Source of the DNA: Amphiscolops sp. MND2022 | Taxonomy: Eukaryota | Direction: 5' to 3' | Length of the DNA: 64,000 bases | Assembly: GCA_964187785.1 (NCBI GenBank) | Contig: OZ076415.1 | Span: 66,526,001-66,590,000 of the forward strand | Part shown: positions 1 to 64,000 of the stretch, in pieces | How positions within the stretch are numbered: position 1 is the first letter of the stretch | How the letters are laid out: every line of letters begins with the position of its first letter | The notes under the pieces: model-generated | Databases searched by the model: none | What the model was told of the DNA's origin: nothing | The model's input: the letters and a program-made list of their open reading frames with translations, nothing else | Program-made: the position numbers and the translations under genes

Positions 1-981
1 CGGGATGAAAGATTTCCAATTCCATATATCATATCAAACTGTACTCATCTTTACAGAAATCATCCAAAAATGTGTTTCAGTTCACTGGGGCACCGTTAGC
101 TCTAGATTCAAACACTGGTTCCATAGAAGCTATAACGTTTCCGGGGAACTTGCTTTCACGCTATACTTTCTCGAATAACACTTTTTTGTTTTGGAAACCT
201 TTGACAGAATCCTTTGACTTTCTGAAAATTTCAATCCAAAAATAGCTTTTGAAAGTTTAATATACATCTGCAAACATAATAACACATAGAAGCTTTTCAA
301 AGTCTTCGAAGCTTTCGGATCGAGCCAATCCAAATTTGTCATCAAAGCGTTATTCAGAGAAGTAAAGTCCATAGTTATTTTCATCATGAGCAACTATTAT
401 AATATAACACTTGCAGGAATGGTAGATTAAGTCAGTGCATAGAAAAATATCATAAAATAAATCGACACTAAACTAAAAGTTTTTTGGGGTTGATTATCTT
501 CAACGAGTGTCTACTCGGAGTTAAACTTTGGGGTTTTGAAACCTGACAAGTTTGAAGGGGGAGGTTGGAAACAAGGGGTTTAAAATTTGGTACGGGCATA
601 GTGGAGACAGATAATTAGTTCAAAATCAGTTACATATTGCCTAAATTTACAGTAAAAACTTGAAAAAAAAATTGAGAATTAAGCGAATTTAATTGAATTA
701 CCTCTGATATTTTTTTCTATTTCCTCGATTATATGAACTGGAGATGCTAAAACTATTTTTGATTCAACCACCGTTTTTTTTTAAAAAAATTGGCAATCAC
801 CAGTTTTGAGTGATTTGTGTCAATTCAAATTAGTTTTGGATCCAGCCTTTCAAAAAATTCAAATTCATCAGAAAAGATTTTTCTGTTTGTGATCTTCTCA
901 AGTCCACTTAATCGAGGATCTGCAAAGTTTTACAAGATGTTTGCATGATCTTGCATGATTCTTTCAAGGTTTTTAGTTTGT

Positions 982-1179
982 TCATTCAAGTTGTTCATGC
1001 GGAGGGGGCAGCCAGCTGGAGGGGCAGTAGAAAGCTTCAGTCTGTAGTTTGTGCATCAACTCCTTCAGCTTCTCGAACGCCATGTCTTGTGACGTCATCT
1101 GTATGACGTCATCCATCATGTGCAGATATTTGTCGTTTATTTGAACGGAGTTTGAAAAGATGTTGTGGATCTCGTTATC
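982..1179 (-). CDS. Probable terminal coding exon of an unidentified host gene (65 aa: DNEIHNIFSNSVQINDKYLHMM...PSSWLPPPHEQLE*)
   Basis: Pyrimidine-rich acceptor (ctctcatttcttccag) directly upstream on the minus strand; 66 open codons with G/C-ending codon bias that contrasts with the AT-rich flanks; TGA at 982-984. Protein not recognised. Confidence 0.55.
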   Translation of the reverse strand, partial: DNEIHNIFSNSVQINDKYLHMMDDVIQMTSQDMAFEKLKELMHKLQTEAFYCPSSWLPPPHEQLE

Positions 1180-3180
1180 CTGGAAGAAATGAGAGAGTAA
1201 ACTGGGTGAAAAAATGATATATATTGCAAGAATCTTCCAAAAAGTCTGTGGAAAAAGAAGGCCAACCAGGGAACCAGAAATTTATATGAAAGAATAGGAC
1301 CATGTCATCTATTTTTCCCCAAACTGCGGCTGGGGGGAAGTAAGACAGAAGGTTCAAATACCATTATGTCGACATAGTTTGCGTTGAAATTTTGGTCCAA
1401 TAAAATAATTGATGTCGAAATAACCCTATCCATTACATTGACTGTTCGTTAAAAGTTGCTCATTAGATTTTATAGCGGACAAAATTTGCGCTGAAATAAA
1501 GGCCTTTCTATTCGATTTTAGCTTGTTTAAAACGTGAATTTCTGCTATTTTGGACAATAGTATCGAAAAATTTTTCAATTTGTTTTTACCTTAAGTGTCC
1601 TCTAAGTATTAACATTCATATAATATTCTCTTATTAGCGAAATATTTTTATTCAAGAACAAAATGTGTTTTCGTGTTGGGGAGGAAATTCCTAAGAAGTG
1701 GGCAAATAGATGACATGGTCTAAAGAATATCATCAATCGATGACTTCATTACGTAGTGCTATGTCATTCGTGCAAATGCTTCGAGTAAATATGATAGTCC
1801 GGCTCAACTCTGGCAGGGAGCCTCGAAAGCAAACCGTTGCCAGAATTCCAAACAATTTAGTCTCTTTTCTTATTCATCGCAACCGCCACTCAAAATTGAC
1901 ACTTTTCGCACATCTTTTTGGAGAATTTGACATTTAAGGGCATCAAAGGACTTGCAAGTTCAAACGGTCAAAGAAAAGACCGAAATTATTTTTCACTTTT
2001 TGATTTTTACAAATATAGTTTTAGGTTTTGCATCAAAAGAAACCTTGAAAATATTTGTTTTTGACCGGCTGTTCACATCTTTTGTTTTATGCTGTTACTT
2101 CAATTGATTAAAATTCCATCATTTATTTTATTCTACTGCATTTTCATGAATTGATTAGACATAAGGACTCCAATAAAATTGATCGAAAAATCATCGTAAA
2201 TTTTCGTAATCGAAGTGTAATTAATAATGAACAAGTTTTGTGTGAACTTTTAAATAGCTCAAACCTCCAAAATAGTTTTTCATTGCATCGAAAGTCAAAC
2301 ATTTTTCTTTCATGCTGCAATCTGATATTCAAACATCTTACGTATTCAAAAATAGTGAAAAATTTTTCATTACATCCAAAAAAGATTCTAATTCAATATT
2401 TTTTGGCAAAACCTGGCATTCATACCTGAAGCAAGGTTGGAAGTTTATCTGCACTCTTTTATTACTAATGCCAAAAAATTGAAAATCGAAGACAAGAAAA
2501 TCGAGAAGACGAAAAAAGACTTTCCTCCAAAAATTATCAGCTTTAAACAGTCTTGACAAAAATGGTAAATGGCTAGGTCAATTAGACGTAGTTGTGGTTG
2601 CGAGAAGTTATCGATAGCTACTTCAAAAGAACCTTGAAATATAAACTGGAATTTTCTGAAATTAGGTTACCAAGGAAAACTTTTAACAACGTAAACACCT
2701 ACGCAGTTAAAATGAATAGAATTGTTTAACTTGTTTCTGAATGTTTCCAATTACTTTCATCAAGATTTCAATTCTCATTGCTGTTTTTTCCCTGCTGCAT
2801 CCCATTTTTATTTGGTTGCTTGGAAGATTCATCCTAAATTTGGATGAAATTCGAAACCCTCAAACTTTGCAAGATACAATATGCTTACAATACGCTCTAT
2901 TTTTACATGCAGCTAAGATAACATTTAGATATTCTGAAAGTTTTTATTTTTTGAAGCGATAAGATTTTTTAGGAGGTTTCCCTTTCTAAGGGAATCTTTC
3001 TTTCTTAAGAGGAGAGTTGCTATGTACCTTGAGAAAGTAACCGAAGTTGGTGTTGTTTTCTTTGAGGACTTCGCGATTAGGTGCAGCTAGGAACACGACG
3101 AACGGCCTGATTCTCGGATTGCGCAGCTTGATCAGCGACTGAAACAGACAACACTTATTATTTTCCACCCCATTCATTTA

Positions 3181-3391
3181 AATGGTGGAGGGAAATCATA
3201 TTCTGTGTTGCGTTTGTTTTTCCAAAGTCTGCCAAATCTCCACTTTATTACTCCATTTTGTAAATTCTAGTCACCATGGCGCAGTTGGTAGTGCGTCTAC
3301 CTGGCATACACAAGGTCGTGGGTTCGAACCCGTGCTGATGCGTTGCATTTATCCAGCGGAAATTATCCTGGTGCTTAGCGGGCGTCTTGTT
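3181..3391 (+). mobile_element. tRNA-derived (SINE-like) interspersed repeat, copy 1
   Basis: Pol III A box TGGCGCAGTTGG (3277-3288) and B box GGTTCGAACC (3321-3330); no full cloverleaf or acceptor stem; a second diverged copy lies inverted at 7153-7353. Confidence 0.7.
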
Positions 3392-3795
3392 AAACATCCC
3401 ATGTATATTCAAGAGTCACCGTGAACCTAAAACCGTGATCAATGAGCGTATTCGCAGTGAACAACCAGTGTGCTTTCGCTCTCGGACAAAAATTGCAACT
3501 GTATTCGCAATGTGTGTTAGGAACTAAACTACCTATTTGTAATTGTTATTGGAACCCCAAGCACGCTCCATAATGAACCACTCGTCTGCGATTCTAAATA
3601 AGTTTCAGAAAAAGAAGTTTGATTTAAATGTTGTCACTTTTTTACTTTTTTGGAAGATTATCCGAGCGAGCTCAGCTCCTATCAAAAATAAAAACGAAGC
3701 TTTCTCAGACCAACCCGTTACTCACCTGAATAGCGTTTACGGGTTTCTTACGTGAATATGGCGCACACTCGATGCGCAACGTTGCTATAACGCCA

Positions 3796-3995
3796 NNNNN
3801 NNNNNNNNNNNNNNNNNNNNNNNNNNNNNNNNNNNNNNNNNNNNNNNNNNNNNNNNNNNNNNNNNNNNNNNNNNNNNNNNNNNNNNNNNNNNNNNNNNNN
3901 NNNNNNNNNNNNNNNNNNNNNNNNNNNNNNNNNNNNNNNNNNNNNNNNNNNNNNNNNNNNNNNNNNNNNNNNNNNNNNNNNNNNNNNNNNNNNNN
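3796..3995. other. Assembly gap (200 N)
   Basis: Run of N. Confidence 0.99.
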
Positions 3996-4132
3996 TATAA
4001 ATGAATGAATATCGAAATACAAAAATATATACATATAAAGATATGAATGAAACAAAGGATAATTGATATTATAACACAAGATGATCAAAAAAAGAAAATT
4101 GTTACCAAATGTTTAGCATATTTGTTGTAACA

Positions 4133-4213
4133 CTCGACCGCTTCGCTCCTTTCGCGAAGTAGCAACATTGAGGTCTGGTCACATGGCACGTCACTCCGCT
4201 TGGCTTCGTTCTT
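4133..4213 (-). repeat. Short GGAGCGAAGCG-motif interspersed repeat; uninterrupted copy of the repeat that element B inserted into
   Basis: Reverse complement (..gacctcaatgttgctacttcgcgaaaggagcgaagcggtcgag) aligns with 27809-27881 joined to 62513-62525. Confidence 0.7.
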
Positions 4214-6394
4214 GAGTTCAAGACAAAAGGTTATGTGAACATAGCTGACTATGTTATAAAAATGTCGACAAAATCTGCCACGCGTTTCCGACTTAGTGAT
4301 TTTCAGCAAATTGGTATATAAGTGACATGTCCCTAAGAAAGCCTACTTGTTGTGTCTTTGTTGTTGTGCCTTCCCCTAGTTGAATTGATGTGATGGACTG
4401 GTTGATTAGCTTCAGAGATGGCGAAGATTTGAATTGGAGACCACTGGACATCATTTCTGAAGCTGTTTTGATGGGTTTTCGTTGCACATGGGCTGAGAGA
4501 ACTATCACAACCCAGTGAGATAAATCCATTTATATTTCTTTTTATCAGTTCAAGGTTTTGTTTCATATACTGATTGCTTCACCGTGATGGTTGTTTTTGG
4601 GGCTATTGGCACACACCCAAATGTGGTATTCCTGCAACTAGTTAGGTTTCGAGGTTGAGTTTTGATGAACAACAACGAAACAGGCAACCCTCTGAAGCGT
4701 CTGAAGCCCTCGGGGTTGCTAGACTGGGTATAGTGAGGGCTTCGCAACGAATGGCTTCATCTAAAATGCGCCAATTTATCAAAGAACGGAGGCCCGGAGC
4801 CTTGCCGAATTTGAATATTGTAGGTGCTCTTCAGTGAACACTATCTCAGTGTAATGATGATAACTTTATACCAGACACTTTTTTTAATTCAGGCGTTGTT
4901 CACTTGAAAAGAGCTCCTAAAATTCACGGATCCTCTAGCTGAAAACTTTTCTTTTTTGAAACTTTTTTCTTCTGTTTGACTGGGATAGTGACTGGTATGA
5001 GTAGTTGGTTGGTTGTTTTTTTGTTGTAACTGTCTACTGGGATAGAGGGTTGTAAGGGGATTCCCCCTTTTCTTTCGTTGGAGACCACGGGTGTGTCTCC
5101 TCCCCCCGACACTATTACACACATGGAACTGGACTGAAGACAAAGATCCATCATATCTCATATTTGAAAAAATTCCCAAGATGTTGGGCATTAAAAATGA
5201 AGTCAAGTGACCAAATGCAAAAAACCAAATGACTATAAACAAAATGACTATAAACCAAATGGCTTTAAGCCAACTGATCATTTATCTTCCATAAGATCGT
5301 CATCTCAAACAAATTACTTTAAAAATACATATATACATATCACGATGCGTTATAATAGAGTCTGCAGCGTTGTATATCTCCCTTCCCCCTTCAGTCCGAA
5401 CTGATCGTAATAAATCGGAGACGACTGTAAGAATCGAATAAAGTCCCCAAGTGTTGCAGGGGTCGTGTTTCTTTCCTTGACCGTCCGGGAGACGTGAGCC
5501 ATAATACCTTGTCCAGCAAAGCCTCGCTGTTAACTGTGAGTAATTTTTATGAAGAGCAGCTGTACTGGAAGGGGGTTTTAATTATAACCTATGGCGTCTC
5601 TGGGGGCATTGTATATAATGCACTTCAGTCAGATCTCGACTTTTGATTTTCAATTGCGATGCTTGCAGCTTCACTTTTGTTGGGTCTTGTGCCAGATCTC
5701 CTTGGCAATTTCGGTAATTCAGAGTGGATGGATTCGAGTTGCAGCTGGTAGTTGGTAAACGCTAGCTTGTGCGGACGTTTCACTCCGATCACCAGGCCTG
5801 TGCGATCCCGTTGCAGTGGGTCGTTACTTGTCTTGTTCTGTAGAAAGAACTTGTCGCGAACTTTGAGGGTTTGCAACCGTACCGTATGTTCAGTGCGGAC
5901 CTCAGACTTTTCGTGATGACTCACCACAATATGAGAGCAGTTACTGTGTCTCCTCGGCTGGACACTCCGAAGATATTTCGCCCACAATGACGTTTGTGAC
6001 AAAATTTCGCGAGGAAATTTTACAGGACCCTAAAAACCATCTCGTGATTCGCTGCACATTCGGCCAACCAAAGTAGCGGTCCACAACACCACGGAATTGC
6101 AGCCCGTGTCTTTAAAATTATCCGCGCAGATGCACTGGATCCAATAGACCTGTTCCTGAGAGGCGAGCAGAAGACCATGCGTAATGCCCGGCCAAAAGAC
6201 ACCAGATTCCGCCCTCGAAATCATACAGGGAACGGACACCTTGATAAGGAGATTGTAGAGTGTCTAGGATAATTGCGTTCAGTGTTGAAGGGATAACAGT
6301 CCTGTTTTTGTAAAAACAAGACGGGAACGTCGAAAGGTGGCGCTATATCTAAGGCTCAAGAAGCGCAAAGTTTTCTAAATATGCTCAGGACGTA

Positions 6395-6800
6395 TTCATG
6401 AAAAGCTTTGAAAACACTTTCGAGACACCCAAAGTGTGCCTTTCATGCTCGATATGACTGGAAAATCACTGTTTCCCGACTGGGAACAAAATAAAATTTG
6501 AAATTTTTTTTGAAAAATTTTTTTGGAAAAAAACTCGAAAATGTCGCATAGTGCCGAAAAATGAAAAAGGGGGAACTTTTGGGATTCATTAACATACATT
6601 CTGTTGCAAAATATCAAAAAACTCGAAGGGGGACTCTTTTGAGACCTTAAAAAAATTTTCGAAAAAATTTCGCCCAGTGCCGAAAAAAATTGAAAGGGGG
6701 GTCCCTTTGGTCTCTTCCGGTTTCGTAGGTTACGTAAAAAAGGTAAAAAATGAAAGGGGGCCCTTTGCACTAAGTTTACATTGGCCCGACTTGGCCTGAG
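6395..6800. repeat. Probable interspersed repeat with internal A-run/G-run direct repeats
   Basis: Recurring gtgccgaaaaa(a)tgaaa(a)ggggg motifs at ~6552 and ~6677 and a partial one at ~6747; no second copy in the window. Confidence 0.3.
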
Positions 6801-7152
6801 TAGTCTTATCAGTTTCTGTAGAAAGTGGTACAAACACGATGAGCTCTGTGGTTCGACGAAAAAAAAAGAAAAAAAACTAGCCACTGTAATAGTCGGGCTT
6901 TTTTCCTTAAAGGAAAAGGCGCCGACTAAAAACACTCCAACCCCTGTGCTGAGTCCATCCTTGAATTGTGATCAATCCTACTTGTTGTCATACACTTAGT
7001 GAATAGAGGTTCTTCTATAACTTTTTTTTGTCGAAACAGTCATATAAAACGTTTAGCTCTTACAATGGTCCTCTGAAATAAAATTATACATTGAAAATAC
7101 ATCTAGCGAAACGTTATAATAGTGTTTACAAGCTTGTACAGGTGTTATAGAT

Positions 7153-7353
7153 AACAAGACGCCTGCTGAATCCAGGGATACTTTCCGCTAAAAATGTAAC
7201 GCATCAGCACGGGTTCGAACCCACGACCTCGCCAGGCAAACGCACTACCGAATGCGCCATTGTGAAAAGATTTTACTAAATGGAGTAATAAAGTGGAGTT
7301 TTGGCAGAAATTGTAAAAAAAACGCAATACAGGAAATGATTTTCCTCTCCCAT
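7153..7353 (-). mobile_element. tRNA-derived (SINE-like) interspersed repeat, copy 2
   Basis: Reverse complement aligns with 3181-3391, including the A box (tggcgcattcggtagtgcg) and B box (ggttcgaaccc). Confidence 0.7.
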
Positions 7354-7967
7354 TATATGTAATAACAAACAAAAGGTCAGAAGTTAAGTTCAAACGAAGC
7401 ACAGAAGGGGACTATTTATAGGTATTCCTGAGACTAGGGAGAGGACCCTTTTACTCAGGAGCATCGAACAATAACATTGTCAGCCATATAGTTTGATTTA
7501 ATTCTGCTTTTTTCGTAGAATTTTACTGAGTTGTTTCTCATAGATACACTGCTGGTTTTCAGGCAAAAAGATCCCTTATAGTCGATGTGTTGAGCAGTAA
7601 CGTTCTACGATACTTAGGTGATTGACGTTCTCAATCTGTCCGTAATTGCTAAACAAACATTCGAGAAAAAGATTTTCTGGAGAGAAAGCTAACTCAACGA
7701 TTCATTTTTCTGAGCTAAGTTTTCCGAAGAACACATTACTGGTAGAGGACAATATGATTCAACTTGCGTTTCATTGTGCATCCATAAAATCAGAAGTCCA
7801 TATTGTACACGGGCTTCATGAATTGAATATACTTACAACGACAAAGTATATCTTACAACGACAAAGCTATTACTAAAGTGTCTGGGCCGTGCAAAATTGG
7901 ATACATGTCTAGCTAATTCACTACTGGTTGGATGTGGATATCATAAGTTATCAAGTAAATTACCCAG

Positions 7968-8697
7968 TGTAAGGAGTAAAATCCGTATGATCCCTGAGAT
8001 CACAGGCAGACCTGGAGTTCTTCTTTGTAAGCTTCGTATTTGCGTTTTTCAACATATTTCCCATTCTATCCTCATTTGTGGACGCACAAGGCTCAACGCC
8101 ATGTTGGTTCGAAGGCAAATTTTCCGCCATTTTTTGTGTTTCAGGTATTATTCTTTCGCTTATAGCCCAACTAATAGCCCTACTAATTTGAGTCTGCATG
8201 AAGTCCATCATTGTTCTATTTACCGGGACATCCTAGCATTCTTTTCGCCCGAGAGCGTATCAATTGATTCTATTAATCTTTCTTCCCTGACGTGCTCCTT
8301 TCTATTGCCGATATCTCTGATCTCATAATCTTGAGATGAATTTTCTCTGTTCGGAAAAGACCGAAAGTCCCGCTGTCCTTCTGGGACATTGATAAGACTA
8401 TCTAACTCTCTTTCTATGGAGTTGGAATTTCCATCTCCTAACATTACAACTATGTTGCCGTAATCGGACAACATATCTAATTCTCTCGACTTTCTGGCCT
8501 TAGCCCTTTGTTTTCTTGTGGAAGGCATAAAATATTTCTACTGGAGGAAACATTTAAAGTATTCCTGTAAACGGATATTGTAGGAGAGTTTTACAAGAAA
8601 CTTTTATAAATGCAAAGCAACTGAATAACATTGATTCAACTAAGATTGTACCTTACAAAGACCTTGTCCGGGTATATATACCCAAACGGGCATGACG
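7968..8697 (-). mobile_element. Solo-LTR-like fragment of a fourth retroelement family carrying a gag-N-terminus-like ORF (MPSTRKQRAK...)
   Basis: Two consecutive minus ORFs (8220-8528, 7960-8211) run up to a ...CCTTACA end at 7968; palindromic gggtatatataccc TATA-like element at ~8670-8683; same layout as the LTR of element B. No TSD found, so the right boundary is tentative. Confidence 0.4.
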
Positions 8698-9327
8698 CAA
8701 TTTTTATAACGGTCATGTTACTAAAAATAGTCATAGACTATAAATAGCTACATTACATCATTCTAAATTTAGGAAATGCAGTCACAAATGTTTTGCGGGG
8801 TGGCGAAATCAAAGGCGCGCCGCGGTGGTAAAAAAAGGGGGTGTGACGCAAGGCCTCTCTCATTTTCGCACCAGAAAGGGAATTGGTATTGCGCTATAAG
8901 CACCTTTGCTGGTATTTCATCAAAAAAGGTCTTGTATATAAATAGCGCACCTTTCAACATATAACTAGCATCAACTGAATTGATTGACAAGTAAGGCCGG
9001 CTAATCCGTGTGGCCTTACTCGTCCTTTCCGAGTAAATATTAGCACAGCTATATAATTGATAAATAAGCATCTAATACCAACTGCGCTGTGATTGGCTAA
9101 TTAGCCGGTGACGGATGGCCACGTTAGCTATACTGGACAAGCATATATTTGAACGCGTTTCCTTTCTGTCTGTCAGTATAGCTTGCTGCCAAATGTTGTT
9201 TTACTTGGTAAACAATAATAACTAAATACATCAAACAGTACTTCAAATTCAAAACTGTATCAAAGATTCAAAAGTTTTAGTTTTTACAAAGGCAGTGTTC
9301 CGGGTAAGGTGATATGCCTTGTGTGGT

Positions 9328-12300
9328 CTATCGTGTAATTATTGCCATCGCAGGCGGCCGCCCTGCGACACCCAGATATGTCACATACATCGTAAAAAGT
9401 ATTTCCCATAGAATTATTTTCGTTCTTGCAGTTGAAAAAAATGGATTAGTGACAGTTAACAAAGAAGAAAAAAGTTGCAGTTTTTCGCTAGAAAACACGT
9501 CAAAATTACCCGAAACTTTTGACTTTCTTTTTTGGCGAGCTGGATATGCGCGAGGGCTGGTCCGGTCGCAGTACACTCGTGATGTGTCGCACACATAGGG
9601 ATATCGTAATTCAGAGGGTTCCTCACCTCTTTCCCTGCCGCCCAATCTTTGTACAATCGTGGCGAGAACTCTCAAGACCACCTCAGCATTCCAGTCCGCA
9701 AAAGAGAGGGCCGCTCCAGTTTCAGGGTTTATGGGGATGTGTAGCCTCGCAACTGGATGGAATTCCATTGGCAATGGGAGGGCGCATCGTGCTCGTGCTC
9801 GAATGATTGATACGAAGTTGTGTTCTACTAGTTTCCTATCTTTGATGACAGTGTAGGCCCTTGGTGGTCGTAAGACGGCAAAGCTGCTGATTGCTCTTTG
9901 GTAGGCGGGACCCCTCTGGGATCCATCTGATATCACCAAGTGGAGAATGGCTAGGGTAGGAGAATCTGCTGCGGCTCGCAGATCCTGTGTAGGATATCGC
10001 AGGGCCATGACTGCTCCAAAGATTGGCCAGAGTATGGGGGCGATACGGAGTATAAGGTCTTCTGTTTCTACCAGCATGAGCGCGGCGATTTGCGAGGGGA
10101 ATAGGAAACCTGGGAGGTGGTTGGGCTCTCTATTGACCGCAGGGTTTTCATCCAAGGGATGCATTATACCTGCAACGTTGACCCAGGTGGAGTAGATCCA
10201 GACGAGGATGGCCTCAATGTTGAGTTCTAGTTGTTCCTTCAATTGCAAGGGACCCGCTGGGTCTAAGGCATATAGGATTGCTTGCAGCCAAGTTCTTTGA
10301 TTCTAGGTAAATACGATGAAGCTGAAGAGGGAAAGACTTCCCTTGTCGAATATGAGTCTTTGGAGGAGGCCAGACGGTTCTTTATAGACTATGTGAAGCC
10401 CGACTGCCATCAAATATCCCAAGATTTCACTGATTGTGGCTCCTTGCATGGCTTCTACATACAATCGCGTTTGTTGCTCGTCTAAGCAGTACTCTGTTTG
10501 CACAAACCTGGGAAGCCAGAATGGGGATATATTATACAAGAGCACCGGGAATGGGATCTCTAGCCGCAGGGCGACTTGATTTAGGGTTTCGCGCAAAGCC
10601 TTGTGCCAGGTTTGATAGGTGTCTCTGGGTTCCGCTTCATTTTGCCTTGCTAAGCTTCGTGCCATTATCATTAGTAATGTCAGGGTTGGCGATACCATTT
10701 CAAGGTTTGCGTCGGTGGAAATGGCGGCTGTTGGGAATACGGTGGTGTTCAACCGCTCTGCTTTAATTGCCTCTTTAGTTCTGAATAGAGCTAATAGCTC
10801 TTTGTGGAATTTCGGGTCATGGGTTTTTTCGTCCAAGGTGGACTCATTCCTCCGCTCATACCATAAATTGTCTACTAGAGGTTTTCGTTCTTGTTCGTTT
10901 GGGTCATTTACTTGTCGCACGCCGTTCTCATCTAGCGATCTGGACGACATTTGCATCCCGTAGTCGTAGGCCGTCGCTTCATCTACTAGGAATTGTGAAT
11001 TTCCTCGATACCCAGTGTAGCTTTGCACAGCTTTCGATATCTCCGCCAAAAAGGCAGGGTAGGAGGCTTCACAGGGGCGCCATGTCGTCACATCAATTCT
11101 AAAATTTGGCACCACAATGTAGAAATGCAAGTCCTTTGCATAAGATGCTTCTAGCACCAAATACAGGAATTGTTGCAGTGCTCTCGGGAGATGTATGTAC
11201 CCAGGGGGTGAGACAAACACGATACCCGTATTTGGTTTTCTATTTCTCATTCTCGTGGTAATGTTGAACATGGCCTCCACATATGCCACAACTTCGTCGG
11301 TCACGAATCCTTCCGTGAATCGAGCGTGTTGTAGATCGAAGTGTCTCAGCATTTCTCGCAGGGCGAGGTTGTCGATCACATTTGAGTATACCAGGCTGGG
11401 GGGAGAGGTATTTTTTCTGCCGCTGCTGGCATGTATATTTTATCAGTGACCTCTGCCATCTCGCTGACCGAGATGCATGGCATGTTCATTAATCTGACAT
11501 CCATCAGGGTGTTGTTGGCATTGTATGAGGATTTGATCGTCGAGTCAACGAAGAGAGCTATTCTGGTTTTCTGTAGCAAGTCTTTCCCCATTGGCAGCAA
11601 AGTAATTGGATCTCTGGCATAGATTTTGGTTGGCAGTTGATTTTCAGCGAATCTGCCAGGCCTTTGACGGGTGAATCGTTCGCTTATATTCTGTATGGGC
11701 TGGAGGTAGGATGAATTGTCTCTTTGTAGGTCTCTTCTGAGACGTTCAAACCATGGCGGGGTTCCATCATTCGTGAACACTGGTTGTTTGACAGGCCTTG
11801 TATAGAGTACCTCAATGTTTGCCTTTTCTATGGTACGTTGTGTTCCATGTTCTCCTTTGCTGGTTGCATTTTCAAACTTCTGCCTCGAGGGATTCTCTTC
11901 GTTTGGTGTATTTGGTATTTCTCGTTGGAGACGCACTGCGTCTTTTGCGGTTATGTCTAGTTGCTTTATTTCTGTTGCTGTGAGTAGTCCTCTCGTCACC
12001 TTTTGTCTTCTTGTTTCTGATTGACTCGGAAAAGGAGCTGGGACTCCTCGGTGTGTCTTGGAACTTGATTGGTCGCCTTGTTCTCTGGCTCTCTTCCCAG
12101 CATTTATTTTGTCTCGAAGGTCTATAGGGGCATTGGCATTCTTGTTTTCCGTTCTTTGTTGTTCCCGCTGACGTTCTTGCAGCTTGGGATCCTTCTGAAA
12201 ACCTATTAGGCGATTTGATTCGCTTCTCGACGAAGATTGTGTCAACTCTTCATATGAGTCTTTGAAAGTGATCGTCCTGTTTTGGCGATTTTCTCTTGTT

Positions 12301-12940
12301 GGTTCGTTGCGGCTTGTTCGTTTTCGATTGTGCTTACTTGCACTCCTCCCCCTGAAAGACGGAAGGGAGCATGAAGTTTGAAGCGTGATGAGTGAATGAG
12401 TGCAGAGATTCAGGTGCCAGGGGCATGGGTGGAGTTAGAATGGGAGGAGGCACTAAGGGCAGGGTGCAGTTAAATGTGGTAGGTTGAAGAGGAGCCGGTG
12501 GCTGAGGTTGGTGGGGTTGAGGTGCCTGGAGGAGAGGTTGTATGGTAGGAGGGGAGATGCGGAAAGATCGTTCTTGGTCCATGGGGGGCCTATTAGGTTC
12601 TCCATAAATCATATGGGAGCGAAGATCGATGAGGTTATGAGTTAAGTCATAACTGTGCCAAGCTGCATCACGGAAGGTAGCGGAACGCTCAAGCGGCCCG
12701 ATGCTGCCGGTGATGGTGAGTAAGACTTCTGGATGCGCAGCTTGCCCTTGCATTTGAGCGAGTATCATGGCAAAGCCAGCGATTATTGTAGGGGTGGCTC
12801 CATCTTGCAAGGCTTGCTGAACTAAGGCAAGTTGGTCGACTCGACCATTGACTTCGCCAACAGACGTGGGGGTGCTGACATTGGATTGAAGATTAGCAGC
12901 ATGCTGTCGTTGATTCGGCTGGCTGGTGGGTGCTGGCATG
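9328..12940 (-). pseudogene. Element A ORF3, ~1,150 aa, unknown function, possible SGNH-like alpha/beta core
   Basis: ORFs 12334-13164, 11376-12245, 10303-11379 and 9328-10248 join through two frameshifts and one in-frame TAG (10303-10305). Motifs RIALFVDST, SLVYSNVIDN and GIVFVSPPGY. Confidence 0.6.
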
Positions 12941-13309
12941 CGGTTGCGTGAGGAGGCATCCACTGATGATGGGTGGTGTGGTATTGAGGAGCGATGGAAA
13001 GGGAAGGATGAAATGAGTTGATGGTGTAATGAAGGATAGCTGCGCAAGGACGAAGCAACAGGACAAAACTGAAAAGAAAGTTGCATATGAACATAAAAAG
13101 TGGGGTAGGGCGAGACTGAAAAGATACGGGACGAGTACAGATGAATAAAAACAAGAAAGGACAATTCATAGAAGTAAAAAGTTAGTAAAATTATTCTCGA
13201 TGGTTAAAAGGGGTAGAAAGTCGTTTATTTGAAGGAAATAATAGGTGACATGGAAACGAAGAGAAGAAAGGTGGGCCTCTGGCGGATGCGATGGAGACGT
13301 AAACACGAT

Positions 13310-13730
13310 CGTGGAGAATTATATTGATGTTTTGATTCGTGAAGTGGTTGCAGAGCGTGGCGTACCAAGTAGACAATAGATTGGTCGATTGTTCCGGGTC
13401 GTAAATAGGTACGTGAAGATGTGTGATATTGTGTTGATGGAGTTGCTAGAGGAGGTAGGTGAGACATCCTTGTACGGTGTCATGTAGTAGTGGAAGTTTG
13501 TTGGAAGCCCTGGTGCATAGGAGAAAAGTTTGGTTGTCCCAAGGAGTAGTGGGAAAATGAGCTAGGCGTAGAGCTGTACCAACTGAGGGTTTTGAACGGA
13601 AGATATGTTCCTGGCCATATTCACGGATGATATAACGAGTTGTTGCAGAATAAGATAACAAGTCGGCTGGACAACATAGCACGATGGTGCCTGGGGCCCG
13701 TAAGATATCCGTGTTGGAATAGGTTATCCA
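13310..13730 (-). pseudogene. Degenerate TARG1/OARD1-like macrodomain at the end of the element A integrase extension
   Basis: WITYSNTDILRAP..IVLCCPADL..IREYG..KPSVGTAL..FLLCTRAS..VQGCL(stop)..HNITHLHVP..NINIILH follows the OARD1 motif order; in-frame TAG at 13446-13448. Confidence 0.6.
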
Positions 13731-15795
13731 CGGTACGTAGTTTGGCCTGGTCTTGGACTGCGTTATGAGCCACTTTCCCACAGGGTGATCGTTGGTGTCA
13801 ATTGTCTGGGGTATCAGGTGTTCGAAGATTGCTCGGCGTTCTTCCCATACTGTGCGACGTAAGGGGCGGTCGCCCATGTTGATACATGACCAGTCGTGTA
13901 CTATGGAGAGGGCTTCGAGGGCGGTGATGGGCGCCTCTGGTACATAGGTTAAACGATCCAAGACGTGATTTCTTGCCTGGCGGCACAAAGTGATGGCTAT
14001 TAGCTGTAACCAATGTTGGCTCAAAAACTTTCCGCGATAAATGTAAGCTAGGTGGAAACAGAGAGTGTCATTTGCTTCAACTAGGGTACGCAGATTTTCG
14101 AGGCATATTAATAGTGTCGTGGGGAAATGAGAAAAGATTGATCGAGTGAAGTGACCAAGAGCCACCAACTTTGGGTTGGTTGGTATACGTCGCCCGGATG
14201 GGAGACTACGTGATACTTCTCCCATAACTGGTGCGCAGTGATACAACGAATCATTTGTATGTTGGTGCACTTCTCGTCTAGTTCACCAAAAGTGATTGAA
14301 GGTGGTAGAGGGGGAATGATAGCTGCCAGTGTGAACTCCAGTCCGCCGCATTCGGAGGAACTCCATTCTTTGAAGCGGTAGGTAGGGCAGTCAGAGGGGG
14401 AGGAGTCATGCATGGCTCTCAACGTAGCTTCAAAGGGCGGTATGACACCGGATTGTATACTGGTATAAGTCTTTTCTATAGTCACAATGATGTGGCTTAC
14501 TATTGGTGGGGATTCGTGTTCTTGACATTGGGCTTGCACAGCGAGGATCCGATGTTGTGGTTGATCAGGCATACGAGCCAGAGTGAGTTCACAGGTTGGG
14601 ATTACCGCTCCCCGGGCCAATCGAAGGTCGGGAGGCTCTATGATAATCTGGTGGGCGCAGGTGCAGTTACGGGAACCGCAGGTTCCACATTTGTAGCGTG
14701 GTGCTCGATTCGCTTGCAGTTGGTATCGGGGTACCTGTTGTGAGGTGTTTTCGCGTGAGTTAGAGCGGGCTGGTGATTGACTTTCGGGAGCTTCAAGCAA
14801 TGTCATGGCTCTATCATGAGTTCCGGGAAGGGCTCTAGTGGAGAGTCTTGTTCTGGGACCTGTTTTGGGTCTAAATGGCGGTTTCCTGGATGATGTTGTG
14901 CCTTTTTTAGAGGGGGTGGTGCGGTTATTTTTGCGACCAGGAGGTCTACCTCGTGTTCTTCCTCGTTCACTTCTAGTAGATGGTGGTATAGGGGGTGGGA
15001 GTGTGTCAGAGTTCTGACTTTCCTGCTCTGCACTGGCGTTTTGCAACTGTCCTGGCAGGGCCAGGGGTTCTTGTTTACTTGGTTCAAATAGGGGGAAATT
15101 GCTCAGAGTGTCAGTGAGTGAAGGATTGGACAGCAACGGAACTGAAGTTCCTGAGGGGGAAGCTATCAAGCTCTTGTTTGGTGTTTCTGGTTGGGTTTCT
15201 TCTTGATCGGAGAGTAGAGGCTCCAAGTCGTCGACTTCTGGGGAGTCGGGAATACTAGCTGGGGAGTCGGGTGTTGGTTCGGAGGCTCCGTCGCTGTTGG
15301 TTCCGAATCAGAGTCGGATGGGTAAAGGGCAGTTTGCGTGCGGGTCTGGATAGTTCGTGGGGGAACTGGTCTGGTTGGTTCCAATTCGAAGGAGGCTTCT
15401 GGGAGTTGTTCTGGTAGGAATGAGTCTCGGGAGATATGCGAGGCGATTTCTTCATTACTTTCTTCCACGTATGGGTCGGCTATGATGGCTACGTTTTGAT
15501 CCAGACCAAAAAGTTGATGCGTGGCCCAGTCCCAAAGGGCGGGTACGTGTTTTTTTGGCCTTTCACAGTGAACTTTTTGACCAGTATCAAGTACGTAAAG
15601 GCGTCCGTCTTGCCGCACGTCGGTTACTTTATGTGGTCCGCGCCATGCGCGAATTAGTTTGCGGGTGCCTCCCTTGGAGATTATGTGGCAGAAGACCCAA
15701 ACAGCGTCACCGACGGCGTGTGCTTTAGCTTTGAGGTGGCGGTCGAATTTCAGTTTTTGTCTGAGTTGGGCTTGATGGGTGTTTCTTCTGACCAA
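13731..15795 (-). pseudogene. Element A integrase C-terminal extension (GPY/F motif, Pro/Ser/Thr-rich linker, CxxCxxxxCxC motif)
   Basis: ORF 15166-15795 has WRGPHKV; ORF 14108-15226 has YKCGTCGSRNCTC; frameshift-linked to ORF 13446-14270. Confidence 0.65.
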
Positions 15796-16874
15796 CTGTG
15801 AATTTCTTGTTGTCTAGCGGGTAGGTGTTCCACAAATTCTACCTTTGAGTCAAATCCTCGCGCTGCGAATTCTGGGTATATGAATGACAGTGGAATGGAT
15901 TTCTCGGAACCGTGGTGAAGCATATATGGCGAGAATCCTGTCGTGGCGTGCCGAGTTGAATTGTAGGCACCCAACACTCCATCAATGTGTTCATCCCAGT
16001 CTTGCATTCTGCGTGACGTGTAGACTCTTAGTAAGGTAAGCAAAGTTCTGTTTTGTCGTTCAACTAGGCCATTGCCTCTAGGGTGCTCTGGTGTAGATGT
16101 TACTTTGGTATCTTGCAATGCTTTCATAAGCTCTTGGGCTATTTCAGCAGTGAAGTTCGTTGCGTTGTCTGATTGCATTCGTGCTGGGGTCCCATGTCTG
16201 GCAAACCATTTGTTGAGGATGATTTTGGCCGTGGTCTGCGCGTCATGTTCGTCATGGGCACATGGGATGGCTTCAGCGAACTTGGTGATGTGATCAATTA
16301 TTACCAGCAGCCCCGTGTTGCCCGAGGCAGTCTTGCAAAGTTTTAAGTGGTCGAATTGCACCAAGTCGTTGAAATTGCTGCTGTTTATGTTTTGCAGGGG
16401 TTAGCCAGGATTTCCTGCCGGGTGTTTGGCTTGCTGGCATGTCAAGCATCGTTTGATGTGGTTTACGACATATCGTTTGATGCCCGGTCAAGTGTGTCGC
16501 TCTTGTATCCTTGCCAATACTTTTTCTACGCCTTGATGTCCGGATTCATCATGCGCTCGGTAGAGGATTTCGTGTTAGAAAAGTTGTGGCATGACGATCA
16601 TGCATAGGCGTACGTGTAGTGCACGTTGTTGAGGAACGTAATTGACACAGAGTATGTCATCAGTGTTCAAAAAGAGCAGGTCCTTCTTTTGGTTGTAATA
16701 TCGTTTTGCGAACTCTTGCACTTCGTCTGGGAATACTGGGTGTTCTAAGGATTCATTTTTCATGACCTTCCTTAATGCGGGGAGGTGCACATCTCTACTC
16801 TGAGCCATGTGCAGGTCCTTCAGACCATACTTTGTCAGATGATGTTCGTGGAGTTCTACGCCAATAGTTCTCAA
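15750..16874 (-). pseudogene. pol: Element A integrase core (frameshifted)
   Basis: VQFDH..IIDHITKF..MQSDNATNF..GNGLVERQNRTL (D,D-35-E). Confidence 0.9.
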
Positions 16875-17062
16875 GATTTCTGCTTGTTTTTGACACTCGG
16901 TGGGGAGTTCATTTAGTGTTTAGTCGGCGGTATCTATGCGCGCCGGAGGCGCTCTAGTTTTTATACTCATGATACAATTTGGTCTTTGATTGTCTTCGAG
17001 GATTGGATCTGAGGATACCAAGGAATTTCTCCGGGTGGCTCTTCTTGGGTGTTGTCTTTCCG

Positions 17063-19218
17063 TTACTTTTTCAGGATATATAACAGGGGTAATTGCACCC
17101 GAACTTCTGGAGGAAGGTCTGGATGATCTGGGATAGGATGGCCATGTTTATTGAAGTATGGTACTGTGGGAAGGTCGTTGTAGTCTTCTTGTGACATGAA
17201 GTTGAATCCCTCGCTCACTTCGGGCAACTTCTCTAAGATTTGCTCGCAGTGAATGTAATCATTGGTCCTTTTGCTGAGTCCGTCGGCGTTACGGTGCTGC
17301 GTGCGGGGCCTATGGACTGTCTTGAAGTGGTATTGATCTAAGCGCGCGATCCACCGGCCGATCATGGATTGGTCCATAGAGTAAGTTTTTAGCCATGATA
17401 GCGCTTGGTCGTCCACGCGGAGCGTGAATTCTCGACCGGCTAGATACGAGTGGAATTTCTTAACGAAATAAAATACTGCATACATTTCTAGCTTCGGGGC
17501 TCCATAATTTAGTTGAGTTTCTGTTTGTAATTTGCTACCATAATTTATGGGTCTCAGGATGGTTTTTCCGTTGTGTTCTTGTTCTTGATGCAAGATGCCT
17601 GCTATTGCAACTGTGCTTGCATCAGTGTCTAGTACAAATCGTCCTTGCTCGTTCGGTGCAGCTAAGGTAGTTGCGTCTGCTAAGGCTTGCTTCACCGAAT
17701 CGAAGGCTTCTTAGTGTCTGCTTTCCCAGTGGAAGTGTTGGTTCTTCTTCAGGAGTTCTTGCATGGGTTGTACTTTAGCGGCATGGAATGGGACGAAGTC
17801 TCGGTAGTAGTTGGCAAATCCTAGAAAGCTTTGCAGTTCTTCTTTGTTTCTGGGGGGTGACCATTCTTGGATCTTGATTACTGCCTCTGGGTCCGGTTTG
17901 ATTCCTTCAGCGGATACTACTCGTCCCAGGTACTTTGTCTCAGTGCGCATGGAGTCACATTTCTCTGCTCGCATTTTGAAACCCGCTTCTCTGAGACATT
18001 CAAACACTTCTTTTATTCTCGCGAAATGATCTTCGACTGTTTCGGTTGCGATTACTATGTCATCAATGTAGGCCATGACGACACTTCCATGTCTTTGTTG
18101 AATGTTTTGGAGGGCTCGCCTAATGGATCGTTGGAACGTAGCTGATGCGTTGCACAGCCCAAAGGGCATGCGTTGCCATTCGAATAGTCCCAGTTCGCAG
18201 GCAAATGCAGTTTTTCTCCTGTCGCATTTTTAAGTGGTATTTGCCGGAAGGCCCGTGCCAAGTCGATGCTCGTGAAGATTTTCGCGTTGCCTATTCTTGA
18301 TAGATTTTTGTCTTTTCTTGGTAGGGGAAAGGCGTCTTTCACTGTTACATCGTTCAGTGGTCGAAAGTCACAACAGAAGCGAAGTTCGCCTGTCTTTTTC
18401 TTCACCATGACTATTCCGCTCGCCCATGGCGAGTAAGAGGGTTGGATCAAGCCTAGGGCCAATAGATTTTTCACTTCTTGATTAGCCTTGGCGGCTTTGT
18501 TGGGAGACATGCGCCTGGCGCCTTCCCTGTGGGGGATAGCCTCTGGTTCTAGCTCGATGCGGTGTTTCGCTATCGTGCATTTTCCTATGTCGGCTTTATG
18601 TTTCATGAAGAGATCATCATATTCATCTAAGATATTTGCTAGTTGATCTCTTGCACCCTCCCCCCAGGAGGAAAGGACAGATGAGGGGTCTGGGCCTGGG
18701 ATAGGTTTCAGTAATTGTGGATCCGTGTTCGCGCGTTTCTCATTCTCGCTAAGGTCGTCTTCTGATATCTCAGTGGAGGATAAAACATTTTGGGCAAAGG
18801 AGCTAAATTCAGTACTAGTGTAACTTAAGTCAACAATATTAATATTATTACCACGTTGTGCAAAAGATACTGAAAGTTTGTCAGTTTGATCGACCGGAAT
18901 TGGTCTAAACATAAAAGTTGTTGGCGCTGCCTTACCCAGAACAGTCTTGCTTTGAATTGTTAGGTTTTCGTTGGCTGTCCGGTTTCTCACGGCTAGGAAA
19001 ACCGTGCCGTCTGGTCCTACCGAGGTCAGGGTGTCTTCTGAAACAAATGAGGAGTTGTTGTGCACTCGGCTGGGGTGTATCATTACGTTGCGGAAAAGGT
19101 ATTCGTTGGGATTCTGAGTGATTACATGGGCTCTAATTAGTTTGTGCTCAAATGGGCCTAACACTACTTTTTCGGTAGGAATAACTAGGGAAGGTTCATG
19201 GTCACTAACCTCATGCAC
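17063..19218 (-). pseudogene. pol: Element A reverse transcriptase + RNase H (frameshifted)
   Basis: SPWASGIVMVKKK..RFCCDFRPLN, MPFGL..YIDD, FVLDTDAS..KLEMYA..NADGLS. Confidence 0.93.
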
Positions 19219-22200
19219 AGGTTTGAAATGGCGAGGGGTTTTGGGTCGCGAATGGTGACTCTCATCGCAGTTACGTCCACAAGGACGTTATAGGTGCGGA
19301 AAAAATTGCGGCCTAACAAGAAATGCTCTGCTCCCAAGTAGTCTGCAATGACTATGAAGGTCGTACTCAACGTGTGACCACCCAATTGGAAATTTACGTT
19401 TTCGGCTATGCCAATGGTGTTTATGGTCTTGCCGTTGGCTGCAAACAGTTGAATATCGTATGGGAGAAGACTCAAAGCGTGAGCTGAGGCTATCTTTTGA
19501 TATGCAGAGAGTAAGAGGATAGAAACTCCTGAACCTGTGTCGATCATACCATACAGTAGAATGGGTTCTTGCAAGGTAGTGCCAAAGGCAACTACCAGCG
19601 ATGCCCTTTCGTCTGTCCAAGCTTCCCCCTGTGCGTCTTGGATGCCGATGTTATAGCATCGTAGTTCTTGGCAGCCTAGGTATAGGCCTTGTGGGAAGTG
19701 TCCTTCTAGGACCACTATTGTGTCGAATTTCATGTCTACGCAGTCTACGTTGATGGCTACGGGAACCGGGGAAATTGTCTTTACCTTTTGGATGGGTGAT
19801 AGTTTGGTCTCATCCTCTCTGGTAAAGTGTGGTAATGGTCTAGCAGCGATTGTGTAAATAGTATTTCTACAAAGCTCTTCCTTTAGCTGAGCTAAAGTCA
19901 ACTCAGGGCGTGATTTTTGTTCGGCGGAGAGGAGCAAATGTATCGAAAAGAGGGTTTCGGTGCAGTCTGAGGCAGGTGCCTCTAGAGTGGTCAGCACTTG
20001 TTTGTCGCCACAAGTAATTGTTATGGGCCTTGAGGGGCATCCGGCCTCCGCTACTGAGATTACTCGGACCTGATCATCTTGTGGTGTGTTGTCGAATTGG
20101 TTAGGTTGAGGGGCATACCATGCTGCTCTAACATGTTCTTCTTGTCTGGGGTTTTCTTGGATCATGCATTCGGATGCCGTATGCTCGGTAGAGCCACAAG
20201 AGATGCAGAAAGCCATAGTTCCTTGGATTGGTAGTGAGGCTGGGTAGATGTCATTGTTTATTCCATGTGGTTGAGATGGGCAGGTCCATCCTCCGGATGG
20301 AATTGTGTGACAGGAGTTTACTTGTTGTTGCAATGGCTTCCTTGCACGATCTTTCAATGGGCAGTCTATCACGAAGTGTGATGGGTCGCCGCAGTTGAAA
20401 CATGCTCTTTGGGGTTGTTGTCGATATGGCGCAGCTTGTTGGAGCGGTGGTTGTAGGACGGGTGGTTGAGCGGGTTGGACTGGAGGGGGAACTGCCAAAG
20501 GCAATTTTGGTTGCTGATTGGGTTGTGGTTGTTGAGGGGCCATTTCGTGATTTTCTGGACGTGAGGAGCCACGCATGCGCCGGTATTGTTGAACTGTGAA
20601 GCGTAGCGCTTCTACAGTTGGAGGAGCTTCCACTTACTGCTCCGGAGCATACATTAGTGCGAGGTTTCGCTTTAGTTCAAAGTTGCGTACTCCTTCTATG
20701 AATCTTTGCATGATTTCATATCGTCGGACTGTCACTTCTTCGTTCGGGTATCCTTGGCTGCGCAAACCTTCGAGAGCGTCTAGTGTATTGCATATAATCT
20801 TCCTCGCTGTTTTGATTTCTAGTCCTGAACTGTTGTTGAAGGTGGATTTGGCTTGATCCCGTTCCGAATCGACGTGCCAACAGCGCGAAAACTTTTTCAT
20901 CAGTATCTCTTCCTGCCTCGGATGTAGTCTCTTGCTTCATTTTTTAGGTATTCGAATATTGTTCAGGCCTCGTCAAGGGGAGTTGCTTTGGGGTGTTTTT
21001 TTTCCAGATGGCGTTTCATTAACATCATCCATCCGTCAGCATTGGCGTCTTTCGTTCCCCGGTACTTTGTAGGTTTGATTTTTGATTCTTTGGCCGCTAG
21101 TAGCGGTTCAAGACCTTTCGACATTGCAGTTGATATGGCTTCCGCTAGTGCTTGTCGTTGACTTGTTCTAGGAGTGTCGGGAGTTGGGCTGGGGGTTTCT
21201 TTCATTTCGTTCTGTTCTTCCTCCAACATGCGTTTAGTTGTATGTTTACGTTGCGTGCTAGTGGCTACTGGCCGTGGTACGAAGTCCATGTATGTTTTTT
21301 GTGGCTGGTTCGTGTTTATGTTGGTCCGTGCGGTGTGGTAGTTTGATTCTCTTGTAGTCATTCCACTTGCAGGTGAGTAGTAGTCTCCAGTTGTCGGTGC
21401 GCCATGAGCATAGGGGTCGAAAGAGATGCTGGTTACGGGATCAGTGCCGACGTCACGGGATTCGGCATGAAGGATTCTTGCCATTTTGTTGGTTTTCGTA
21501 TCGGTGGCTTGATTTGCTCGATATTGGGCAGTGCTACTTTCCGATAGGTAGCTTGCGTTGGGTGTGGAGCAGTACTTGTGGATGGCAAGTCACTGAGGTA
21601 TGGTTGGACAGGTGCCAGTGGTATTATCTTCTCCTGTGCAGCGGCAGTTTGAGATGCCATTGCCTTTACTACTAGTGTCAAGTCCTACATGGTGGTCATC
21701 AAGTCTACCATGCGGGCGTCCGCGTCGGTGTCCCTACGTTGCAGTAAGTCAGTCGTGAGTTTTAGGCGCTCGTCTGCTTGACGATCCCTTTCTTTCAACA
21801 CGGCGGACATCTCGGCCATGCGGGTATCGGCTAAGTTTTCTCGCTGTTTGATTAGGTTGTTTAATGAGGTCATTGACGCTTCAAGTCTTCCTTGGTACTG
21901 ACGTCCCTCCGCTTGTATCTCCAGGAGTCCCTTTCTCATTTCATCCATATCTCTCATAATTGCGTCGGCGCGCATCGCGTGCTCACCGTTTTCTCGTGCT
22001 AGTCGTGAGTGTACTTGGGAGAGTTGAGCGAGACTACTACGAAAATTTTCTTTGACCGCCTGTGATTCCTTGCCAATTTTTGTGACAGTTGAAACTGGAG
22101 GTGTTTCTGCACTAGTCTTGGAGGTAGGCGTGTGGGTGGATAAGTCAGCAATTCCGGTGCCGAAGCTCAAGCTTCTTGGCGGGGGGGGTCTTGAAGAGAA

Positions 22201-22833
22201 ATCGCAGTGGATTTTCTTCTACTTGTGCTGGAGGGTTTTCGTCTCGGTTGTTAGATGTTTTAGTAGGCCCTGCCTGTTGAGCGCATGCGTTTATGGTGGA
22301 TATATGGATATATGGTGCTTTGGTTTTGTTACGGTCTCCCAGTTGGAATATTTAAGTGTCGTGGACCGGATGAAAATGGAAGAAGAATTTAAGAGTACTT
22401 ATGAATGGAGGCACTGAGTTTGGTGGGGCGGTGGGTACCGTGAGAGTGGCATGGTTTCGTTAGACGTTCATTTTTCACACAGATTCGAATGTCTAATTTT
22501 TTGATCTTCTATGTCTCGAAGTATGTCACTGGGGGTTTTTGAATTGGAAGATGTTTAATGGTTGGTATTATTGGTCCAATGGAATGAGGTGGGAACGGGT
22601 TTTATGCTGGTTGAATATTAGCGTTCTTTACTGGTTTGTTTTTGGGTGAGGACCGTGTGTTTTCTCGTTCGATTTCTGAAAAATTGGTGAATTTTATGTC
22701 GAATAGTACGCCTGGAAGAGGTGTAAATTACTTTCAGAGCTAGTAGCGACTCAAAAATTTCACACCGTATTTTGTACCAGTTGAATCGTGGGGAATGGAT
22801 TACCGATTGCGCAGAAATTGATTCTGTGGGCAA
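19185..22833 (-). pseudogene. gag: Element A gag (fragmented) with two CCHC knuckles, in frame with aspartic protease
   Basis: CFNCGDPSHFVIDC and CISCGSTEHTASEC, then IDTGS protease in ORF 19185-20633; upstream fragments include a coiled-coil (21685-22170) and YRGTKD..GWMMLM. Start coordinate approximate. Confidence 0.8.
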
Positions 22834-24707
22834 TTTGGTCGCTTTACAATATTTTTAGGGAATTTGACGATGTTACGAAATTCGTAAAAACTGATCAAAC
22901 TCGCGTTCTAGGCTTTCTAGCTACCTAAAATTTTGTATGCGAGCGTGATTTATCCCCACACAACAGAAGAACACGGTGGCGGGGTGTCTGGATGGATACT
23001 TGGCGATCCGAAGTGACGAAACTATGGTGTACTTGAGGGATGACCTTTTGGGGTCAAGATTCACAAAATTGTCAATTTCTCAGCTTTGGCTAGCCACTGG
23101 CTACTCAAAATGCACAAATCGTCGGGATTTAATGCCGTACGTACTAAAATGCAAGAATTTTAGTGCTGGGTTACCTGCAAGGTATAGCACTATGCTCAAC
23201 TGAAATTCGATTTTTTTGACATTCTCGTACGTTTTTTGAGCAAAATTGCGGCTAAGATTTCTCAATCAATAGTAATTCTAGCGCTACGAAAATTTCACCA
23301 CTAATGTAAGTTTTAAGGTCTACACGATGGTGCAATCCGTTTGAGGCTGCTCCTACTAGGAGAGATTTCGACTTGTGCTGGAAGCACTACTTTTGAGTTC
23401 CCAAAATGTCGCGAAAATAATGCGTTTCCGGCTATTTCTCAGCAACTAGTGGTCGGAATCACTCGCGGTTTTTTGCGTTTGCAACGTTATGGTAGGTACT
23501 AATAAAAATTATGGTAGGTACTAACAAAAGGTACGAAACCTGGTAGGTTCCAAATAATGTCTCTCAAAAAAAAATTTTACGTTACACCTTTGACACTCTG
23601 GGAACTATGTGGAAAATATGTACTTTTTAAAGAACTTTTTATTCTTTAGTTCCCAGATGATCGGGATAGTTTCGAAAGTAGTCTATCAGGGTGTAGTATT
23701 TTTCTTCAGGGGGTTGGGGTTGTTTCAATTATTAGTTTTGATGTTATAACTCTCAGGTCTATCGGGTCCTCTACTCATGTCTATGTATAACAAAAGAAAG
23801 TCAAGGGTTAAAGTGTCAATTTATATTGGGGAAAGCAAAAAATGTCTTGGTAGTAGTGTTACCTACTACCAAGCTCGACAACAAAACTTTTGGGCTTTTA
23901 AAGGGGCTTGGAAATAATGTCCAATGCCTTGCCCATGTCAAATCGGGTCAAAATGACTGAATTTGACGGTTTTTTAACGAAATTCGTTAAATTGTTTTGT
24001 TATTTTCAAAAAGTGGCCCTATAAAATTTCTTGTTCTAGACCCAGGGGGTCTGTTAGAAAGTTTTTCTTGTTTTTCCACTGGCCGTACCTTGTTTAACAG
24101 GATTTTGACTTTCAAAATTGAAAATTTCGGGGTTTAAGCTATAAATAGTGTTATTTTCGAGGTTTTCGAGCCCGAATTTTTTAACACTGATTGGAATACC
24201 CTCTGGGTATTTTTCTCAGTTAGTTATTGTGAGAATTGGCCTGGGAATACTGTTTTTGGGTCTTTAAAAGCAATAGGAGTGAAATAACCCAGCTGTATTC
24301 GTAGATTCAGCCACTGCAGGGGAGAGGGGGTGATGACGTGAAGTACCTGACGTCTTGCGCTCAGCTGGTTCGGGCGTTCACGAATTGTCCTCTCAGTCCC
24401 TGTACATTGCTGATTAGCTGAAAATAAGCTGGAAAACCCTTTAAAACACGTTCCGGATAGGCCGGAACTATTTTTCTATTAGGTACAGTTAAGGAAAAAG
24501 GGGGTGTACCGTCAGAAACAGTTAATTCTCATTGTAGACTTCAGAAATATGCGGCAAAAGCAGGAACAACATTAGTACAGAGCACAGAGGGCTGGAAAAA
24601 AAGCTATAAAAACAATCTAGGACTTTCCCTTCAGTTTTTTCTAGATCCGGACCTAACAGGGGCGGAAAGCAGGAGTTGCTCCTACTTGTACGGAAAATGA
24701 AAAATAT

Positions 24708-24723
24708 CCCTCTGTGGTCGCCA
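24708..24723 (-). promoter_or_regulatory. Primer-binding site of element A (TGGCGACCACAGAGGG, tRNA-Arg-like)
   Basis: Complementary to a tRNA 3' end ...CCCTCTGTGGTCGCCA; 16 nt downstream of the LTR end. tRNA identity recalled from typical Arg(TCG) 3' ends, not verified. Confidence 0.6.
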
Positions 24724-24739
24724 TAAAAACTATTCCAGA

Positions 24740-25457
24740 TGTAACGACCGGCGAGCGACGCACATCTAGGAAGAGGGACAATGCCTAGGATGCTTAAACA
24801 GGAGACCGTTGTCTTACTACATACCTAGACACTAGTTTTTGATCCCAAAATGGTCTCCTAGAGGGGCCTTTTCTGACGTCTAAGGAGGCTTCTCAAATTA
24901 GAGCTCCGAAGCGACGCGCCGGCACTCTCAAAGTCCGGACACGCCCCACAAGCCTGTAAAAACGTATCCTAGGTTTCTAACGTGTTCCTGCGACTTCCTA
25001 CATACTTCCGAGGTCCAAAAAAGTGATTATCTGAAATACATTGTATTTCGTACGATTTCTGCAAAACGAAGACCTAGAAGGTCAAACATGCTTTGATCAG
25101 CTGAATTTATAATAACAAAACGGGGATAGGCCCCCAAAGGGAAAACAGTTACAGTTTATTGACTTCTGTTCTGGCATCACTCTTCGTGTTTGATCGTCTT
25201 TTTGGAGAGATGGCACAACATCCAGATTGAATAGATTTTCTGCTCTTCTCTATTGTTTCTCTCTCTTCTTGCTTTCTTCTCTTTCTTCTAGCATTTTTCC
25301 ACGTGCTTCTTCATTTTTGCTCTGCTTTCGCGCACTTTTTTCATTCTTTCACGTTTTTTTGGTACCTGCTAGGTCGGCCATTTTGAATGTGCTCATTTAA
25401 TATCGCACATTTCGAATTTTTCATTGAAATTTTGTCGTGTCGGTGGTCGACGTTACA
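24740..25457 (-). repeat. 5' LTR of element A (718 bp)
   Basis: Perfect terminal inverted repeat TGTAACG...CGTTACA; PBS downstream in element orientation; no partner LTR seen. Confidence 0.7.
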
Positions 25458-25964
25458 TTTCAAAAAGAAATCGTGACAGGGTTTGTCCGAAAATTACTAT
25501 CAAACTCACTCAAACAACGTCAAATTCAATCTTTGGCACTTTTTTCCGAACGGTATTCAACATTTGAAAGATTCGGTTAGTGTGAAAGTTCAAAGAGTGT
25601 AAAGGTACTATTACAGTTTCACATAAGTTTGGTAAAAAAAAGGTCTTATTAGGTACCTAAATAGCTATTACTATTTAATACGAACCAAAACGATTGGCTT
25701 TGGTTTCGATTTTTGAATTGAATTGTTGTTTTTGTTTTTGGTGTTTTGAAATTATCCTATTTCCTAATGTGATGCAATGGTAATATAACTACATTATTTG
25801 GGACTCAATTATCGCGGGACTCAATTGTGTTTTTTTTTTGGTTTTAGTTAAAATTGGGACTCAGTTTAATTTGAGACTCAATTGCCCATTTTAGGCGAAG
25901 CGAAGCGAAGTCTACGGCCATTCGGTTTTCAGAAACAATATTCTTTTTTTTTCTGTCAAGTAAA

Positions 25965-27030
25965 GTGACATTTACCAACTTTTTCAACGTTGAGCCGTTA
26001 CTTCTCTTCCTCTATAATGGGTATGCGTTTCGCTTTTTGCTTGAAAAGTTTGAAACGGCTCTGAGCACTTTTGTTTTAAATACTAAAAGAAATTCAGGAA
26101 TTTTCGATTTGCAACAAAAACTGAAATTCTTTTTTCCAAGTAGTGACACATACTGGACCTTTGAAAACTTCAACAACTCTGTGCAAAAGTTTGATGGTTT
26201 AAGCAGCAGAATGAAGTTTCATCTCTCAAACTTTTCCAAACTTGTGCTTGCCGAGTTACCTAACCTTCATTGAAATAAAAAGGTGAAGTTTTTCCCGCTA
26301 AAAGTGGTTGACAGGAACAGCAGGTTTTTTGATCAACTGGAGGCACTTTTAGAGGGGGTGAATACTATGGATTTCGTGAAACATTACCTGAACTTTTGGA
26401 AACTCTCTTTCACCTGAACTTCTAAGCGGGATTCTTGTAACCTGGAGTTTTTAGAAGAGCTTTAAAAAGTACTGAACGTTTTAGAACTTCATTCTACTGT
26501 TTCAACTGAAACACCATTTGAGATGAAGTTAGTGAAGATACTTATGTTTGCTTTGTTTGCGTTCAAGAATTATTTTCATGGGATTCCATTGTACCTAAGT
26601 GCAGTTATAGCCCATGCTTGAGCTTCAAAGCAAAATCCCAATTTTAACATCATAAACTATTCAGACCCATTTCATACAGTAAAACTCAAAAAGACTGTGG
26701 CAAACAAATAAAAAATTAAAATCTGTTTTGTTTGCAAGTAAATCTGAGATACACTGAAGCTTTCTAGATTCTTCAAATTTGCTGCTTTTACATTTTACGG
26801 TCGATGAACTTTATGGGCCAGTACTTGTTTGAAACAAAGTTTTTTCCTTGCAAAACACCTGACCTCAGTTATTACGGATACAAACTCTCATGAATTTTTT
26901 ACCGCTTGAACAAGTTTTTTCCTTATCGGTAATAAAACATTTGGCCCTCTAACGGCAGAAAGAGGAACATCACATGTTACGTCCAGCTGGAATGCCAAGT
27001 AAGTTTTGAGTGAGAAAACTGTACTTTTAC
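25965..27030 (+). pseudogene. Highly decayed reading frame, possibly a DNA-transposase remnant
   Basis: One plus frame stays protein-like across scattered stops; GPLTAERGTSH weakly resembles the hAT dimerisation motif ..saERsFS. Confidence 0.2.
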
Positions 27031-27881
27031 TGTTATTCTGTTAAAAGAAACTTTAAAAAACAAGGATTACTTATATGTTAGGAAAAATATATTATGACCA
27101 ACTTCTGAAGATAATCCTGTGTATATTTATCTCAAAATCGAACTATTGCAAAAAAAATTTAGATTCGAAATGGAATCGAAACAAAATCGAAAAGGAATCA
27201 TATTTGTTGCGGACAGTTCATTATAATGACACTGCTGTGTTTTTGAAACGGAAAAGCTGAAATTGATTGTAAGGATTTGGAACAAAAGGCATGGGAAAAA
27301 AGAGAAGTGTATACGAAAAAACTGAAAGATGTGGGAATAACCGAAGGGAACAGGAAAATAAAGACATTTCCCCAGAAGTAGAGTCCAAAGAACCGTTTTC
27401 TGTTCCTTGTAATGGGTTGTTGATTTGAGCTGCTTCTCTCGCTTTGAGAGAATTTTCTGTTGAACGTATGAAATTTCGAGCTTACAAGTTACTTGCAAGA
27501 ATCAGTGATGTATTGAAAGATTCTGGTTTCTCATCGAGCAAGATTTGCATGACACTGGCATCGGCTTGCAAGAAACTTGCGAGAAAAACGGGAGCACGAC
27601 AATTGGTACACACGACATTTCGTACACACGACATTTCGTACAAAGACCATAACCTGACATTTTGTACAAAGGCAAAAACCGACATTTCGTACAAAAACGA
27701 AACCAGACATTTAGTACAAAAATGAAACACGACACTTCCTGCAATTTATATTATACAAATTATTATTATAACGTAGTCAGCTAGTTTCATATACCCCTAG
27801 TGCCCTAAATGCAGGAGCGAAGCGAAGCGGAGCGACGTGCCATTTGGCCATGCCTCAATGTTGCTACTTGGCGAAGGGAGC

Positions 27882-28923
27882 TGTCAGAACGGGTCACGTT
27901 CGAGTTGTTAACGGTGTTAAGTCCGTTACATTCACTAGTAGATGATGCGATCTTCTCGGTTAAGGCCATCACAATGCTCGTTAAGTCGCTAATTTGCCTA
28001 TTCATTTCCATGAAACGTTGGTCGACTGAACTCGAGTTAGGATTTTGTCTACTGTTGATAATATCTTCACTATCAAACTCATTCATCTGGTTTCTCGACA
28101 AGACTTCCGGAAAGCTGTTCTCACTTTCGTTATCACTGTTCTGTTCCATTCTACTGGAACTTGCCGCATAACTGTCTACGTGCTGTGATCTCGTATTAAC
28201 CATGCTCGGTTCTTTAATAAGACTTTTGAGTTTTTAAGTTTATTGTTTAAATTGAAGGAGAAGAATTACAAGTTTGTATGTTAACGATGTAAGCAACACT
28301 ACGTTAGCTGAAGGTAAATTGTACTGAAGGTATTTCAACACTTGTTACTTTCTGCACAATGCTGGTCACGCGTCTATGTCACGTGACTGTTTTGACCAAT
28401 GATATTGCTCTATTGATTAGGTGTTAATTGGTGCGTCCTGCTGGTCGCAACGCAAATGGTCTTTTGCACGAAATATAGCACCAATATGTTGCTATGGTTA
28501 CGTGAGTCATCTATCATCTTGTTAAACCGATAGAACTTTAAGATGATGGCGACCTATCATCATTGCACGTAATTCTTCAGGTTACTGGTAAAGCTAAATA
28601 TGGTGGAAGCACTTGGACACTGAGTATAAATATGATGAATGCACTTGTACGTAGAGTATAATGATTAAATGATGCTAACTTTTGTACGTTAACTACACGT
28701 TGGGAAAAGAATTGATGATGATGGGATAAGCCCGTCATTGTTCAGTAGTAACTCATGGTTATTGAAATATCAGACATATTGCATTTAACTGAGTTGTTTA
28801 ATGTTTAGAATGTTTTTTATCAGTTTCATTGTTGTATTCTTTCTGTATCGACCACTGTCTAAACTTGATGTAGTGAAATTGACAACGTTGTCTCTCGATT
28901 TAGTTCATGCTTCCGGCATGACA
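27882..28923 (-). repeat. 3' LTR of element B
   Basis: Direct repeat of 61466-62507, roughly 17 substitutions by eye (~98%). Confidence 0.96.
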
Positions 28924-28935
28924 CTCCCCCTCTTT
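28924..28935 (-). promoter_or_regulatory. Polypurine tract of element B (AAAGAGGGGGAG)
   Basis: Purine run abutting the 3' LTR. Confidence 0.9.
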
Positions 28936-28939
28936 AAAA

Positions 28940-29724
28940 GAAAGAATGAATTGCAGGGGTATTCGGGGGGCTGGTAGGGGAGTGGTGTGGTCAATGCAAC
29001 AGCGTCGATTATGCTGCAATTGGTATCTGTTTAACGGCGTGAAGAAACAATTCGGCAGACGTGGTGATATCAACTGCATTGGTATTGTTCATTCGGTTCA
29101 GTGCTGTAACGACAGTGCTATTCCTTTCTGTAGTGGCGAGCGAGAAGGAACAATCGTGTTCGTGTACTCGGATATCCGCTTCGGTTGAGAGTAAATAGTC
29201 GAGTGATGTGGTGATGATGGCCACGTCATCCATTCGTGCGCATTGAAGGAAGAGTATTAGTAGGTAATGTAACCGGATATGAAACGTGGCAGCGTAATCA
29301 ATCATTCGGGTGATCAATGTGGTAGTTCGAGTAATCGCGGCTTCGTGCACTAAACAAATTTCTTCTTCGTTGTTGCCAAATACGAGGTTGAAGTCACTGA
29401 CAGTTTAGTTTACTGTTATCGTTAGCGTCGATTGGTTGAATGTGTGTATATTGCGGTCTACCGGGTGGAAACATTGGCATTGAATAAGTCAAGCAATTTC
29501 ATGTAAACTTCTAGTATTAGGGTGTTCAGCTCAATTGTGTGATTTACTATCTGATCGTAATTAATCAGTACTTTGATTGTGAAAACTAATTGGCGTTCAT
29601 GTAAGCGGCTTTTTTCCTCTTGTTTAGGATAATCAAGGCATTGTACAGTAAAATGCAATCTTTTTGAATCGAACTGCGTTGTTCTTTGGAGGTTGCGGTG
29701 TAGTAAATTGGAACTTCGGGTCAC
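28940..29724 (-). pseudogene. Decayed sense-strand accessory ORF of element B (~260 aa, unknown)
   Basis: ORFs 29458-29724 and 29009-29350 linked by a stop-interrupted segment, directly upstream of the PPT. Confidence 0.35.
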
Positions 29725-29907
29725 TTTGTCTGAGTCCCTTTGAGTTTGATATTATCTTCGGAATTAAATAACGTGGTTGATCGAGTCACGTCATCCATCG
29801 GTGAAGATGTTGAGGCCTGGTAGATCGCATTTTGTATTGCCACAGATAGAATTCTTTGTATTTTATCTTACTTTGTCGTGTGTATTATCGTGGAAGTTGT
29901 ATCTTCA

Positions 29908-32900
29908 ATGGAGTCAGCTGAGGAAGATGTATCCACTGTCGTGTTGGCTGCTGAAGGTGTTTTGGTCGATTTTGCAAACTTGAGTCATTCATCTGGAGAG
30001 CAGGGCTTACAGGCGTCAGCTGAGGAGATGCTAGCAGGAGAGCCGGAATCTGTGTGTTGTCAGTTCGCTCAACGTCTAAATGCTGCCAACATTGAAATGC
30101 TACCTCCTTGCTGGAAATTGCGTTGTCTCACGAATTTCATAAGTGATTTCAATTTTATAATTTTCATGTGTTGTATCAGCAACGTGTGTGACTCTTCAAG
30201 GCAATTGATTGTAACATGGTTACTGCGCTGGTTTGAAGGCAGGCCGATGTCGTTAAATTAAGGACTTCCCGGGAACTATTGCCTTGGGTGGACGGTTTGC
30301 CAGTTTGCTCACTACTTGCGTATCGTTATTGAGACTAGTATATTTTCTGTTACAGAAGAGCTGAATTTGGTCGACATTGTTGGCGTATTGCGCTGTATGC
30401 TCCACCCGGATGAGCCGTCATCAGATTCGTCCGCTGTCGGGACGTTTGAAGCCAGTTTGAGGGCTTACCTCGTCTCTCGCAAAGGTAAGTAATCAGTTAT
30501 CGTAAATTACTTGGTGGTTACTGTAATAATCTATTAATTCCACAAGTGACGTCGTGGGGGGTTTTGGCTGTTAGGTTCCATTAGAGACTGAGCAGAGCAT
30601 GCTATTTTGATGTAGCCTCGTCATTTGGGTTGATTTGTTTCAGGTGTCCCGGTCAGTGGTTGTCTGTCCCTGAGTGACCTCAGAGCAGCGCTTTGTCAAC
30701 TGGAGAAAGAATTGGGTCAGATCGTTAAGGCTACTGTGGAGTCAACGTTGGGCCGTCTCGGTACTGTCAGGGCTATCGCTGTTGACGACTTTGTTGTGCG
30801 CCTCAAGACGGCACTACGTGATGTAGTTGGTACAGCGGCCATGCAACCCTCTACTGTCATGGAAGATGTGCCTGTGCTGCCAACGTCCAGCAGTCTTGTT
30901 CCACTAGTGCCTGGGTCAAGTCAGACAGATGTCTCTGTCTCTAGTCGTCAGGGATCCGTGATGCCTTCGCTCTTTGGTGACGTCCAGTCTGGTGATCCTT
31001 CCGGTTTACGAACTGCGTCTGCTGCTAAGCCTGGTAAGAACTCATAAGATCATGTGAGGGGTTTTAGTTTACAAGCTTTCTAAGACTATGCTCATGTACT
31101 AAGATCTTTATGTAACTACTGAAAAAATTTTTTTTTGAGTTTTGCGGTTGTGTTTTAGTTCGAGCACGGAAAGTTAAAACACTGAAACCCTCGTATTTCG
31201 TATCGGGAGTGGTCGGGACGTTTGTGGGGTTCCCGCGGCACAAACGTGTTGTGGACGGGTTCGCTAGATGCTTGCTGTGTCGTGTGGATCTCAGCATTGC
31301 CGGGCGTGGTCCCTTCTCGTTGTGGGACCATTGGAAGGGGGTCGAACATACGAGACTCGAGCAGAAGTACCGTATCATGACCCAGAAGCCATTGCTGGAC
31401 AAATCGTGTCGTGCTGTCAGTGCAGAAGAAGATCGCCGTAAACGTCGTGAATGCATGTCCGAGCCGCCTGTGTACCTGGAGTCAGAGTTAAGTTTGACCG
31501 TGGACGAAAGAATCGCCATAGAGGAAGCCGAGGAAGCTGAGGGGCAACGGCCTCAGTTAGCTGCTGGAAGTGTCAACTATCTGTGGTTGAGCAACTTTAT
31601 CAACAGTTTCGTGAACGTGGTTTCCTTCGGTGCTGTTTTGCGGCTAGTGGACTCAGGGCGGGACTTTATGGCTGCTGAATTGCGTTTTGAGTGCAGGACT
31701 TTGACTTACCCACAATGTCAGGTATGTATTTTGTTCAGTGCGGTATTTTTTGTTTTCAATATTTTGTTAGTTATTTGCGTTTTCATCTCAAGCTACCATG
31801 TAGTAGTTGTTACTACGTACTTTTCGGTTTTTGTGTTTTCTCTTTTTATTTTGTTTTTGTTTTTGCCTCATGATGTTTGCGTGTGGTTGTACTGGGTACA
31901 TTTTTGTTTTGCAGAGCTTGGTGTTGTATGGACTATACCCGTACGTTGTGGAACAGCTGGACTCGCTCATGGAGACCAGTACATGTATCGGAGTCAGTGT
32001 GTTTCGCTGTGGTTCTCGATGGCGCTGTGAAAGTCCCATCGTCAGTGAGCATAGTGTTGCGTCAGTTGTCATCGCTCTAGTCGTTGACAGTGCAGGATGG
32101 GAGAAGCAACTGCTCAGGAATGTCGTTCCCATTCTCGCATGTTTGAAAGGCAGGGATCAGTTGAGCACTGTGGTTGTGGAAGGGGACCCCTTGGTTGGCA
32201 AGGCATTGGCCGCTACAATTGCTCCGAAAACTCCCTTCGTGACTGGAATGGTTACTCAGACGACTGTGTTCGAAGAAATTCGCAGGCAGTTTCTAATCGA
32301 GTTCTCTGGTCTGGATTCGCTGAGTATACTGGAGTATTTTCGCATTCGCCTGATGTCCGTTGTCCAAGAACACTTCTTAGATCGATTGCCGCATTTACGA
32401 GAAGTAAGTATTTACTGTGTATAGGGAAGGCTTTTGTTTGTAACTCACTCCTTCTTATGTGATGGTCTTTTCTTTGAGATTGTGCTCTATACTCTTGTCC
32501 TATGCTTTTGTTATGTGACAGGAGATGTGCTAGTAATATGTCTTGTTTTGCAGTATGTACGCTATGGAGGAAGTGACGTCGCTCAGTTGGCAAAGGTGTG
32601 CACTGAAATAGTTGAATACTGGAACGATCTAGCCTTTTATTTCGGGACGCATCGACCGAATGTGACTTCGGAGTTGCTGGTGACTACGCCTTTGGAGAAG
32701 CAGGTCTTTGACGATGCGATGGTTCGGCCGCGGTTTGCTGTACTTTGCGTGGTGTTGGATCTGAGTTAGTATAGACTATTCATATCCTACTGAGTCGTAT
32801 TTGTTTTTTTTTTGTTTTTCTTTGAAATTGGGGCTGATAGCTTCGTAACTAGAACTGGTGTTTGACGTTTTGGTTAGTTGGATTGTTCTTTTATAACGGT

Positions 32901-34271
32901 GATTGATGTCGTTTTGTTTTAGTGGTGAAGTACTGTACTCGACTTTTGGCAAGGACGGGACCGTCAATTAGTCGTGGAGCGTGAACTTGCGCATTTTATT
33001 CGTGGGTTGATGCAGTTTGTTTACCCGTCGTCTGTTATTCCGGCTGCCTACGACGTGACCGCTTTGTTAAAGCCAGTGGATCTCGAATGTGCTGATGTGG
33101 ATGCGGATCTTTACTGTTTACATTTTCGGGCAGTACTTTCACTTTGATATCAGTACCCAACTGCCTTATTTCTATAAATCAGTTCAAAAGTTGTTGGTTG
33201 GGCTGTGTACCGGATTGACGCGTATGTGGCAACGAGTGTGGGCTGAGTACTTTAGTCTTACTCCTTTTGACCCTGATCTGTTACACAGTGGTCCCGACGA
33301 CCGGCGCACCGACGCGCTTGTAGAAACCTGTGCTGTTCTGACCGATCGCGGCTTACTTGACTTGGATTACGGAGGAGCAGTGCATCAGGAGTATATGGAA
33401 GTAACGCAATACTTCAAGAGGCGCTGGTCGGCTTTGCAAGAAGGGGTGCCTGTTGTGGATGATGTAATTGCTATGTGGATGTCGTACCCGCATTGGGATC
33501 GAAAACAGCATTTACGGCGCGTAGTGGATGTAGTATTCGGAATCGTTGTGGTGAGTCCTTACGTTGCCGATTTCGTGGACGATTCTCAGACAGCTCTGGA
33601 TTCAGATACTTTGGTATCTAGTTTGCACTTCGTGAGGAGCTGGTTCCGTTATTCATTTGCGGGACGGACGCGACGGAATCTCCAAGGGTTGCTGCGCGTT
33701 ACCGACTCAAGTGACATGTTGGAATCGCGTTTATCAGATGTGGTCCGAGCAAAACCTTGGGACCAGTTGCTCAAAGTTGGTTTGGATACAACATTGGCTA
33801 GCTGTGAATCTGTTTTGACTAACGATCAGAACTCAACTGTTGTTCCTGCGGTGGATGATTATCGTTAAAACGTGTTAGCACAGCTCAGTGCGTTAGATAG
33901 AGAACCTGCCAGTCCTTCTAGTGGTCCCTCAAGCTCGAAAGGAAAACGTTCTGCTGAGACATCCAAAGCTAAAATCGCCCGTAAGCAGTCGGCGGTGAAG
34001 CTACAGACTCCTGTGAGTGCACCTGTGCGTCGTTCTGGTGCTAAGAAAGATTCGTCGAGGGGTCAAGGCTCTTCGATTCGAATTGGTGTCGGACGAAGGA
34101 CCGGAGGAAAACCGCGTGGTTCAAAAACTTTGATCCTGTCTACCTTGTTCTAGCGGTTCTGTGTCGCACGACGTAAAGCAGTCTGTTGGTAAAGGAAAGA
34201 GTGTGACTGATAAGAAAAAGGCTCGACGAGCTGTTCTCGAGTCTTCAGATGGTGTTTCGGATGAGTATTAA
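29908..34271 (+). pseudogene. Spliced antisense gene inside element B (~1,120 aa; C2H2/BED-like zinc finger, K/S/R-rich C-terminus); last exon damaged
   Basis: Exons 29908-30142 (tentative), 30356-30484, 30644-31033, 31159-31721, 31915-32403, 32554-32764, 32923-34271 with GT-AG introns of 125-213 nt. Frame is preserved across the first five junctions. Motif RCLLCRVDLSIAGRGPFSLWDHWKGVEH. Frameshifts near 32930, 33130 and 34140; TAA at 33866-33868. Confidence 0.8.
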
Positions 34272-35829
34272 TCTTGAAAGAATTTGTCAGTGAGCTTGTT
34301 TTTTGCGATTTTTTGTGAACTGTTTGTTTTATTTCGGTTGACCGCCTTATTTGATAATGGTTTTTTGTTTACATGAGTGTATTATTTTCCGTGTTTGGAT
34401 TGCAGAACAATTTACATGTTGATTACGTTAAAATACTTTTTACTACAAGTTGCATGTAGTTCGTTTAGCTGCATTTAATTTACGTTGTTTGGCGACATAG
34501 AAAGCTTGGTTCTTTCATGAATTTTAAATTACATGTAGTTGTGGTTAGGTATTTGTAGTGAGACTTCATCTTCGCTGATGTGTGTCTTTTGTATTGTCCA
34601 GCAATGGGAAATGGGTTTCCCCATCTCCAATGGCGTTTGGTGTGTCTAGACTGTGTTCTTTCTGACGCGAGGCGAAGACTATGAATCATCAGTAAGAACA
34701 AAGGCGTCACGACTTAATTGTCAGGTAAAGAAGACGACTGCATGTAACTGTCCTTGAGGAAGAGTTTTTTCTTTTCCTTTTCTTGTTTTTCTCTAGTTCA
34801 TTGGGAAGGTTGTTTGCCGTCTCAAAAACCCATACAAAACTAACACCGATTCCACTTGCTAAAGAGCAAGCTTCATCTGAATGTTTGACCAACCACACAG
34901 ACGCGCTTTTGATGACGCACCCACACAGCCGAACCACATCATGGATATTCGGGGCGGAATTGTGAAACTAGGTTCTGGAGACGTAACTTAAACGAATCGG
35001 CTAATTCTTTTACATTCTCGTTTGTGGGCTGTTATGTTTGCAAAAGGGACGTAATTTAGTTGCTTCAGTGTTGGTGGTTACGGAATTGCAAAGCAATTCC
35101 TTTGAAGGCGTGTGGTTGGAGATTTTCGTGAATTGCATAAATTAGTGGTTCACTTGCACGTGTTTTACATGTACTTAAAAATTTCCGGTTAGGTTGATGT
35201 GGTGCATATGACTGCATTACATGTATTTACTTTCGCGCTCAGCTGTCTCGGTAGAGAGTAACAATTTACTCTGCCGGTAAACTCGGGTCTGCAGGACAGT
35301 GAGTATCAGTCGTCACTGAATGGTGTAAAGTAAATTGAGTAATTCGATGGCATGGTTGTTATATGTGATGAATTAGACTACATTCAGTTAAATGCATGTA
35401 TTTTTTATTTATGGTAAGAATGAGGTGGTATGCGTGGCAGCGTTAGGTGTTTCTTTTCGTTCATTCCGCTAGTGGAGTAGAGTGGAACTTTAAATAACAC
35501 ATAGCGACGCGGTGTGTGGAACTGCGTTACGGACGTCTCGTCTGTCGTTCGTTAGCCGGTTAAGGGCGGAAATATGCTTTGACCAGTAATTTTGAAAATT
35601 GATGACAGTGAGTGCCAGGCGTTATTTGTGGTATCATTCAGTATCGTTTTTCTTCGTGGCTACTTGACTTAATTTGCATGTATGTGTTACGAGACTCTTT
35701 TTTTTGTGGGGAGAGTGTAGAACACTCCCATTTAAATGTTGCATGTGGTAGTACTTCTCGTGCTGACACGAGGCGAAGCCTACAAGTTGTCAGCAAAAGG
35801 AAAAAACGGATGTTATGTTTGCATGAGTT

Positions 35830-38800
35830 TTAGTTGGCGGTTCTGTCTTGCATGAGTTTTAGCAAGGCGGGTTTGACTCGGAGTTCGTGGACTAAGAAGT
35901 CTTGGTAGGTTTTCGGTTGCAGCTCGGTTCGGAGGCTGTACCGTGTTGCGTTGCTACGCGACGTTGTGTGGTTGTGCTCATTGTGAATTGTCGTGGTATT
36001 TTCATTAACAGATTCGTTTGCTTCAGTAGCTGATTCGTTGTTGGTGTCGTGATGAACGACTGAATTGTCACGAGGTTGCTCACAAGTTTCAGGTGGGCTT
36101 TCAGGAATTGGTTGCAGCAGCGTTTGGTCATCCGATTTCCGTACAAGGTCATAATAGATGACGCCATGTTCATTGTCGATTTCTTCTTGATCGATTGTTC
36201 CCGGTGCTGGTTCTACGTACAAATGTTTGGGCATGTAGTCATGGAAGAGCGCTTGATCATCGGCCGCATCGGGGTCAGCGAACAAGCGATTTGAGTCTTC
36301 TTCAATGTCCGGTATGGGTGCGTTTGGTGTGAAACGACGTAATCTCATCCTATGCACGCACTGTGTTCGGAAAGTGCCGACTTTCCTGATTATGTAGTTA
36401 AAGTTTGTCAGAACCTTAATTACTTTGAAAGGACCTTCCCATTTGAAGTCATTGAAGCCAATTTTGTCGGACTGTGTTGTGAGTTTGGGATTAAGCAGGA
36501 ATGTGTAGTCGTTGACCTTTAACGGTAATGCTTGGGCTCTACGGTCGTAGTACTATTTGTACTTGTGGTATGCCTGCAGTATGTTGTCGTTGACTTGTTG
36601 GTACTTTTCGTTCATCTGGTCAACTAATCTCGTTATATCAGTTTCCGTGGTTTCACATTTCAGAGGGTTGCCGAATTTGAGGTCTAGTGCGTTAAACGGA
36701 ACTCTGCCGTGGAAGACTTCGTTTGGAGTGCTCTTGAGTGATTGATGGTAGGTTGTGTTATGAGCCATTACCGCGAGGTTAACGTACCTGTCCCATTGGG
36801 GGGAGTCGACCGAAATGTTAATCTTCAGAATCTGTTTCGGTTTTTGATGGGAACGCTCCACCATCCCTATGGTTTGGGCATGTTTTACAGTAGCGTGATC
36901 GATTTCGATTCCGGCAGTTTTCATTATTTCGGTGATGATGTTGGATGTGAAAGCCGTGCTTTTGTCAGTGATAAATGTCTTTGGGACGTAGGCGTGTTGG
37001 GTGAATATTTGCATGAGTGCTTTCACCACCGATTTAGTGTCTGGTTTTCGGATCGGTACGGCAAACAAACACCGGGAGAAGTAGTCGCACGCCGTCAGGA
37101 TGTGCGTGTATCCGTTTGAGTTAGGTAGTTCGCCTACCAAATCGGTTTCCAGTACGTCTTCCGGACCGTTGCAGGGGTCGTAGATTTTTTCCAGGGGAGG
37201 CGTTAGTCGTTTCAGATTAACAGGTTTTACTTTGATGCACTCGATACAGTTACTTACGTACTTTGACACGTGTTCGCTCACGCTTGGTATGTAATAACGT
37301 TTGCGGAGTTCTACCAACGTTTTTGATGCTCCAGGGTGTCCCTGCATGGGGTCGCCATGCATTGTCCTGTTTATGGGCATAGTAGTTTCTGGAGGTAGAA
37401 TTCCGCCGGTGTTATCAAAGAAGTTCCTATACAACACTTTGTTGACCACTTCAAGTCTTTTTTTGTTTTTTACCAGTTTTTGAAAAAAGGAACTAGTAAA
37501 GTTAACGTGGTTTGGTAGTGGTTCGTTGTTCGTTAAAATGCGAACCATTTTTTGGACGTCTCGGTTACTTAACTGATCTTGGACGAATTGTGAATCCCCT
37601 TGCGGGCATACTTGATTTACTGAGTTGCGGTTGTGACGTCTGGTAAACCTCGTCAGTATGATGGAAGGGGTTTCTCCTGCCAGAACGGGTTCAAGGTGTC
37701 GGCTGATGATCTGAATTATCTTGAGACGTTCGTCGTCATGTGTCTGATGGTTGTTCGCCATTGAGTTTAGCAGAGTTCGCATCTTTGTGAAATCGTCTGC
37801 TGGACCGGTGGTTTCAGGCTGATGTGTAGTGGGTGTCGCTACATCGGGTTGCTGTTGGTCCGGGTCGTAGTCTTCTTCGTCCTCGTCCTGTTTTGGGGTT
37901 TTGGCCGCAAAATCTATCTCGATGTGGTGGACTGGGATCTGGTCATTCAATTTCAAGTGAATTCTATCTTCAGGATTAATGTCGAGTCGGGACAAGTAAT
38001 CTGCAGCTGGGTTCTCGACTCCAGGGACGTGGGCGAGAACAAAGTCAAATTGAAGTACTTGGTCGCAATGGTTCCACAGTTTGGGTGGTATTCGTTTCGA
38101 CTGGAAAAAGCGGGTCAGAGCTTTGTTGTCCGTCATCACAGTTGTGGTTTTTTTGACTACCCACAGTATGTGAGCAAATTCGTCGAAGGCGAAGTGCATT
38201 GCGAGGAATTCTTTAGCATACATGGTCAATGACATTTGACCTTCAGTGAATCGTTGCGAGCCGAATGCAACAGGGGCGTACGTCTTCTTCTGTCCATCAT
38301 TGGCTTCGATGTAGTCTTCAATGAGGATCACGTACCCTGCTGCGTGTTCGCTCGCATCACACAAGATGACCAGTTGCTTGTCTGGTAGTGGTAGTCGAAG
38401 AGATAGTTTTGCAGCCCGCGCCAGGTTCTGATTAATGTCAAAAATTGCGTCCTTGTGAACCTGCGTCAGGGTGAATTTGACGTCTTTCTGTAGTAATTTG
38501 TACAGAGGTACGAGCTTTTCTGCCAACATCGGTATGTACTGTCTGTAGAATTGTACAAATCCGATGTAGCGTTGTAGTGATTTGACTGACGTTGGTGTTT
38601 TCAGGTTGTTGAGGAATTTGTTGATCTTGTCCTCAAGTGGTGCGATCCCTTTGGTAGTGATGCTTCTACCCAAGAACTCGATCTTTGGGTGGCCAAAGGC
38701 GCATTTGGACATCGACAGCTTTAGTCCTGCCTTCTGTATCTGCTGGAAAACTGCTTCGATGTTGATTATCAGTTCATCCACATTGTTGGCAGCGATCCCA

Positions 38801-39921
38801 ATGTCGTCGACATATTGGGCACATTTGTCTGCTTTTACTAGTGCATCCAGATACTCGCGAATTTTGCTGTTGAACGCAGACAAAGACCTATTCAACCCTT
38901 GCGCAAGTCGGAGGTAAGCAAAGGTTCTGCTGCCAAAATTGAATGCCAGAAGTTGTATTGACTGTTCGTCGGCCATTTGAAGGCAGTGGTAAGCTTGCGA
39001 ACAGTCAAGCTTGCAAAAGTACTTCTTGCCAGCCATATGCTGTGCTGCATCGGCAATCGTCGTTACTGGATGGTTGTGTTTGTTGTAGTCGTTTTTGAGG
39101 AGGTGGTTAATCCGCCTCAAGTCGACTAAAATCCGAAGTTTCCCGTTGGTTTTTCGTTGTGCAAATATTGGGCAGGAATATTTGCTGTATGGTAACGTTG
39201 TGATGATCCCGTACTCCTGCATCAGTGCGAATTCAACCAGCAGGTCATCTTTCAGATTGGTTGGAGTAGGTAGACTCTGTGCGTGCACAGGATCATCGTG
39301 TTTGGGTGTCAGCTTGATTTTGAAATCGGTGTTGATGCCGATATCAAGACGATGTCTAGCAAATATCGTGTGGTATTTGACGAGCAGTTCTTCGATTCTC
39401 TGTTGCTCGTGCTCAGTGAGGATGGAGTCGTCCCAGCTGAAATTTTTGAGGAACACCTGGTGTTGTTCGTCATCGCATGTCGGGTTGAGTTTCTCAGTTT
39501 TTCGGAGTTTGATGAGTTCGTCGTAGATGCGTCTTTCTATTTTATTTAGCTTGTCAGGATCGTCACATGTTTCGGGCGTCGGGTACCATCGTTTATCATT
39601 TGTGGCACTGGGATCCTGGAACAATTGGTTGATCACGTTGGCTGCTTCATCAGGGAATTTAGTGATCAACGTCAGCTGCTCGTTAGTCCTTGGCTGGATG
39701 TTTCTGGCTTGGTTTGGCGTAAGTATTCGGAAGACTGCGATTGTGCTGTTCTGGGGTATTGTAACTGCGTGGTCCATGTGGTTGGTGATTTGGACGTGGG
39801 TCTGTTGGTCCTTGATTTCGGACATTGATGGAGACACTAGCAATTCGGTTTTTCGTTCAAAGGCTGGGAATGCCTCTATTGTGCCTGTGATTCCAATGTT
39901 CTTTTCCGTTGTAGCAAGCAC
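35830..39921 (-). CDS. pol: Element B pol: RT, RNase H, integrase, GPY/F tail (in-frame stop at 36553)
   Basis: YSCPIFAQRK..ILVDLRRIN, QYVDD, LCDASEH..NPAADYLSR, HGDPMQGH..CIEC, TDLVG..TDKS..VERSH, WEGPFKV. Confidence 0.95.
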
Positions 39922-40766
39922 GAAGATTTGTTGTCCGGGCGAGATGGTTGTTTTTGGGTTGTTCTGAGTTCCAACATCTGCAGTTTGAATTTCCCATTTG
40001 GCGGTTTTAGTTGGAGGGTTGATTCTGGGAATCGCACAATGTTATTTGCAAGGTCCAGCGTAACAGAGTATTTTTTAAAGAAGGACATTCCGATGAGGAT
40101 GTTTCCCATTGTTGGTAAGATCATGAATGTCTCTTCGAATATTTTTCATCCAATGAAAAAGCGAAGAAGCACCTGCTTTCTCACCGGAACGATGTTTCCG
40201 TTGGCTATTTGGACTTTGAAGTCCGGTGCTGGATATTCATCTAACTAGGCTGCTGGGTGGGCTTGTAGGATTCAACGTAGTTCGTTCTCAGACATCGCGC
40301 TCTGGATTGCTCCAGTGTCCAGTAGCCCTTGATTTTCGTATTCCCGGAATTGAAGAGGAACGTAGAGCATCTTGTTTCTTCTGTCTAGCTGAAGTGTAGC
40401 ACTTAATGGTCTAATGTTTGTTGGCTTCGGTGGGTGCCCCTGTTTGGTATCGTCATTCAGTTCATTCGTCTTTTGTTGTGGGTTTCTGGTTCTGGCCGGG
40501 TTGACACTCTCTCGTTGTTGTGGTCTAGCTGCGTTCTCTTTCGGAATGCAGTCCTTCGTTGTACAATTAGGGTTGTCGTTTATGAGAGGAAGTATATGGT
40601 AGTTGTTTGTCGAGACTTTGTGTACATAGTATTTCGTCAATGGTTTAGTCTGTTTGTCACGACGCTGCCAACATCCTGTCGTTGTAGTTTTCGAGTAGTA
40701 GTGAGTTTGAGTTGGTTTTTTGGTGCGCGCACTTTCTGTTGGGTTGGACTGAGGATGACGTGGCAT
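39876..40766 (-). pseudogene. pol: Element B protease region (frameshifted)
   Basis: GLLDTGAIQSAM in ORF 40272-40766; ILIGMSFF in ORF 39876-40124. Confidence 0.85.
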
Positions 40767-42034
40767 TACAAGTTTTTTGAATTCGTGTCGAACTCATCGT
40801 TGTGATCCGTGTCGTAGCAGTCGTTAGCTTCTTCTGGTTGTGTAGTCTGGCTTGTCGCTTGCGTAGCTTGGTAGGTTCGCTGATAGTTGTTTTGCGATCG
40901 TTTGAATTCACGACGGAATTCGCGATTTTCATTGGTGGACTGCTTGTCATATGGTACATTTCGGTAAGCCGATGCACCTGGTACCCTGTCTCTGCAGTCC
41001 CGTGCGGAATGTCCGATCTTGCCACAAATTTGGCCAACTAGTTTGGAGTTGTATCGTGGTTTTTCGGTTTCTTGTTGTTGGGCATTGTTGTTTCCAGGTT
41101 GGGGACGTTGTTGTGACTTCTTCGTTATTCCGTTGGCTTCGTCCCTGAGGCGTTTGCGGCATTCGATCCACTTGTGGCCCAGTATGTTGCAGTATCTGCA
41201 ATTTCCTTCGAATCTTCGTTTGACTTCTCTTGTGGCGTTCTTCTCGGTGTTGTTGTGGTTGGGGGCCGGCTGAACGTTGTTTTGTTTCGGTTGGTAGTGG
41301 TAGACCTTGTTAAGTTGCTGCATGTCTGAGGTGCCAGGGAGCAATTGTGCATATTGGCAACGGCGTTGTACAAACGTCTTGATATCTTCCACCTTGGCAT
41401 CGTGTTTGCTTGCCATGGCAAGTTCATTTTGGATCTGGATTGGCAGTTTTGCAAACAAAAATGTCTCGGCAATGTCGTTGGCTTTGTCTCCATACGCTTG
41501 TTTAGCGAGTTTCTTGTATTTGGTGAGGAAATCGGCAAACGACTCCTTCGTGGGGTCGTACCTCATCTGGTCGAATTTATACTTCGATACCTCTCTGAGG
41601 TCCTCCTTTGCATACTCTTTGTTGAATGCTTGCAGGACGTCGTGGAGTGTCGTTTCGGTTGTGATTTTTAGGGTTTGCCAGAATTCTATGGCCTTGTCTC
41701 GGAGCAAGCTCTGAAAGTAGTTCAGTTTCTGATCTTCTGTCAGTTTATTCATGTGTGGGCGGAGGTGGTTTTTCAGTAGGTGTTCGAATTCAATATATTT
41801 GTCTCGGTTTCCGCGGAAGAGAGGGACTTGAGTTTGGAGGATTTTGGGCTGTATCACTCCATCAGTCATTGTTGTCCCTAGATTGTGGATTTCGGTCATG
41901 ACGTCGTCCATTTGAGGGTCATTGGTGGATGGTGCACGGTTTCTGGTGTGATTGGTTGCAGGGGTTGGAAGGGTCCTGCGTAGCTGTTGGAGGTTTGGAG
42001 TCGGGATTGAGTTCGTGGAGACTCCTGTCACCAT
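40766..42034 (-). CDS. gag: Element B gag (main part; N-terminal ~107 aa at 61468-61787, separated by element C)
   Basis: VPLFRGNRDKY capsid-like region; CRYCNILGHKWIEC and a second damaged knuckle; A AAA AAC slippery site just before the stop. Confidence 0.92.
   Translation of the reverse strand: MVTGVSTNSIPTPNLQQLRRTLPTPATNHTRNRAPSTNDPQMDDVMTEIHNLGTTMTDGVIQPKILQTQVPLFRGNRDKYIEFEHLLKNHLRPHMNKLTEDQKLNYFQSLLRDKAIEFWQTLKITTETTLHDVLQAFNKEYAKEDLREVSKYKFDQMRYDPTKESFADFLTKYKKLAKQAYGDKANDIAETFLFAKLPIQIQNELAMASKHDAKVEDIKTFVQRRCQYAQLLPGTSDMQQLNKVYHYQPKQNNVQPAPNHNNTEKNATREVKRRFEGNCRYCNILGHKWIECRKRLRDEANGITKKSQQRPQPGNNNAQQQETEKPRYNSKLVGQICGKIGHSARDCRDRVPGASAYRNVPYDKQSTNENREFRREFKRSQNNYQRTYQATQATSQTTQPEEANDCYDTDHNDEFDTNSKNL
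42021..42033 (-). promoter_or_regulatory. Primer-binding site of element B (TGGTGACAGGAGT, tRNA-Leu-like)
   Basis: Starts with TGG immediately after the reconstructed LTR end CA; tRNA identity tentative. Confidence 0.75.
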
Positions 42035-42035
42035 G

Positions 42036-44225
42036 TGTAAAGGTTCGTGTGGGTTTAGGAAAATTAGTTTTCTGCGATTCTTAGTCAGTTGAGCTTAGGA
42101 GTTAGCTTGCGACTATGCCTTCCTAAACCTTTACAAAAGTTGTCTCTAGGTCTTCCGAGTTCGCAGGAAGGACTTTGTTTCGAGAGAAGAGTTTAATTTT
42201 ATAAAAAGAATTTGAATTAGGTTGAGTATTATATTCAACAATGTTCGTTTTTACACAATACGCAAGAATATAATACAAACAGAATAATATAAGCATCCAA
42301 ATTGACACAAGTATCCAATCAATAATATCTGGATTGTTTAACATTCACCAAAATAAATACGTTAATGTATTAATATAGCAATATTCAGGTAAGTTGTTAG
42401 AGTACTGTAAAAGCTGGAACTTTGGAGTCCTATAACGTCCAACAATTTGTTAGGACGAAGAGTATTGGATTTTTTGATCTGTTCAGACCTTTTTCATGTC
42501 TTAGTATTCTCAACAAGAATGTGAGATTAGTTAAGTCTGTTGACAAAGGTATGACAGGTTTGTCAAAGGCTCTAGCTTATAAGAAGCTGAAGAGTTTAAA
42601 TTGTGAAGTTTTAACTTATATAACCAGCAATAGCTAGGTCGAAGACAAGATTGTATAACGTCAAGACTTTGAAGAAGTCTTGTAACTCTGGGTAAAGCAA
42701 AATCTTATTAACCAGCGTTTAGCTAGGTTTTGTGTTTGGACAGGCTTGCCAATGGCTGCTTGAACATAAGGTTCAGTGCAGTGTTTTAAGAGTTTAGCCT
42801 ATTGCAATGGACTAGCAGGTTTGCTAAGTCGAAAAAGAGACAAGGTTGTCTAACGTCAAGACTTTGAAGAAGTCTTGTAAGTCTAAGTGAGGTAAGGGTC
42901 TTATTAACCAGCGTTTAGCTAGGTTTTGTGTTTGGACAGGCTTGCCAATGGCTGCTTGAACATAAGGTTCAGTGCAGTGTTTTAAGAGTTTAACTTATGT
43001 TGTGACTAGCAGTGGCTAAGTCAAAAGGAGACAAGATTGTCTAACGTCAAGTCTTTGAAGAAGTCTTGCGAGTCTAATTTAAGTAAAGGTCTTATTCAAC
43101 CGCGTATAGCTAAGTTGTTTTTTTGTACAGAATTGTCAGGGAACTCGAACTTAAGGTCCGACTAAAGTAAATTGAAAGATTATATGCATTTTAGGTTTTA
43201 ATTTTAATTTAAGTTAAGATAAAAATTAACTTTAACTAGCATTTGCTAAGTCTTGACGCGATAGCGTACTTTAGAGAAAAAATAAGTCTCAATCAAGAAT
43301 CTGGTTTATTTGGAGCGTTTAGCTCAAAATATAAATCCCTATGATTGCATAGGAGAACCTTGTTGGTTAACTTTTTGTTCAGTCGAATGACTGTAAATTT
43401 GTTGTCACGAAGACAAGAATAAAGCAAAAAGGAAGAAATTTTGATTGTGAATTTTGTTGTTAATTTCTTAGTTAAAGAAAATAACTTACCTGAAAAGCGA
43501 AGTGAGTGGAGGTTTGGAGATTTGTTTGTTTTTTGAGAGGAGGAGAGTGACGGATTTGATTTTGTTTGAGAGGTGAAAGACTATGAGAAGCGTATGATCG
43601 TCTTTAGAAATGTTGGCCCTTTTATACAAATCAAAAGGCACGTGCAACCAATCGCATTGATCGGTGCATTTTATTGGATACGAATAAATAACGTCACATT
43701 CTCGGTCCTTGTTCGGGATTAACCTCGGGACCAGGCATGGCCGAGTACAAGTCGGCAAGAATTGCATCAGCTAGTCATTTAACTCGGCTAGCCGAGTTGG
43801 CTGATGCAATTTTTGTTTATGTCAGGGGAAATAGACTCTTAAGTGGGGACTTTTGGTCTCGCTTGAATAATCTTTTGTTCTCAAATTGAGAAGCTCCGGC
43901 CGCACAAGTGGCGCCTATTGTTCTCTTCTCAGAGATATTTGCTCGCACAAGTGGCGTCGCATATTGTCTTTTTCAAAAGAATAAAAGAGAATTATTTGCA
44001 CAAGTGGCAAGCGTCTTTTTTGTAAAGGGGAATTTGTTCTTTCAAGTGACGCGCAGTTGTGAATTTGTTCACTTCTAAAATTCTTTCAAGCGTGCCTTGA
44101 AAATTGAAAGAATGCGAAAAATGAGTTACGGAAAATGAATAATTTTATTCTAGCTCCGATGAAAGATTCTTAGATAAATGTTTTAGGAATATTAAACTGA
44201 AGAAAAAGATGTGTTGAACACAACA
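42036..44225 (-). repeat. 3' LTR of element C (2190 bp, with ~2.5 internal ~193-bp tandem units at ~42640-43130)
   Basis: Direct repeat of 59269-61463, roughly 25-30 differences by eye (~99%). Confidence 0.97.
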
Positions 44226-44248
44226 ACTCACCCGGGGTTTTATAATGA

Positions 44249-45001
44249 TTAAGTTGAAAGGGGGGGATACAGGGTGTTTATGACTTTTACTTCGAAGAAT
44301 ATGGAATCGTTTTTCAGCCAAGGGTTTTCGGAATTCATTAGTTCATCAAGAGGGATGAAACACAAGATGGTGACGGCTGTGTTGCTAGATGTAGGTATGA
44401 GTTTCTTGAAGCACTCACTGTTGTTGTTGTTTGTCACAATCAGCTGCTTGTAAGGCTTGGATATGTTTCCCTGGCCGAGCAGGTGGATCTCAATGACGCC
44501 TTGAAAAGGCCAAATGAGGATCTCGTCATAGGGCCCGGGACACATAGCCAAGCACACTGACATGTATTTTCCTTTAGCAGTGTGGATCCCAAAGGGGTAG
44601 GCTCGAAGATGGAAAGTGTAGCCAAAGGGTTGCGAGAAGAAAATAGGGCTGCAAAGATCTTTTAGGCTGTTAGGATCACAATAGGGTGCTCTTACATGAG
44701 ACAAACTCTTTTCGTATTTATCCGCATTTTTTAGAATATCGGTAAACTGATCGAGTCTCCAAATGACTCTGTATAAGTTCCAATCCCGGGGAATTGACTT
44801 TTTTTCTATACGTAGAATACGCATTTCCAGTGCATCAAGTCTTTTGTTTACCTCGTGTGTGCGGTCCGAATCTTTTGATTCATCGGTGTAAGGGGTGATG
44901 TTTACTTTTTGTCGCAGTAGAAGTAACTCGTTAATTAGGGAGTCTGTCAGGGATCGTTCGTCTTCTAGTTGTTCAATGATGGTGGATAAGCTTGAATTCA
45001 T
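44249..45001 (-). CDS. TRAF-like protein (coiled coil + MATH/TRAF-C domain, no RING or zinc fingers), 250 aa
   Basis: VIWRLDQF, SPIFFSQPFGYTFHLRAYPFG, YMSVCLAMCPGPYDEILIWPFQG, CFIPLDEL, WLKNDSIFFEVKV match the TRAF-C strand motifs; intact, intronless. Confidence 0.92.
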   Translation of the reverse strand: MNSSLSTIIEQLEDERSLTDSLINELLLLRQKVNITPYTDESKDSDRTHEVNKRLDALEMRILRIEKKSIPRDWNLYRVIWRLDQFTDILKNADKYEKSLSHVRAPYCDPNSLKDLCSPIFFSQPFGYTFHLRAYPFGIHTAKGKYMSVCLAMCPGPYDEILIWPFQGVIEIHLLGQGNISKPYKQLIVTNNNNSECFKKLIPTSSNTAVTILCFIPLDELMNSENPWLKNDSIFFEVKVINTLYPPLST

Positions 45002-47711
45002 CTTGAGTTATAGTTCTGAAAGAGAATACAAAATCACTTTTAAAAAATGCTGAAGTGCCTCTAAGGGGCACTACTATTCGTTGATAGCCTAGAATGGGAT
45101 TTTCTAGTGTAAATTCTTGGCGGTTTGGATCCCAGAAGACAATATGCCACTGGTTACATTCTCGTTTCAAAAGATAATTTAAATCGAGTTGAAATCGGGG
45201 ATTTCTGGTGAAGGAATATCTGTTGGCAGCCTCTTCAATCTTTCGTTGTCGGCGTAGTGATTCTTGAACACCAAAAGTAGTCTTTTGCTTTTTATGAGAT
45301 TGTTTGATGGGTGATGGATGAGGTCGCTTGGACGGTAAGGGAGTTGTTTTCAGGCTGTTTGGTGGAGGAGGCGGTGCTGTTTTGACAGTGCCTTCAGCTA
45401 TTGTCTCAGTTGGGAGGAAGTCAAAATCTGATGGAGAAAGCAGAGGAAGATCGATCAAGTCGGCGTTGTCGGGTTTTGGTTCACTGGTTAGCGACTCTAT
45501 TTCTTCTGCAATTGATTTTTCGTTTTGCATGTTCTGGGTACTAAACACAAAAACATGAAAGTACAGTTTTACTGGTGAGACCGTATGGATGGTTGATGTG
45601 GGGGGTCTTGTTATGGCAGGATAAATATGCTCAAGAGTCTCGTGCTCATTGTAGTTTTTGTCGGGTGGAGTACTTGAGGTCATTGGGTCATGTTGGGGAA
45701 TCTGATTTAGCGTTGATATCATTGATACTGTAAACAAATTGTAGGTTGCTGAGAGGAGTATTTTACCGATACCCCAAGAAGCTCCTGTTACTCGGTGTAG
45801 TTCAAATGAGCGAAATGTTATGACGATTACATTAACCAAAAACTTGATAAGAAGAAATCCTCCAAACCATTGTCCCAGTTTGCTAAACCAGTATTCAATG
45901 ATACCAAAGGTGCTAATGAACTGCTCTTTGAAGTATCCTGGCGATATCATGTTGTCCACGTAGAAGTCTGTACGTGGTGCATAATAACCAAACTCGTCGG
46001 GGCCTTTGTTGGAGGCTGAAGGTATGATGAGTTCCCGTGAAAATTTTTGTAAAGCTTTTCTGGATGCTGCGCTAATCAAAATATTGTCCCAAAAATCACT
46101 GAGCTGTCCTTTTGTATACATTCCAGCATCCTGAGATTCATCGAAAGTATCCTTGGTAAAGGGAGAAATTTCTTTTGGGCCAAAGATGGCAGGTCTGTCT
46201 CGATGTGTGGGTTCTGGGTTTAACGAAAACCAGGAGTCCTTGTCTTGCATGTCCAGTTGATAAAGATTTTTGATTCTGTCCGTGCAGTTTTGAGTATTTG
46301 CATTAGGATAAGTTTGTCGGGTGATGGGATCTACGAATTGGATTTGTCCTTTGTAAAAGATGGGTGTTTTGTCATAACAATTACTAATAACATGAAGGGG
46401 TGATGATATTAAAGGACAGGAGTAGAGCCAAGCAAGACTGCCATCAGTTTCAAGGAACATAGATCTGTTTCCAGTTAGCATATATCCTGCAAGGCGTGGA
46501 TTTTCCAAAGAGAGCATCAATATAGTGAGTACTTGGGTCCTTTCTTGCTCACATTGGTTTTTCAACATTTGAATCTCAGACGATTGAAGCGCTCGAGTGC
46601 TTTCGAAAAATAGGTAGTCCAATTTTGTACCAACTTGCATTTCGTAGTCCATATGGAGCCAAGTATTTACATACTTGTCTTTAACTGTGGCGTCTCTGTT
46701 GTATATGTAAAGTCCAGGTTTCCCAGAGTTGTCTGTGGAGTATTGGAGGGTATAGAATCCTCTTGTAATTCCCATTTTTCTTCCAGAGGCCATGTCAAAT
46801 CCACCAGTATGTATTACAATGTACATGGACTCGTAATTGGTTGGGTAAACATCATTCGGTTTATTACAGAATTTCTGGGGGTAGTTTTTCACTTCGAACA
46901 AGAATTTGGAAGTGGAGGCGTTAGTACTCACCATGTGATATCGATGTTCATTTTTAATCATGTTCACTTGTTCTTCCTTCAAAACCGACAATACGCAATT
47001 ATCTGGGTGATCCCATATATAAGCATAAGGATCTAAGGATGTGCTTTGGCAACCCAAATCATCGAGTTTACATGGAAGGGGATTCCCATTTACATTATGT
47101 ACTGTTCCGTCTCTCAGTTTAACTGGTAGAGTCACCTCTTGGATGTGGCTTTCAAAAGTGTCTTTGGTCATCCAAGACCTTCCATTGCAATGGTTCCTAT
47201 TTTCCTCGCTTTTCTTCCCATTAGTATAGGATTGAACAAGTTTTGTCGCTTTTTTGAACTGGACCATGTGGTCGAGTATTTGTATTTTTCCTTCTTCCCG
47301 TGCCCTTCTGCATTGTTCTTTGCTCAGGTCGATATCGCTTGTGATTGTGTTTTGTTCGGCGTCAATACTTGCATGGTCATGATATCCATAGTGCCACTTG
47401 AATCTACTGTGCTTTAGACGGCACATAGTGGCGTTGAGTTCTGTTCGGAAGTGCTTTGTGTAGACAGTGATTATAGCTGGGTTGATTTCAATGTTTTCTG
47501 GGGAAACGTGGCAGGGTCTCACTTGATTTAGTGCATACAATTTGTTTTCAGTCATCTCTCCACAATCATAATGTGACACACTGAGTCTCTGTGCAATGTC
47601 GTCCAGATTGGGGTTCGGAAGGCCATTGATGAGGGCGTAGCACGTAATGAGCATTACAAAGAACTTACTGCACATTTTGGATCTAATGGGGGGAATCTTA
47701 GGCATTGCCAA
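44973..47711 (-). CDS. env: Envelope glycoprotein, chuvirus-G/herpes-gB-like (class III), read through into a ~185-aa downstream segment
   Basis: Signal peptide after M47675; HYDC..LNQVRPC; QCEQER..ENPRLAGYMLTG..DGSLAWLYSC..CYDKTPI..VDPITR..C Cys pattern; TM segment WFGGFLLIKFLVNVIVITF. Confidence 0.85.
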   Translation of the reverse strand: MAMPKIPPIRSKMCSKFFVMLITCYALINGLPNPNLDDIAQRLSVSHYDCGEMTENKLYALNQVRPCHVSPENIEINPAIITVYTKHFRTELNATMCRLKHSRFKWHYGYHDHASIDAEQNTITSDIDLSKEQCRRAREEGKIQILDHMVQFKKATKLVQSYTNGKKSEENRNHCNGRSWMTKDTFESHIQEVTLPVKLRDGTVHNVNGNPLPCKLDDLGCQSTSLDPYAYIWDHPDNCVLSVLKEEQVNMIKNEHRYHMVSTNASTSKFLFEVKNYPQKFCNKPNDVYPTNYESMYIVIHTGGFDMASGRKMGITRGFYTLQYSTDNSGKPGLYIYNRDATVKDKYVNTWLHMDYEMQVGTKLDYLFFESTRALQSSEIQMLKNQCEQERTQVLTILMLSLENPRLAGYMLTGNRSMFLETDGSLAWLYSCPLISSPLHVISNCYDKTPIFYKGQIQFVDPITRQTYPNANTQNCTDRIKNLYQLDMQDKDSWFSLNPEPTHRDRPAIFGPKEISPFTKDTFDESQDAGMYTKGQLSDFWDNILISAASRKALQKFSRELIIPSASNKGPDEFGYYAPRTDFYVDNMISPGYFKEQFISTFGIIEYWFSKLGQWFGGFLLIKFLVNVIVITFRSFELHRVTGASWGIGKILLSATYNLFTVSMISTLNQIPQHDPMTSSTPPDKNYNEHETLEHIYPAITRPPTSTIHTVSPVKLYFHVFVFSTQNMQNEKSIAEEIESLTSEPKPDNADLIDLPLLSPSDFDFLPTETIAEGTVKTAPPPPPNSLKTTPLPSKRPHPSPIKQSHKKQKTTFGVQESLRRQRKIEEAANRYSFTRNPRFQLDLNYLLKRECNQWHIVFWDPNRQEFTLENPILGYQRIVVPLRGTSAFFKSDFVFSFRTITQDEFKLIHHH

Positions 47712-47759
47712 AACTTCTTTTTGTGAAGGGCAAAATGTTAAGAGTGGTTTACGAGAGGA

Positions 47760-48100
47760 GAATTAAACGGTAGCTTGCTAACCGAGAGTTGGTGGAGTCG
47801 AATTTGACAATCCAGTTGAAATCAAGGTTGATTTGACTGATGAAGACTGCTTTTCAGAATGACTGAAAGTGGACAAAATTTGTCTATTGTCTTCAACCAA
47901 ACCAAAATTTGGATATAAATTTGGTAGTTTGCTAACCAGAAGTCGAAGGAGTCTAACTGACTACCCGATGCGAATCAGAATTGATTCAGACGTGATGATG
48001 TTTTCAAGAACTGAAATGAGAAAAATGTTGTCTAATGACTTCAACTAAAGCGAAAGTGAATAAACGTTTGGTAGCTTGCTAACCAAAGGAGGGTGTAGTC
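47760..48100. repeat. Three imperfect ~150-bp direct repeats upstream of env
   Basis: Core ggtagyttgctaacc at ~47769, ~47924 and ~48069. Confidence 0.6.
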
Positions 48101-48310
48101 AAAGTGACCACTTCTGTAGTTTTGAGATTGGTGCACGAGTCTATAAATTGAGTTTCAGTATCTGGCTCGATTGATAGCCGTTTTATAAGCATTGAAAGTA
48201 CACTCTGTTATCAGAAGTGAAGTTATGGGCTTTGGATTTGAAAATGGGATAGTGAGGTGGGATTATAAGAATTTATTCAACACAAAATACAAGGTTCTAG
48301 TTTATGAAAT

Positions 48311-48978
48311 TTACAAATCATAAAATTTAATAAGATCCGTGTACAACTGGTTATATTTAGGAGAGGTGACGCATTCGATATCCATAACACTGGTTAATTC
48401 TCCCAGCACATCTAAATCAAATTTGGTGATGTGTCTTTCGGGTTTGTGTTCATACGAAATGAGGGAAGCGGCTAGTGATGCATATAGGAAAGTGTTCTTG
48501 TAGATTTGTCTCTGGTACTTTTTGTCGGGCAAGTCGTAACGCTCAAAATGGATGCAAATTTTGAATCCGTAGGTCCAAGTCCACCGAACATAGGTAATCA
48601 AAAACTTTTTGTTGTTTTCACTAACGAAAATTGTCCAGGGGCAATTGAAACTGCGTTCTTCGCATTTCTTCTCCCAAAGGGTGTCCCAGTAGATAGTAGG
48701 AAAATGATAGCTTTGTGTAATTCTCGATTTTGCTCTGTTGCGCGAGTCTTTTTTGAGAATAGACTGTGGGTTCATTAGAGTCAAACAAATCTGTAGGTAT
48801 GTCTCCCACAAATGTCATAAGATGTAGAAAATAGTTCCAGTAGACTGATTGTCGATCTACAAAAACAATGTCCCTTTTTGAAGTGATGTGGTGTTTTAGG
48901 TAGATATAAATTCTATCTTGGTCCAGCTCAGTTTTATAGATCCTGTAGAATGCGTTTTCAATTTTGATGTAAGTCATA
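48311..48978 (-). pseudogene. Element C accessory ORF (~220 aa, aromatic-rich, one frameshift), unknown
   Basis: Overlapping ORFs 48621-49013 and 48311-48811 join near 48710. Confidence 0.55.
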
Positions 48979-48996
48979 CGATGAACTGAAATAATC

Positions 48997-49482
48997 AAAA
49001 GTTTTTTACCCACGGCAGAGATTGATAACTGAGATCGTTACCGTGCTGAAAAGTTTTTTACCCACGGCAGAGATTGATACTGTGATCGTTACCGTGCTGA
49101 AAAGTTTTTTTACCCACGGCAGAGATTGATACTGTGATCGTTACCGTGCTGAAAAGTTTTTTACCCACGGCAGAGGTTGATACTGTGATCGTTACCGTGC
49201 TGAAAAGTTTTTTACCCACGGCAGAGATTGATACTGTGATCGTTACCGTGCTGAAAAGTTTTTTACCCACGGCAGAGATTGATACTGTGATCGTTACCGT
49301 GCTCGACTTTTTGAAAGGTTTTTTACCCACGGCAGAGATTGATACTGTGATCGTTACCGTGCTCGAATTTGAAAAGTTATTTACCCACGGCAGAGATCGA
49401 TAACTAAGATCGTTACCGTGCTTGATTTTTTGAAAGGTTATTTACCCACGGCAGAGATTGATAACTAAGATCGTTACCGTGC
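48997..49482. repeat. Tandem array, 9 copies of a 51-60 bp hairpin-forming unit
   Basis: Unit aaaagttttttacccacggcagagattgatactgtgatcgttaccgtgctg; CACGG/CCGTG and GAT/ATC inverted pairs. Confidence 0.95.
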
Positions 49483-49584
49483 TAAGCTGAAATGAATGAT
49501 TATATATGAGCTATTAGTTTAAGTTAAGATGACAGCGAAGAGAAGGGAAAAGGATTGGGTAAGAAGAAGACTTTTATGTACAAT

Positions 49585-50106
49585 TTAAAAGTCGTCCATT
49601 TCTTGCCAAAGCATCACGGTTTCTAATATGTCTATATACATATCTTTATAGTTCGAGCTCCGGCAGGTAGCATCCATTTGGTCTGTTATGGCGCTCAAGG
49701 CATCAGTATCCTGTTTAGACAGTTGCGGTTCTGGTTTCCTTTTGTAAGTGACTAGAGCTGCTGTCAGAGACATGTAGAGAAATGATCCCGGTTTTAACCA
49801 TTTATGGTACGCTTGCTTTGACCTGTAGTTGTGGAATCGAATTTCCACATCTGCTGCTGGATGCCAGCTCCAGTTAAACTCTTGTACAATCATGGAAGTC
49901 TCTTCGACTTCGGGCATCACATTCCATGTGCAATTGAAATTGATTTTATTGATAACGATGATTGGAATGTCATGAAAGACGGGCTTCATCTCTGGTTGAA
50001 TTTGGCTGAAAGTTGACTGAAAAGAAAGACAATGTTCGAAAATGCTCCTTGGCTTATTTTGTAAAATTTGAACAAGTTTTACGGTTGCAAGAGCTTGACT
50101 TTGCAA
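49585..50106 (-). CDS. Element C accessory ORF, 173 aa, unknown (start uncertain)
   Basis: Open frame with protein-like composition between pol and env. Confidence 0.5.
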   Translation of the reverse strand: MQSQALATVKLVQILQNKPRSIFEHCLSFQSTFSQIQPEMKPVFHDIPIIVINKINFNCTWNVMPEVEETSMIVQEFNWSWHPAADVEIRFHNYRSKQAYHKWLKPGSFLYMSLTAALVTYKRKPEPQLSKQDTDALSAITDQMDATCRSSNYKDMYIDILETVMLWQEMDDF

Positions 50107-50872
50107 AAGACAAAATTTTATACTTTTGTGTTTTTGTTCTTTTCACAAGGTTCTCCTTTAGCAGGGCTTTGTCTTATTTCTTTTGTTCTCCTACTACTTT
50201 TGTTTTCTTTTGTAGTCTTTGTAATGTGATTTTTGTGTTCTTTTGTTTTCTGCATGCTTTTGTTATTACATGCAGTGACTTCTTTTATTAATTTCTTCTA
50301 ATTGTTGACTCCTCTTTTCCGTTTTCTTTGGTTTGCATCATTGGCTTTCATCTGTTCTTTTTATTAAAAACGCGCTTTTGTTGTTGAAGAACTGTGGGTG
50401 CCATGTGTGTTTTTGAAGTTTGCTTTGTAGTGAATGCGCTTTTGTCATGGTTTAGTTCTTTTGGTTGCCATGTGGTTTCAAGTGGTTTGAAAAATTGTTT
50501 GTTCACAATGTGCTTTTGTAATGGTTCAGTTCTTTGGACGCCATGTGTGTTTTTGAAGTGGTAGCTTAAGTTTGACTTGTGTTGAGTGCGCTCTCGGATG
50601 TTAGTCTGATCTCTTCAAATTCACAAGTAAGTTCGTTTTCGGTTTTCGTTTTTCTTGAATTTTTGTTATCGTGTATATGACACGCTCGACCGCCGAAAAA
50701 GGAATAGAAAAGTTGTAAGCATATAGTGGTAAAAATTGGGAGAAAAATGAAAAACGGTGTTGAGCAGCAAAGTGTGAGAGGAGGAAATTTTTAAATGGTA
50801 TAAGGGGGGGTGGTGAAAATGAAATTTGAGATTGCAAGTTAGTTGTTGTTATTTAGACTTTTTCTTTGCACG

Positions 50873-51466
50873 ATGAACCGCTTGCCCTTTTCTACCGCAA
50901 ATGACGCGTATTTGGCGCCAGATCTTTTTGCTGACATGCGAGCGTTGGTAACTGACCTGGAGCTTCCGATGATGGCGGGAACAACACCGGAAAGTGAAGT
51001 TCTGCGGCGCCCAGAACCACTTCGGAGAGCAGTGAGGTTGGCGTTAGGAGAACACGTAAGTTATTGAGTAGGGTGGCTTCTAAGCACTATAGGGGAGGTT
51101 TTTTTTGTATTGTTTTTGTCACGGATATAAGAAGGGAACAAAGTTGTCGTTCTGAAAGTTGATTGTACGTGTTTCGTAATTGTGATTTCCAATCGTGATA
51201 GTTTGTTTTAGTGGAGAAAGAAGCTATCGCACGGAGCCAAAGATGTGTGGACTTTTAAACTTAAGGCGATAGTGCAAGGTTGGGAGAAGACTTCTCCACA
51301 AGACCGGGCCAATATAGCTCGACGGTTGGACAGGAGCCAATTCTTCGAGGTCCTCCAAGAGCTAGCCTTAGCAGGAGGGTACATGGTGTGTTTGTGCGCT
51401 GGACACCCTAAGCCACCTCCTAATGGGGCAACCGTTGTCCCCTTTGAAAGGGAAGACTTATTATAA
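50873..51466 (+). CDS. Two-exon antisense gene inside element C (145 aa, unknown)
   Basis: Exon 50873-51055 (ATG, 61 codons); donor GTAAGT; 156-nt intron ending tttgttttag; exon 51212-51466 in phase 0, open to the stop. Confidence 0.7.
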
Positions 51467-51658
51467 ACTTGTATAAATTGTAAATATTTTGTTTTTGTTA
51501 TTTTAATATTTTAATTTTATTTTGTAATACTTTTGTTTTAAATTTAAGTTTTTAAGTTGTAGGGTGAAAAGTAAGAGAACGGTTTTTGACGGTTAAAAAT
51601 TCGAAAAGTTTAGCTGGAGGAGAAGGATTAGCTAAAACTTTGAGCAATCGCCTCTGTG

Positions 51659-51855
51659 GAGGCTTGTTGATTAAAACATCAACAGTCACAGTGCTATCTA
51701 TTCCAGGCAGTTCGACCATTTAAGGCGAACCGCCATAGCACATTTTTTCTTTGTGGTTTTTGTCTCTTGGGAAGACTTGTTGAAGAAAACCGTCAACAGT
51801 CACAGTGGTATCTATTCCAGGCAGTTCAACCATTTAAGGTGAACCGCCATACCAC
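51659..51855 (-). ncRNA. Duplicated cis-acting RNA stem-loop (2 copies, 114-bp period) downstream of pol
   Basis: Stems GTGSTAT/ATASCAC and GGCGGTTCR/YGAACTGCC with two compensatory substitutions between the copies. Confidence 0.6.
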
Positions 51856-52255
51856 GAATTTTTCTCTAATACATGGAGAAGTGATCCAATTAAAGATTTT
51901 TGGTAAAAATCTCGTGCTTGAGTGAGGGGTTCCAAAAAGGTATACCAGTGAAGTGTAGGCTATTGCCAATTTTCTCGTAAAAAAATTGTGGTTGCTGTAT
52001 CCAATGGGTCACTAGGCAGCCACTTTGTTTGTGACTACGTAAGAAAAAAATTGAAGTTTTTTTTTGAAAAATGTTTCAGGAGTGTGTTCGGAGGCTTCCT
52101 GGTGAGTCTCATGACACGGTGAAGTGTGTGTAGTTCCGGATTGTCTAAGTATATAATTGTGAAGAAGAAAAGGTAAATCGGGATTTTGGCGGAACGGAAG
52201 TGTTAGAGATGTGAAAAGATTTTATTATTATTATTATTATTTTTTAATTGAAATT

Positions 52256-55200
52256 TTAATCTTTATAACCTTTTCTCTCAATGTCTCGGAGGGAACTACC
52301 AGGGGTGCTTCGTTCGTATTTAGGATTTTTGGGTTTTTCGGAAAACCGTGTAGTTACTTTTTTCTTGAAGTTAGATAACTTTCCTGTTTTTGGGGAAATT
52401 TGATCGGGGGGAGACATTGTATGGATAGGAGGTACGGACGGGAGAACCGGTGTTCTTTTAGGTAGGGGAGTATTGGAAGAGAAAGCGAGTGGCAATACTG
52501 CCAAGGGAAGGCGTGGTGTTTGCATCGGTGGAAGTGGATTTGTTCCACAGCTTTGATAGGAACGTTCCCTCGGAACGGTGTTGTTAGACGTAGATGGTAT
52601 TGGGGTGTGAAATTGTGGGGTTTTCGGAGAGAGGAATCCAGAATCGGTACTGGGGGAAAATTCAGAACTTTTTGTAATGTTGTTGTTCGGCCCAGAAAGG
52701 GGGGTTATGATGAGTGGCATAAAATCTAGTTTGTGCTCAGATTGTCCTGAATTGTGTTTGTCAATTTGACTCTGGATCAAGTGCTTGTAAAAGTTATCAT
52801 CTTGTTCTATGGGAGCGTAATTTGTTAGCAATGGGGGCAAGGTCTCCTCTTTGGGGAAATATTCTAGTAAGTGGTTTCGATGAGTGGTTTTTACGTTCTC
52901 GGGGTTTTCATCTTCTTTTATCTCGTATGTGGTGTTGGTTATTTGTCTTGTCACCGTGAAAGGTCCTACTCGTAATTGTTTCAATTTCTGTGATTTGAAT
53001 AGGTCGGGTTTATGATTCTCTAGGAGAACCTTTTGACCGACTTCGAGCGGTCGTCCCAGTTTGAAACGGTTCCGATACTCATGAGCCTTTGATGTGATTT
53101 CTCTACATCTTTTGTAGGTGGATGAGTAGATGGACTTGAATTCGTTTTCTCTTGTAAGTAGCTCGGAAGATAACTGTGGTTTAAGGAGTCGATCAAGGGA
53201 CTTGTTTCGGAGGTTATTTTCACTGTGGGTGTGAGGTTGTAAATCCGCACAAAACTCCGATTTGCATAGTTTGTTTTTGTCGCGAATAAGTCCGAGTTTC
53301 AGCGTCATGGGTATTTGTGGTTTAACGCCAAAAACAATTTCGTAAGGAGTCAAACCCCGTTGTGTAGTTTACGCTCGTATTATGGGCAAAGGCAAATTTA
53401 GATGCAAGTGTTGACCAATTGTTTCCTGACTCGTTGGTGAAGTTCCTCCAGTATCTCATGAGATGTTTGTTCTGGACTTCCACTTTGCCGTTCGTCCAAG
53501 GCGAGTATGCAGTGCGCGGTGCCAACGTTATCCCAAATTCTTTTGTCCAATTTCAAAATCACGGTTGATGAAAGCTGAGCCATTATCGTGGACGATTTTT
53601 TGAGGGATGCCGTAGGATGTAATCCATTTTTCTAGTGCATTGATTGTAGTCTGAGCTCCTGTATCTCGAACAGGATAGACTCCGAGAAATCTTGAAAATG
53701 CATCTACTACAACTAGACAATGTGTGTTCAAGTTACTGCTTGGTCTAATAGGTCCTTTGTGGTCGATATGAATTGTTTTGAAGGGGGTTGTTTCGAGTTC
53801 GCCCCACTGCTTAAGAGGCGCTTCTTGTAAGTCGTGTCGCTTAGACTTGTTAGTCTGGCATTGTAAACAATCCTCTATTAGAGATACTATCCATTTATAT
53901 CGTCCAGGCCAAAAAAAATTCTGTCTGATGTTTTCGAATGTTTTGAATATGCCTGGATGGCCGCTGTGAGTGTGAGCATGAGCTAGGTTGAAGAGGGGTA
54001 GGAATAAGGATAAGGGGACACAGATTTTCATCTCGTATTTGTCTGTTCCATGAACGGGTTCATTATAGCAGAGTAGATTGGTTTCTTTATCGAGAAAAAG
54101 TTGGTTAAAATTATTGAAATACGATAGTAAGGCCCTCGATTGTTGTATTTCGGGTGTTTTGGTGGTTGGCTTGTTTTGGTTTCTAACCCAGGATCGTACT
54201 ACTTGTAATACGGGGTCCTTAATTTGTTCTGCGACTAGAGTAGGGATATCCAGATCAGCGACCTTAGAATAATCACTCAGTTTTTGTAGGAGATCTTTAG
54301 TGTCAACGTGTGGGAACTGCTCCACGTCTGAACTTTTATTTAATAGTGGTCTTCCAACCTTTTGTAGAATGTTCTTTTCCTTTGCCGTTGATTTATCACG
54401 GTAGAACTCGTGATCTCCGCTGGAAAGGTGGAGTTCGGCGACATCTTCTTCGTCATCACTAGAGTCTGTTTCAATTTCGTCTATTCTACTATATTCGGGT
54501 TCGCACTGCATTTTGTATGGGGGAAGACAGAGGTTTTTGTATTGGTTGATTGACTTCCCCAATTTAAAACAATCGGCGATGTCTTGTCGAGTCGTCATTA
54601 CTGTTTGTTGGTTCTCGTAGTGTTCTACTTCATGTTCCTCTCCATCGTACTTGAGATGGAGTAGTCTTTGATCTTTGCCCGTTTGACAAAGGATAGGAAA
54701 AAAGTCATTGGTTCCACACTGACCGTCGTCATTGTGCTCGATTGTATAATGTATTTTCGATCCGAATTCGTCAAAGAAACTGATATCTCGCGGTATTTCT
54801 TTGTGGAGTTTCTGCAAATTTTTCCTTTCCTCCAATGTGACGTTCCGACTGAGTATATCTGGAAACGCGAGATTAGATCCTTTAGTCCAGATGATTTTGA
54901 GGTTTTGGAACTTGGTAATTATTACCTGGTATTTGAAAAAGCGGTGTGAGAGTTGTCCTTTCCGCCCCCAAAGGTATAGGATGGGTTTGTGATCGCAATA
55001 GAGGTATATTGGGAATGGAGATCCAATAATGTAGTGTTCGTATGTTTGAAGTGCTGATACTATACCACACAATTCACGGTGAAGGGTGGACATTTTTTGT
55101 TCAGCCTTGTCAAATACGCGCGAATTGAAAGAAACTATCCTTTTGCCTTCTGGAAACTGTTGCACTAAAATACAACCGGTACCAACATTCGAAGAATCGA

Positions 55201-56536
55201 CATGTATGTGGAAGGGGTACTCAGTTGAAGGGACAGCAAGAATAGTGTCTTCACATATACGGCTTTTTATATCAGTGAAGAGGTCTTCGTGTTCTTTTGT
55301 CCATTTGAAAGGTGTTGTAGATTTGATCAAGTCGTAGAAGGGTTGACTGTCCACATGTAAGTTCTTTATATAGCAACTATAAAACCCAAGACAGCCAAGT
55401 ACTTTCATCACATCCCTTTTACTTTCGGGTGATTTTAGGTTTTTGAGATCTTGTACTCGTTTTGCTAAGGGCTGTATTCCTTGTTCAGAAATAACATGAC
55501 CCAGGAATTTGACTTTTCTAATGAAGAAGTTTGTCTTCTCAGGTGCAGCTTTAAGTCCGGCTTTTCTCAGGAGTTGATGGTACTCGTGAATTATTGTGAA
55601 CATTTCTTGTTTTGTTTGAGCCTGCATTAGGCTGTCATCAAGGTAGGTGATAGCTTGTTTTCGTTTAATAAGGGGCTCAAAGTGTATAGCCATTAAACGA
55701 CTAAAAAAGTTTGGAAGTCCACAGAGTCCGTAAAAACCACGTATATACGTATACTGTTTTCCGCCGGTGATGAAACTAGTGAGCTTTTGGGTCTCGTCGC
55801 TCAATGGTACTTGGTGATATGCGCAAGATAAATCGCTGACTGTGAAGTACTTTCCATTGATTCGAGTCATGATCATCTGTATGGGTTCCAATGGCCACGA
55901 GTAATTTGTTAAATCTGTTATAGAATTCAAGTAGCGGGCATCGATTACTAGTTTTACGTAGTCTGCTTTGGGCATTAGAATGATCGGATTGACAAAAAGG
56001 GAACCTAATTCGTCATCGTCTCCCATTTCTCTAATGATATCAGCTTCTTGGAGTTGTCCAAGTAGCTTCTCAAGTTTGTCTTTCAAGTGAAGGGGTACTT
56101 TGCTCGGTCGTTGTTTTTTGAGTTCCGAATTTGCTTTGAGGGTTACATGAAATTTTTGACGTACTTTTCCCACGTCGAATTTGTGTTGTGAATACACGTC
56201 TGCTGCGTCAATAAGCATATCTATTAGGACAACCAATTCTTCATCTTGGAGGTCAGTATATCGGAAATCGAATTTTTTCACATATTCCTTGGTTTCTTCA
56301 CGCTGATATTGGAGGTAGTTTTCTATCAAAGCGTCGTTATCTTCTTTTGTTCTAAGTTCAACAAATTGTTCTGTACAGGGTGGCTGACAAGATTTAGCGT
56401 CCTTAGCAAAATCTGTTTCAAGTTCTTCAGTGCCATTAGCAAATTTTTCCATATAATAGTCAATATCTCCCTCTTCTACTTCTTCTTTTCGTATGGAAGC
56501 ATTAACAAATTGAAGGTTTGCTTCTTTTTGTGACAC
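52256..56536 (-). CDS. pol: Element C pol: RT, RNase H, integrase (frameshifts at ~53530 and ~53350), long Pro/Ser tail
   Basis: VKLVIDARYLN, TYLDD, HVDSSNVG..FPDILSR, HAHTHSGH..CLQC, IDHKG..HDNG..GKVEVQN, VGPFTV. Confidence 0.96.
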
Positions 56537-57720
56537 AATCTCAACTTTAATATGTCCATAATCGAACGTGTTACGAATGATGTCTAACGCTTCTTTCCAG
56601 CTGATGTTGTCTAAGCCATCTTCATTTTTGGCTACTGAAATTGCAGATATATTGTTTAGTTGTGCGTGTCCGAACAGATTTTCAATGCAACTACGAAAAT
56701 CTTCGGGTCTAATTTTTTCGTAACACCTTTTTTTGCAACTAGCCCATAGATGAAGCGATTGGCTTCGTTATCCCAAAAGGGTAGAGCCGATCCAACGAAG
56801 GGTTTTGATTGGTTTACGAAATTTTGGAAATCTTTTTTCTGTTCACATAACTTTTTCGCAAATGTGGTTGTCATTTTTCCGTCTGCCGAGACACAAAAAG
56901 CTAAGTTTGCATTTGATGTCCGCAGAGTCTCGCCAGAGCCGTGGCTTAGAAAGACTTGTTGATCTCCTTCGTGCTCGAAGGGAACTGTTGAGTGTAGTAA
57001 GAAACAATCATTGTATTCTGGGTTTTCCTTCAATATTGTGTTGACCATCGTGACACAATCTTTTACCTGGAACTTCGGTCGTTCCCTTTCCTGTAGATCT
57101 ATGGTAGAATGACCAATTATCCCTCTATTAAGGGTTATTTGGTGATTTCGATTATTTTCAATCAAGATTGGCAGATGGGGTTCGGATTTCGTACATAAAA
57201 CATTCACAAAGGTAAGCCCTGTTTTGACTGCATTTTTGTGGGGTGTGAATGATGTTCCGGGTGCAAAATGTCTATTGTTCTCGCGAGAGTATTTATGTAG
57301 ACGGGTGGTTTTGGCATCGATACAAATTGGGTTGTCTGTTCGTACTGTTTCGACTTTTGAAACGTAAGGGAAAGGTTTGGTAGCACAAAGGTTACCGTTG
57401 CAAATTGTGTTAGGACTATCTTTCAATTCGATTGCGGGCAAATCAAAATGTAATTTAGAAACAAGTTGACGGCAGAAATCTATTCCCAGTAAATTGGGTG
57501 TCTTCGCTTCTGTTATCCAAAACTTTAGTTCTACGGGATGGAATCCATCCGAGTCGAAGCTAAATGTGATTGTTGTTGATCCGAGCATCGGTATAATTTC
57601 ACCAGTATAGGTTTTAGTCAGTTGCTTGCTTCTAACTACCGTGATGGGTTGTCCAAATTGTGCAATTTCCTCAAAAGCTCTATAATTGATAATCGAGCAG
57701 GCTGCTCCAGTGTCTAACAT
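56535..57720 (-). CDS. pol: Element C protease + dUTPase-like spacer + TARG1/OARD1-like macrodomain (56535-56960, 1-nt frameshift in the T7 run at ~56728-56734)
   Basis: MLDTGA; LPILIENNRNHQITLNRG spacer; LAFCVSADGKM..KPFVGSAL..FIYGLVAKK|RCYEKI..ISAISVAKNEDGLDNISW..IKVEIV. Confidence 0.85.
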
Positions 57721-57831
57721 AAATGCTATTTCTAACCCACTATCTTTTTTGGAGTCTCCGGTGGGAAAAAAAGAAGAGATTTAGGTGAAATCGTGATTTG
57801 AGGTTACTTTCTTAGTCAGGTCGCGGAGACT

Positions 57832-59226
57832 TTAACAGTTTAAAGGGTTGAATGAGATTGTACTGACTCTGTCCTGTCCTTCTTCGTCAACGAACTGTAC
57901 GGAGTTTGGGAAACTGTTATTGTTGGTTGGGAAATTCCTATTGTACTCGGAATTTGTGTTTTGTGGTCGGGCACTGAAGTTATACGGGCTATTTGGCCTA
58001 TTTCCAGTATAGGGAGTATTGTTTCGCAAATTAGTATTAGTAGGAGTCGGCCTACTACCTGAAGAGTGATTGTTGTTGCTATTGAAATTGTTGAAGTTGT
58101 TCGGCTGTTGAGGGTTATTTCGGTTCCAGTTATCATTTCGGTTGTTTCCCTCGTTAGGTCTGCCTCTATTGAAGTTTTGGTTAGACTGTTGGTTATTCCT
58201 CTGATTATTAGTGAAGTTCGGTCTTGATGAGGGCTGATAATTTTGTTGTGACCCAAATCCGGGTCCCTTCCGTTTGTTGTAATCGTTAGTGAAGGTGACC
58301 TTCTTCTCTTCATTAGCTCTTGATTGTGCTCTCTTGGCTTCGTCATCATAGATCTTTTTGCGGCAATATTGGAGTGTATGACCATTTCTTAGACAATATT
58401 TACAAAATCGTGTGATATTTTGGCGGGACGTATTATTTACGTCTACTGCAGAAATGTGGTAGTCGTGACAGTGGGAGGGTGAGCACCCGTAAGATAAAGG
58501 ATTAGCTACAGCTAAAGAACTGAATTGTTGTTCTTTTAGCATATTCTTCATTGCATTTATGTCTTCTCGTAGTTCAATTATCAATGTTTTTTGATTTTGT
58601 GAGGAATTCGGGGCTAACTGCGAGCTGATAGTAAAAACAAGGTCTTTATTAGTTACGTGTTCCTGAAATTGTTCCCAAGTAGCGTTGGGGTGTTCAATTA
58701 AGTATTGGTGAGCCTTGTTCTTGAGTTCGTTTGGCGTTAGTCCTCTGACTGCGAATTCAATATACTTTTGTCTTCTTTGGGCATTCAGTGCAGCTCTGGC
58801 TGCGTTGTCCGCATTTTCTTCATCTGGCCATCCTCTATCGACAGCTCGTTTCACCCGGTAAATGTAGTTCTTTATTATTTCTTCATTTCCTCTGACACTG
58901 TTTTCTGCAGTTATTCTATATCTGTATTTATCTCTATTGTCGGAAAAACGGGTTAGAAAATGTGTTCTGATGTGCTGCCAATCGTGTCCGTCTTCTATGT
59001 TATCTGTGTACCATTCGGCGGCAGGTCCTCTTAGGAGAGATGAAAAAAGTGCCTTTTTTCGGAACAAGTATCTTGCTCGTTCGTCATCATTGTCGGGTTC
59101 ATGGCCCATCGAGAAATTGATTTTATTCTCAACAGTTGTGAGAAATGATCTAACATCTTGTTCAGGATCGTTTCCTGAGAATTTGTCCAACGCGAGGTCT
59201 GGAAATGAGACTGTATTATCCGCCAA
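57832..59226 (-). CDS. gag: Element C gag (TTG start in this copy), CCHC knuckle, N/Q-rich tail, T TTA AAC slippery site
   Basis: LDKFSGNDPEQDVRSFL, LRGPAAEWY, CKYCLRNGHTLQYC. Confidence 0.92.
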   Translation of the reverse strand: MADNTVSFPDLALDKFSGNDPEQDVRSFLTTVENKINFSMGHEPDNDDERARYLFRKKALFSSLLRGPAAEWYTDNIEDGHDWQHIRTHFLTRFSDNRDKYRYRITAENSVRGNEEIIKNYIYRVKRAVDRGWPDEENADNAARAALNAQRRQKYIEFAVRGLTPNELKNKAHQYLIEHPNATWEQFQEHVTNKDLVFTISSQLAPNSSQNQKTLIIELREDINAMKNMLKEQQFSSLAVANPLSYGCSPSHCHDYHISAVDVNNTSRQNITRFCKYCLRNGHTLQYCRKKIYDDEAKRAQSRANEEKKVTFTNDYNKRKGPGFGSQQNYQPSSRPNFTNNQRNNQQSNQNFNRGRPNEGNNRNDNWNRNNPQQPNNFNNFNSNNNHSSGSRPTPTNTNLRNNTPYTGNRPNSPYNFSARPQNTNSEYNRNFPTNNNSFPNSVQFVDEEGQDRVSTISFNPLNC

Positions 59227-59248
59227 TCTTCTCTTTTCCTTGTATGTG

Positions 59249-59265
59249 CCTCACTGGTCGCACCA
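59249..59265 (-). promoter_or_regulatory. Primer-binding site of element C (TGGTGCGACCAGTGAGG)
   Basis: TGG start 3 nt after the 5' LTR; cognate tRNA not identified. Confidence 0.75.
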
Positions 59266-59268
59266 GTT

Positions 59269-61463
59269 TGTAAAGGTTCGTGTGGGTTTAGGAAAATTAG
59301 TTTTCTGCGATTCTTAGTCAGTTGCGCTTAGGAGTTAGCTTGCGACTATGCCTTCCTAAACCTTTACAAAAGTTGTCTCTAGGTCTTCCGAGTTCGCAGG
59401 AAGGACTTTGTTTCGAGAGAAGAGTTTAATTTTATAAAAAGAATTTGAATTAGGTTGAGTATTATATTCAACAATGTTCGTTTTTACACAATACGCAAGA
59501 ATATAATACAAACAGAAGAATATAAGCATCCAAATTGACACAAATATCCAATCAATAATATCTGGATTGTTTAACATTCACCAAAATAAATACGTTAATG
59601 TATTAATATAGCAATATTCAGGTAAGTTGTTAGAGTACTGTAAAAGCTGGAACTTTGGAGTCCTATAACGTCCAACAATTTGTTAGGACGAAGAGTATTG
59701 GATTTTTTGGTCTGTTCAGACCTTTTTCATGTCTTAGTATTCTCAACAAGAATGTGAGATTAGTTAAGTCTGTTGACAAAGGTATGACAGGTTTGTCAAA
59801 GGTTCTAGCTTATAAGAAGCTGAAGAGTTTAAATTGTGAAGTTTTACCTTATATAACCAGCAATAGCTAGGTCGAAGACAAGATTGTCTAACGTCAAGAC
59901 TTTGAAGAAGTCTTGTAAGTCTGGGTAAAGCAAAATCTTATTAACCAGCGTTTAGCTAGGTTTTGTGTTTGGACAGGCTTGCCAATGGCTGCTTGAACGT
60001 AAGGTTCAGTGCAGTGTTTTAAGAGTTTAGCCTATTGCAATGGACTAGCAGGTTTGCTAAGTCGAAAAAGAGACAAGGTTGTCTAACGTCAAGACTTTGA
60101 AGAAGTCTTGTAAGTCTAAGTGAGGTAAGGGTCTTATTAACCAGCGTTTAGCTAGGTTTTGTGTTTGGACAGGCTTGCCAATGGCTGCTTGAACATAATG
60201 TTCAGTGCAGTGTTTTAAGAGTTTAACTTATGTTGTGACTAGCAGTGGCTAAGTCAAAAGGAGACAAGATTGTCTAACGTCAAGACTTTGAAGAAGTCTT
60301 GCGAGTCTAATTTAAGTAAAGGTCTTATTCAACCGCGTATAGCTAAGTTGTTTTTTTTGTACAGAATTGTCAGGGAACTCGAACTTAAGGTCCGACTAAA
60401 GTAAATTAAGAGATTATATGCATTTTAGGTTTTAATTTTAATTTAAGTTAAGATAAAAATTAACTTTAACTAGCATTTGCTAAGTCTTGACGCGATAGCG
60501 TACTTTAGAGAAAAAATAAGTCTCAATCGAGAATCTGGTTTATTTGGAGCGTTTAGCTCAAAATATAAATCCCTATGATTGCATAGGAGAACCTTGTTGG
60601 TTAACTTTTTGTTCAGTCGAATGACTGTAAATTTGTTGTCACGGAGACAAGAATAAAGCAAAAAGGAAGAAAGAAATTTTGATTGTGAATTTTGTTGTTA
60701 ATTTCTTAGTTAAAGAAAATAACTTACCTGAAAAGCGAAGTGAGTGGAGGTTTGGAGATTTGTTTGTTTTTTGAGAGGAGGAGAGTGACGGATTTGATTT
60801 TGTTTGAGAGGTGAAAGACTATGAGAAGCGTATGATCGTCTTTAGAAATGTTGGCCCTTTTATACAAATCAAAAGGCACGTGCAACCAATCGCATTGATC
60901 GGTGCATTTTATTGGATACGAATAAATAACGTCACATTCTCGGTGCTTGTTCGGGATTAACCTCGGGACCAGGCATGGCCGAGTACAAGTCGGCAAGAAT
61001 TGCATCAGCTAGTCATTTAACTCGGCTAGCCGAGTTGGCTGATGCAATTTTTGTTTATGTCAGGGGAATTAGACTCTTAAGTGGGGACTTTTGGTCTCGC
61101 TTGAATAATCTTTTGTTCTCAAATTGAGAAGCTCCGGCCGCACAAGTGGCGCCTATTGTTCTCTTCTCAGAGATATTTGCTCGCACAAGTGGCGTCGCAT
61201 ATTGTCTTTTTCAAAAGAATAAAAGAGAATTATTTGCACAAGTGGCAAGCGTCTTTTTTGTAAAGGGGAATTTGTTCTTTCAAGTGACGCGCAGTTGTGA
61301 ATTTGTTCACTTCTAAAATTCTTTCAAGCGTGCCTTGAAAATTGAAAGAATGCGAAAAATGATTTACGGAAAATGAATAATTTTATTCTAGCTCCGATGA
61401 AATAATCTTAAAGAAATGTTTTAGGAATATTAAACTGAAGAAAAAGATGTGTTGAACACAACA
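59269..61463 (-). repeat. 5' LTR of element C (2195 bp)
   Basis: Direct repeat of 42036-44225. Confidence 0.97.
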
Positions 61464-61465
61464 CA

Positions 61466-62507
61466 TGTCAGAACGGGTCACGTTCGAGTTGTTAATGGTG
61501 TTAAGTCCGTTACATTCACTAGTAGATGATGCGATCTTCTCGGTTAAGGCCATCACAATGCTCGTTAGGTCGCTAATTTGCCTATTCATTTCCATGAAAC
61601 GTTGGTCGACTGAACTCGAGTTAGGATTTTGTCTACTGTTGATAATATCTCCACTATCAAACTCATTCATCTGGTTTCTCGACAAGACTTCCGGAAAGCT
61701 GTTCTCACTTTCGTTATCACTGTTCTGTTCCATTCTACTGGAACTTGCCGCATAACTGTCTACGTGCTGTGATCTCGTATTAACCATGCTCGGTTCTTTA
61801 ATAAGACTTTTGAGTTTTTGAGTTCATTGTTTAAATTGAAGGAGAAGAATTACAAGTTTGTATGTTAACGATGTAAGCAACACTACCTTAGCTGAAGGTA
61901 AATTGTACTGAAGGTATTTCAACACTTGTTACTTTCTGCACAATGCTGGTCACGCGTCTATGTCACGTGACTGTTTTGACCAATGATATTGCTCTATTGA
62001 TTAGGTGTTTATTGGTGCGTCCTGCTGGTCGCAACGCAAATGGTCTTTTGTACGAAATATAGCACCAATATGTTGCTATGGTTACGTGAGTCATCTATCA
62101 TCTTGTTAAACCGATACAACTTTAAAATGATGGCGACCTATCATCATTGCACGTAATTCTTCAGGTTACTGGTAAAACTAAATATGGTGGAAGCACTTGT
62201 ACACTGAGTATAAATATGATGAATGCACTTGTACGTAGAGTATAATGATTAAATGATGCTAACTTTTGTACGTTAACTACACGTTGGGAAAAGAATTGAT
62301 GATGATGGGATAAGCCCGTCATTGTTCAGTAGTAATTCATGGTTATTGAAATATCAGACATATTGCATTTAACTGAGTTGTTTAATGTTTAGAATGTTTT
62401 TTATCAGTTTCATTGTTGTATTCTTTCTGTATCGACCACTGTCTAAACTTGACGTAGTGGTATTGACAACGTTGTCTCTCGATTTAGTTCATGCTTCCGG
62501 CATGACA
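61466..62507 (-). repeat. 5' LTR of element B, containing the gag start codon (61787)
   Basis: Direct repeat of 27882-28923; MVNTRSQ...NVTRSD joins MVTGV at 42034 once element C is removed. Confidence 0.96.
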
Positions 62508-62910
62508 GGAGCGAAGCGACCGAGCCATACATCATATATGCTAACCTCTTCAATTGAATCAAGTTCCATACATATTGGCTGTAACAGCACTGAAAGCTAG
62601 TAATTCTGTTGTTTGAGACCTATTTTGCAAATCTGTTTAATCCAATTTTGTACGAAATGTCTTTTGTACGAAATGTCGGTTTTGATTTTTGTACCAATTT
62701 TCGGTGTACGAAATGTCGGGTTTTTGGCTATTGTACGAAATGTCGTTTGTATGAATTGTCGTGGTGCCGAGAAAAACATGCTTTGAAAGAAACTTGCATG
62801 TTAAGTACAAGATTTCAAATTTTTCCAAACAGAGTAGTCATCAACTTTGACATGTAAAGCGAAGCTAAAATATTGTCAGGGCACTTTGTGTTAATTGAGT
62901 AGTGTTGTTT

Positions 62911-63044
62911 TTAGTCAATATGCAGCGGTGGCCTAGATTTCCAGTACTCCATCGCAACCCCAATCAAATCAGCCCCATCTAGAGTGGTATCGAGTGGAAC
63001 CACAGTACGGCAGTGGTATGACAAAGTTTGTCTCAGTACCCCAC
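62911..63044 (-). CDS. Possible terminal exon of a host gene (..GVLRQTLSYHCRTVVPLDTTLDGADLIGVAMEYWKSRPPLHID*)
   Basis: Acceptor ttttttctcag upstream, open phase-1 frame to TAA, higher GC than flanks. Protein not recognised. Confidence 0.4.
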
Positions 63045-64000
63045 CTGAGAAAAAAATTCATATCTTGGATGACTCTCAGATCCAAGATGTAAGATATTAC
63101 TTACTCAGATGTAAGATATCTGCAGAAAATACAACAAACGTTGCAAGATTCTGACGGAAAATATAAATCTTGCGAGTATCTGACAGGGAATTTATTCATT
63201 ACAAGAATTTGGCGCAATTTACATCATCAAATTAACACCTAAGATTGAGTTGGAAATTTCGAAGTCGCCAGGGCGTAAATTTGTTCACATTGCAGTTCAA
63301 TCTTTTTTTCTATCAAGAGTTTGATGAACCACGCAAGATATAACAATCAAATGAAATCTGAAAAGTCTAGAAAAACTGAAGACCTCCATGACCCAGGTTT
63401 CCATACAAGAAACATTAATATAAACTTTGAAAAGTCATGTATGGTGACATGAAAACAGCTCAGTCAAACAAGTACCATACAAAAACCAAATCCATTCAAG
63501 TCATAAAATGAACAAACTATGGTCATTCTATGATGAACGCGTTTTTCATACTATGTTCCTTCTATGGAACGAAAGGTTTCCATATTTTGTTCATGTCAAC
63601 AAAAACGTGTTTTTCAAGCAAGATTTTCACAGTCAAGACTTAATAGGCTGAAATCAGAACTCATTCGATAATTCTTGCATAATTATTACATGAATCTCGA
63701 AAAAAAACAAACGGTATTTTGAGTCTTCTTTCCTTGTTTGTTGGTTTCACTTCGATTCCTCTGGATCCGCTTATTTTCAGTCTTGTCAGTGTCAGCTGTA
63801 TTACAGCTGGTCAGCATTTTTCACGGGAAAAAATGAATTTTTCGAGGTCTCGACATGTTTTAGAAAACATATTTAGAAAACAGGCCGCAGACTCCAGCGA
63901 AACTGCAAAACAGGCCGTAGACGGTATTTATTCGAAAAAAGCGCCCTGGAATCCAAGCCGGCCACAATTGAAAGCCGTACTTATTCAGCGGTCAAAAAAT

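Follow-up and report, generated by a model that had tools for sequence, protein, structure and literature searches.

A Ty3/Gypsy lineage of Amphiscolops sp. MND2022 with an env gene, a Pol macrodomain and a captured TRAF gene as a possible analogue of complex retroviruses

Complex retroviruses have accessory and antisense genes (e.g. HBZ of HTLV-1), and an insertion in the genome of Amphiscolops sp. MND2022 raises the question of whether a comparable organization exists among Ty3/Gypsy elements, or whether the extra genes found there are mere passengers. The insertion lies in a stretch of 64,000 nucleotides, hereafter the window, and an earlier note on its sequence had read it as possibly an infectious invertebrate retrovirus lineage carrying a virus-style counter-defence kit. 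We consider it fairly probable that the insertion is a damaged member of an env-bearing Ty3/Gypsy lineage that is actively spreading and has a complex-retrovirus-like organization.

The element, of the Ty3/Gypsy type, spans exactly 42036-61463 (19.4 kb; Table 1), with LTRs that start with TG and end with CA on the element strand and are 98.7% identical by BLAST (2168/2190 over aligned positions), and with the target site duplication CATG on both sides, in agreement with the bounded element and ~99% LTR identity first described. It is nested in another Gypsy element, whose gag it interrupts. The primer-binding site is complementary to the 3' end of a host tRNA-Met(CAT) with CCA added, and this tRNA would prime reverse transcription, as is standard for the family. 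No purine-rich run that could represent a polypurine tract precedes the 3' LTR within 40 nt in the window copy, the one copy inspected for it, and a search of the whole element against Rfam had no match at E<=1. A 93-aa ORF in the 3' LTR was rejected as a gene (pN/pS 0.9-1.06, frameshifted in most copies).

Table 1. Features of the element, in window positions
Feature	Position	Strand	Remark
Left TSD	42032..42035	.	4 bp
3' LTR	42036..44225	-	2190 bp
93-aa ORF in 3' LTR	43486-43767	.	without coding selection
TRAF	44249..45001	-	short coiled-coil-like segment and TRAF-C; intron-less
ORFx	45040..45530 (approximate)	-	~163 aa
env	45570..47705	-	~712 aa viral fusion glycoprotein, PF24664
Three spaced repeats upstream of env	47769..48103	-	~150 bp
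ORFc	48311..48775	-	154 aa; paralogue of ORFa
ORFb	48621..48977	-	118 aa by a frameshift in window copy, otherwise 72 aa
Nine-unit array	48997..49483	-	51-60-bp units, short inverted arms
ORFa	49585..49989	-	134 aa; paralogue of ORFc
Antisense gene, coding exon 1	50873..51055	+	61 codons
Antisense gene, coding exon 2	51212..51466	+	84 codons
Duplicated stem-loop pair	51673..51862	-	folding z -5.7 on element strand; no Rfam match
RT, RNase H, integrase, integrase C-terminal tail	52256..56452	-	two frames in window copy
TARG1/OARD1-class macrodomain inside Pol	56520..56960 (approximate)	-	frameshift-split in window copy
Aspartic protease, then conserved spacer	56960..57780	-	spacer ~146 aa
gag open frame	57832..59250	-	Retrotrans_gag, sub-threshold Pfam match
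Slippery heptamer at gag-pol overlap	57838..57844	-	
Primer-binding site	59248..59265	-	18 nt, 3 nt from LTR
5' LTR	59269..61463	-	2195 bp
Internal tandem repeats in 5' LTR	59876-60364	-	~196 bp
Right TSD	61464..61467	.	4 bp

The coding core is likewise as first described, with gag followed by a Pol in the order PR-RT-RH-IN, as in Ty3/Gypsy (Metaviridae); Pfam finds RT, RNase H and integrase, gag stays below threshold, and the macrodomain that follows the protease spacer is clear in open-frame copies. Gag (~470 aa), pol (~1,870 aa) and env (~710 aa) are separate proteins. The heptamer at the gag-pol overlap, found in 5/5 copies examined, belongs to a motif class that we take to be a -1 frameshift slippery site, and we infer a -1 frameshift there, through which Gag and Gag-Pol would be produced in the manner standard for the family. 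The spacer between PR and RT (dN/dS 0.02) has no family assignment; considered as a candidate dUTPase relic, it gave no dUTPase match in PDB or Pfam with a 23-sequence profile. Among solved RTs, the RT/RH is nearest to Ty3 (1e-34, versus 1e-23 for foamy and 1e-14 for gamma-type enzymes), and we place the element's RT outside the retroviral RT clade that membership of the Retroviridae calls for. The pol of the window copy is damaged at three places, with a premature stop close to its beginning, a frameshift inside the macrodomain and an interrupted integrase.

The macrodomain had been likened to those with which animal viruses counter host defence, and counted as part of a dedicated env-TRAF kit; these proposals are unsupported or overstated. 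Animal RNA viruses use macrodomains of the MacroD type, whereas the Pol domain is by its matches of the TARG1/ALC1 class; the C-terminal half matches TARG1 at E=0.014 in the window copy, weakly because the frameshift splits the domain, and open-frame copies reach E=1e-9 in the same family and 2e-24 in a sister family. Its best structural relative is human TARG1/OARD1 (PDB 4j5q), an ALC1-like hydrolase, from which it differs in sitting within Pol and, in the window family, in its changed glycine-rich loops. The domain is spanned by 55/56 related Pol proteins of a broad clade and occurs also in Gypsy Pols elsewhere, and is therefore not specific to the env-TRAF kit. Lys84 and residue 125 are described as having catalytic roles in TARG1 (PMC7050489); their equivalents are aligned and retained in the window family and in a second family, C, and among related Pols the catalytic pair is present as Lys in 53/55 and Asp in 51/55. 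A GCG loop motif, retained by 46/55 related Pols, is lost in the window family, where the glycine-rich diphosphate loop is altered; in family C this loop is intact. The macrodomain would be an older Pol module, packaged with RT, whose most likely task in reverse transcription and integration is to take ADP-ribose off proteins or the ends of nucleic acids, or to bind it there; that of the window family may bind only.

The env listed in the earlier note encodes a viral-type fusion glycoprotein; the window copy matches the Pfam family Monjiviricetes_fusion at 6.4e-35 (PF24664, presumably a class III fusion glycoprotein), and this family scored above cut-off in 3/3 env proteins scanned. The length of 910 aa is peculiar to the window copy, a read-through into ORFx, with a frame of 929 codons from stop to stop versus 731 in all but one of the 9 best env matches. 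Env had no sequence match in the PDB and no relatives were found in viral contigs. Subgenomic RNAs would supply env and the 3' genes, as is standard for the family, and env would carry particles between cells, most likely from soma to germline. In other copies ORFx (~160 aa) is a separate ORF after env, with an acidic/Pro-rich disordered N-terminal half, a basic patch and a conserved C-terminal domain of ~60 aa. Its model (pLDDT 60) had a best structural match of Z 4.2, and the structure search lent no support to an ETS/HSF-like half-domain. A metagenome contig (L046) also has env-ORFx, and its following ORF matches TRAF at E 6.7 only.

The TRAF gene, previously taken for a captured host gene, is indeed a processed copy from a host TRAF lineage. 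It matches Pfam TRAF-mep_MATH at 1.2e-20 in the window copy, its TRAF-C core in families A/B and C aligns with TRAF1/2/3/5 structures, and Pfam scans of five element TRAFs found no RING or zinc fingers. A host TRAF gene (L030) has two GT-AG introns of 595 and 407 nt, and the element TRAFs run as continuous coding sequence across both positions; from these gene structures, the element TRAF can be shown to have come from a spliced mRNA of the host lineage. An N-terminal motif of the host protein is retained in family C. TRAF-C identity is 22-50% between element and host proteins and TRAF identity 16-38% between element families, a divergence so far advanced that host receptor partners may no longer be bound; the TRAF tree is star-like, with AU p=0.29 for a single element clade (one versus several captures).

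Since the element TRAF retains the trimerizing and receptor-binding part without the ubiquitin-ligase part, a decoy is its most likely role, and we give about even chances to its damping TRAF-dependent immune, stress or death signalling in cells that express the element. Less probable, in our view, although a serious contender, is an adaptor unrelated to immunity (for tethering of poly(A) RNA, particle assembly or trafficking, or germline or stem-cell survival), together with a macrodomain that shields cDNA ends from DNA-repair ADP-ribosylation. A PAM2-like motif precedes TRAF in 3/3 stretches of families F/G (Pfam E 0.0055 and 0.1, both sub-threshold) and stands at the matching place in a metagenome contig (L047), and in F/G it points to RNA-linked, not receptor-linked, TRAF work; families A/B and C, however, have no counterpart of the motif and retain the TRAF-C core. 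The fast divergence of TRAF between families, against env identities of 52-61%, would also suit such an adaptor, and TARG1 is reported to act at nucleic-acid termini and DNA damage (PMC7050489), in keeping with cDNA-end protection, whereas the planarian element Burro independently combines TRAF-C with BIR and BCL2-like domains, which fits signalling or death control (PMC6431247).

Small ORFs exist as the earlier note had said, but the two or three it listed are four on the sense strand (ORFa, ORFb, ORFc and ORFx). The confident model of ORFa (pLDDT 79) had no BFVD match below E 1e-3, and a best VIA match of Z 4.8. Atlas matches from the fold searches are weak leads. The proposed spliced antisense gene is present, with two exons, a GTAAGT donor and a pyrimidine-rich AG acceptor in 8/8 same-family copies examined, and splice sites and intron position are conserved across families; its protein has no Pfam match. 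The structured repeats (tandem array, stem-loop pair, spaced repeats) are all present as well. The array has 8-14 units across 10 same-family stretches and shares its unit with family C, and the 51-bp unit shows no folding advantage over shuffled sequence (z -1.25), so it could equally well be a DNA site or an RNA hairpin. Tentatively, we give ORFx, ORFa/c, ORFb and the antisense protein a probable regulatory role, in transcription or in the handling of RNA, which would be exerted via the conserved repeats.

The element family is real and was recently amplified in the host genome, with at least 45 full-length TRAF matches at 86% identity or more on 12 contigs, of which at least 42 lack a stop, at least 37 have env and PR-macro in place beside them, and at least 19/45 have TRAF, env and Pol frames all open. 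An env-ORFx-TRAF cassette occurs in 10/10 family C stretches and 3/3 stretches of further families, which we read as its recurrence in two further, deeply diverged lineages. The accessory ORFs are thus neither absent nor neutrally decayed elsewhere; substitution patterns between subfamilies show purifying selection on every accessory gene, with dN/dS between A and B, in comparisons that are not mutually independent, of 0.02 for env, 0.05 for TRAF (dS 1.2-1.4, P~1e-50), 0.06 for the macrodomain, 0.07-0.10 for ORFa (where dS is unsaturated), 0.11-0.13 for ORFx, 0.12-0.13 for ORFc, 0.14-0.15 for ORFb and 0.03-0.15 for the antisense exons; for the family C TRAF the value is 0.11-0.19. Control non-coding stretches gave pN/pS of 0.42-1.11 and TRAF off-frames 1.2-2.5. 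The control region 50000-50700 lay near 0.5, with P as low as 3e-4 for some of its frames, so a slight deviation from 1 has no diagnostic value.

Selection at the level of the host, with the accessory genes kept as domesticated cargo, seems to us distinctly improbable: a multi-copy host TRAF group (L032-L036, which retains one intron) indicates that extra TRAF copies are tolerated or favoured, but dozens of near-identical copies with open gag-pol-env frames are dispersed through the genome, older copies decay in ordinary fashion, and the constraint shows in comparisons of element lineages, the pattern that selection acting in replication should leave. That the extra ORFs are neutral cargo of an ordinary env-bearing Gypsy element is less probable still and largely refuted, for although very close copies sometimes show dN/dS indistinguishable from 1, as after insertion (window versus L013: TRAF 0.47, P=0.19; antisense exon 2 1.5, P=1), accessory genes overall have dN/dS of 0.02-0.19 at dS 0.3-1.5 between lineages, the antisense gene structure is conserved across families and the genes are retained in three deep lineages. 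The genes kept by the element probably serve host-cell manipulation.

Among known systems, complex retroviruses such as HTLV-1 similarly combine small ORFs of regulatory function with an antisense gene that is spliced, by analogy only; no sequence relationship was found. Ty3/gypsy elements with a gB-type env ('ancient errantivirus', characterized by a gB-like trimer with five domains and fusion loops and by RNase H plus a 'mini' domain bridge) share the gag-pol-env order, a Ty3-like RT, a tRNA primer site, many intact recent copies and a viral fusion glycoprotein with an env ORF of its own; the present element differs from them in six further genes, the Pol macrodomain and LTRs of 2.2 kb. The main text of the paper describing them has no match to 'macro', 'TRAF' or 'accessory', and the four places sampled, of ten with 'macro' in its supplements, are all species names. 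Planarian Burro/GYPSM1, in the portions of PMC6431247 consulted, is likewise a Gypsy element with env homology and MATH_TRAF_C (a separate accessory ORF in one species) and with an extra domain between PR and RT, dUTPase-like there; its authors propose interference with apoptosis and ubiquitin systems. Burro exceeds 30 kb and has a ~4,900-aa polyprotein enclosing BIR, BCL2-like, ankyrin and F-like env domains (PMC6431247), whereas here env has its own ORF and belongs to a different Pfam family, TRAF follows it on the 3' side, a macrodomain is present and Pfam found no BIR, BCL2-like or ankyrin domain in the element proteins. Fish epsilon-like ERVs, which carry macro domain or CNPase ORFs (PMC4977317, citing Basta et al. 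2009), share a macrodomain but belong to the Retroviridae, and bdelloid rotifer LTR elements also capture functional ORFs (ORF3 genes for a GDSL esterase or DEDDy exonuclease), with no match to 'TRAF' or 'macro' in the excerpted text of PMC5408684. The individual parts thus have precedents (gB-type env Gypsy, Burro env and TRAF, fish ERV macrodomains). The combination of env, macrodomain and TRAF was not found described in the literature covered, outside which lie Repbase, Dfam, GyDB and most subscription journals, nor was a precedent in the excerpts of PMC4695847 and PMC6109357, so the supposed novelty may hold for the full set and must be narrowed for env with TRAF-C, known from planarian Gypsy (PMC6431247).

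A bolder picture, which we regard as possible though doubtful, is that of an old, multi-family invertebrate analogue of complex retroviruses, in which a gB-like env would provide passage between cells or animals, a dominant-negative, host-derived TRAF would block innate or death signalling, and a virion-packaged ADP-ribose eraser would be joined by an ORFx transactivator, small proteins of a family with no known fold and, working via the conserved repeats, a regulator from the spliced antisense gene. Host-signalling accessory genes are a hallmark of vertebrate complex retroviruses, and here a Ty3/Gypsy lineage has kept six accessory genes under selection in families so diverged that their synonymous sites are saturated. 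The element supplies three protein families without known relatives, and the source lineage and lost introns of its captured TRAF are visible within one genome. With Burro, there are now two cases of an env-bearing Gypsy element that carries TRAF, and they suggest that TRAF-dependent signalling may restrict such elements in invertebrates. Whether TRAF pathways and ADP-ribosylation counter retroelements in such hosts can be tested directly with this system.

The earlier note had described a young, duplication-bounded Gypsy element with LTRs ~99% identical, and this description was borne out: the LTRs (2190 and 2195 bp) are 98.7% identical by BLAST, with 2168 matches and 22 substitutions when aligned, and the same 4 bp flank the element on both sides, the insertion site being the gag of another Gypsy element. 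Its reading of the genes as gag, Pol, env and TRAF-C also held, with Pfam matches to reverse transcriptase (RT), RNase H, integrase, a viral fusion glycoprotein and TRAF-C, gag matching only sub-threshold, and we regard the finding as real and well supported. The closest solved structure to the RT-RNase H region is that of Ty3. The primer site, 18 nt long, fits a tRNA-Met(CAT) gene of the host that is present at four genomic places, 5/5 copies share a slippery heptamer where gag and pol overlap, and no purine-rich tract was seen upstream of the 3' LTR in the window copy (44226-44265). Upstream of the gag frame's first ATG lies a conserved gag N-terminal motif, and a non-AUG or spliced gag start is possible. 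The window copy carries an early stop in pol, a frameshift within the macrodomain and an integrase break; in addition, ORFb is frameshifted and the env frame continues into the following gene, where other copies have an env of ~702-712 aa and then ORFx as a gene of its own (153-169 aa). Nothing in the outer Gypsy element matches the macrodomain, env or TRAF of the inner one.

Features of the window and their coordinates
Feature	Position	Strand	Remarks
Element	42036 to 61463	minus	LTRs and flanking 4-bp duplication
Region before the 3' LTR	44226-44265		no polypurine tract; the LTR itself starts with a short palindrome
Conserved stretch	50000-50700		no long ORF; 85% nucleotide identity between subfamilies; pN/pS ~0.5 in some frames
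Antisense-gene and ORFa alleles	50873-51466		compared with copies L011-L014
Stem-loop pair	51673-51862		folds better than chance (z -5.7)
gag N-terminal motif	59200-59250
Outer Gypsy element	29000-42035 and 61464-62250		pol frame open, 1162 codons
Extra ORFs of outer element	31116-32027, 33071-33865		long; no Pfam match
Third retroelement	9300-20700		zinc knuckle of gag and parts of an RT; also five ORFs (278-399 codons), none with a Pfam match
Assembly gap	3796-3995		200 N

The family has amplified in this genome. At least 45 full-length TRAF matches of >=86% identity, weaker and partial ones being excluded, lie on 12 contigs and split into subfamilies A (~97%) and B (~87%); 42 of them lack a stop. 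As lower bounds, env lies upstream of 42, the PR-macrodomain region beside 40 and both beside 37; 19 of the matches have open frames for all three. A diverged family, C (env 61% and RT 88% identical to the window family), keeps the order small ORFs, env, ORFx, TRAF in 10/10 fetched stretches, and families F/G keep env-ORFx-TRAF in 3/3. For two large database env clusters, the best identity in this genome is just 59% and 71%, and the clade therefore probably extends to other hosts; ORFx relatives occur on two metagenome contigs, on one of them directly 3' of an env C-terminus, the ORF next to this pair giving no significant match to TRAF (E 6.7). Antisense-gene and ORFa alleles stand at saturated synonymous distance between copies with 97% identical env and TRAF, which indicates that copies exchange modules.

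Absence or neutral decay of the accessory ORFs, which the earlier note had named as refuting its reading, did not materialize. In pairwise counts between natural A and B copies, which have common ancestry and are not independent tests, dN/dS was 0.02 for env, spacer (the conserved PR-side segment) and RT, 0.05 for TRAF (dS 1.2-1.4), 0.06 for the macrodomain, 0.11-0.13 for ORFx, 0.12-0.13 for ORFc and 0.14-0.15 for ORFb, versus control pN/pS of 0.42-1.11 over three non-coding stretches. ORFa gave 0.07-0.10 at unsaturated dS, and family C TRAF 0.11-0.19. An LTR ORF gave pN/pS of 0.9-1.06, and the TRAF off-frames 1.2-2.5 versus 0.11-0.13 in frame; in very close copy pairs the departure was non-significant, in line with expectation. 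The antisense exons (0.03-0.15 between diverged copies) have canonical splice sites in 8/8 cases, and translations read by eye show an antisense homologue in family C whose intron sits at the same position. The conserved stretch at 50000-50700 may hold small exons or cis-elements.

The TRAF is a processed capture from a host TRAF lineage. The host genome has intron-containing TRAF genes (L030, L041), of which L030 has two GT-AG introns (595 and 407 nt) inside the part present in the elements, whose proteins align with it unbroken across both positions. TRAF-C identity to L030 is 48-50% in C, which retains an N-terminal motif of the host protein, 39-41% in A/B and 24-25% in F/G, and the element proteins are less alike to one another than to L030; the tree is star-like and compatible with either one capture or several (AU p=0.29 for a single element clade). 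F/G TRAF proteins begin with a PAM2-like motif (sub-threshold in Pfam), suggesting a fusion that would bind poly(A)-binding protein; it starts the ORFs at L042:958, L043:915 and L044:1019, and also occurs on a metagenome contig (L047:669). A separate, dispersed multi-copy TRAF group (L032-L036, G000; ~28 matches, 49-58% identical to the host exon) keeps the last intron alone (69-70 nt), and may be either a host expansion or the cargo of another mobile element.

The macrodomain belongs to the TARG1/OARD1 class (E 2e-24 for family C, 1e-9 for the window family, 8e-32 by profile). The catalytic residues of TARG1 are Lys84 and residue 125, Glu in the text of PMC7050489 versus Asp in the aligned PDB sequence, and both positions are conserved in Pol. 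Both sites are covered in 55 of 56 related Pol proteins, with the Lys in 53 and a GCGLD loop in 46; in the window family this loop and the first glycine loop are changed, yet the domain is still under selection. Unrelated Gypsy proteins, a sawfly one among them, have TARG1-like domains as well, at the same place in Pol or elsewhere in it; the macrodomain thus appears to belong to Pol as an older module and not to be specific to the env-TRAF cassette. The earlier note had counted it within a virus-style kit: its presence in Pol stands, but it is shared with other Gypsy Pols. This TARG1-like class also turns up as a fusion with proteins of DNA ligase 3 type and within the replicase of an insect virga-like virus (P0067-P0071, P0073, P0077).

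ORFa and ORFc are paralogous, family C has three such members, and a profile search retrieved 63 relatives. Of 19 of these relatives inspected, five (P0093, P0103, P0112, P0128, P0135) run into the gag N-terminal motif, and sister elements therefore seem to have a member just before gag, as an ORF0. A confident ORFa model gave no fold match, nor did the model of the small conserved domain of ORFx, which also has a disordered acidic half and a basic patch. A 51-60-bp repeat unit is near-identical in A/B and C despite saturated synonymous sites, pointing to a cis-element; its folding was no better than chance.

Ty3/gypsy elements whose env is of gB type are described as widespread in animals (PMC13524379), and the element, a Ty3/Gypsy member, would work like an env-bearing errantivirus. 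Planarian Burro/GYPSM1 is reported with MATH_TRAF_C, BIR, BCL2-like and env domains (PMC6431247), and fish ERVs with macro domains (PMC4977317); the element differs from both Burro and retroviruses by the features tested. A search of published papers, as distinct from element catalogues such as Repbase, Dfam and GyDB, found no account of this gene combination.

With anatomy, amplification, selection and processed TRAF capture established, family knowledge outlines how the element would operate: Gag-Pol would be made by frameshifting, env and the downstream genes would come from subgenomic RNAs, and env would mediate cell-to-cell spread. The macrodomain, on our own reading, may be a packaged ADP-ribose eraser or reader. 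Pfam scans found no RING or zinc finger in the element TRAFs, and RING-less TRAFs can act as dominant negatives. We give an even chance to the TRAF being a decoy of host TRAF signalling; that it is a repurposed adaptor we think rather unlikely. Tentatively, and with more doubt than confidence, the family may represent an invertebrate lineage analogous to the complex retroviruses, env-borne and with a full accessory set.

Follow-up and report, generated by a model that had tools for sequence, protein, structure and literature searches.

The 64,000-nt stretch of genomic DNA that was analysed (the window) contains a 19.4-kb Gypsy element with an env gene, which spans positions 42036-61463 on the minus strand (Table 1). 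The hallmarks of Ty3/Gypsy elements (Metaviridae) are all present: paired LTRs of about 2.2 kb each with TG...CA ends, a target-site duplication, and a primer-binding-site-like site. The pol order is also that of Ty3/Gypsy (Metaviridae), running from protease (recognised by motif only) through RT and RNase H to integrase. An ORF for a viral fusion glycoprotein lies downstream of pol, which makes the element errantivirus-like. The genes follow one another in the order gag, protease-like ORF, pol, three small ORFs, env, ORF-X, and TRAF. The accessory genes therefore number about five (the three small ORFs, ORF-X, and TRAF). No tRNA was found in the window, and Rfam had no match in the element. 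The copy in the window has suffered damage: its pol is interrupted within integrase, and a single 910-codon frame joins env to ORF-X and runs past the TRAF start.

Table 1. Features of the env-bearing Gypsy element and of its last gene, in positions of the window (unless a locus is named)
Feature	Position	Strand	Remarks
TRAF accessory ORF, 250 aa, coiled coil + TRAF-C/MATH, without RING or zinc finger	44249-45001	-	
N-terminal helices, aa 3-67, coiled-coil-like	44801-44995	-	heptad a/d positions 62-73% hydrophobic
TRAF-C/MATH beta-sandwich, aa 76-242	44276-44776	-	
23-nt spacer, TRAF stop to 3' LTR	44226-44248	-	
3' LTR	42036-44225	-	TG...CA ends; 98.7% identical to 5' LTR
ORF-X	45039-45530	-	about 163 aa elsewhere; coordinates projected from the other copies; conserved C-terminal domain
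ORF-X in other loci	L003:972-1463; L068:345-821		
env, class III-type fusion glycoprotein	45567-47705	-	PF24664 Monjiviricetes_fusion E 6.4e-35; 3' end projected from other copies
small accessory ORF, 154 aa	48311-48775	-	conserved in subfamily A2 and family B; dN/dS 0.10
small accessory ORF, 118 aa	48621-48977	-	first 65 aa conserved in A2 and B
array of 51-60-nt repeats among small ORFs	48997-49483	.	
small accessory ORF, 134 aa	49585-49989	-	paralogue of the 154-aa ORF
integrase C-terminal part	52256-53368	-	pol split within integrase in this copy
pol: RT, RNase H, integrase zinc finger and core	53528-56452	-	Ty3/Gypsy order
protease-like ORF	56656-57720	-	DTGA motif; without significant Pfam match
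gag	57832-59109	-	Retrotrans_gag E 1.1e-4, just under cut-off
primer-binding-site-like sequence, begins TGG	59249-59265	-	3 nt past 5' LTR
5' LTR	59269-61463	-	
target-site duplication, 4 bp	42032-42035, repeated 61464-61467	.	

Some minor features of the surroundings can be listed here. Each LTR contains about three repeats of 191-196 nt in its interior (42610-43157 in the 3' LTR). The element is inserted precisely where the LTR of another, outer Gypsy element (approximately 27882-62507) meets its primer-binding-site-like site. The gag frame of the outer element appears to start within its own LTR, with the same N-terminus at 27805-28203 and 61383-61787. Past the outer pol, at 29900-33900, there are two ORFs on the opposite strand (217 and 257 aa) with no Pfam match.

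The three small ORFs between pol and env (48311-49989), two of which are paralogous, are conserved in two groups of related copies described below, subfamily A2 and family B, and two of the three have a dN/dS of about 0.1. None could be assigned to a known family, and the 154-aa ORF had no usable Atlas match. ORF-X combines a C-terminal domain of about 65 aa, conserved across three element families, with a basic patch and a variable N-terminus that is acidic and rich in proline. It matched no Pfam family and its best Atlas value was 0.75. A fold search with a single-sequence model (pLDDT 61) returned a best Z of 3.8 and no viral match under E 0.08, which decides neither novelty nor fold.

The last gene of the element is an uninterrupted ORF of 250 codons, as the first-pass annotation had stated. 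That annotation took it for a TRAF with a coiled coil and a TRAF-C (MATH) domain and no RING, and Pfam, the AlphaFold model, the heptad pattern, and the Cys/His count all agree with this. The profile search that had been proposed as a check found TRAF-mep_MATH at E 1.2e-20 (aa 116-236) and MATH_2 at E 1.4e-19, and PF21355 scored 74.6 bits against a cut-off of 27.4. The AlphaFold model, based on a 22-row alignment (mean pLDDT 75), consists of helices at residues 3-35 and 43-67, modelled at a moderate pLDDT of 53-69, followed by a beta-sandwich. In Foldseek the model matched TRAF1 and TRAF2 domains at E of about 1e-13, and the closest solved relatives are TRAF1/5/2. The RING and the TRAF zinc fingers are absent: Pfam had no match for either, and aa 1-110 contain one Cys and two His. 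Residue 201 is Leu in this copy and Pro in the other 21 rows of the 22-row alignment.

The ORF had also been credited with all TRAF-C hallmark motifs. This is true of the structural motifs but not of the receptor groove, where only four of the ten TRAF2 positions are identical (positions from PMC6125299, with numbering counted on the TRAF2 alignment). In the TRAF1/2/3/5 class the groove has three hot spots for Px(Q/E)E motifs, the serine triad included. Of the serine triad one residue in three is kept, and the triad reads S/E/C. The TRAF ORF is a TRAF-family protein of the RING-less kind, outside the TRAF1/2/3/5 binding class.

Two details of the layout at the 3' end needed correction. The stop codon does lie 23 nt from the 3' LTR, but the gene, described earlier as inside that LTR, adjoins it and is situated just upstream. 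The 29-nt overlap with the upstream ORF is also real, but it had been read as virus-like packing and it is peculiar to this copy. In 28 of 29 other loci ORF-X is separate and ends 36-37 nt upstream of the TRAF start, with the same layout in the remaining one (L009). The overlap can thus be put down to an accident in this copy.

When the 1.07-Gb genome was searched in six frames with the TRAF ORF, at least 152 matches were obtained, with 150 of 537 candidates scored. The gene is therefore present in many copies and is not limited to this one. Among the candidates scored, 47 matches span at least 247 residues; 42 of these near-full-length matches have no stop and 5 contain stops. The best 45 rows fall into two subfamilies, A1 (11 rows, 95-100% identity) and A2 (34 rows, 86-88%). 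More distant matches at 26-31% identity belong to family B, in which the TRAF proteins have 323-330 residues. In 14 of the 15 distant loci fetched, env and ORF-X lie upstream of TRAF in the same order; the 15th is the candidate donor gene described below. Two A2 and two B copies also contain gag, protease, pol, and the small ORFs. Their LTR pairs are 97.7-100% identical, so both A2 and B inserted recently. Between A1 and B, identity is about 76% in pol, 58% in env, about 41% in the conserved part of ORF-X, and 28% in TRAF.

A third type is represented by a 1.1-kb metagenome contig with the tail of env, ORF-X, and the start of TRAF in the same order; nothing in this genome matches it at E<=1e-25. 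Related proteins are found in other assemblies: P0001 (56%), P0008 (41%), and several decayed ones near 30%. The best matches of P0001 and P0008 in this genome reach only 60% and 44%, so both come from elsewhere; presumably they also lie in elements. None of the six pattern matches among viral contigs was a relative. P0105 was considered as a further family in this genome and rejected, its best match (37%) being to family B loci only.

In some copies the TRAF frame is split. In all 10 of the split copies examined a single base has been gained or lost near codon 66-68, at a homopolymer run of 7 bases, and two of the ten match different unsplit copies at more than 99% identity. A lineage of frameshifted copies spreading without TRAF was ruled out, since the split copies form no clade and the homopolymer indels are recurrent. 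The split copies are the result of decay or sequencing error.

A candidate for the gene from which the TRAF ORF was derived is present in the same genome. This gene, L045 (G000:C3, approximately 90.87 Mb), is a host TRAF in exons, with no env, pol, or gag of the element nearby. Two GT-AG introns flank its MATH exon. The family B ORF runs through both intron positions and the family A ORF through the second. Family B matches three successive donor exons, with 40% identity over 111 aa of the upstream coiled-coil exon (E 3e-17), 47% over 158 aa, and 52% over 25 aa. Family A matches the MATH exon at 39% and the last exon weakly, and it lacks about 75 further N-terminal residues which family B and the donor have in common. 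Other assemblies contain orthologue-like proteins 55-94% identical to the donor MATH exon, several of which end at the same exon boundary.

The phylogeny against host TRAFs, proposed earlier as a check, agrees with this origin. In a tree of 47 rows all element TRAFs grouped with the donor and its orthologues at a support of 100/98, apart from a second host TRAF (L049) and from the canonical TRAFs. In a rooted tree of 24 rows (23 rows were left out for speed) the clade of element TRAFs and donor had a support of 98/97. A single clade for families A and B was not rejected by the AU test (p 0.31), but the free tree does not show that clade. Two TRAF proteins of decayed appearance that come from other assemblies, P0102 and P0105, branch off together within the donor clade and could represent a further element family.

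The donor has introns and the host gene is conserved, so the direction of transfer was from host to element. That the TRAF ORF represents a capture of a host TRAF, with L045 as the likely donor, is well supported by these sequence comparisons. GC3 is 0.38-0.49 in the element TRAFs and 0.57-0.64 in the donor exons, and the codon composition of TRAF has shifted to the element's own.

The N-terminal part of the donor bears on what was captured. No RING or zinc-finger exon was found in approximately 20 kb upstream of the known donor exons, only a small remnant exon with Cys-x-x-x-x-x-Gly-Cys. The only match to the zf-TRAF profile in the genome is on another contig, at L046. Of the donor-like proteins scanned in Pfam none has a RING or zinc fingers, with the caveat that these proteins may be N-terminally incomplete. 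A BEL/Pao-like element lies upstream of the donor. Three other host TRAF-like loci have no element genes nearby: L049 (G000:C2, approximately 79.08 Mb), L051 (G000:C3, approximately 35.24 Mb), and L046 (G000:C10, approximately 42.09 Mb).

The donor TRAF also lacks the serine triad. Compared with the donor, 7 of 10 groove residues are retained, against about 39% elsewhere in MATH (binomial p about 0.05). This hints weakly at a donor-like groove, several groove residues being probably structural. Between the families the groove has drifted (Arg to Lys, and one donor Gly lost).

Selection was estimated from pairwise codon counts (Nei-Gojobori). Between A1 and A2 the dN/dS of TRAF is 0.04-0.05 in all four pairs (bootstrap 0.02-0.08). 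The dS of about 1.4 is near saturation, which makes the family A ratios rough, but those of family B and those within subfamilies agree with them. In family B dN/dS is 0.10-0.15 in all five pairs, and 0.07-0.09 for MATH alone. Within subfamilies the pN/pS of TRAF is 0.10 (18 A2 copies) and 0.20 (7 A1 copies). For comparison, env has a dN/dS of 0.02 between A1 and A2 (0.02-0.05 overall) and ORF-X has 0.10-0.13 (full range 0.04-0.13).

That TRAF is only a passenger evolving neutrally, or was captured by chance in a single copy, is extremely improbable. Single copies do decay, as the stops and one-base indels described above attest. However, neutral evolution was looked for and not seen: dN/dS values of 0.04-0.15 at high dS in two families refute it, the gene is present in three families, and the split copies form no clade. 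By these ratios TRAF is a standing accessory gene under long-term purifying selection rather than a one-off, in elements that continue to multiply. The first-pass suggestion of a retrocopied host TRAF retained by selection is thus upheld by the intron-bearing donor, the tree placement, the dN/dS values, and the spread over three element families. The TRAF ORF is almost certainly a functional captured accessory gene.

MATH_TRAF cargo in an LTR element is already known from the planarian Burro elements (PMC6431247). Burro/GYPSM1 combines a Gypsy core with a mononegavirus-like env and a MATH_TRAF_C domain, together with BIR and BCL2-like domains (PMC6431247). The likeness to the present element is considerable, since both are Ty3/Gypsy LTR elements with a mononegavirus-type env and a MATH_TRAF_C domain, which in Dugesia tigrina lies on an accessory ORF (PMC6431247). 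In Burro, however, env is placed between gag and pol, the domain belongs either to an upstream ORF or to a polyprotein of about 4,900 aa, and it is accompanied by BIR, BCL2-like, and ankyrin domains (PMC6431247). In the present 19-kb element TRAF is a free coiled-coil + MATH gene that follows env at the 3' end, the ORFs are separate, and env follows pol. None of the 13 window proteins scanned has a BIR, BCL2-like, or ankyrin domain. The element is not a Burro, and the presence of the donor in this genome suggests that its TRAF was captured independently of Burro's.

Other known systems share individual features. Mammalian TRAF1 is RING-less, consists of a coiled coil and TRAF-C, and is the top match in sequence and fold (PDB 5h10, 5e1t; PMC11117997). 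It is not an orthologue: structural-alignment identity is about 21%, the receptor groove is different, and the element ORF comes from a lineage-specific host TRAF. The megalocytivirus ISKNV also encodes a TRAF that was derived from a host (ORF111L; PMC3352826), and iridovirus TRAFs are among the best viral fold matches of the TRAF ORF (E 5e-12 and 9e-12). ORF111L, however, belongs to a large DNA virus, has a RING, binds TRADD, and promotes apoptosis (PMC3352826). The env-carrying Ty3/Gypsy "errantiviruses" have the same LTR-gag-pol-env-LTR plan and a class III-type (HSV-gB-type) fusogen (PMC13524379), but the element described here adds about five accessory ORFs including TRAF. The main text of that env-Gypsy survey contains no occurrence of TRAF, MATH, or "accessory" (PMC13524379).

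Burro apart, the literature covered (most subscription papers, Repbase reports, and supplements were outside its scope) describes no LTR element with a TRAF gene. New, as far as that literature goes, are the position of coiled coil + MATH on a free-standing gene past env, the traced donor, the measured selection, and the spread over three families.

The capture itself, the loss of the introns, and long-term purifying selection on the protein are shown; around them the following course of events is proposed. An ancestral env-bearing Gypsy element would have captured a spliced mRNA copy of a host TRAF from the lineage of the gene at G000:C3. The copy would then have been carried as the last gene of a 3' module of env, ORF-X, and TRAF, and family A would have trimmed it down to the coiled coil and the TRAF-C domain. 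The protein presumably works for the element in cells that express TRAF, acting in trans on the donor's pathway. Having no ligase, it would oligomerise via the coiled coil with a donor-like groove kept, and either occupy the donor's partners or join donor trimers, in the manner of TRAF1 with TRAF2. A signal that depends on TRAF, in stress, cell death, or defence, would thereby be damped, and the output affected would more probably be MAP-kinase (JNK/p38) or death than NF-kB. From sequence features and from analogy with known TRAFs, it is about an even bet that the product interferes with the host TRAF adaptor as a ligase-less competitor of this kind.

A decoy role, which the first-pass annotation had proposed, is plausible, and the RING may have been lost at capture. 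The logic of a decoy assumes a RING-bearing donor, and if the donor was already RING-less the copy would be a mimic and not a truncation. The argument that RING-less TRAFs can act as dominant negatives holds in part, as TRAF1 can regulate negatively through TRAF2 but also has positive roles (PMC11117997). The targets may also have shifted, because the groove drifted and the TRAFs of A and B are far less similar than the env and pol proteins of the same elements.

In a second reading the protein is an extra adaptor that turns on or redirects the TRAF pathway (survival, proliferation, LTR transcription) for the element. The donor may itself be a RING-less adaptor, TRAF1 acts positively together with TRAF2 (PMC11117997), and the viral TRAF ISKNV ORF111L is an active signaller, although a RING-bearing one (PMC3352826). 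The selection data fit such a positive role equally well. However, the loss of about 75 N-terminal residues in family A fits a minimal binding unit, and no catalytic domain is left. A positive mimic is on the whole rather unlikely, though it deserves consideration.

A third reading arises from the position of the gene. TRAF is always downstream of env and ORF-X, and the protein could serve Env trafficking, assembly, or entry by binding the Env tail, ORF-X, or trafficking proteins and not immune partners. Synonymous divergence between A1 and A2 is about twice as high in the env-ORF-X-TRAF block (1.3-1.6) as in gag (0.53) and pol (0.69), as if the block had been exchanged as one unit, and over its first 500 nt the LTR shows 83% identity. 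This contrast hints at module exchange by recombination, plus constraint in the LTR. Host TRAF2 is reported to help vaccinia entry (PMC3993545). Against a scaffold of this kind, a canonical TRAF-binding motif is found in none of four Env tails and in one of five ORF-X proteins, where it is not conserved, although this is a weak test with a non-canonical groove. Binding of the TRAF ORF to such a motif was accordingly rejected as a candidate. Furthermore, the main text of the animal-wide env-Gypsy survey is without TRAF or MATH (PMC13524379), which argues that env is not generally dependent on TRAF. The scaffold is unlikely, though somewhat more likely than the NF-kB version discussed next.

The weakest part of the earlier proposal is NF-kB as the blocked target. 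NF-kB is among the known outputs of TRAFs, and the genome contains many TIR domains (41 TIR_2 matches, of which several lie in long frames without introns, 400-670 aa in length, at L070-L075 and other places). However, the Rel-homology families PF00554 (1 candidate scored) and PF16179 (3 scored) had no match in the genome at E<=1, a search in which a divergent Rel domain could be missed. The similar-sized T-box control gave 20 exon matches. NFAT, which has a Rel-type domain, is found in most animals. The same Rel-homology search did not find NFAT either, so a divergent gene may escape it. The TNFR repeat gave one sub-threshold match only. Some invertebrate groups lack NF-kB altogether, for example acoels, which have kept NFAT-type domains (PMC12849515). 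The host may conceivably belong to such a group. NF-kB is a doubtful target of the TRAF ORF, and a decoy that blocks NF-kB signalling specifically is improbable.

For the ligase-less competitor a kinase or cell-death output is favoured, because planarian TRAFs are listed with the TAK1/MKK/p38 module (PMC7958881). The Burro MATH_TRAF domain, lying beside BIR and BCL2-like domains, points to cell-death control (PMC6431247). The broadest version of the argument is that a retrovirus-like Gypsy element with about five accessory genes has held a TRAF for a long time, across several families and host genomes, as a counter-defence in an animal without NF-kB. It is offered tentatively, the balance being somewhat against it. 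If true, it would together with Burro amount to convergent capture, and would reveal that invertebrates restrain retroelements through a pathway dependent on TRAF but not on NF-kB.

Large DNA viruses typically carry signalling genes taken from their hosts, and such genes are rare in LTR retrotransposons. With the capture traced to a donor, the introns lost, and selection present in two families, the element points at a host pathway relevant to its spread. Being small and testable, the TRAF ORF could be used to probe how invertebrates defend themselves against retroelements, probably by a route other than NF-kB.

The copies also matter for annotation. A search of the genome for MATH gave 440 candidates, of which 150 were scored, and the 8 further MATH loci fetched were 6 element copies and 2 host genes. 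Gene counts would thus overstate the host TRAF family, since most of the MATH loci fetched are element copies. If the counter-defence reading is true, some reported "family expansions" of TRAF in invertebrates would be element cargo. A TRAF expansion has been reported in planarians (PMC6109357), and by analogy part of it may be Burro cargo.

Follow-up and report, generated by a model that had tools for sequence, protein, structure and literature searches.

A doubled RNA hairpin behind the pol gene of an LTR element in Amphiscolops sp. MND2022 is real and under selection. It lies in a 64,000-nucleotide stretch of DNA, hereafter the window, and each of its two units carries a 29-nt core that is common to four envelope-bearing lineages and to a Pol III-type RNA family in one genome, for which a 1.07-Gb assembly was searched. 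The stems around the core are a scaffold, covarying or replaced between families, while the core itself stays fixed. We consider it very probable that the core is the functional unit and that it acts as RNA.

Both units are contained in a 19.4-kb LTR element on the minus strand, in which we recognized the following features:

59269..61463, minus strand: 5' LTR, with a TATA box and a conserved splice donor at 60728/60727
52256..59250, minus strand: gag, protease, RT/RNase H and integrase of a Gypsy element
51856..52255, minus strand: variable patchwork from the pol stop to unit 1, 390-790 nt long in 10 measured lineages
50873..51466, plus strand: spliced gene in antisense, with coding exons 50873-51055 and 51212-51466; its prediction rests on splice sites and codon-periodic conservation
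48997..49483, minus strand: 9-copy array of 51-60-nt hairpins, conserved in the sister family and weakly complementary to the core
44973..47762, minus strand: env-like gene (Pfam Monjiviricetes_fusion, E 6e-35)
42036..44225, minus strand: 3' LTR

The pol of the window's copy is split over three separate frames. The GT of the LTR splice donor is kept in 16/16 LTR matches and the longer CAG/GTAAG in 13, and an acceptor-like site stands ahead of the first orphan gene in 9/9. Since the units lie between this conserved donor and the downstream acceptors, they should be restricted to unspliced sense RNA. The first-pass annotation had placed them between pol and an accessory region; they are indeed 3' of pol, but the adjacent gene is the predicted antisense one, whose end is ~185 nt away. 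A sister family has the same gene order with neither unit nor core (19 of ~94 copies, among the matches listed). Its best covariance-model score is 13 bits, and it has many long open pol frames, yet no core. One deletion-derivative junction was examined; it is unique and therefore uninformative on any cis-requirement.

Several other features of the element were recorded. The patchwork at 51856-52255 consists of exchangeable modules with recurrent words that we take to be E2F-like and palindromic, and is possibly an internal enhancer or promoter. A spliced antisense gene behind pol is predicted in both sister families (L111-L130); its exon 2 was modelled as a small helical domain without known family, and in the window and many relatives its stop is followed by a UGUAHAUA word, presumably of the Pumilio type. 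Two orphan genes (49585-50142 and 48311-49037, minus strand) are paralogous, with two or three per element in both families, and the second occupies two frames in the window's copy. The orphan protein model has four strands and three helices (pLDDT 75). Neither it nor the antisense exon-2 protein matched a Pfam family, the best fold matches being Z 4.7 and 3.9, respectively, and family and fold searches assigned neither of them to an RNA-binding family or fold. A MATH/TRAF-domain gene lies between env and the 3' LTR (44249-45007, minus strand), and a 150-nt unit with acceptor-like sites is repeated three times 5' of env (47769-48103, minus strand). Many array hairpins have an acceptor-like word directly 5'. 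The array unit is ~90% conserved in the sister family, where its flanks are unalignable, and its middle is free to vary. Within the LTR there is a 196-nt tandem repeat (59876-60364 and 42643-43130). A different gag-pol region (35830-42094, minus strand), which has a primer-site-like word of its own, begins right after the 3' LTR (42036), as though one LTR served two dissimilar internal regions.

One unit is ~95 nt long, with three hairpins and one internal loop. The parts of the two units are:

51855-51762, minus strand: unit 1, whole
51805..51855, minus strand: unit 1 long hairpin (P1, purine-rich internal loop, P2, bulged U, 6-nt apical loop)
51791..51819, minus strand: unit 1 invariant 29-nt core (internal loop, P1 3' arm, linker, P3 5' arm)
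51778..51798, minus strand: unit 1 small hairpin P3, with a U-rich loop
51762..51776, minus strand: unit 1 small hairpin P4, 13/15 identical to P4 of Pol III-type subfamily H
51741-51650, minus strand: unit 2, whole
51691..51741, minus strand: unit 2 long hairpin
51677..51705, minus strand: unit 2 core, with 2 differences from that of unit 1
51665..51684, minus strand: unit 2 hairpin P3
51650..51663, minus strand: unit 2 hairpin P4, its first 10 nt identical to Pol III-type subfamily F

As had been proposed from the sequence, both copies fold on the minus strand as P1, internal loop and P2, and do so far better than shuffles. The long hairpins reach -24.6 and -25.9 kcal/mol (z -5.3 and -5.1), with 1/200 and 0/200 shuffles as good, and their z-scores are the lowest two of 646 windows spanning the whole element. 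The two compensated pair changes claimed between the copies were confirmed: the long hairpins differ at four positions, which make up exactly these pairs, G-C/C-G in P1 and A-U/G-C in P2 (simulated chance 9e-5). The G.U pair said to be specific to the minus strand is kept in 117/121 units, and the minus-strand fold is more stable than the plus-strand one in 55/57 distinct hairpins. Other parts of the first-pass annotation required amendment. Its second small hairpin, our P3, is present in both units, but a third, P4, which has a compensatory change of its own, had been missed. The internal loop exists, but it measures ~2 x 10 nt rather than being an 8-nt bulge, because two loop-adjacent pairs are often broken across the family (U-A becomes C.A in 55/121 units, and G-C is intact in only 73/121). 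Inner P1 pairs are broken in both single-unit lineages. Covariance model R1 found no third copy in the window. A comparison of both units with Rfam, which had been suggested as a check, returned no match at E<=10, and viral contigs and metagenome contigs held no exact match to unit or core.

To assess conservation we used a family sample of 62 independent loci with 122 units, and pair counts refer to 121 of these, one unit with an indel being left out. Two units are present in 59/62 loci, with a spacing of 114 in 27 of the 59. A unit lies downstream of 56/56 integrase matches with at least 88% identity, and unit 1 occurs in all 30 loci collected by integrase alone. Identity within the hairpin is 0.94, compared with 0.75 at pol third positions (227 diverged pairs). 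The covariation looked for in a multi-copy alignment was found: over 18 rows, 94.9% of cells pair and 0/500 shuffles reach the score, in a control that ignores relatedness. Compensatory changes number six in all, namely one P1 pair, one P2 pair, two further P2 pairs in L121, one in P3 and one in P4; the two extra changes of L121, a single locus, have a chance of 0.004. Variants common to at least three loci keep pairing in 4/6 cases, compared with 10/38 for rare variants. Taken together, covariation, conservation above synonymous sites, G.U polarity and the position between donor and acceptor support the earlier proposal of a selected cis-acting RNA on the genomic strand.

The 29-nt core extends well beyond this family. 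A lower-half match in another envelope-bearing lineage led to a search with the 3' half of the unit, and the core pattern has 3,154 genomic matches, compared with 0 for a reversed control; the corresponding figures for the upper hairpin are 151 and 3. Forty core loci, hand-picked and thus non-random, were taken from among the matches listed and assigned to lineages or subfamilies (16 D, 7 F, 6 G, 4 E, 3 C, 3 H and 1 unassigned). The core is on the transcribed strand in 22/22 loci with an env, pol or gag match. Long matches show the env genes of lineages C, D and E to be 27-42% identical to that of the window; the core lies downstream of env there, in flanks unrelated to those of the window. 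Across 15/15 family representatives, 24 of the 29 core positions are identical; the edges are sharp and the flanks are not conserved. The fold and pairing state around the core vary between families, which would fit recognition of the sequence itself. In lineage D, for example, the core is almost wholly inside a hairpin, its first 22 nt forming one arm with almost no loop. Near-invariance across transposons implies a common host target, or a host factor exploited by different transposons, and points to the core as a shared recognition signal with a candidate partner. In the group of loci L177, L190, L197 and L202, we also observed that the lineage D core falls in an exon-like stretch 5' of a 420-430-residue orphan frame, and that in lineages C and E the final AUG of the core opens a 4-8-codon frame before, and sometimes overlapping, a downstream start.

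The core occupies the centre of rod-like RNAs of 215-230 nt in subfamilies F, G and H, and the ends of these RNAs pair. All six representatives (6/6) have an A box at -88 to -93, a B box at -32 to -36 and a T5 run at +106 to +127 relative to the core, and it is solely from the promoter boxes that we infer transcription by Pol III. Rfam gave no match over the F, G and H RNAs; its matches elsewhere in these loci are generic hairpins, all under the gathering score. This Pol III-type RNA family is undescribed so far and has no Rfam family. The three subfamilies have covarying stems (L186:1307-1533, L200:1656-1885, L247, L254). Near-identical copies of subfamily F number at least 40 (870 candidates), and subfamily G lies within long inverted arms; F and G copies share multi-kilobase flanks and are therefore not independent SINE insertions.

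By sequence comparison, each unit of the window proves homologous to the central domain of the F, G and H RNAs. With the core excluded, the 3' flank of unit 1 matches H (0/500 shuffles), not F or G (50-153), and that of unit 2 gives 0-3/500 in four comparisons with F, G and H and 18 and 29 in the other two; six 3'-flank comparisons with F, G or H thus stand at 0-3/500. The 5' flanks of the units match F (6-8 of 500 shuffles). Against lineages C, D, E and I, the 3' flanks gave no match. The 5' arm of the window's P2 aligns to the B-box stem with the B box itself lost, and none was found in 4/4 family-A units examined. The unit may have been captured into the element and then duplicated; the single-unit lineages suggest that duplication came later than capture.

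One contiguous invariant run within replaceable stems is the signature of guide and antisense RNAs, such as snoRNA guides, small RNAs and leaders. The best explanation overall, which we put forward tentatively, is an antisense or decoy core on a captured unit. The core would pair with a host RNA, and the stems would keep its 5' end accessible in an open loop, where it could serve as a toe-hold; that the core works by such pairing is a plausible proposition, if short of a probable one. The candidate partner is nt 25-46 of U2 snRNA, the branch-point recognition region. A U2 decoy on the unspliced full-length RNA would damp splicing and spare genomic RNA, and the Pol III RNAs might act in trans. 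It is rather unlikely that the host-RNA partner is U2, and a shade less likely again that several transposon families share a 29-nt antisense module against the U2 branch-point region, combining splicing tuning in cis with a Pol III decoy in trans.

U2 is a lead rather than a result. The stretch at nt 25-46 was chosen post hoc, and the test used the host's own U2 gene. Twenty of the core's first 22 nt pair with it, 0-4 of 3,000 shuffles match this pairing, and the core of unit 1 is the best on this stretch of 6,469 23-mers from the element. In a broader control of 598 windows from U1, U2, U4, U5, U6 and SSU rRNA, U2 is the best for the commonest core by 4-5 kcal/mol; 5/150 shuffles reach this score in the snRNAs and 9/150 when SSU is added (family-wise p 0.03-0.06). 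For the core of unit 1, 21/150 shuffles reach the U2 score, and the core of unit 2 favours U4 over U2 (-20.1 versus -17.9). When the entire U2 sequence is the target, none of the nine commonest cores outperforms shuffles (68-539 of 1000). Position 11 of the core, where A and G both occur, is opposite a U in U2, and the duplex leaves out the first base, which varies. U2 pairing does not account for core nt 23-29, whose invariance is just as strong, and in the window P1 and P3 hide part of the core.

A protein could read the core instead. A docking element on unspliced genomic RNA, of the CTE, RRE or packaging type, at which a host or element protein recognizes a purine-rich loop shared by several families, is a strong rival, somewhat less likely in our estimation than pairing with a host RNA. 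The stems covary around an invariant, purine-rich, asymmetric loop, the units lie inside the intron of predicted spliced accessory mRNAs and are duplicated in 59/62 loci, as a docking element might be. Published work describes a Gypsy element with a Rev-like export protein (PMC10309623), duplicated export elements in retroviruses (PMC7551171) and purine-loop sites for Gag (PMC8096270). The contiguous invariance over 29 nt, stem arms included, in folds that differ by family tells against such a reading. A protein site usually needs fewer contiguous invariant nucleotides than this. Moreover, the lineage D core lies between acceptor-like and donor-like sites and is probably in a spliced exon, the core is also found in Pol III-type RNAs, which have no intron to retain, and neither accessory protein has an RNA-binding family or fold. 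With respect to the first-pass annotation, a selected cis-element is upheld, and packaging, dimerisation, CTE-like export and termination stand as candidate functions at most. An element-specific signal for export or packaging would not predict a 29-nt part common to other repeat families and to Pol III-type RNAs. A dimer-initiation hairpin is not borne out: there is no self-complementary loop, and the loop self-duplex is worth only -0.2 to +1.8 kcal/mol in 8/8 representatives. Nor does a unit have the architecture of a CTE, with ~95 nt and one internal loop where a CTE has 150-175 nt and two, and no Rfam match at E<=10.

We regard it as improbable that the core is excised as a miRNA- or piRNA-like small RNA of 22-30 nt regulating a host transcript or the element's own RNAs, with the 51-nt array as a possible target or sponge. 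Its length of ~29 nt, sharp edges and initial U in most families would suit such a product, as would the lineage D hairpin in which its first 22 nt form an arm, and only 5 of 1000 shuffles pair with the array unit as well as the common core form. However, a loop is all but missing from that hairpin; the core of the window and of F, G and H crosses a loop, two different stems and a linker, which does not make it the arm of a precursor; pairing between the window's own cores and the array is weak (50 and 123 of 1000 shuffles); and the middle of the array unit varies freely. Very improbable is a constraint acting elsewhere, whether on an antisense transcript, a plus-strand frame (51671-51925) or a DNA-binding site, or a recent neutral sweep. 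The antisense gene does end ~185 nt from the units, the P3 loop of unit 2 reads ATTAAA on the plus strand, and two variants in the family, C.A and A.C, would form G.U pairs there. Against this, the sense fold is better in 55/57 hairpins, the core is always on the transcribed strand, and its identity is 0.94 versus 0.75 at pol third positions (227 diverged pairs). Plus-strand coding across both units is excluded by their variable spacing (114 in only 27/59 two-unit loci) and by a frame that is open in just 24/54 testable loci. Invariant nucleotides in the variable stems of mobile elements are typical of ribozymes. The units conform to this pattern, being invariant nucleotides within variable stems in a mobile element, but a self-cleaving ribozyme of a new class is the least credible of the readings considered here: there is no Rfam match, no conserved pseudoknot and no hammerhead core word, the earlier statement on this last point holding for CUGAnGA on either strand (0/122 units), and the invariant bases form one contiguous run that includes stem arms and that lies in a different fold in lineage D.

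Various other candidates were rejected. Kissing loops, pseudoknots and tertiary contacts were sought, and none is conserved. For a spliced-leader RNA there is no leader-gene pattern, the 47 exact matches to the core followed by GGT are all or nearly all at unit 1 of the family, and an Sm-like word occurs in only 2/122 units; the published leader of one acoel (PMC9911081) differs in sequence. AUGAN, sought as part of a SECIS element, is present in only 4/122 sense units, an IRE-type CAGUGN on the plus strand is missing its flanking stem, and as a pre-miRNA the stem has 16-18 bp with a large loop. For reference, a SECIS has an AUGA-GA quartet, an IRE a CAGUGN loop on a 5-bp stem and a pre-miRNA a stem of ~33 bp. 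Pairing with a tRNA primer, a K-turn, a C/D-box guide and termination-reinitiation were dropped after inspection by eye for consensus features, the boxes being missing or the frames inconsistent. Two weak hits of covariance model R1 in apparent integrase coding sequence, which we take to be of Bel/Pao type, were discounted as chance matches.

The ways in which full-length RNA is kept, exported and selected by invertebrate LTR elements that have spliced accessory genes form a largely open field, to which this locus offers a short, duplicated, covariation-supported element. Should the partner of the core be U2, we would have a natural antisense element aimed at the reader of branch points in the spliceosome; should it be a protein, the core would be a new RNA-protein recognition module in thousands of genomic copies. 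A literature search by title or start of abstract, largely confined to open-access journals, did not find a description of the motif. The CTE of MPMV/SRV-1, the MTE of musD and the direct repeats of RSV, described as export elements (PMC7551171, PMC5767303), are alike in being structured and non-coding, 3' of pol on unspliced RNA, duplicated and with a conserved internal loop. In contrast to the CTE type, the units here are ~95 nt with three hairpins and not a rod of 150-175 nt with two internal loops, they have no Rfam match and no predicted kissing loop or pseudoknot, and their core is common to Pol III-type RNAs. Rev/RRE systems, which include the Cer1 CERV of C. elegans, share with this element (PMC10309623) the Gypsy background, the predicted spliced accessory genes and the need to export unspliced RNA. 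Here, however, the accessory proteins match no family or fold, and the sister family keeps the accessory genes without the unit.

The NRS of RSV is a retroviral RNA element that binds an snRNP non-productively and keeps genomic RNA unspliced; it mimics a 5' splice site and binds U1/U11. It resembles the antisense or decoy model in its manner of working and differs in that the candidate here is ~20 bp with the U2 branch-point region. The 5S domains of Cassandra TRIMs and the central domains of CORE-type SINEs are Pol III-derived or invariant central domains in mobile elements. By comparison, the source RNA in this genome belongs to no Rfam family, and in most lineages the shared part is only 29 nt. 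Purine-loop packaging sites (PMC8096270) are a possible parallel in mode of action. At the level of the whole element, the HSV/gB-type errantiviruses also combine a Gypsy pol with a Chuviridae-like fusion glycoprotein, according to the main text of their description, from which the words 'antisense' and 'splice' are absent (PMC13524379). Beyond this combination, the element in the window has a spliced gene in antisense, paralogous orphan genes, a MATH gene and the RNA units.

Follow-up and report, generated by a model that had tools for sequence, protein, structure and literature searches.

A TARG1-class macrodomain inside the Pol polyprotein of a Ty3/Gypsy retrotransposon family, with canonical motifs in sister Pols and an altered pocket in one lineage

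The retrotransposon and its broken pol gene

The window, a stretch of 64,000 nucleotides from Amphiscolops sp. MND2022, contains a full-length LTR element of approximately 19.4 kb on the minus strand (42036-61463), and the macrodomain described here lies inside it. Its LTRs are 98.7% identical over approximately 2200 nt, differing by 23 substitutions and two internal indels. The LTRs are direct repeats that end in TG...CA, the element has a target duplication and a primer binding site (PBS), and its genes follow the Ty3/Gypsy order of gag, protease (PR), reverse transcriptase (RT), RNase H and integrase. The Pfam match of the protease ORF to Asp_protease_2 (E 8.5e-4) is below the cut-off. An errantivirus-like trait is also present, in that an ORF for a fusion glycoprotein (PF24664, E 6e-35) sits between pol and the 3' LTR.

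Table 1. Features of the 19.4-kb element and of its macrodomain (window coordinates; residue numbers are those of human TARG1)
Feature	Position	Strand	Remarks
5' LTR	59269..61463	-	TG...CA ends; then PBS-like TGG start at 59265
3' LTR	42036..44225	-	98.7% identity to 5' LTR
Target duplication CATG, 4 bp	42032-42035 and 61464-61467		flanks the 19.4-kb element
gag	57832..59250	-	ORF and Pfam scan
Protease ORF: aspartyl protease (DTG motif), spacer of about 155 aa, macrodomain N-part	56656..57780	-	
ORF: macrodomain C-part, acidic linker, RT, RNase H, integrase zinc finger, core start	53528..56767	-	
Integrase C-terminal part and SH3-like domain	52256..53368	-	
env-like ORF, Monjiviricetes-type fusion glycoprotein	44973..47762	-	PF24664, E 6e-35
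Accessory ORF, TRAF/meprin MATH domain	44249..45007	-	PF21355, E 1e-20
TARG1/OARD1-class macrodomain, split by frame change	56533..56964	-	pocket degenerate
A7 run on coding strand, reading frame changes here	56728..56734	-	
Lys84-equivalent codon	56731..56733	-	upstream frame, inside A run
Asp125-equivalent codon	56609..56611	-	downstream frame
Two more frame changes in integrase core	53351..53571	-	near 53553-53571 and 53351-53371

Several other features of the window were observed. The TRAF/MATH ORF has been captured downstream of the env-like ORF, within the LTRs (together 44249-47762, minus strand), and is possibly a second immune-signalling accessory gene; the env-like and TRAF genes would fit an animal host. 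Between pol and env lie two ORFs on the minus strand, one of 167 aa (48311-48814) and one of 185 aa (49585-50142); they are alike by eye, have no significant match in Pfam or NCBIfam, and are separated by an array of 51-60-nt tandem repeats (approximately 48967-49483). In each LTR a unit of 191-196 nt is repeated in tandem about three times (42610-43157 and 59856-60416). The element itself sits exactly at the 5' LTR/PBS junction of another Gypsy element, and the CATG duplication spans this junction. This target element has LTR-like repeats at 27882-28923 and 61466-62507 that are 98.5% identical, and its pol occupies 36553-40041. An assembly gap of 200 N is located at 3796-3995.

A sequence-only reading of this DNA had placed a TARG1/OARD1-type macrodomain between the protease/spacer and RT, broken by the loss of a nucleotide in a homopolymer. 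The content of the flanking ORFs bears out this place: the N-terminal part of the domain closes ORF 56656-57780, and the C-terminal part begins ORF 53528-56767. The domain does extend over about 56533-56964 on the minus strand. Both the quoted motifs and the run of seven T (56728-56734) are found in the sequence, and the frame does change within that run. Compared with P0003, an intact Pol described below, pol of the window copy has three frame changes, namely the one at the A7 run and two in the integrase core. In addition, every frame meets a stop between the end of gag and the protease motif. As assembled, the window copy cannot make a complete Pol; it is a decayed insertion, a broken member of a worn lineage. 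With two other frame changes in the integrase, it makes little difference to pol whether the one at the A7 run is an error or a mutation.

A run of seven A residues is a slippery-type sequence and this one adjoins the catalytic Lys codon, which would suit a designed recoding site that sets the level of a macrodomain-RT fusion. However, P0003 and the five sister Pols introduced below all read through the macrodomain in one frame, and the window copy has other breaks; we regard such a site as hardly credible. A separate insertion of the macrodomain into the window copy alone is ruled out by the same flanks in the sister Pols.

Identity of the domain

The intact Pol (P0003, 1821 aa, from ENA) represents a cluster of 168 members at 90% identity. 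It was the sole match among 21 candidates, is 94% identical over the query, and carries both parts of the macrodomain in one frame, so that the domain can be studied without frame correction. In a single-sequence phmmer search against the PDB, the 153-residue domain of P0003 matched human C6orf130/TARG1 with E-values of 3.5e-11 to 4.5e-11, and below E 1 the only matches were to TARG1 (5/6 among the matches listed). This match is the independent proof of the TARG1 class, and at E 3.5e-11 it rules out a chance resemblance. Both halves of the window domain were also recovered by a profile of 68 TARG1-like sequences, as the top two of 1208 six-frame segments (E 3.9e-37 and 3.8e-22, with the next-best segment at E 0.59); this profile is not independent, because the P0003 domain and element-borne relatives that retain some flanking sequence are among its members.

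The structure of the P0003 domain, modelled with a TARG1-rich alignment of 68 sequences, is a macro fold predicted with a pLDDT of 92.7. TARG1 chains occupy ranks 1-8 in Foldseek and ranks 1-5 in VIA-align (Z 21.1-22.2), and the model superimposes on TARG1 with Z 22.2 and an rmsd of 1.6 over 143 residues at 24% identity. DarG (Z 19-20) comes next, ahead of Poa1p (16.3) and, at about 15, viral macrodomains. Because the alignment is TARG1-rich, this result supports the TARG1 class and does not independently prove it, and the model is silent on pocket geometry. Together, the PDB match and the fold match confirm that the domain is of the TARG1/OARD1 type. The structure prediction for the spacer between protease and macrodomain had a pLDDT of 37.2 and is unusable.

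A Pfam search with both window halves gave no Macro match. Pfam is also blind to the intact macrodomains of P0003 and of the sister Pol P0154, and is therefore too insensitive for this macrodomain class. A PDB search with the N-terminal half alone gave nothing relevant, and Atlas placed one Macro-containing cluster among the top three for this half (0.92; Macro on 28% of members). Two other classes were considered and rejected. Bacterial DarG is ruled out since P0003 has no NCBIfam DarG match and P0154 scores 27.5 bits where the cut-off is 250; no member of the DarT family was found among the element ORFs scanned. The MacroD/viral Mac1 class is ruled out by the Z of 14.6-15.1 for viral and YmdB-type chains against 22.2 for TARG1.

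Pocket residues, sister Pols and change in one lineage

According to excerpts of PMC6397177 and PMC9967889, TARG1 catalysis depends on K84 and D125, the GxG loop holds the pyrophosphate, and D20, H32, C33, S35 and T83 line the pocket. The same excerpts describe H32 and C33 as contributing through the main chain (PMC6397177), equate K80 of DarG with K84 of TARG1 (PMC9967889), and give TKx(30,35)Px[IL]GxGxD as the TARG1-class pattern (PMC6397177). We compared these positions, numbered as in human TARG1 and located by the first base of each codon, across a table of 147 homologues plus P0154 and P0155. The 147 are the best 150 of 400 at E 0.001 after removal of three that are possibly human, and a fragment of the window lineage (P0017) was kept apart.

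The two catalytic residues are kept in the window copy and P0003; among the matches listed, the K84 equivalent is K in 141/147 homologues and the D125 equivalent is D in 139/143. Equivalents of S35, C33, G123, L124 and W129 are kept as well. In contrast to this, several positions around them are replaced in both sequences by residues that are rare or absent among the matches listed. His32 is Phe (56898; F in 1/131 homologues, H in 120/131), Gly41 and Ala42 are both Thr (56871 and 56868; each in 1/132-134), and Thr83 is Ala (56736; A in 3/146, T in 134/146). In the phosphate loop, Gly121 is Glu (56623; E in 1/144) and Cys122 is Asp (56620; D in 0/143). Gly43, present in 123/134 of the homologues listed, is Thr in the window (56865) and Lys in P0003. 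The window copy alone has P118 replaced by Ala (56632) and I120 by Asn (56626). Of the distal-ribose set the lineage keeps C33 and S35, and has Phe for H32 and Ala for T83. The equivalent of the adenine-binding Asp20 is Glu here and D, E or N in the sisters, at a site covered in only 39/149 proteins. The fragment P0017 has G at position 125, and E and D at 121-122 as in the window and P0003. The class pattern fails in P0003, while 98/149 listed homologues match it, including P0154 and P0155; it also fails in the window copy upon inspection of three positions.

Excerpts of PMC5928194 report that the TARG1 mutants G43E, I44E and G123E lose both ADP-ribose binding and catalysis. By comparison of the sequences, a bulky residue at position 43 together with two acids in the phosphate loop is predicted to abolish ADP-ribose binding, with the caveat that the Thr of the window copy is a smaller residue than the Glu tested in TARG1; G43T, G43K and G121E mutants were not found in the excerpts of the cited literature.

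We found five sister Pols (P0154-P0158), of which P0154 stands for 415 members. One search gave two new sequences of three matches among 2162 candidates, and another gave three sisters and one distant element (five matches among 100 candidates). This survey of related elements found the macrodomain before RT, at the same position and with its His-Cys, Gly43, Thr-Lys and GCGLD motifs intact, in all five. The RT of P0003 is ordinary and is 77-87% identical to those of the sisters. In a tree of 146 domains the macrodomains of the family form one clade of 24 (FastTree support 0.966), which is joined by a ten-tip sister group (joint clade support 0.93), and Gly43 is kept in 10 of 11 flank-sharing relatives. 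The branch of P0003 in this tree has a length of 0.92, as against 0.04-0.22 for the five sisters. Another family member, P0018, is also degenerate; it lies on a long branch of its own and has degenerated independently.

The excess of change in P0003 is confined to the macrodomain. With P0155 as the outgroup, 31 changes in the macrodomain are unique to P0003 and 6 to P0154 (p 4e-5); corresponding counts are 10 and 12 in the spacer, 8 and 13 in the linker, 4 and 8 in RT, and 4 and 3 in RNase H. The placement of P0003 relative to P0154 and P0155 in the RT tree is weakly supported (0.716) and the choice of outgroup is therefore weakened, although the counts in the spacer, linker, RT and RNase H were balanced all the same. 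The five sisters are invariant at 46 sites; P0003 has changed 20 of these and kept 26, whereas leave-one-out controls changed 0/26, 3/29, 2/28, 1/27 and 2/28. The window copy and P0003 in turn differ at 15/148 macrodomain sites versus 7/540 sites in RT, RNase H and integrase (p 2e-6). These rate counts do not separate relaxation from positive selection, and the lineage as a whole is represented by two full sequences and one fragment (the window copy, P0003 and P0017).

Since 20 of the 46 conserved sites have changed, any two given sites would both survive by chance approximately 1 time in 3 (0.57 squared), and for this reason the retained K and D are weak evidence of activity. The sequence-only reading had described the catalytic positions as apparently intact. 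This holds for the equivalents of K84 and D125; it does not hold for loop 1 and the GxG phosphate loop, which are altered, nor for the class pattern. That reading had also proposed a packaged domain that could strip ADP-ribose from element proteins or cDNA. By its motifs, such a hydrolase would fit the sister families P0154-P0158, but it is not supported for the window lineage, in which the pocket is altered. We consider it decidedly unlikely that the lineage domain is still an active hydrolase of this kind. The K84, D125, S35 and G123 equivalents, the confidently predicted fold of P0003, and an intact Pol that stands for 168 cluster members would speak for activity. However, the claim is unsupported for this lineage: the residues that stand in place of Gly43, Gly121, Cys122, His32 and Thr83 each occur in 0-3 of 131-146 listed homologues, the class pattern fails in P0003, human TARG1 with G43E neither binds nor catalyzes (excerpts of PMC5928194), and between the window and P0003 the domain varies as much as the unconstrained tether.

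The explanation that we favor overall, with moderate confidence, is that of an ancestrally active eraser that is probably still active in the sisters and has become a pseudo-enzyme in the window lineage. The family clade and the shared flanks show a single capture within the family. An ancestor of this Gypsy family would have taken a TARG1-class macrodomain in frame between the protease/spacer and RT. Packaging with Gag-Pol and release by the protease are general Ty3/Gypsy biology; the macrodomain would be carried into the particle in this manner and freed, alone or with a neighbor, by the element protease. In the sister families the domain would remove ADP-ribose from acidic residues or nucleic acid, an activity that their motifs make probable. 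Such an eraser might serve as a counter-defense for element proteins or cDNA, a role that we put forward tentatively, and with some doubt, by analogy with RNA-virus macrodomains. To our knowledge, neither Gypsy proteins nor Gypsy cDNA are known to be ADP-ribosylated in this host. The lineage of the window and P0003 has kept the fold, but substitutions in loop 1 would block the pocket and those in the phosphate loop make it acidic. They make a loss of activity likely, and the domain is most likely a pseudo-enzyme that stays because it is in frame inside Pol.

Alternatively, the lineage domain may have changed its job and become a binder of RNA (genome or primer tRNA) or of a host protein, or a decoy in an arms race with a host ADP-ribosyltransferase, in which case the burst of change would have been selected. 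The burst is limited to the macrodomain and core positions are kept (26/46), which speaks for this alternative. There are also precedents in excerpts of the literature: TARG1 G43E and G123E still bind RNA (PMC5928194), macrodomains 2 and 3 of SARS-CoV are inactive and yet bind nucleic acids, and activity has been lost repeatedly among the macrodomains of viruses and hosts (both PMC10221186). However, the domain is still changing fast (15/148 sites between the window and P0003), its net charge of 0 makes it no more basic than the five sister Pols (-2 to +5), and there is no positive sign of a new ligand. We consider a changed job to be unlikely.

TARG1-like domains in other polyproteins and known systems

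A Pfam survey covered 51 matches (mainly the long ones from the 147 listed homologues, plus P0003) and a set of 11 proteins. The TARG1-like domain follows the protease in P0070 and P0149, RNase H in P0049, P0055 and P0159, and parts of the integrase in P0085 and P0132. It is also present in the RT-bearing protein P0092, behind a Gag related to that of the 19.4-kb element in P0105, and behind an integrase tail related to that of the neighboring element in P0048. Canonical motifs are kept in most of the surveyed domains. Because several positions are occupied, Gypsy polyproteins have captured and moved this domain repeatedly; the tree of 146 short domains does not give a reliable count of independent captures.

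Individual proteins showed further arrangements. P0055 and P0159 have a tandem of a canonical and a second, degenerate macrodomain between RNase H and integrase. P0068 (3401 aa), the polyprotein of a picorna-like RNA virus (RdRP_1, RNA helicase), carries a TARG1-like domain at its N-terminus (residues 35-162); this domain groups near element-borne domains. In P0132 (1651 aa), residues 1174-1513 consist of a TARG1-like macrodomain followed directly by a Tpt1/KptA 2'-phosphotransferase domain (E 3e-6), so that this polyprotein is an ADP-ribose writer and eraser in one.

The window itself contains a second, decayed Gypsy element (approximately 9300-22200) with a strongly diverged candidate TARG1-like domain downstream of its integrase (13290-13742, minus strand). 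This domain has an in-frame stop at 13446-13448, has Arg at the Lys84 position, and lacks GxGxD. It scores 14.7 bits, a score reached by 0 of 500 shuffles (maximum 4.4). Atlas gave it no macro support, its top matches (0.85-0.87) being to unrelated peptidase domains, and tblastn of 154 proteins gave no match at 13290-13742 at E 1e-3.

The arrangement in P0132 bears on another reading, in which the domain in this family works on RNA ends or tRNA primers. There it would remove what Tpt1-type enzymes leave behind (ADP-ribose-1''-phosphate or ADP-ribose caps) rather than oppose host PARPs. Yeast Poa1p is a fold neighbor (Z 16.3), and an excerpt of PMC4977317, citing Basta 2009, mentions CNPase or macro ORFs in fish endogenous retroviruses. 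However, neither Tpt1 nor CNPase was found in the Pfam-scanned element ORFs or in the five sister Pols, and Tpt1 was found in 1 of 11 retroelement proteins scanned. TARG1 (Z 22.2) and DarG (20.0) are also much closer than Poa1p. This reading is improbable.

A broader reading would join several of these observations. ADP-ribosylation may be an unrecognized anti-retrotransposon defense in invertebrates, answered by TARG1-class erasers that Gypsy elements move in and out of Gag-Pol, placing them behind Gag, ahead of RT, behind RNase H or the integrase and once beside a Tpt1-type writer. The rapidly changed lineage domain would then be a selected decoy or RNA-binder from this arms race. We think this combination rather doubtful. 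Macrodomains are a known counter-defense of RNA viruses, TARG1 and DarG take ADP-ribose off DNA, and some entries in retrotransposon databases bear a macro (A1pp) domain annotation. A link between ADP-ribosylation and retrotransposon silencing is described, in excerpts of PMC4695847, for SIRT6, KAP1 and L1; our literature search found no equivalent link for Gypsy elements. This search, conducted mostly without subscription papers, found nothing on TARG1-class domains in Gypsy Pol. In bioRxiv 2021.11.30.470311, the 12 of 14 relevant places of the text that were covered do not mention macro-transposon fusions; a supplementary table of that work lists such fusions and may bear on this point. The domain here is of the TARG1 class and sits inside Gypsy Pol, with canonical motifs in five sister Pols and a worn pocket in the window lineage; captured macro domains in retroelements are already on record in an excerpt of PMC4977317. 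By their motifs, the domains of P0154 and P0003 would form a natural active/inactive pair that could be used to ask whether the host ADP-ribosylates retrotransposon proteins or cDNA. The interest thus lies at the level of the family, and the window copy is the poorer test object.

Several known systems resemble these elements in part. Envelope-carrying metazoan Ty3/Gypsy elements (PMC13524379), likened here by gene content, share gag, PR-RT-RH-IN and the fusion-glycoprotein ORF; a search of the main text of that paper for 'macro', 'ADP-ribos', 'OARD1' and 'TRAF' found none of these terms. Fish epsilon-like endogenous retroviruses are also retroelements with a captured macro domain (Basta 2009, as cited in an excerpt of PMC4977317). 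There, however, the recorded macro domains are additional ORFs, whereas here the domain is of the TARG1 class and inside a Gypsy Pol. The macrodomains of RNA viruses (alphavirus nsP3, coronavirus Mac1) are likewise polyprotein-borne ADP-ribose erasers, directed against host PARPs, whose activity has been lost repeatedly according to excerpts of PMC10221186. However, they belong to another macrodomain class (Z about 15, 8-9% identity) and to viruses without reverse transcription. The DarG antitoxin macrodomain (PDB 5m31, 5m3e) is of the same class as the element domain and has the same catalytic Lys position (Z 19-20), but its identity is 14-16%, and no DarT partner was seen by the element. Human TARG1/OARD1/C6orf130 (PDB 4j5q, 4j5r, 4j5s) is the best match in both sequence and fold and has the K84, D125, S35 and G123 equivalents in common with the element domain. 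In contrast to TARG1, the element domain is embedded in a retrotransposon Pol, and the lineage of the window and P0003 lacks G43, G121, C122, H32 and T83 and departs from TKx(30,35)Px[IL]GxGxD.
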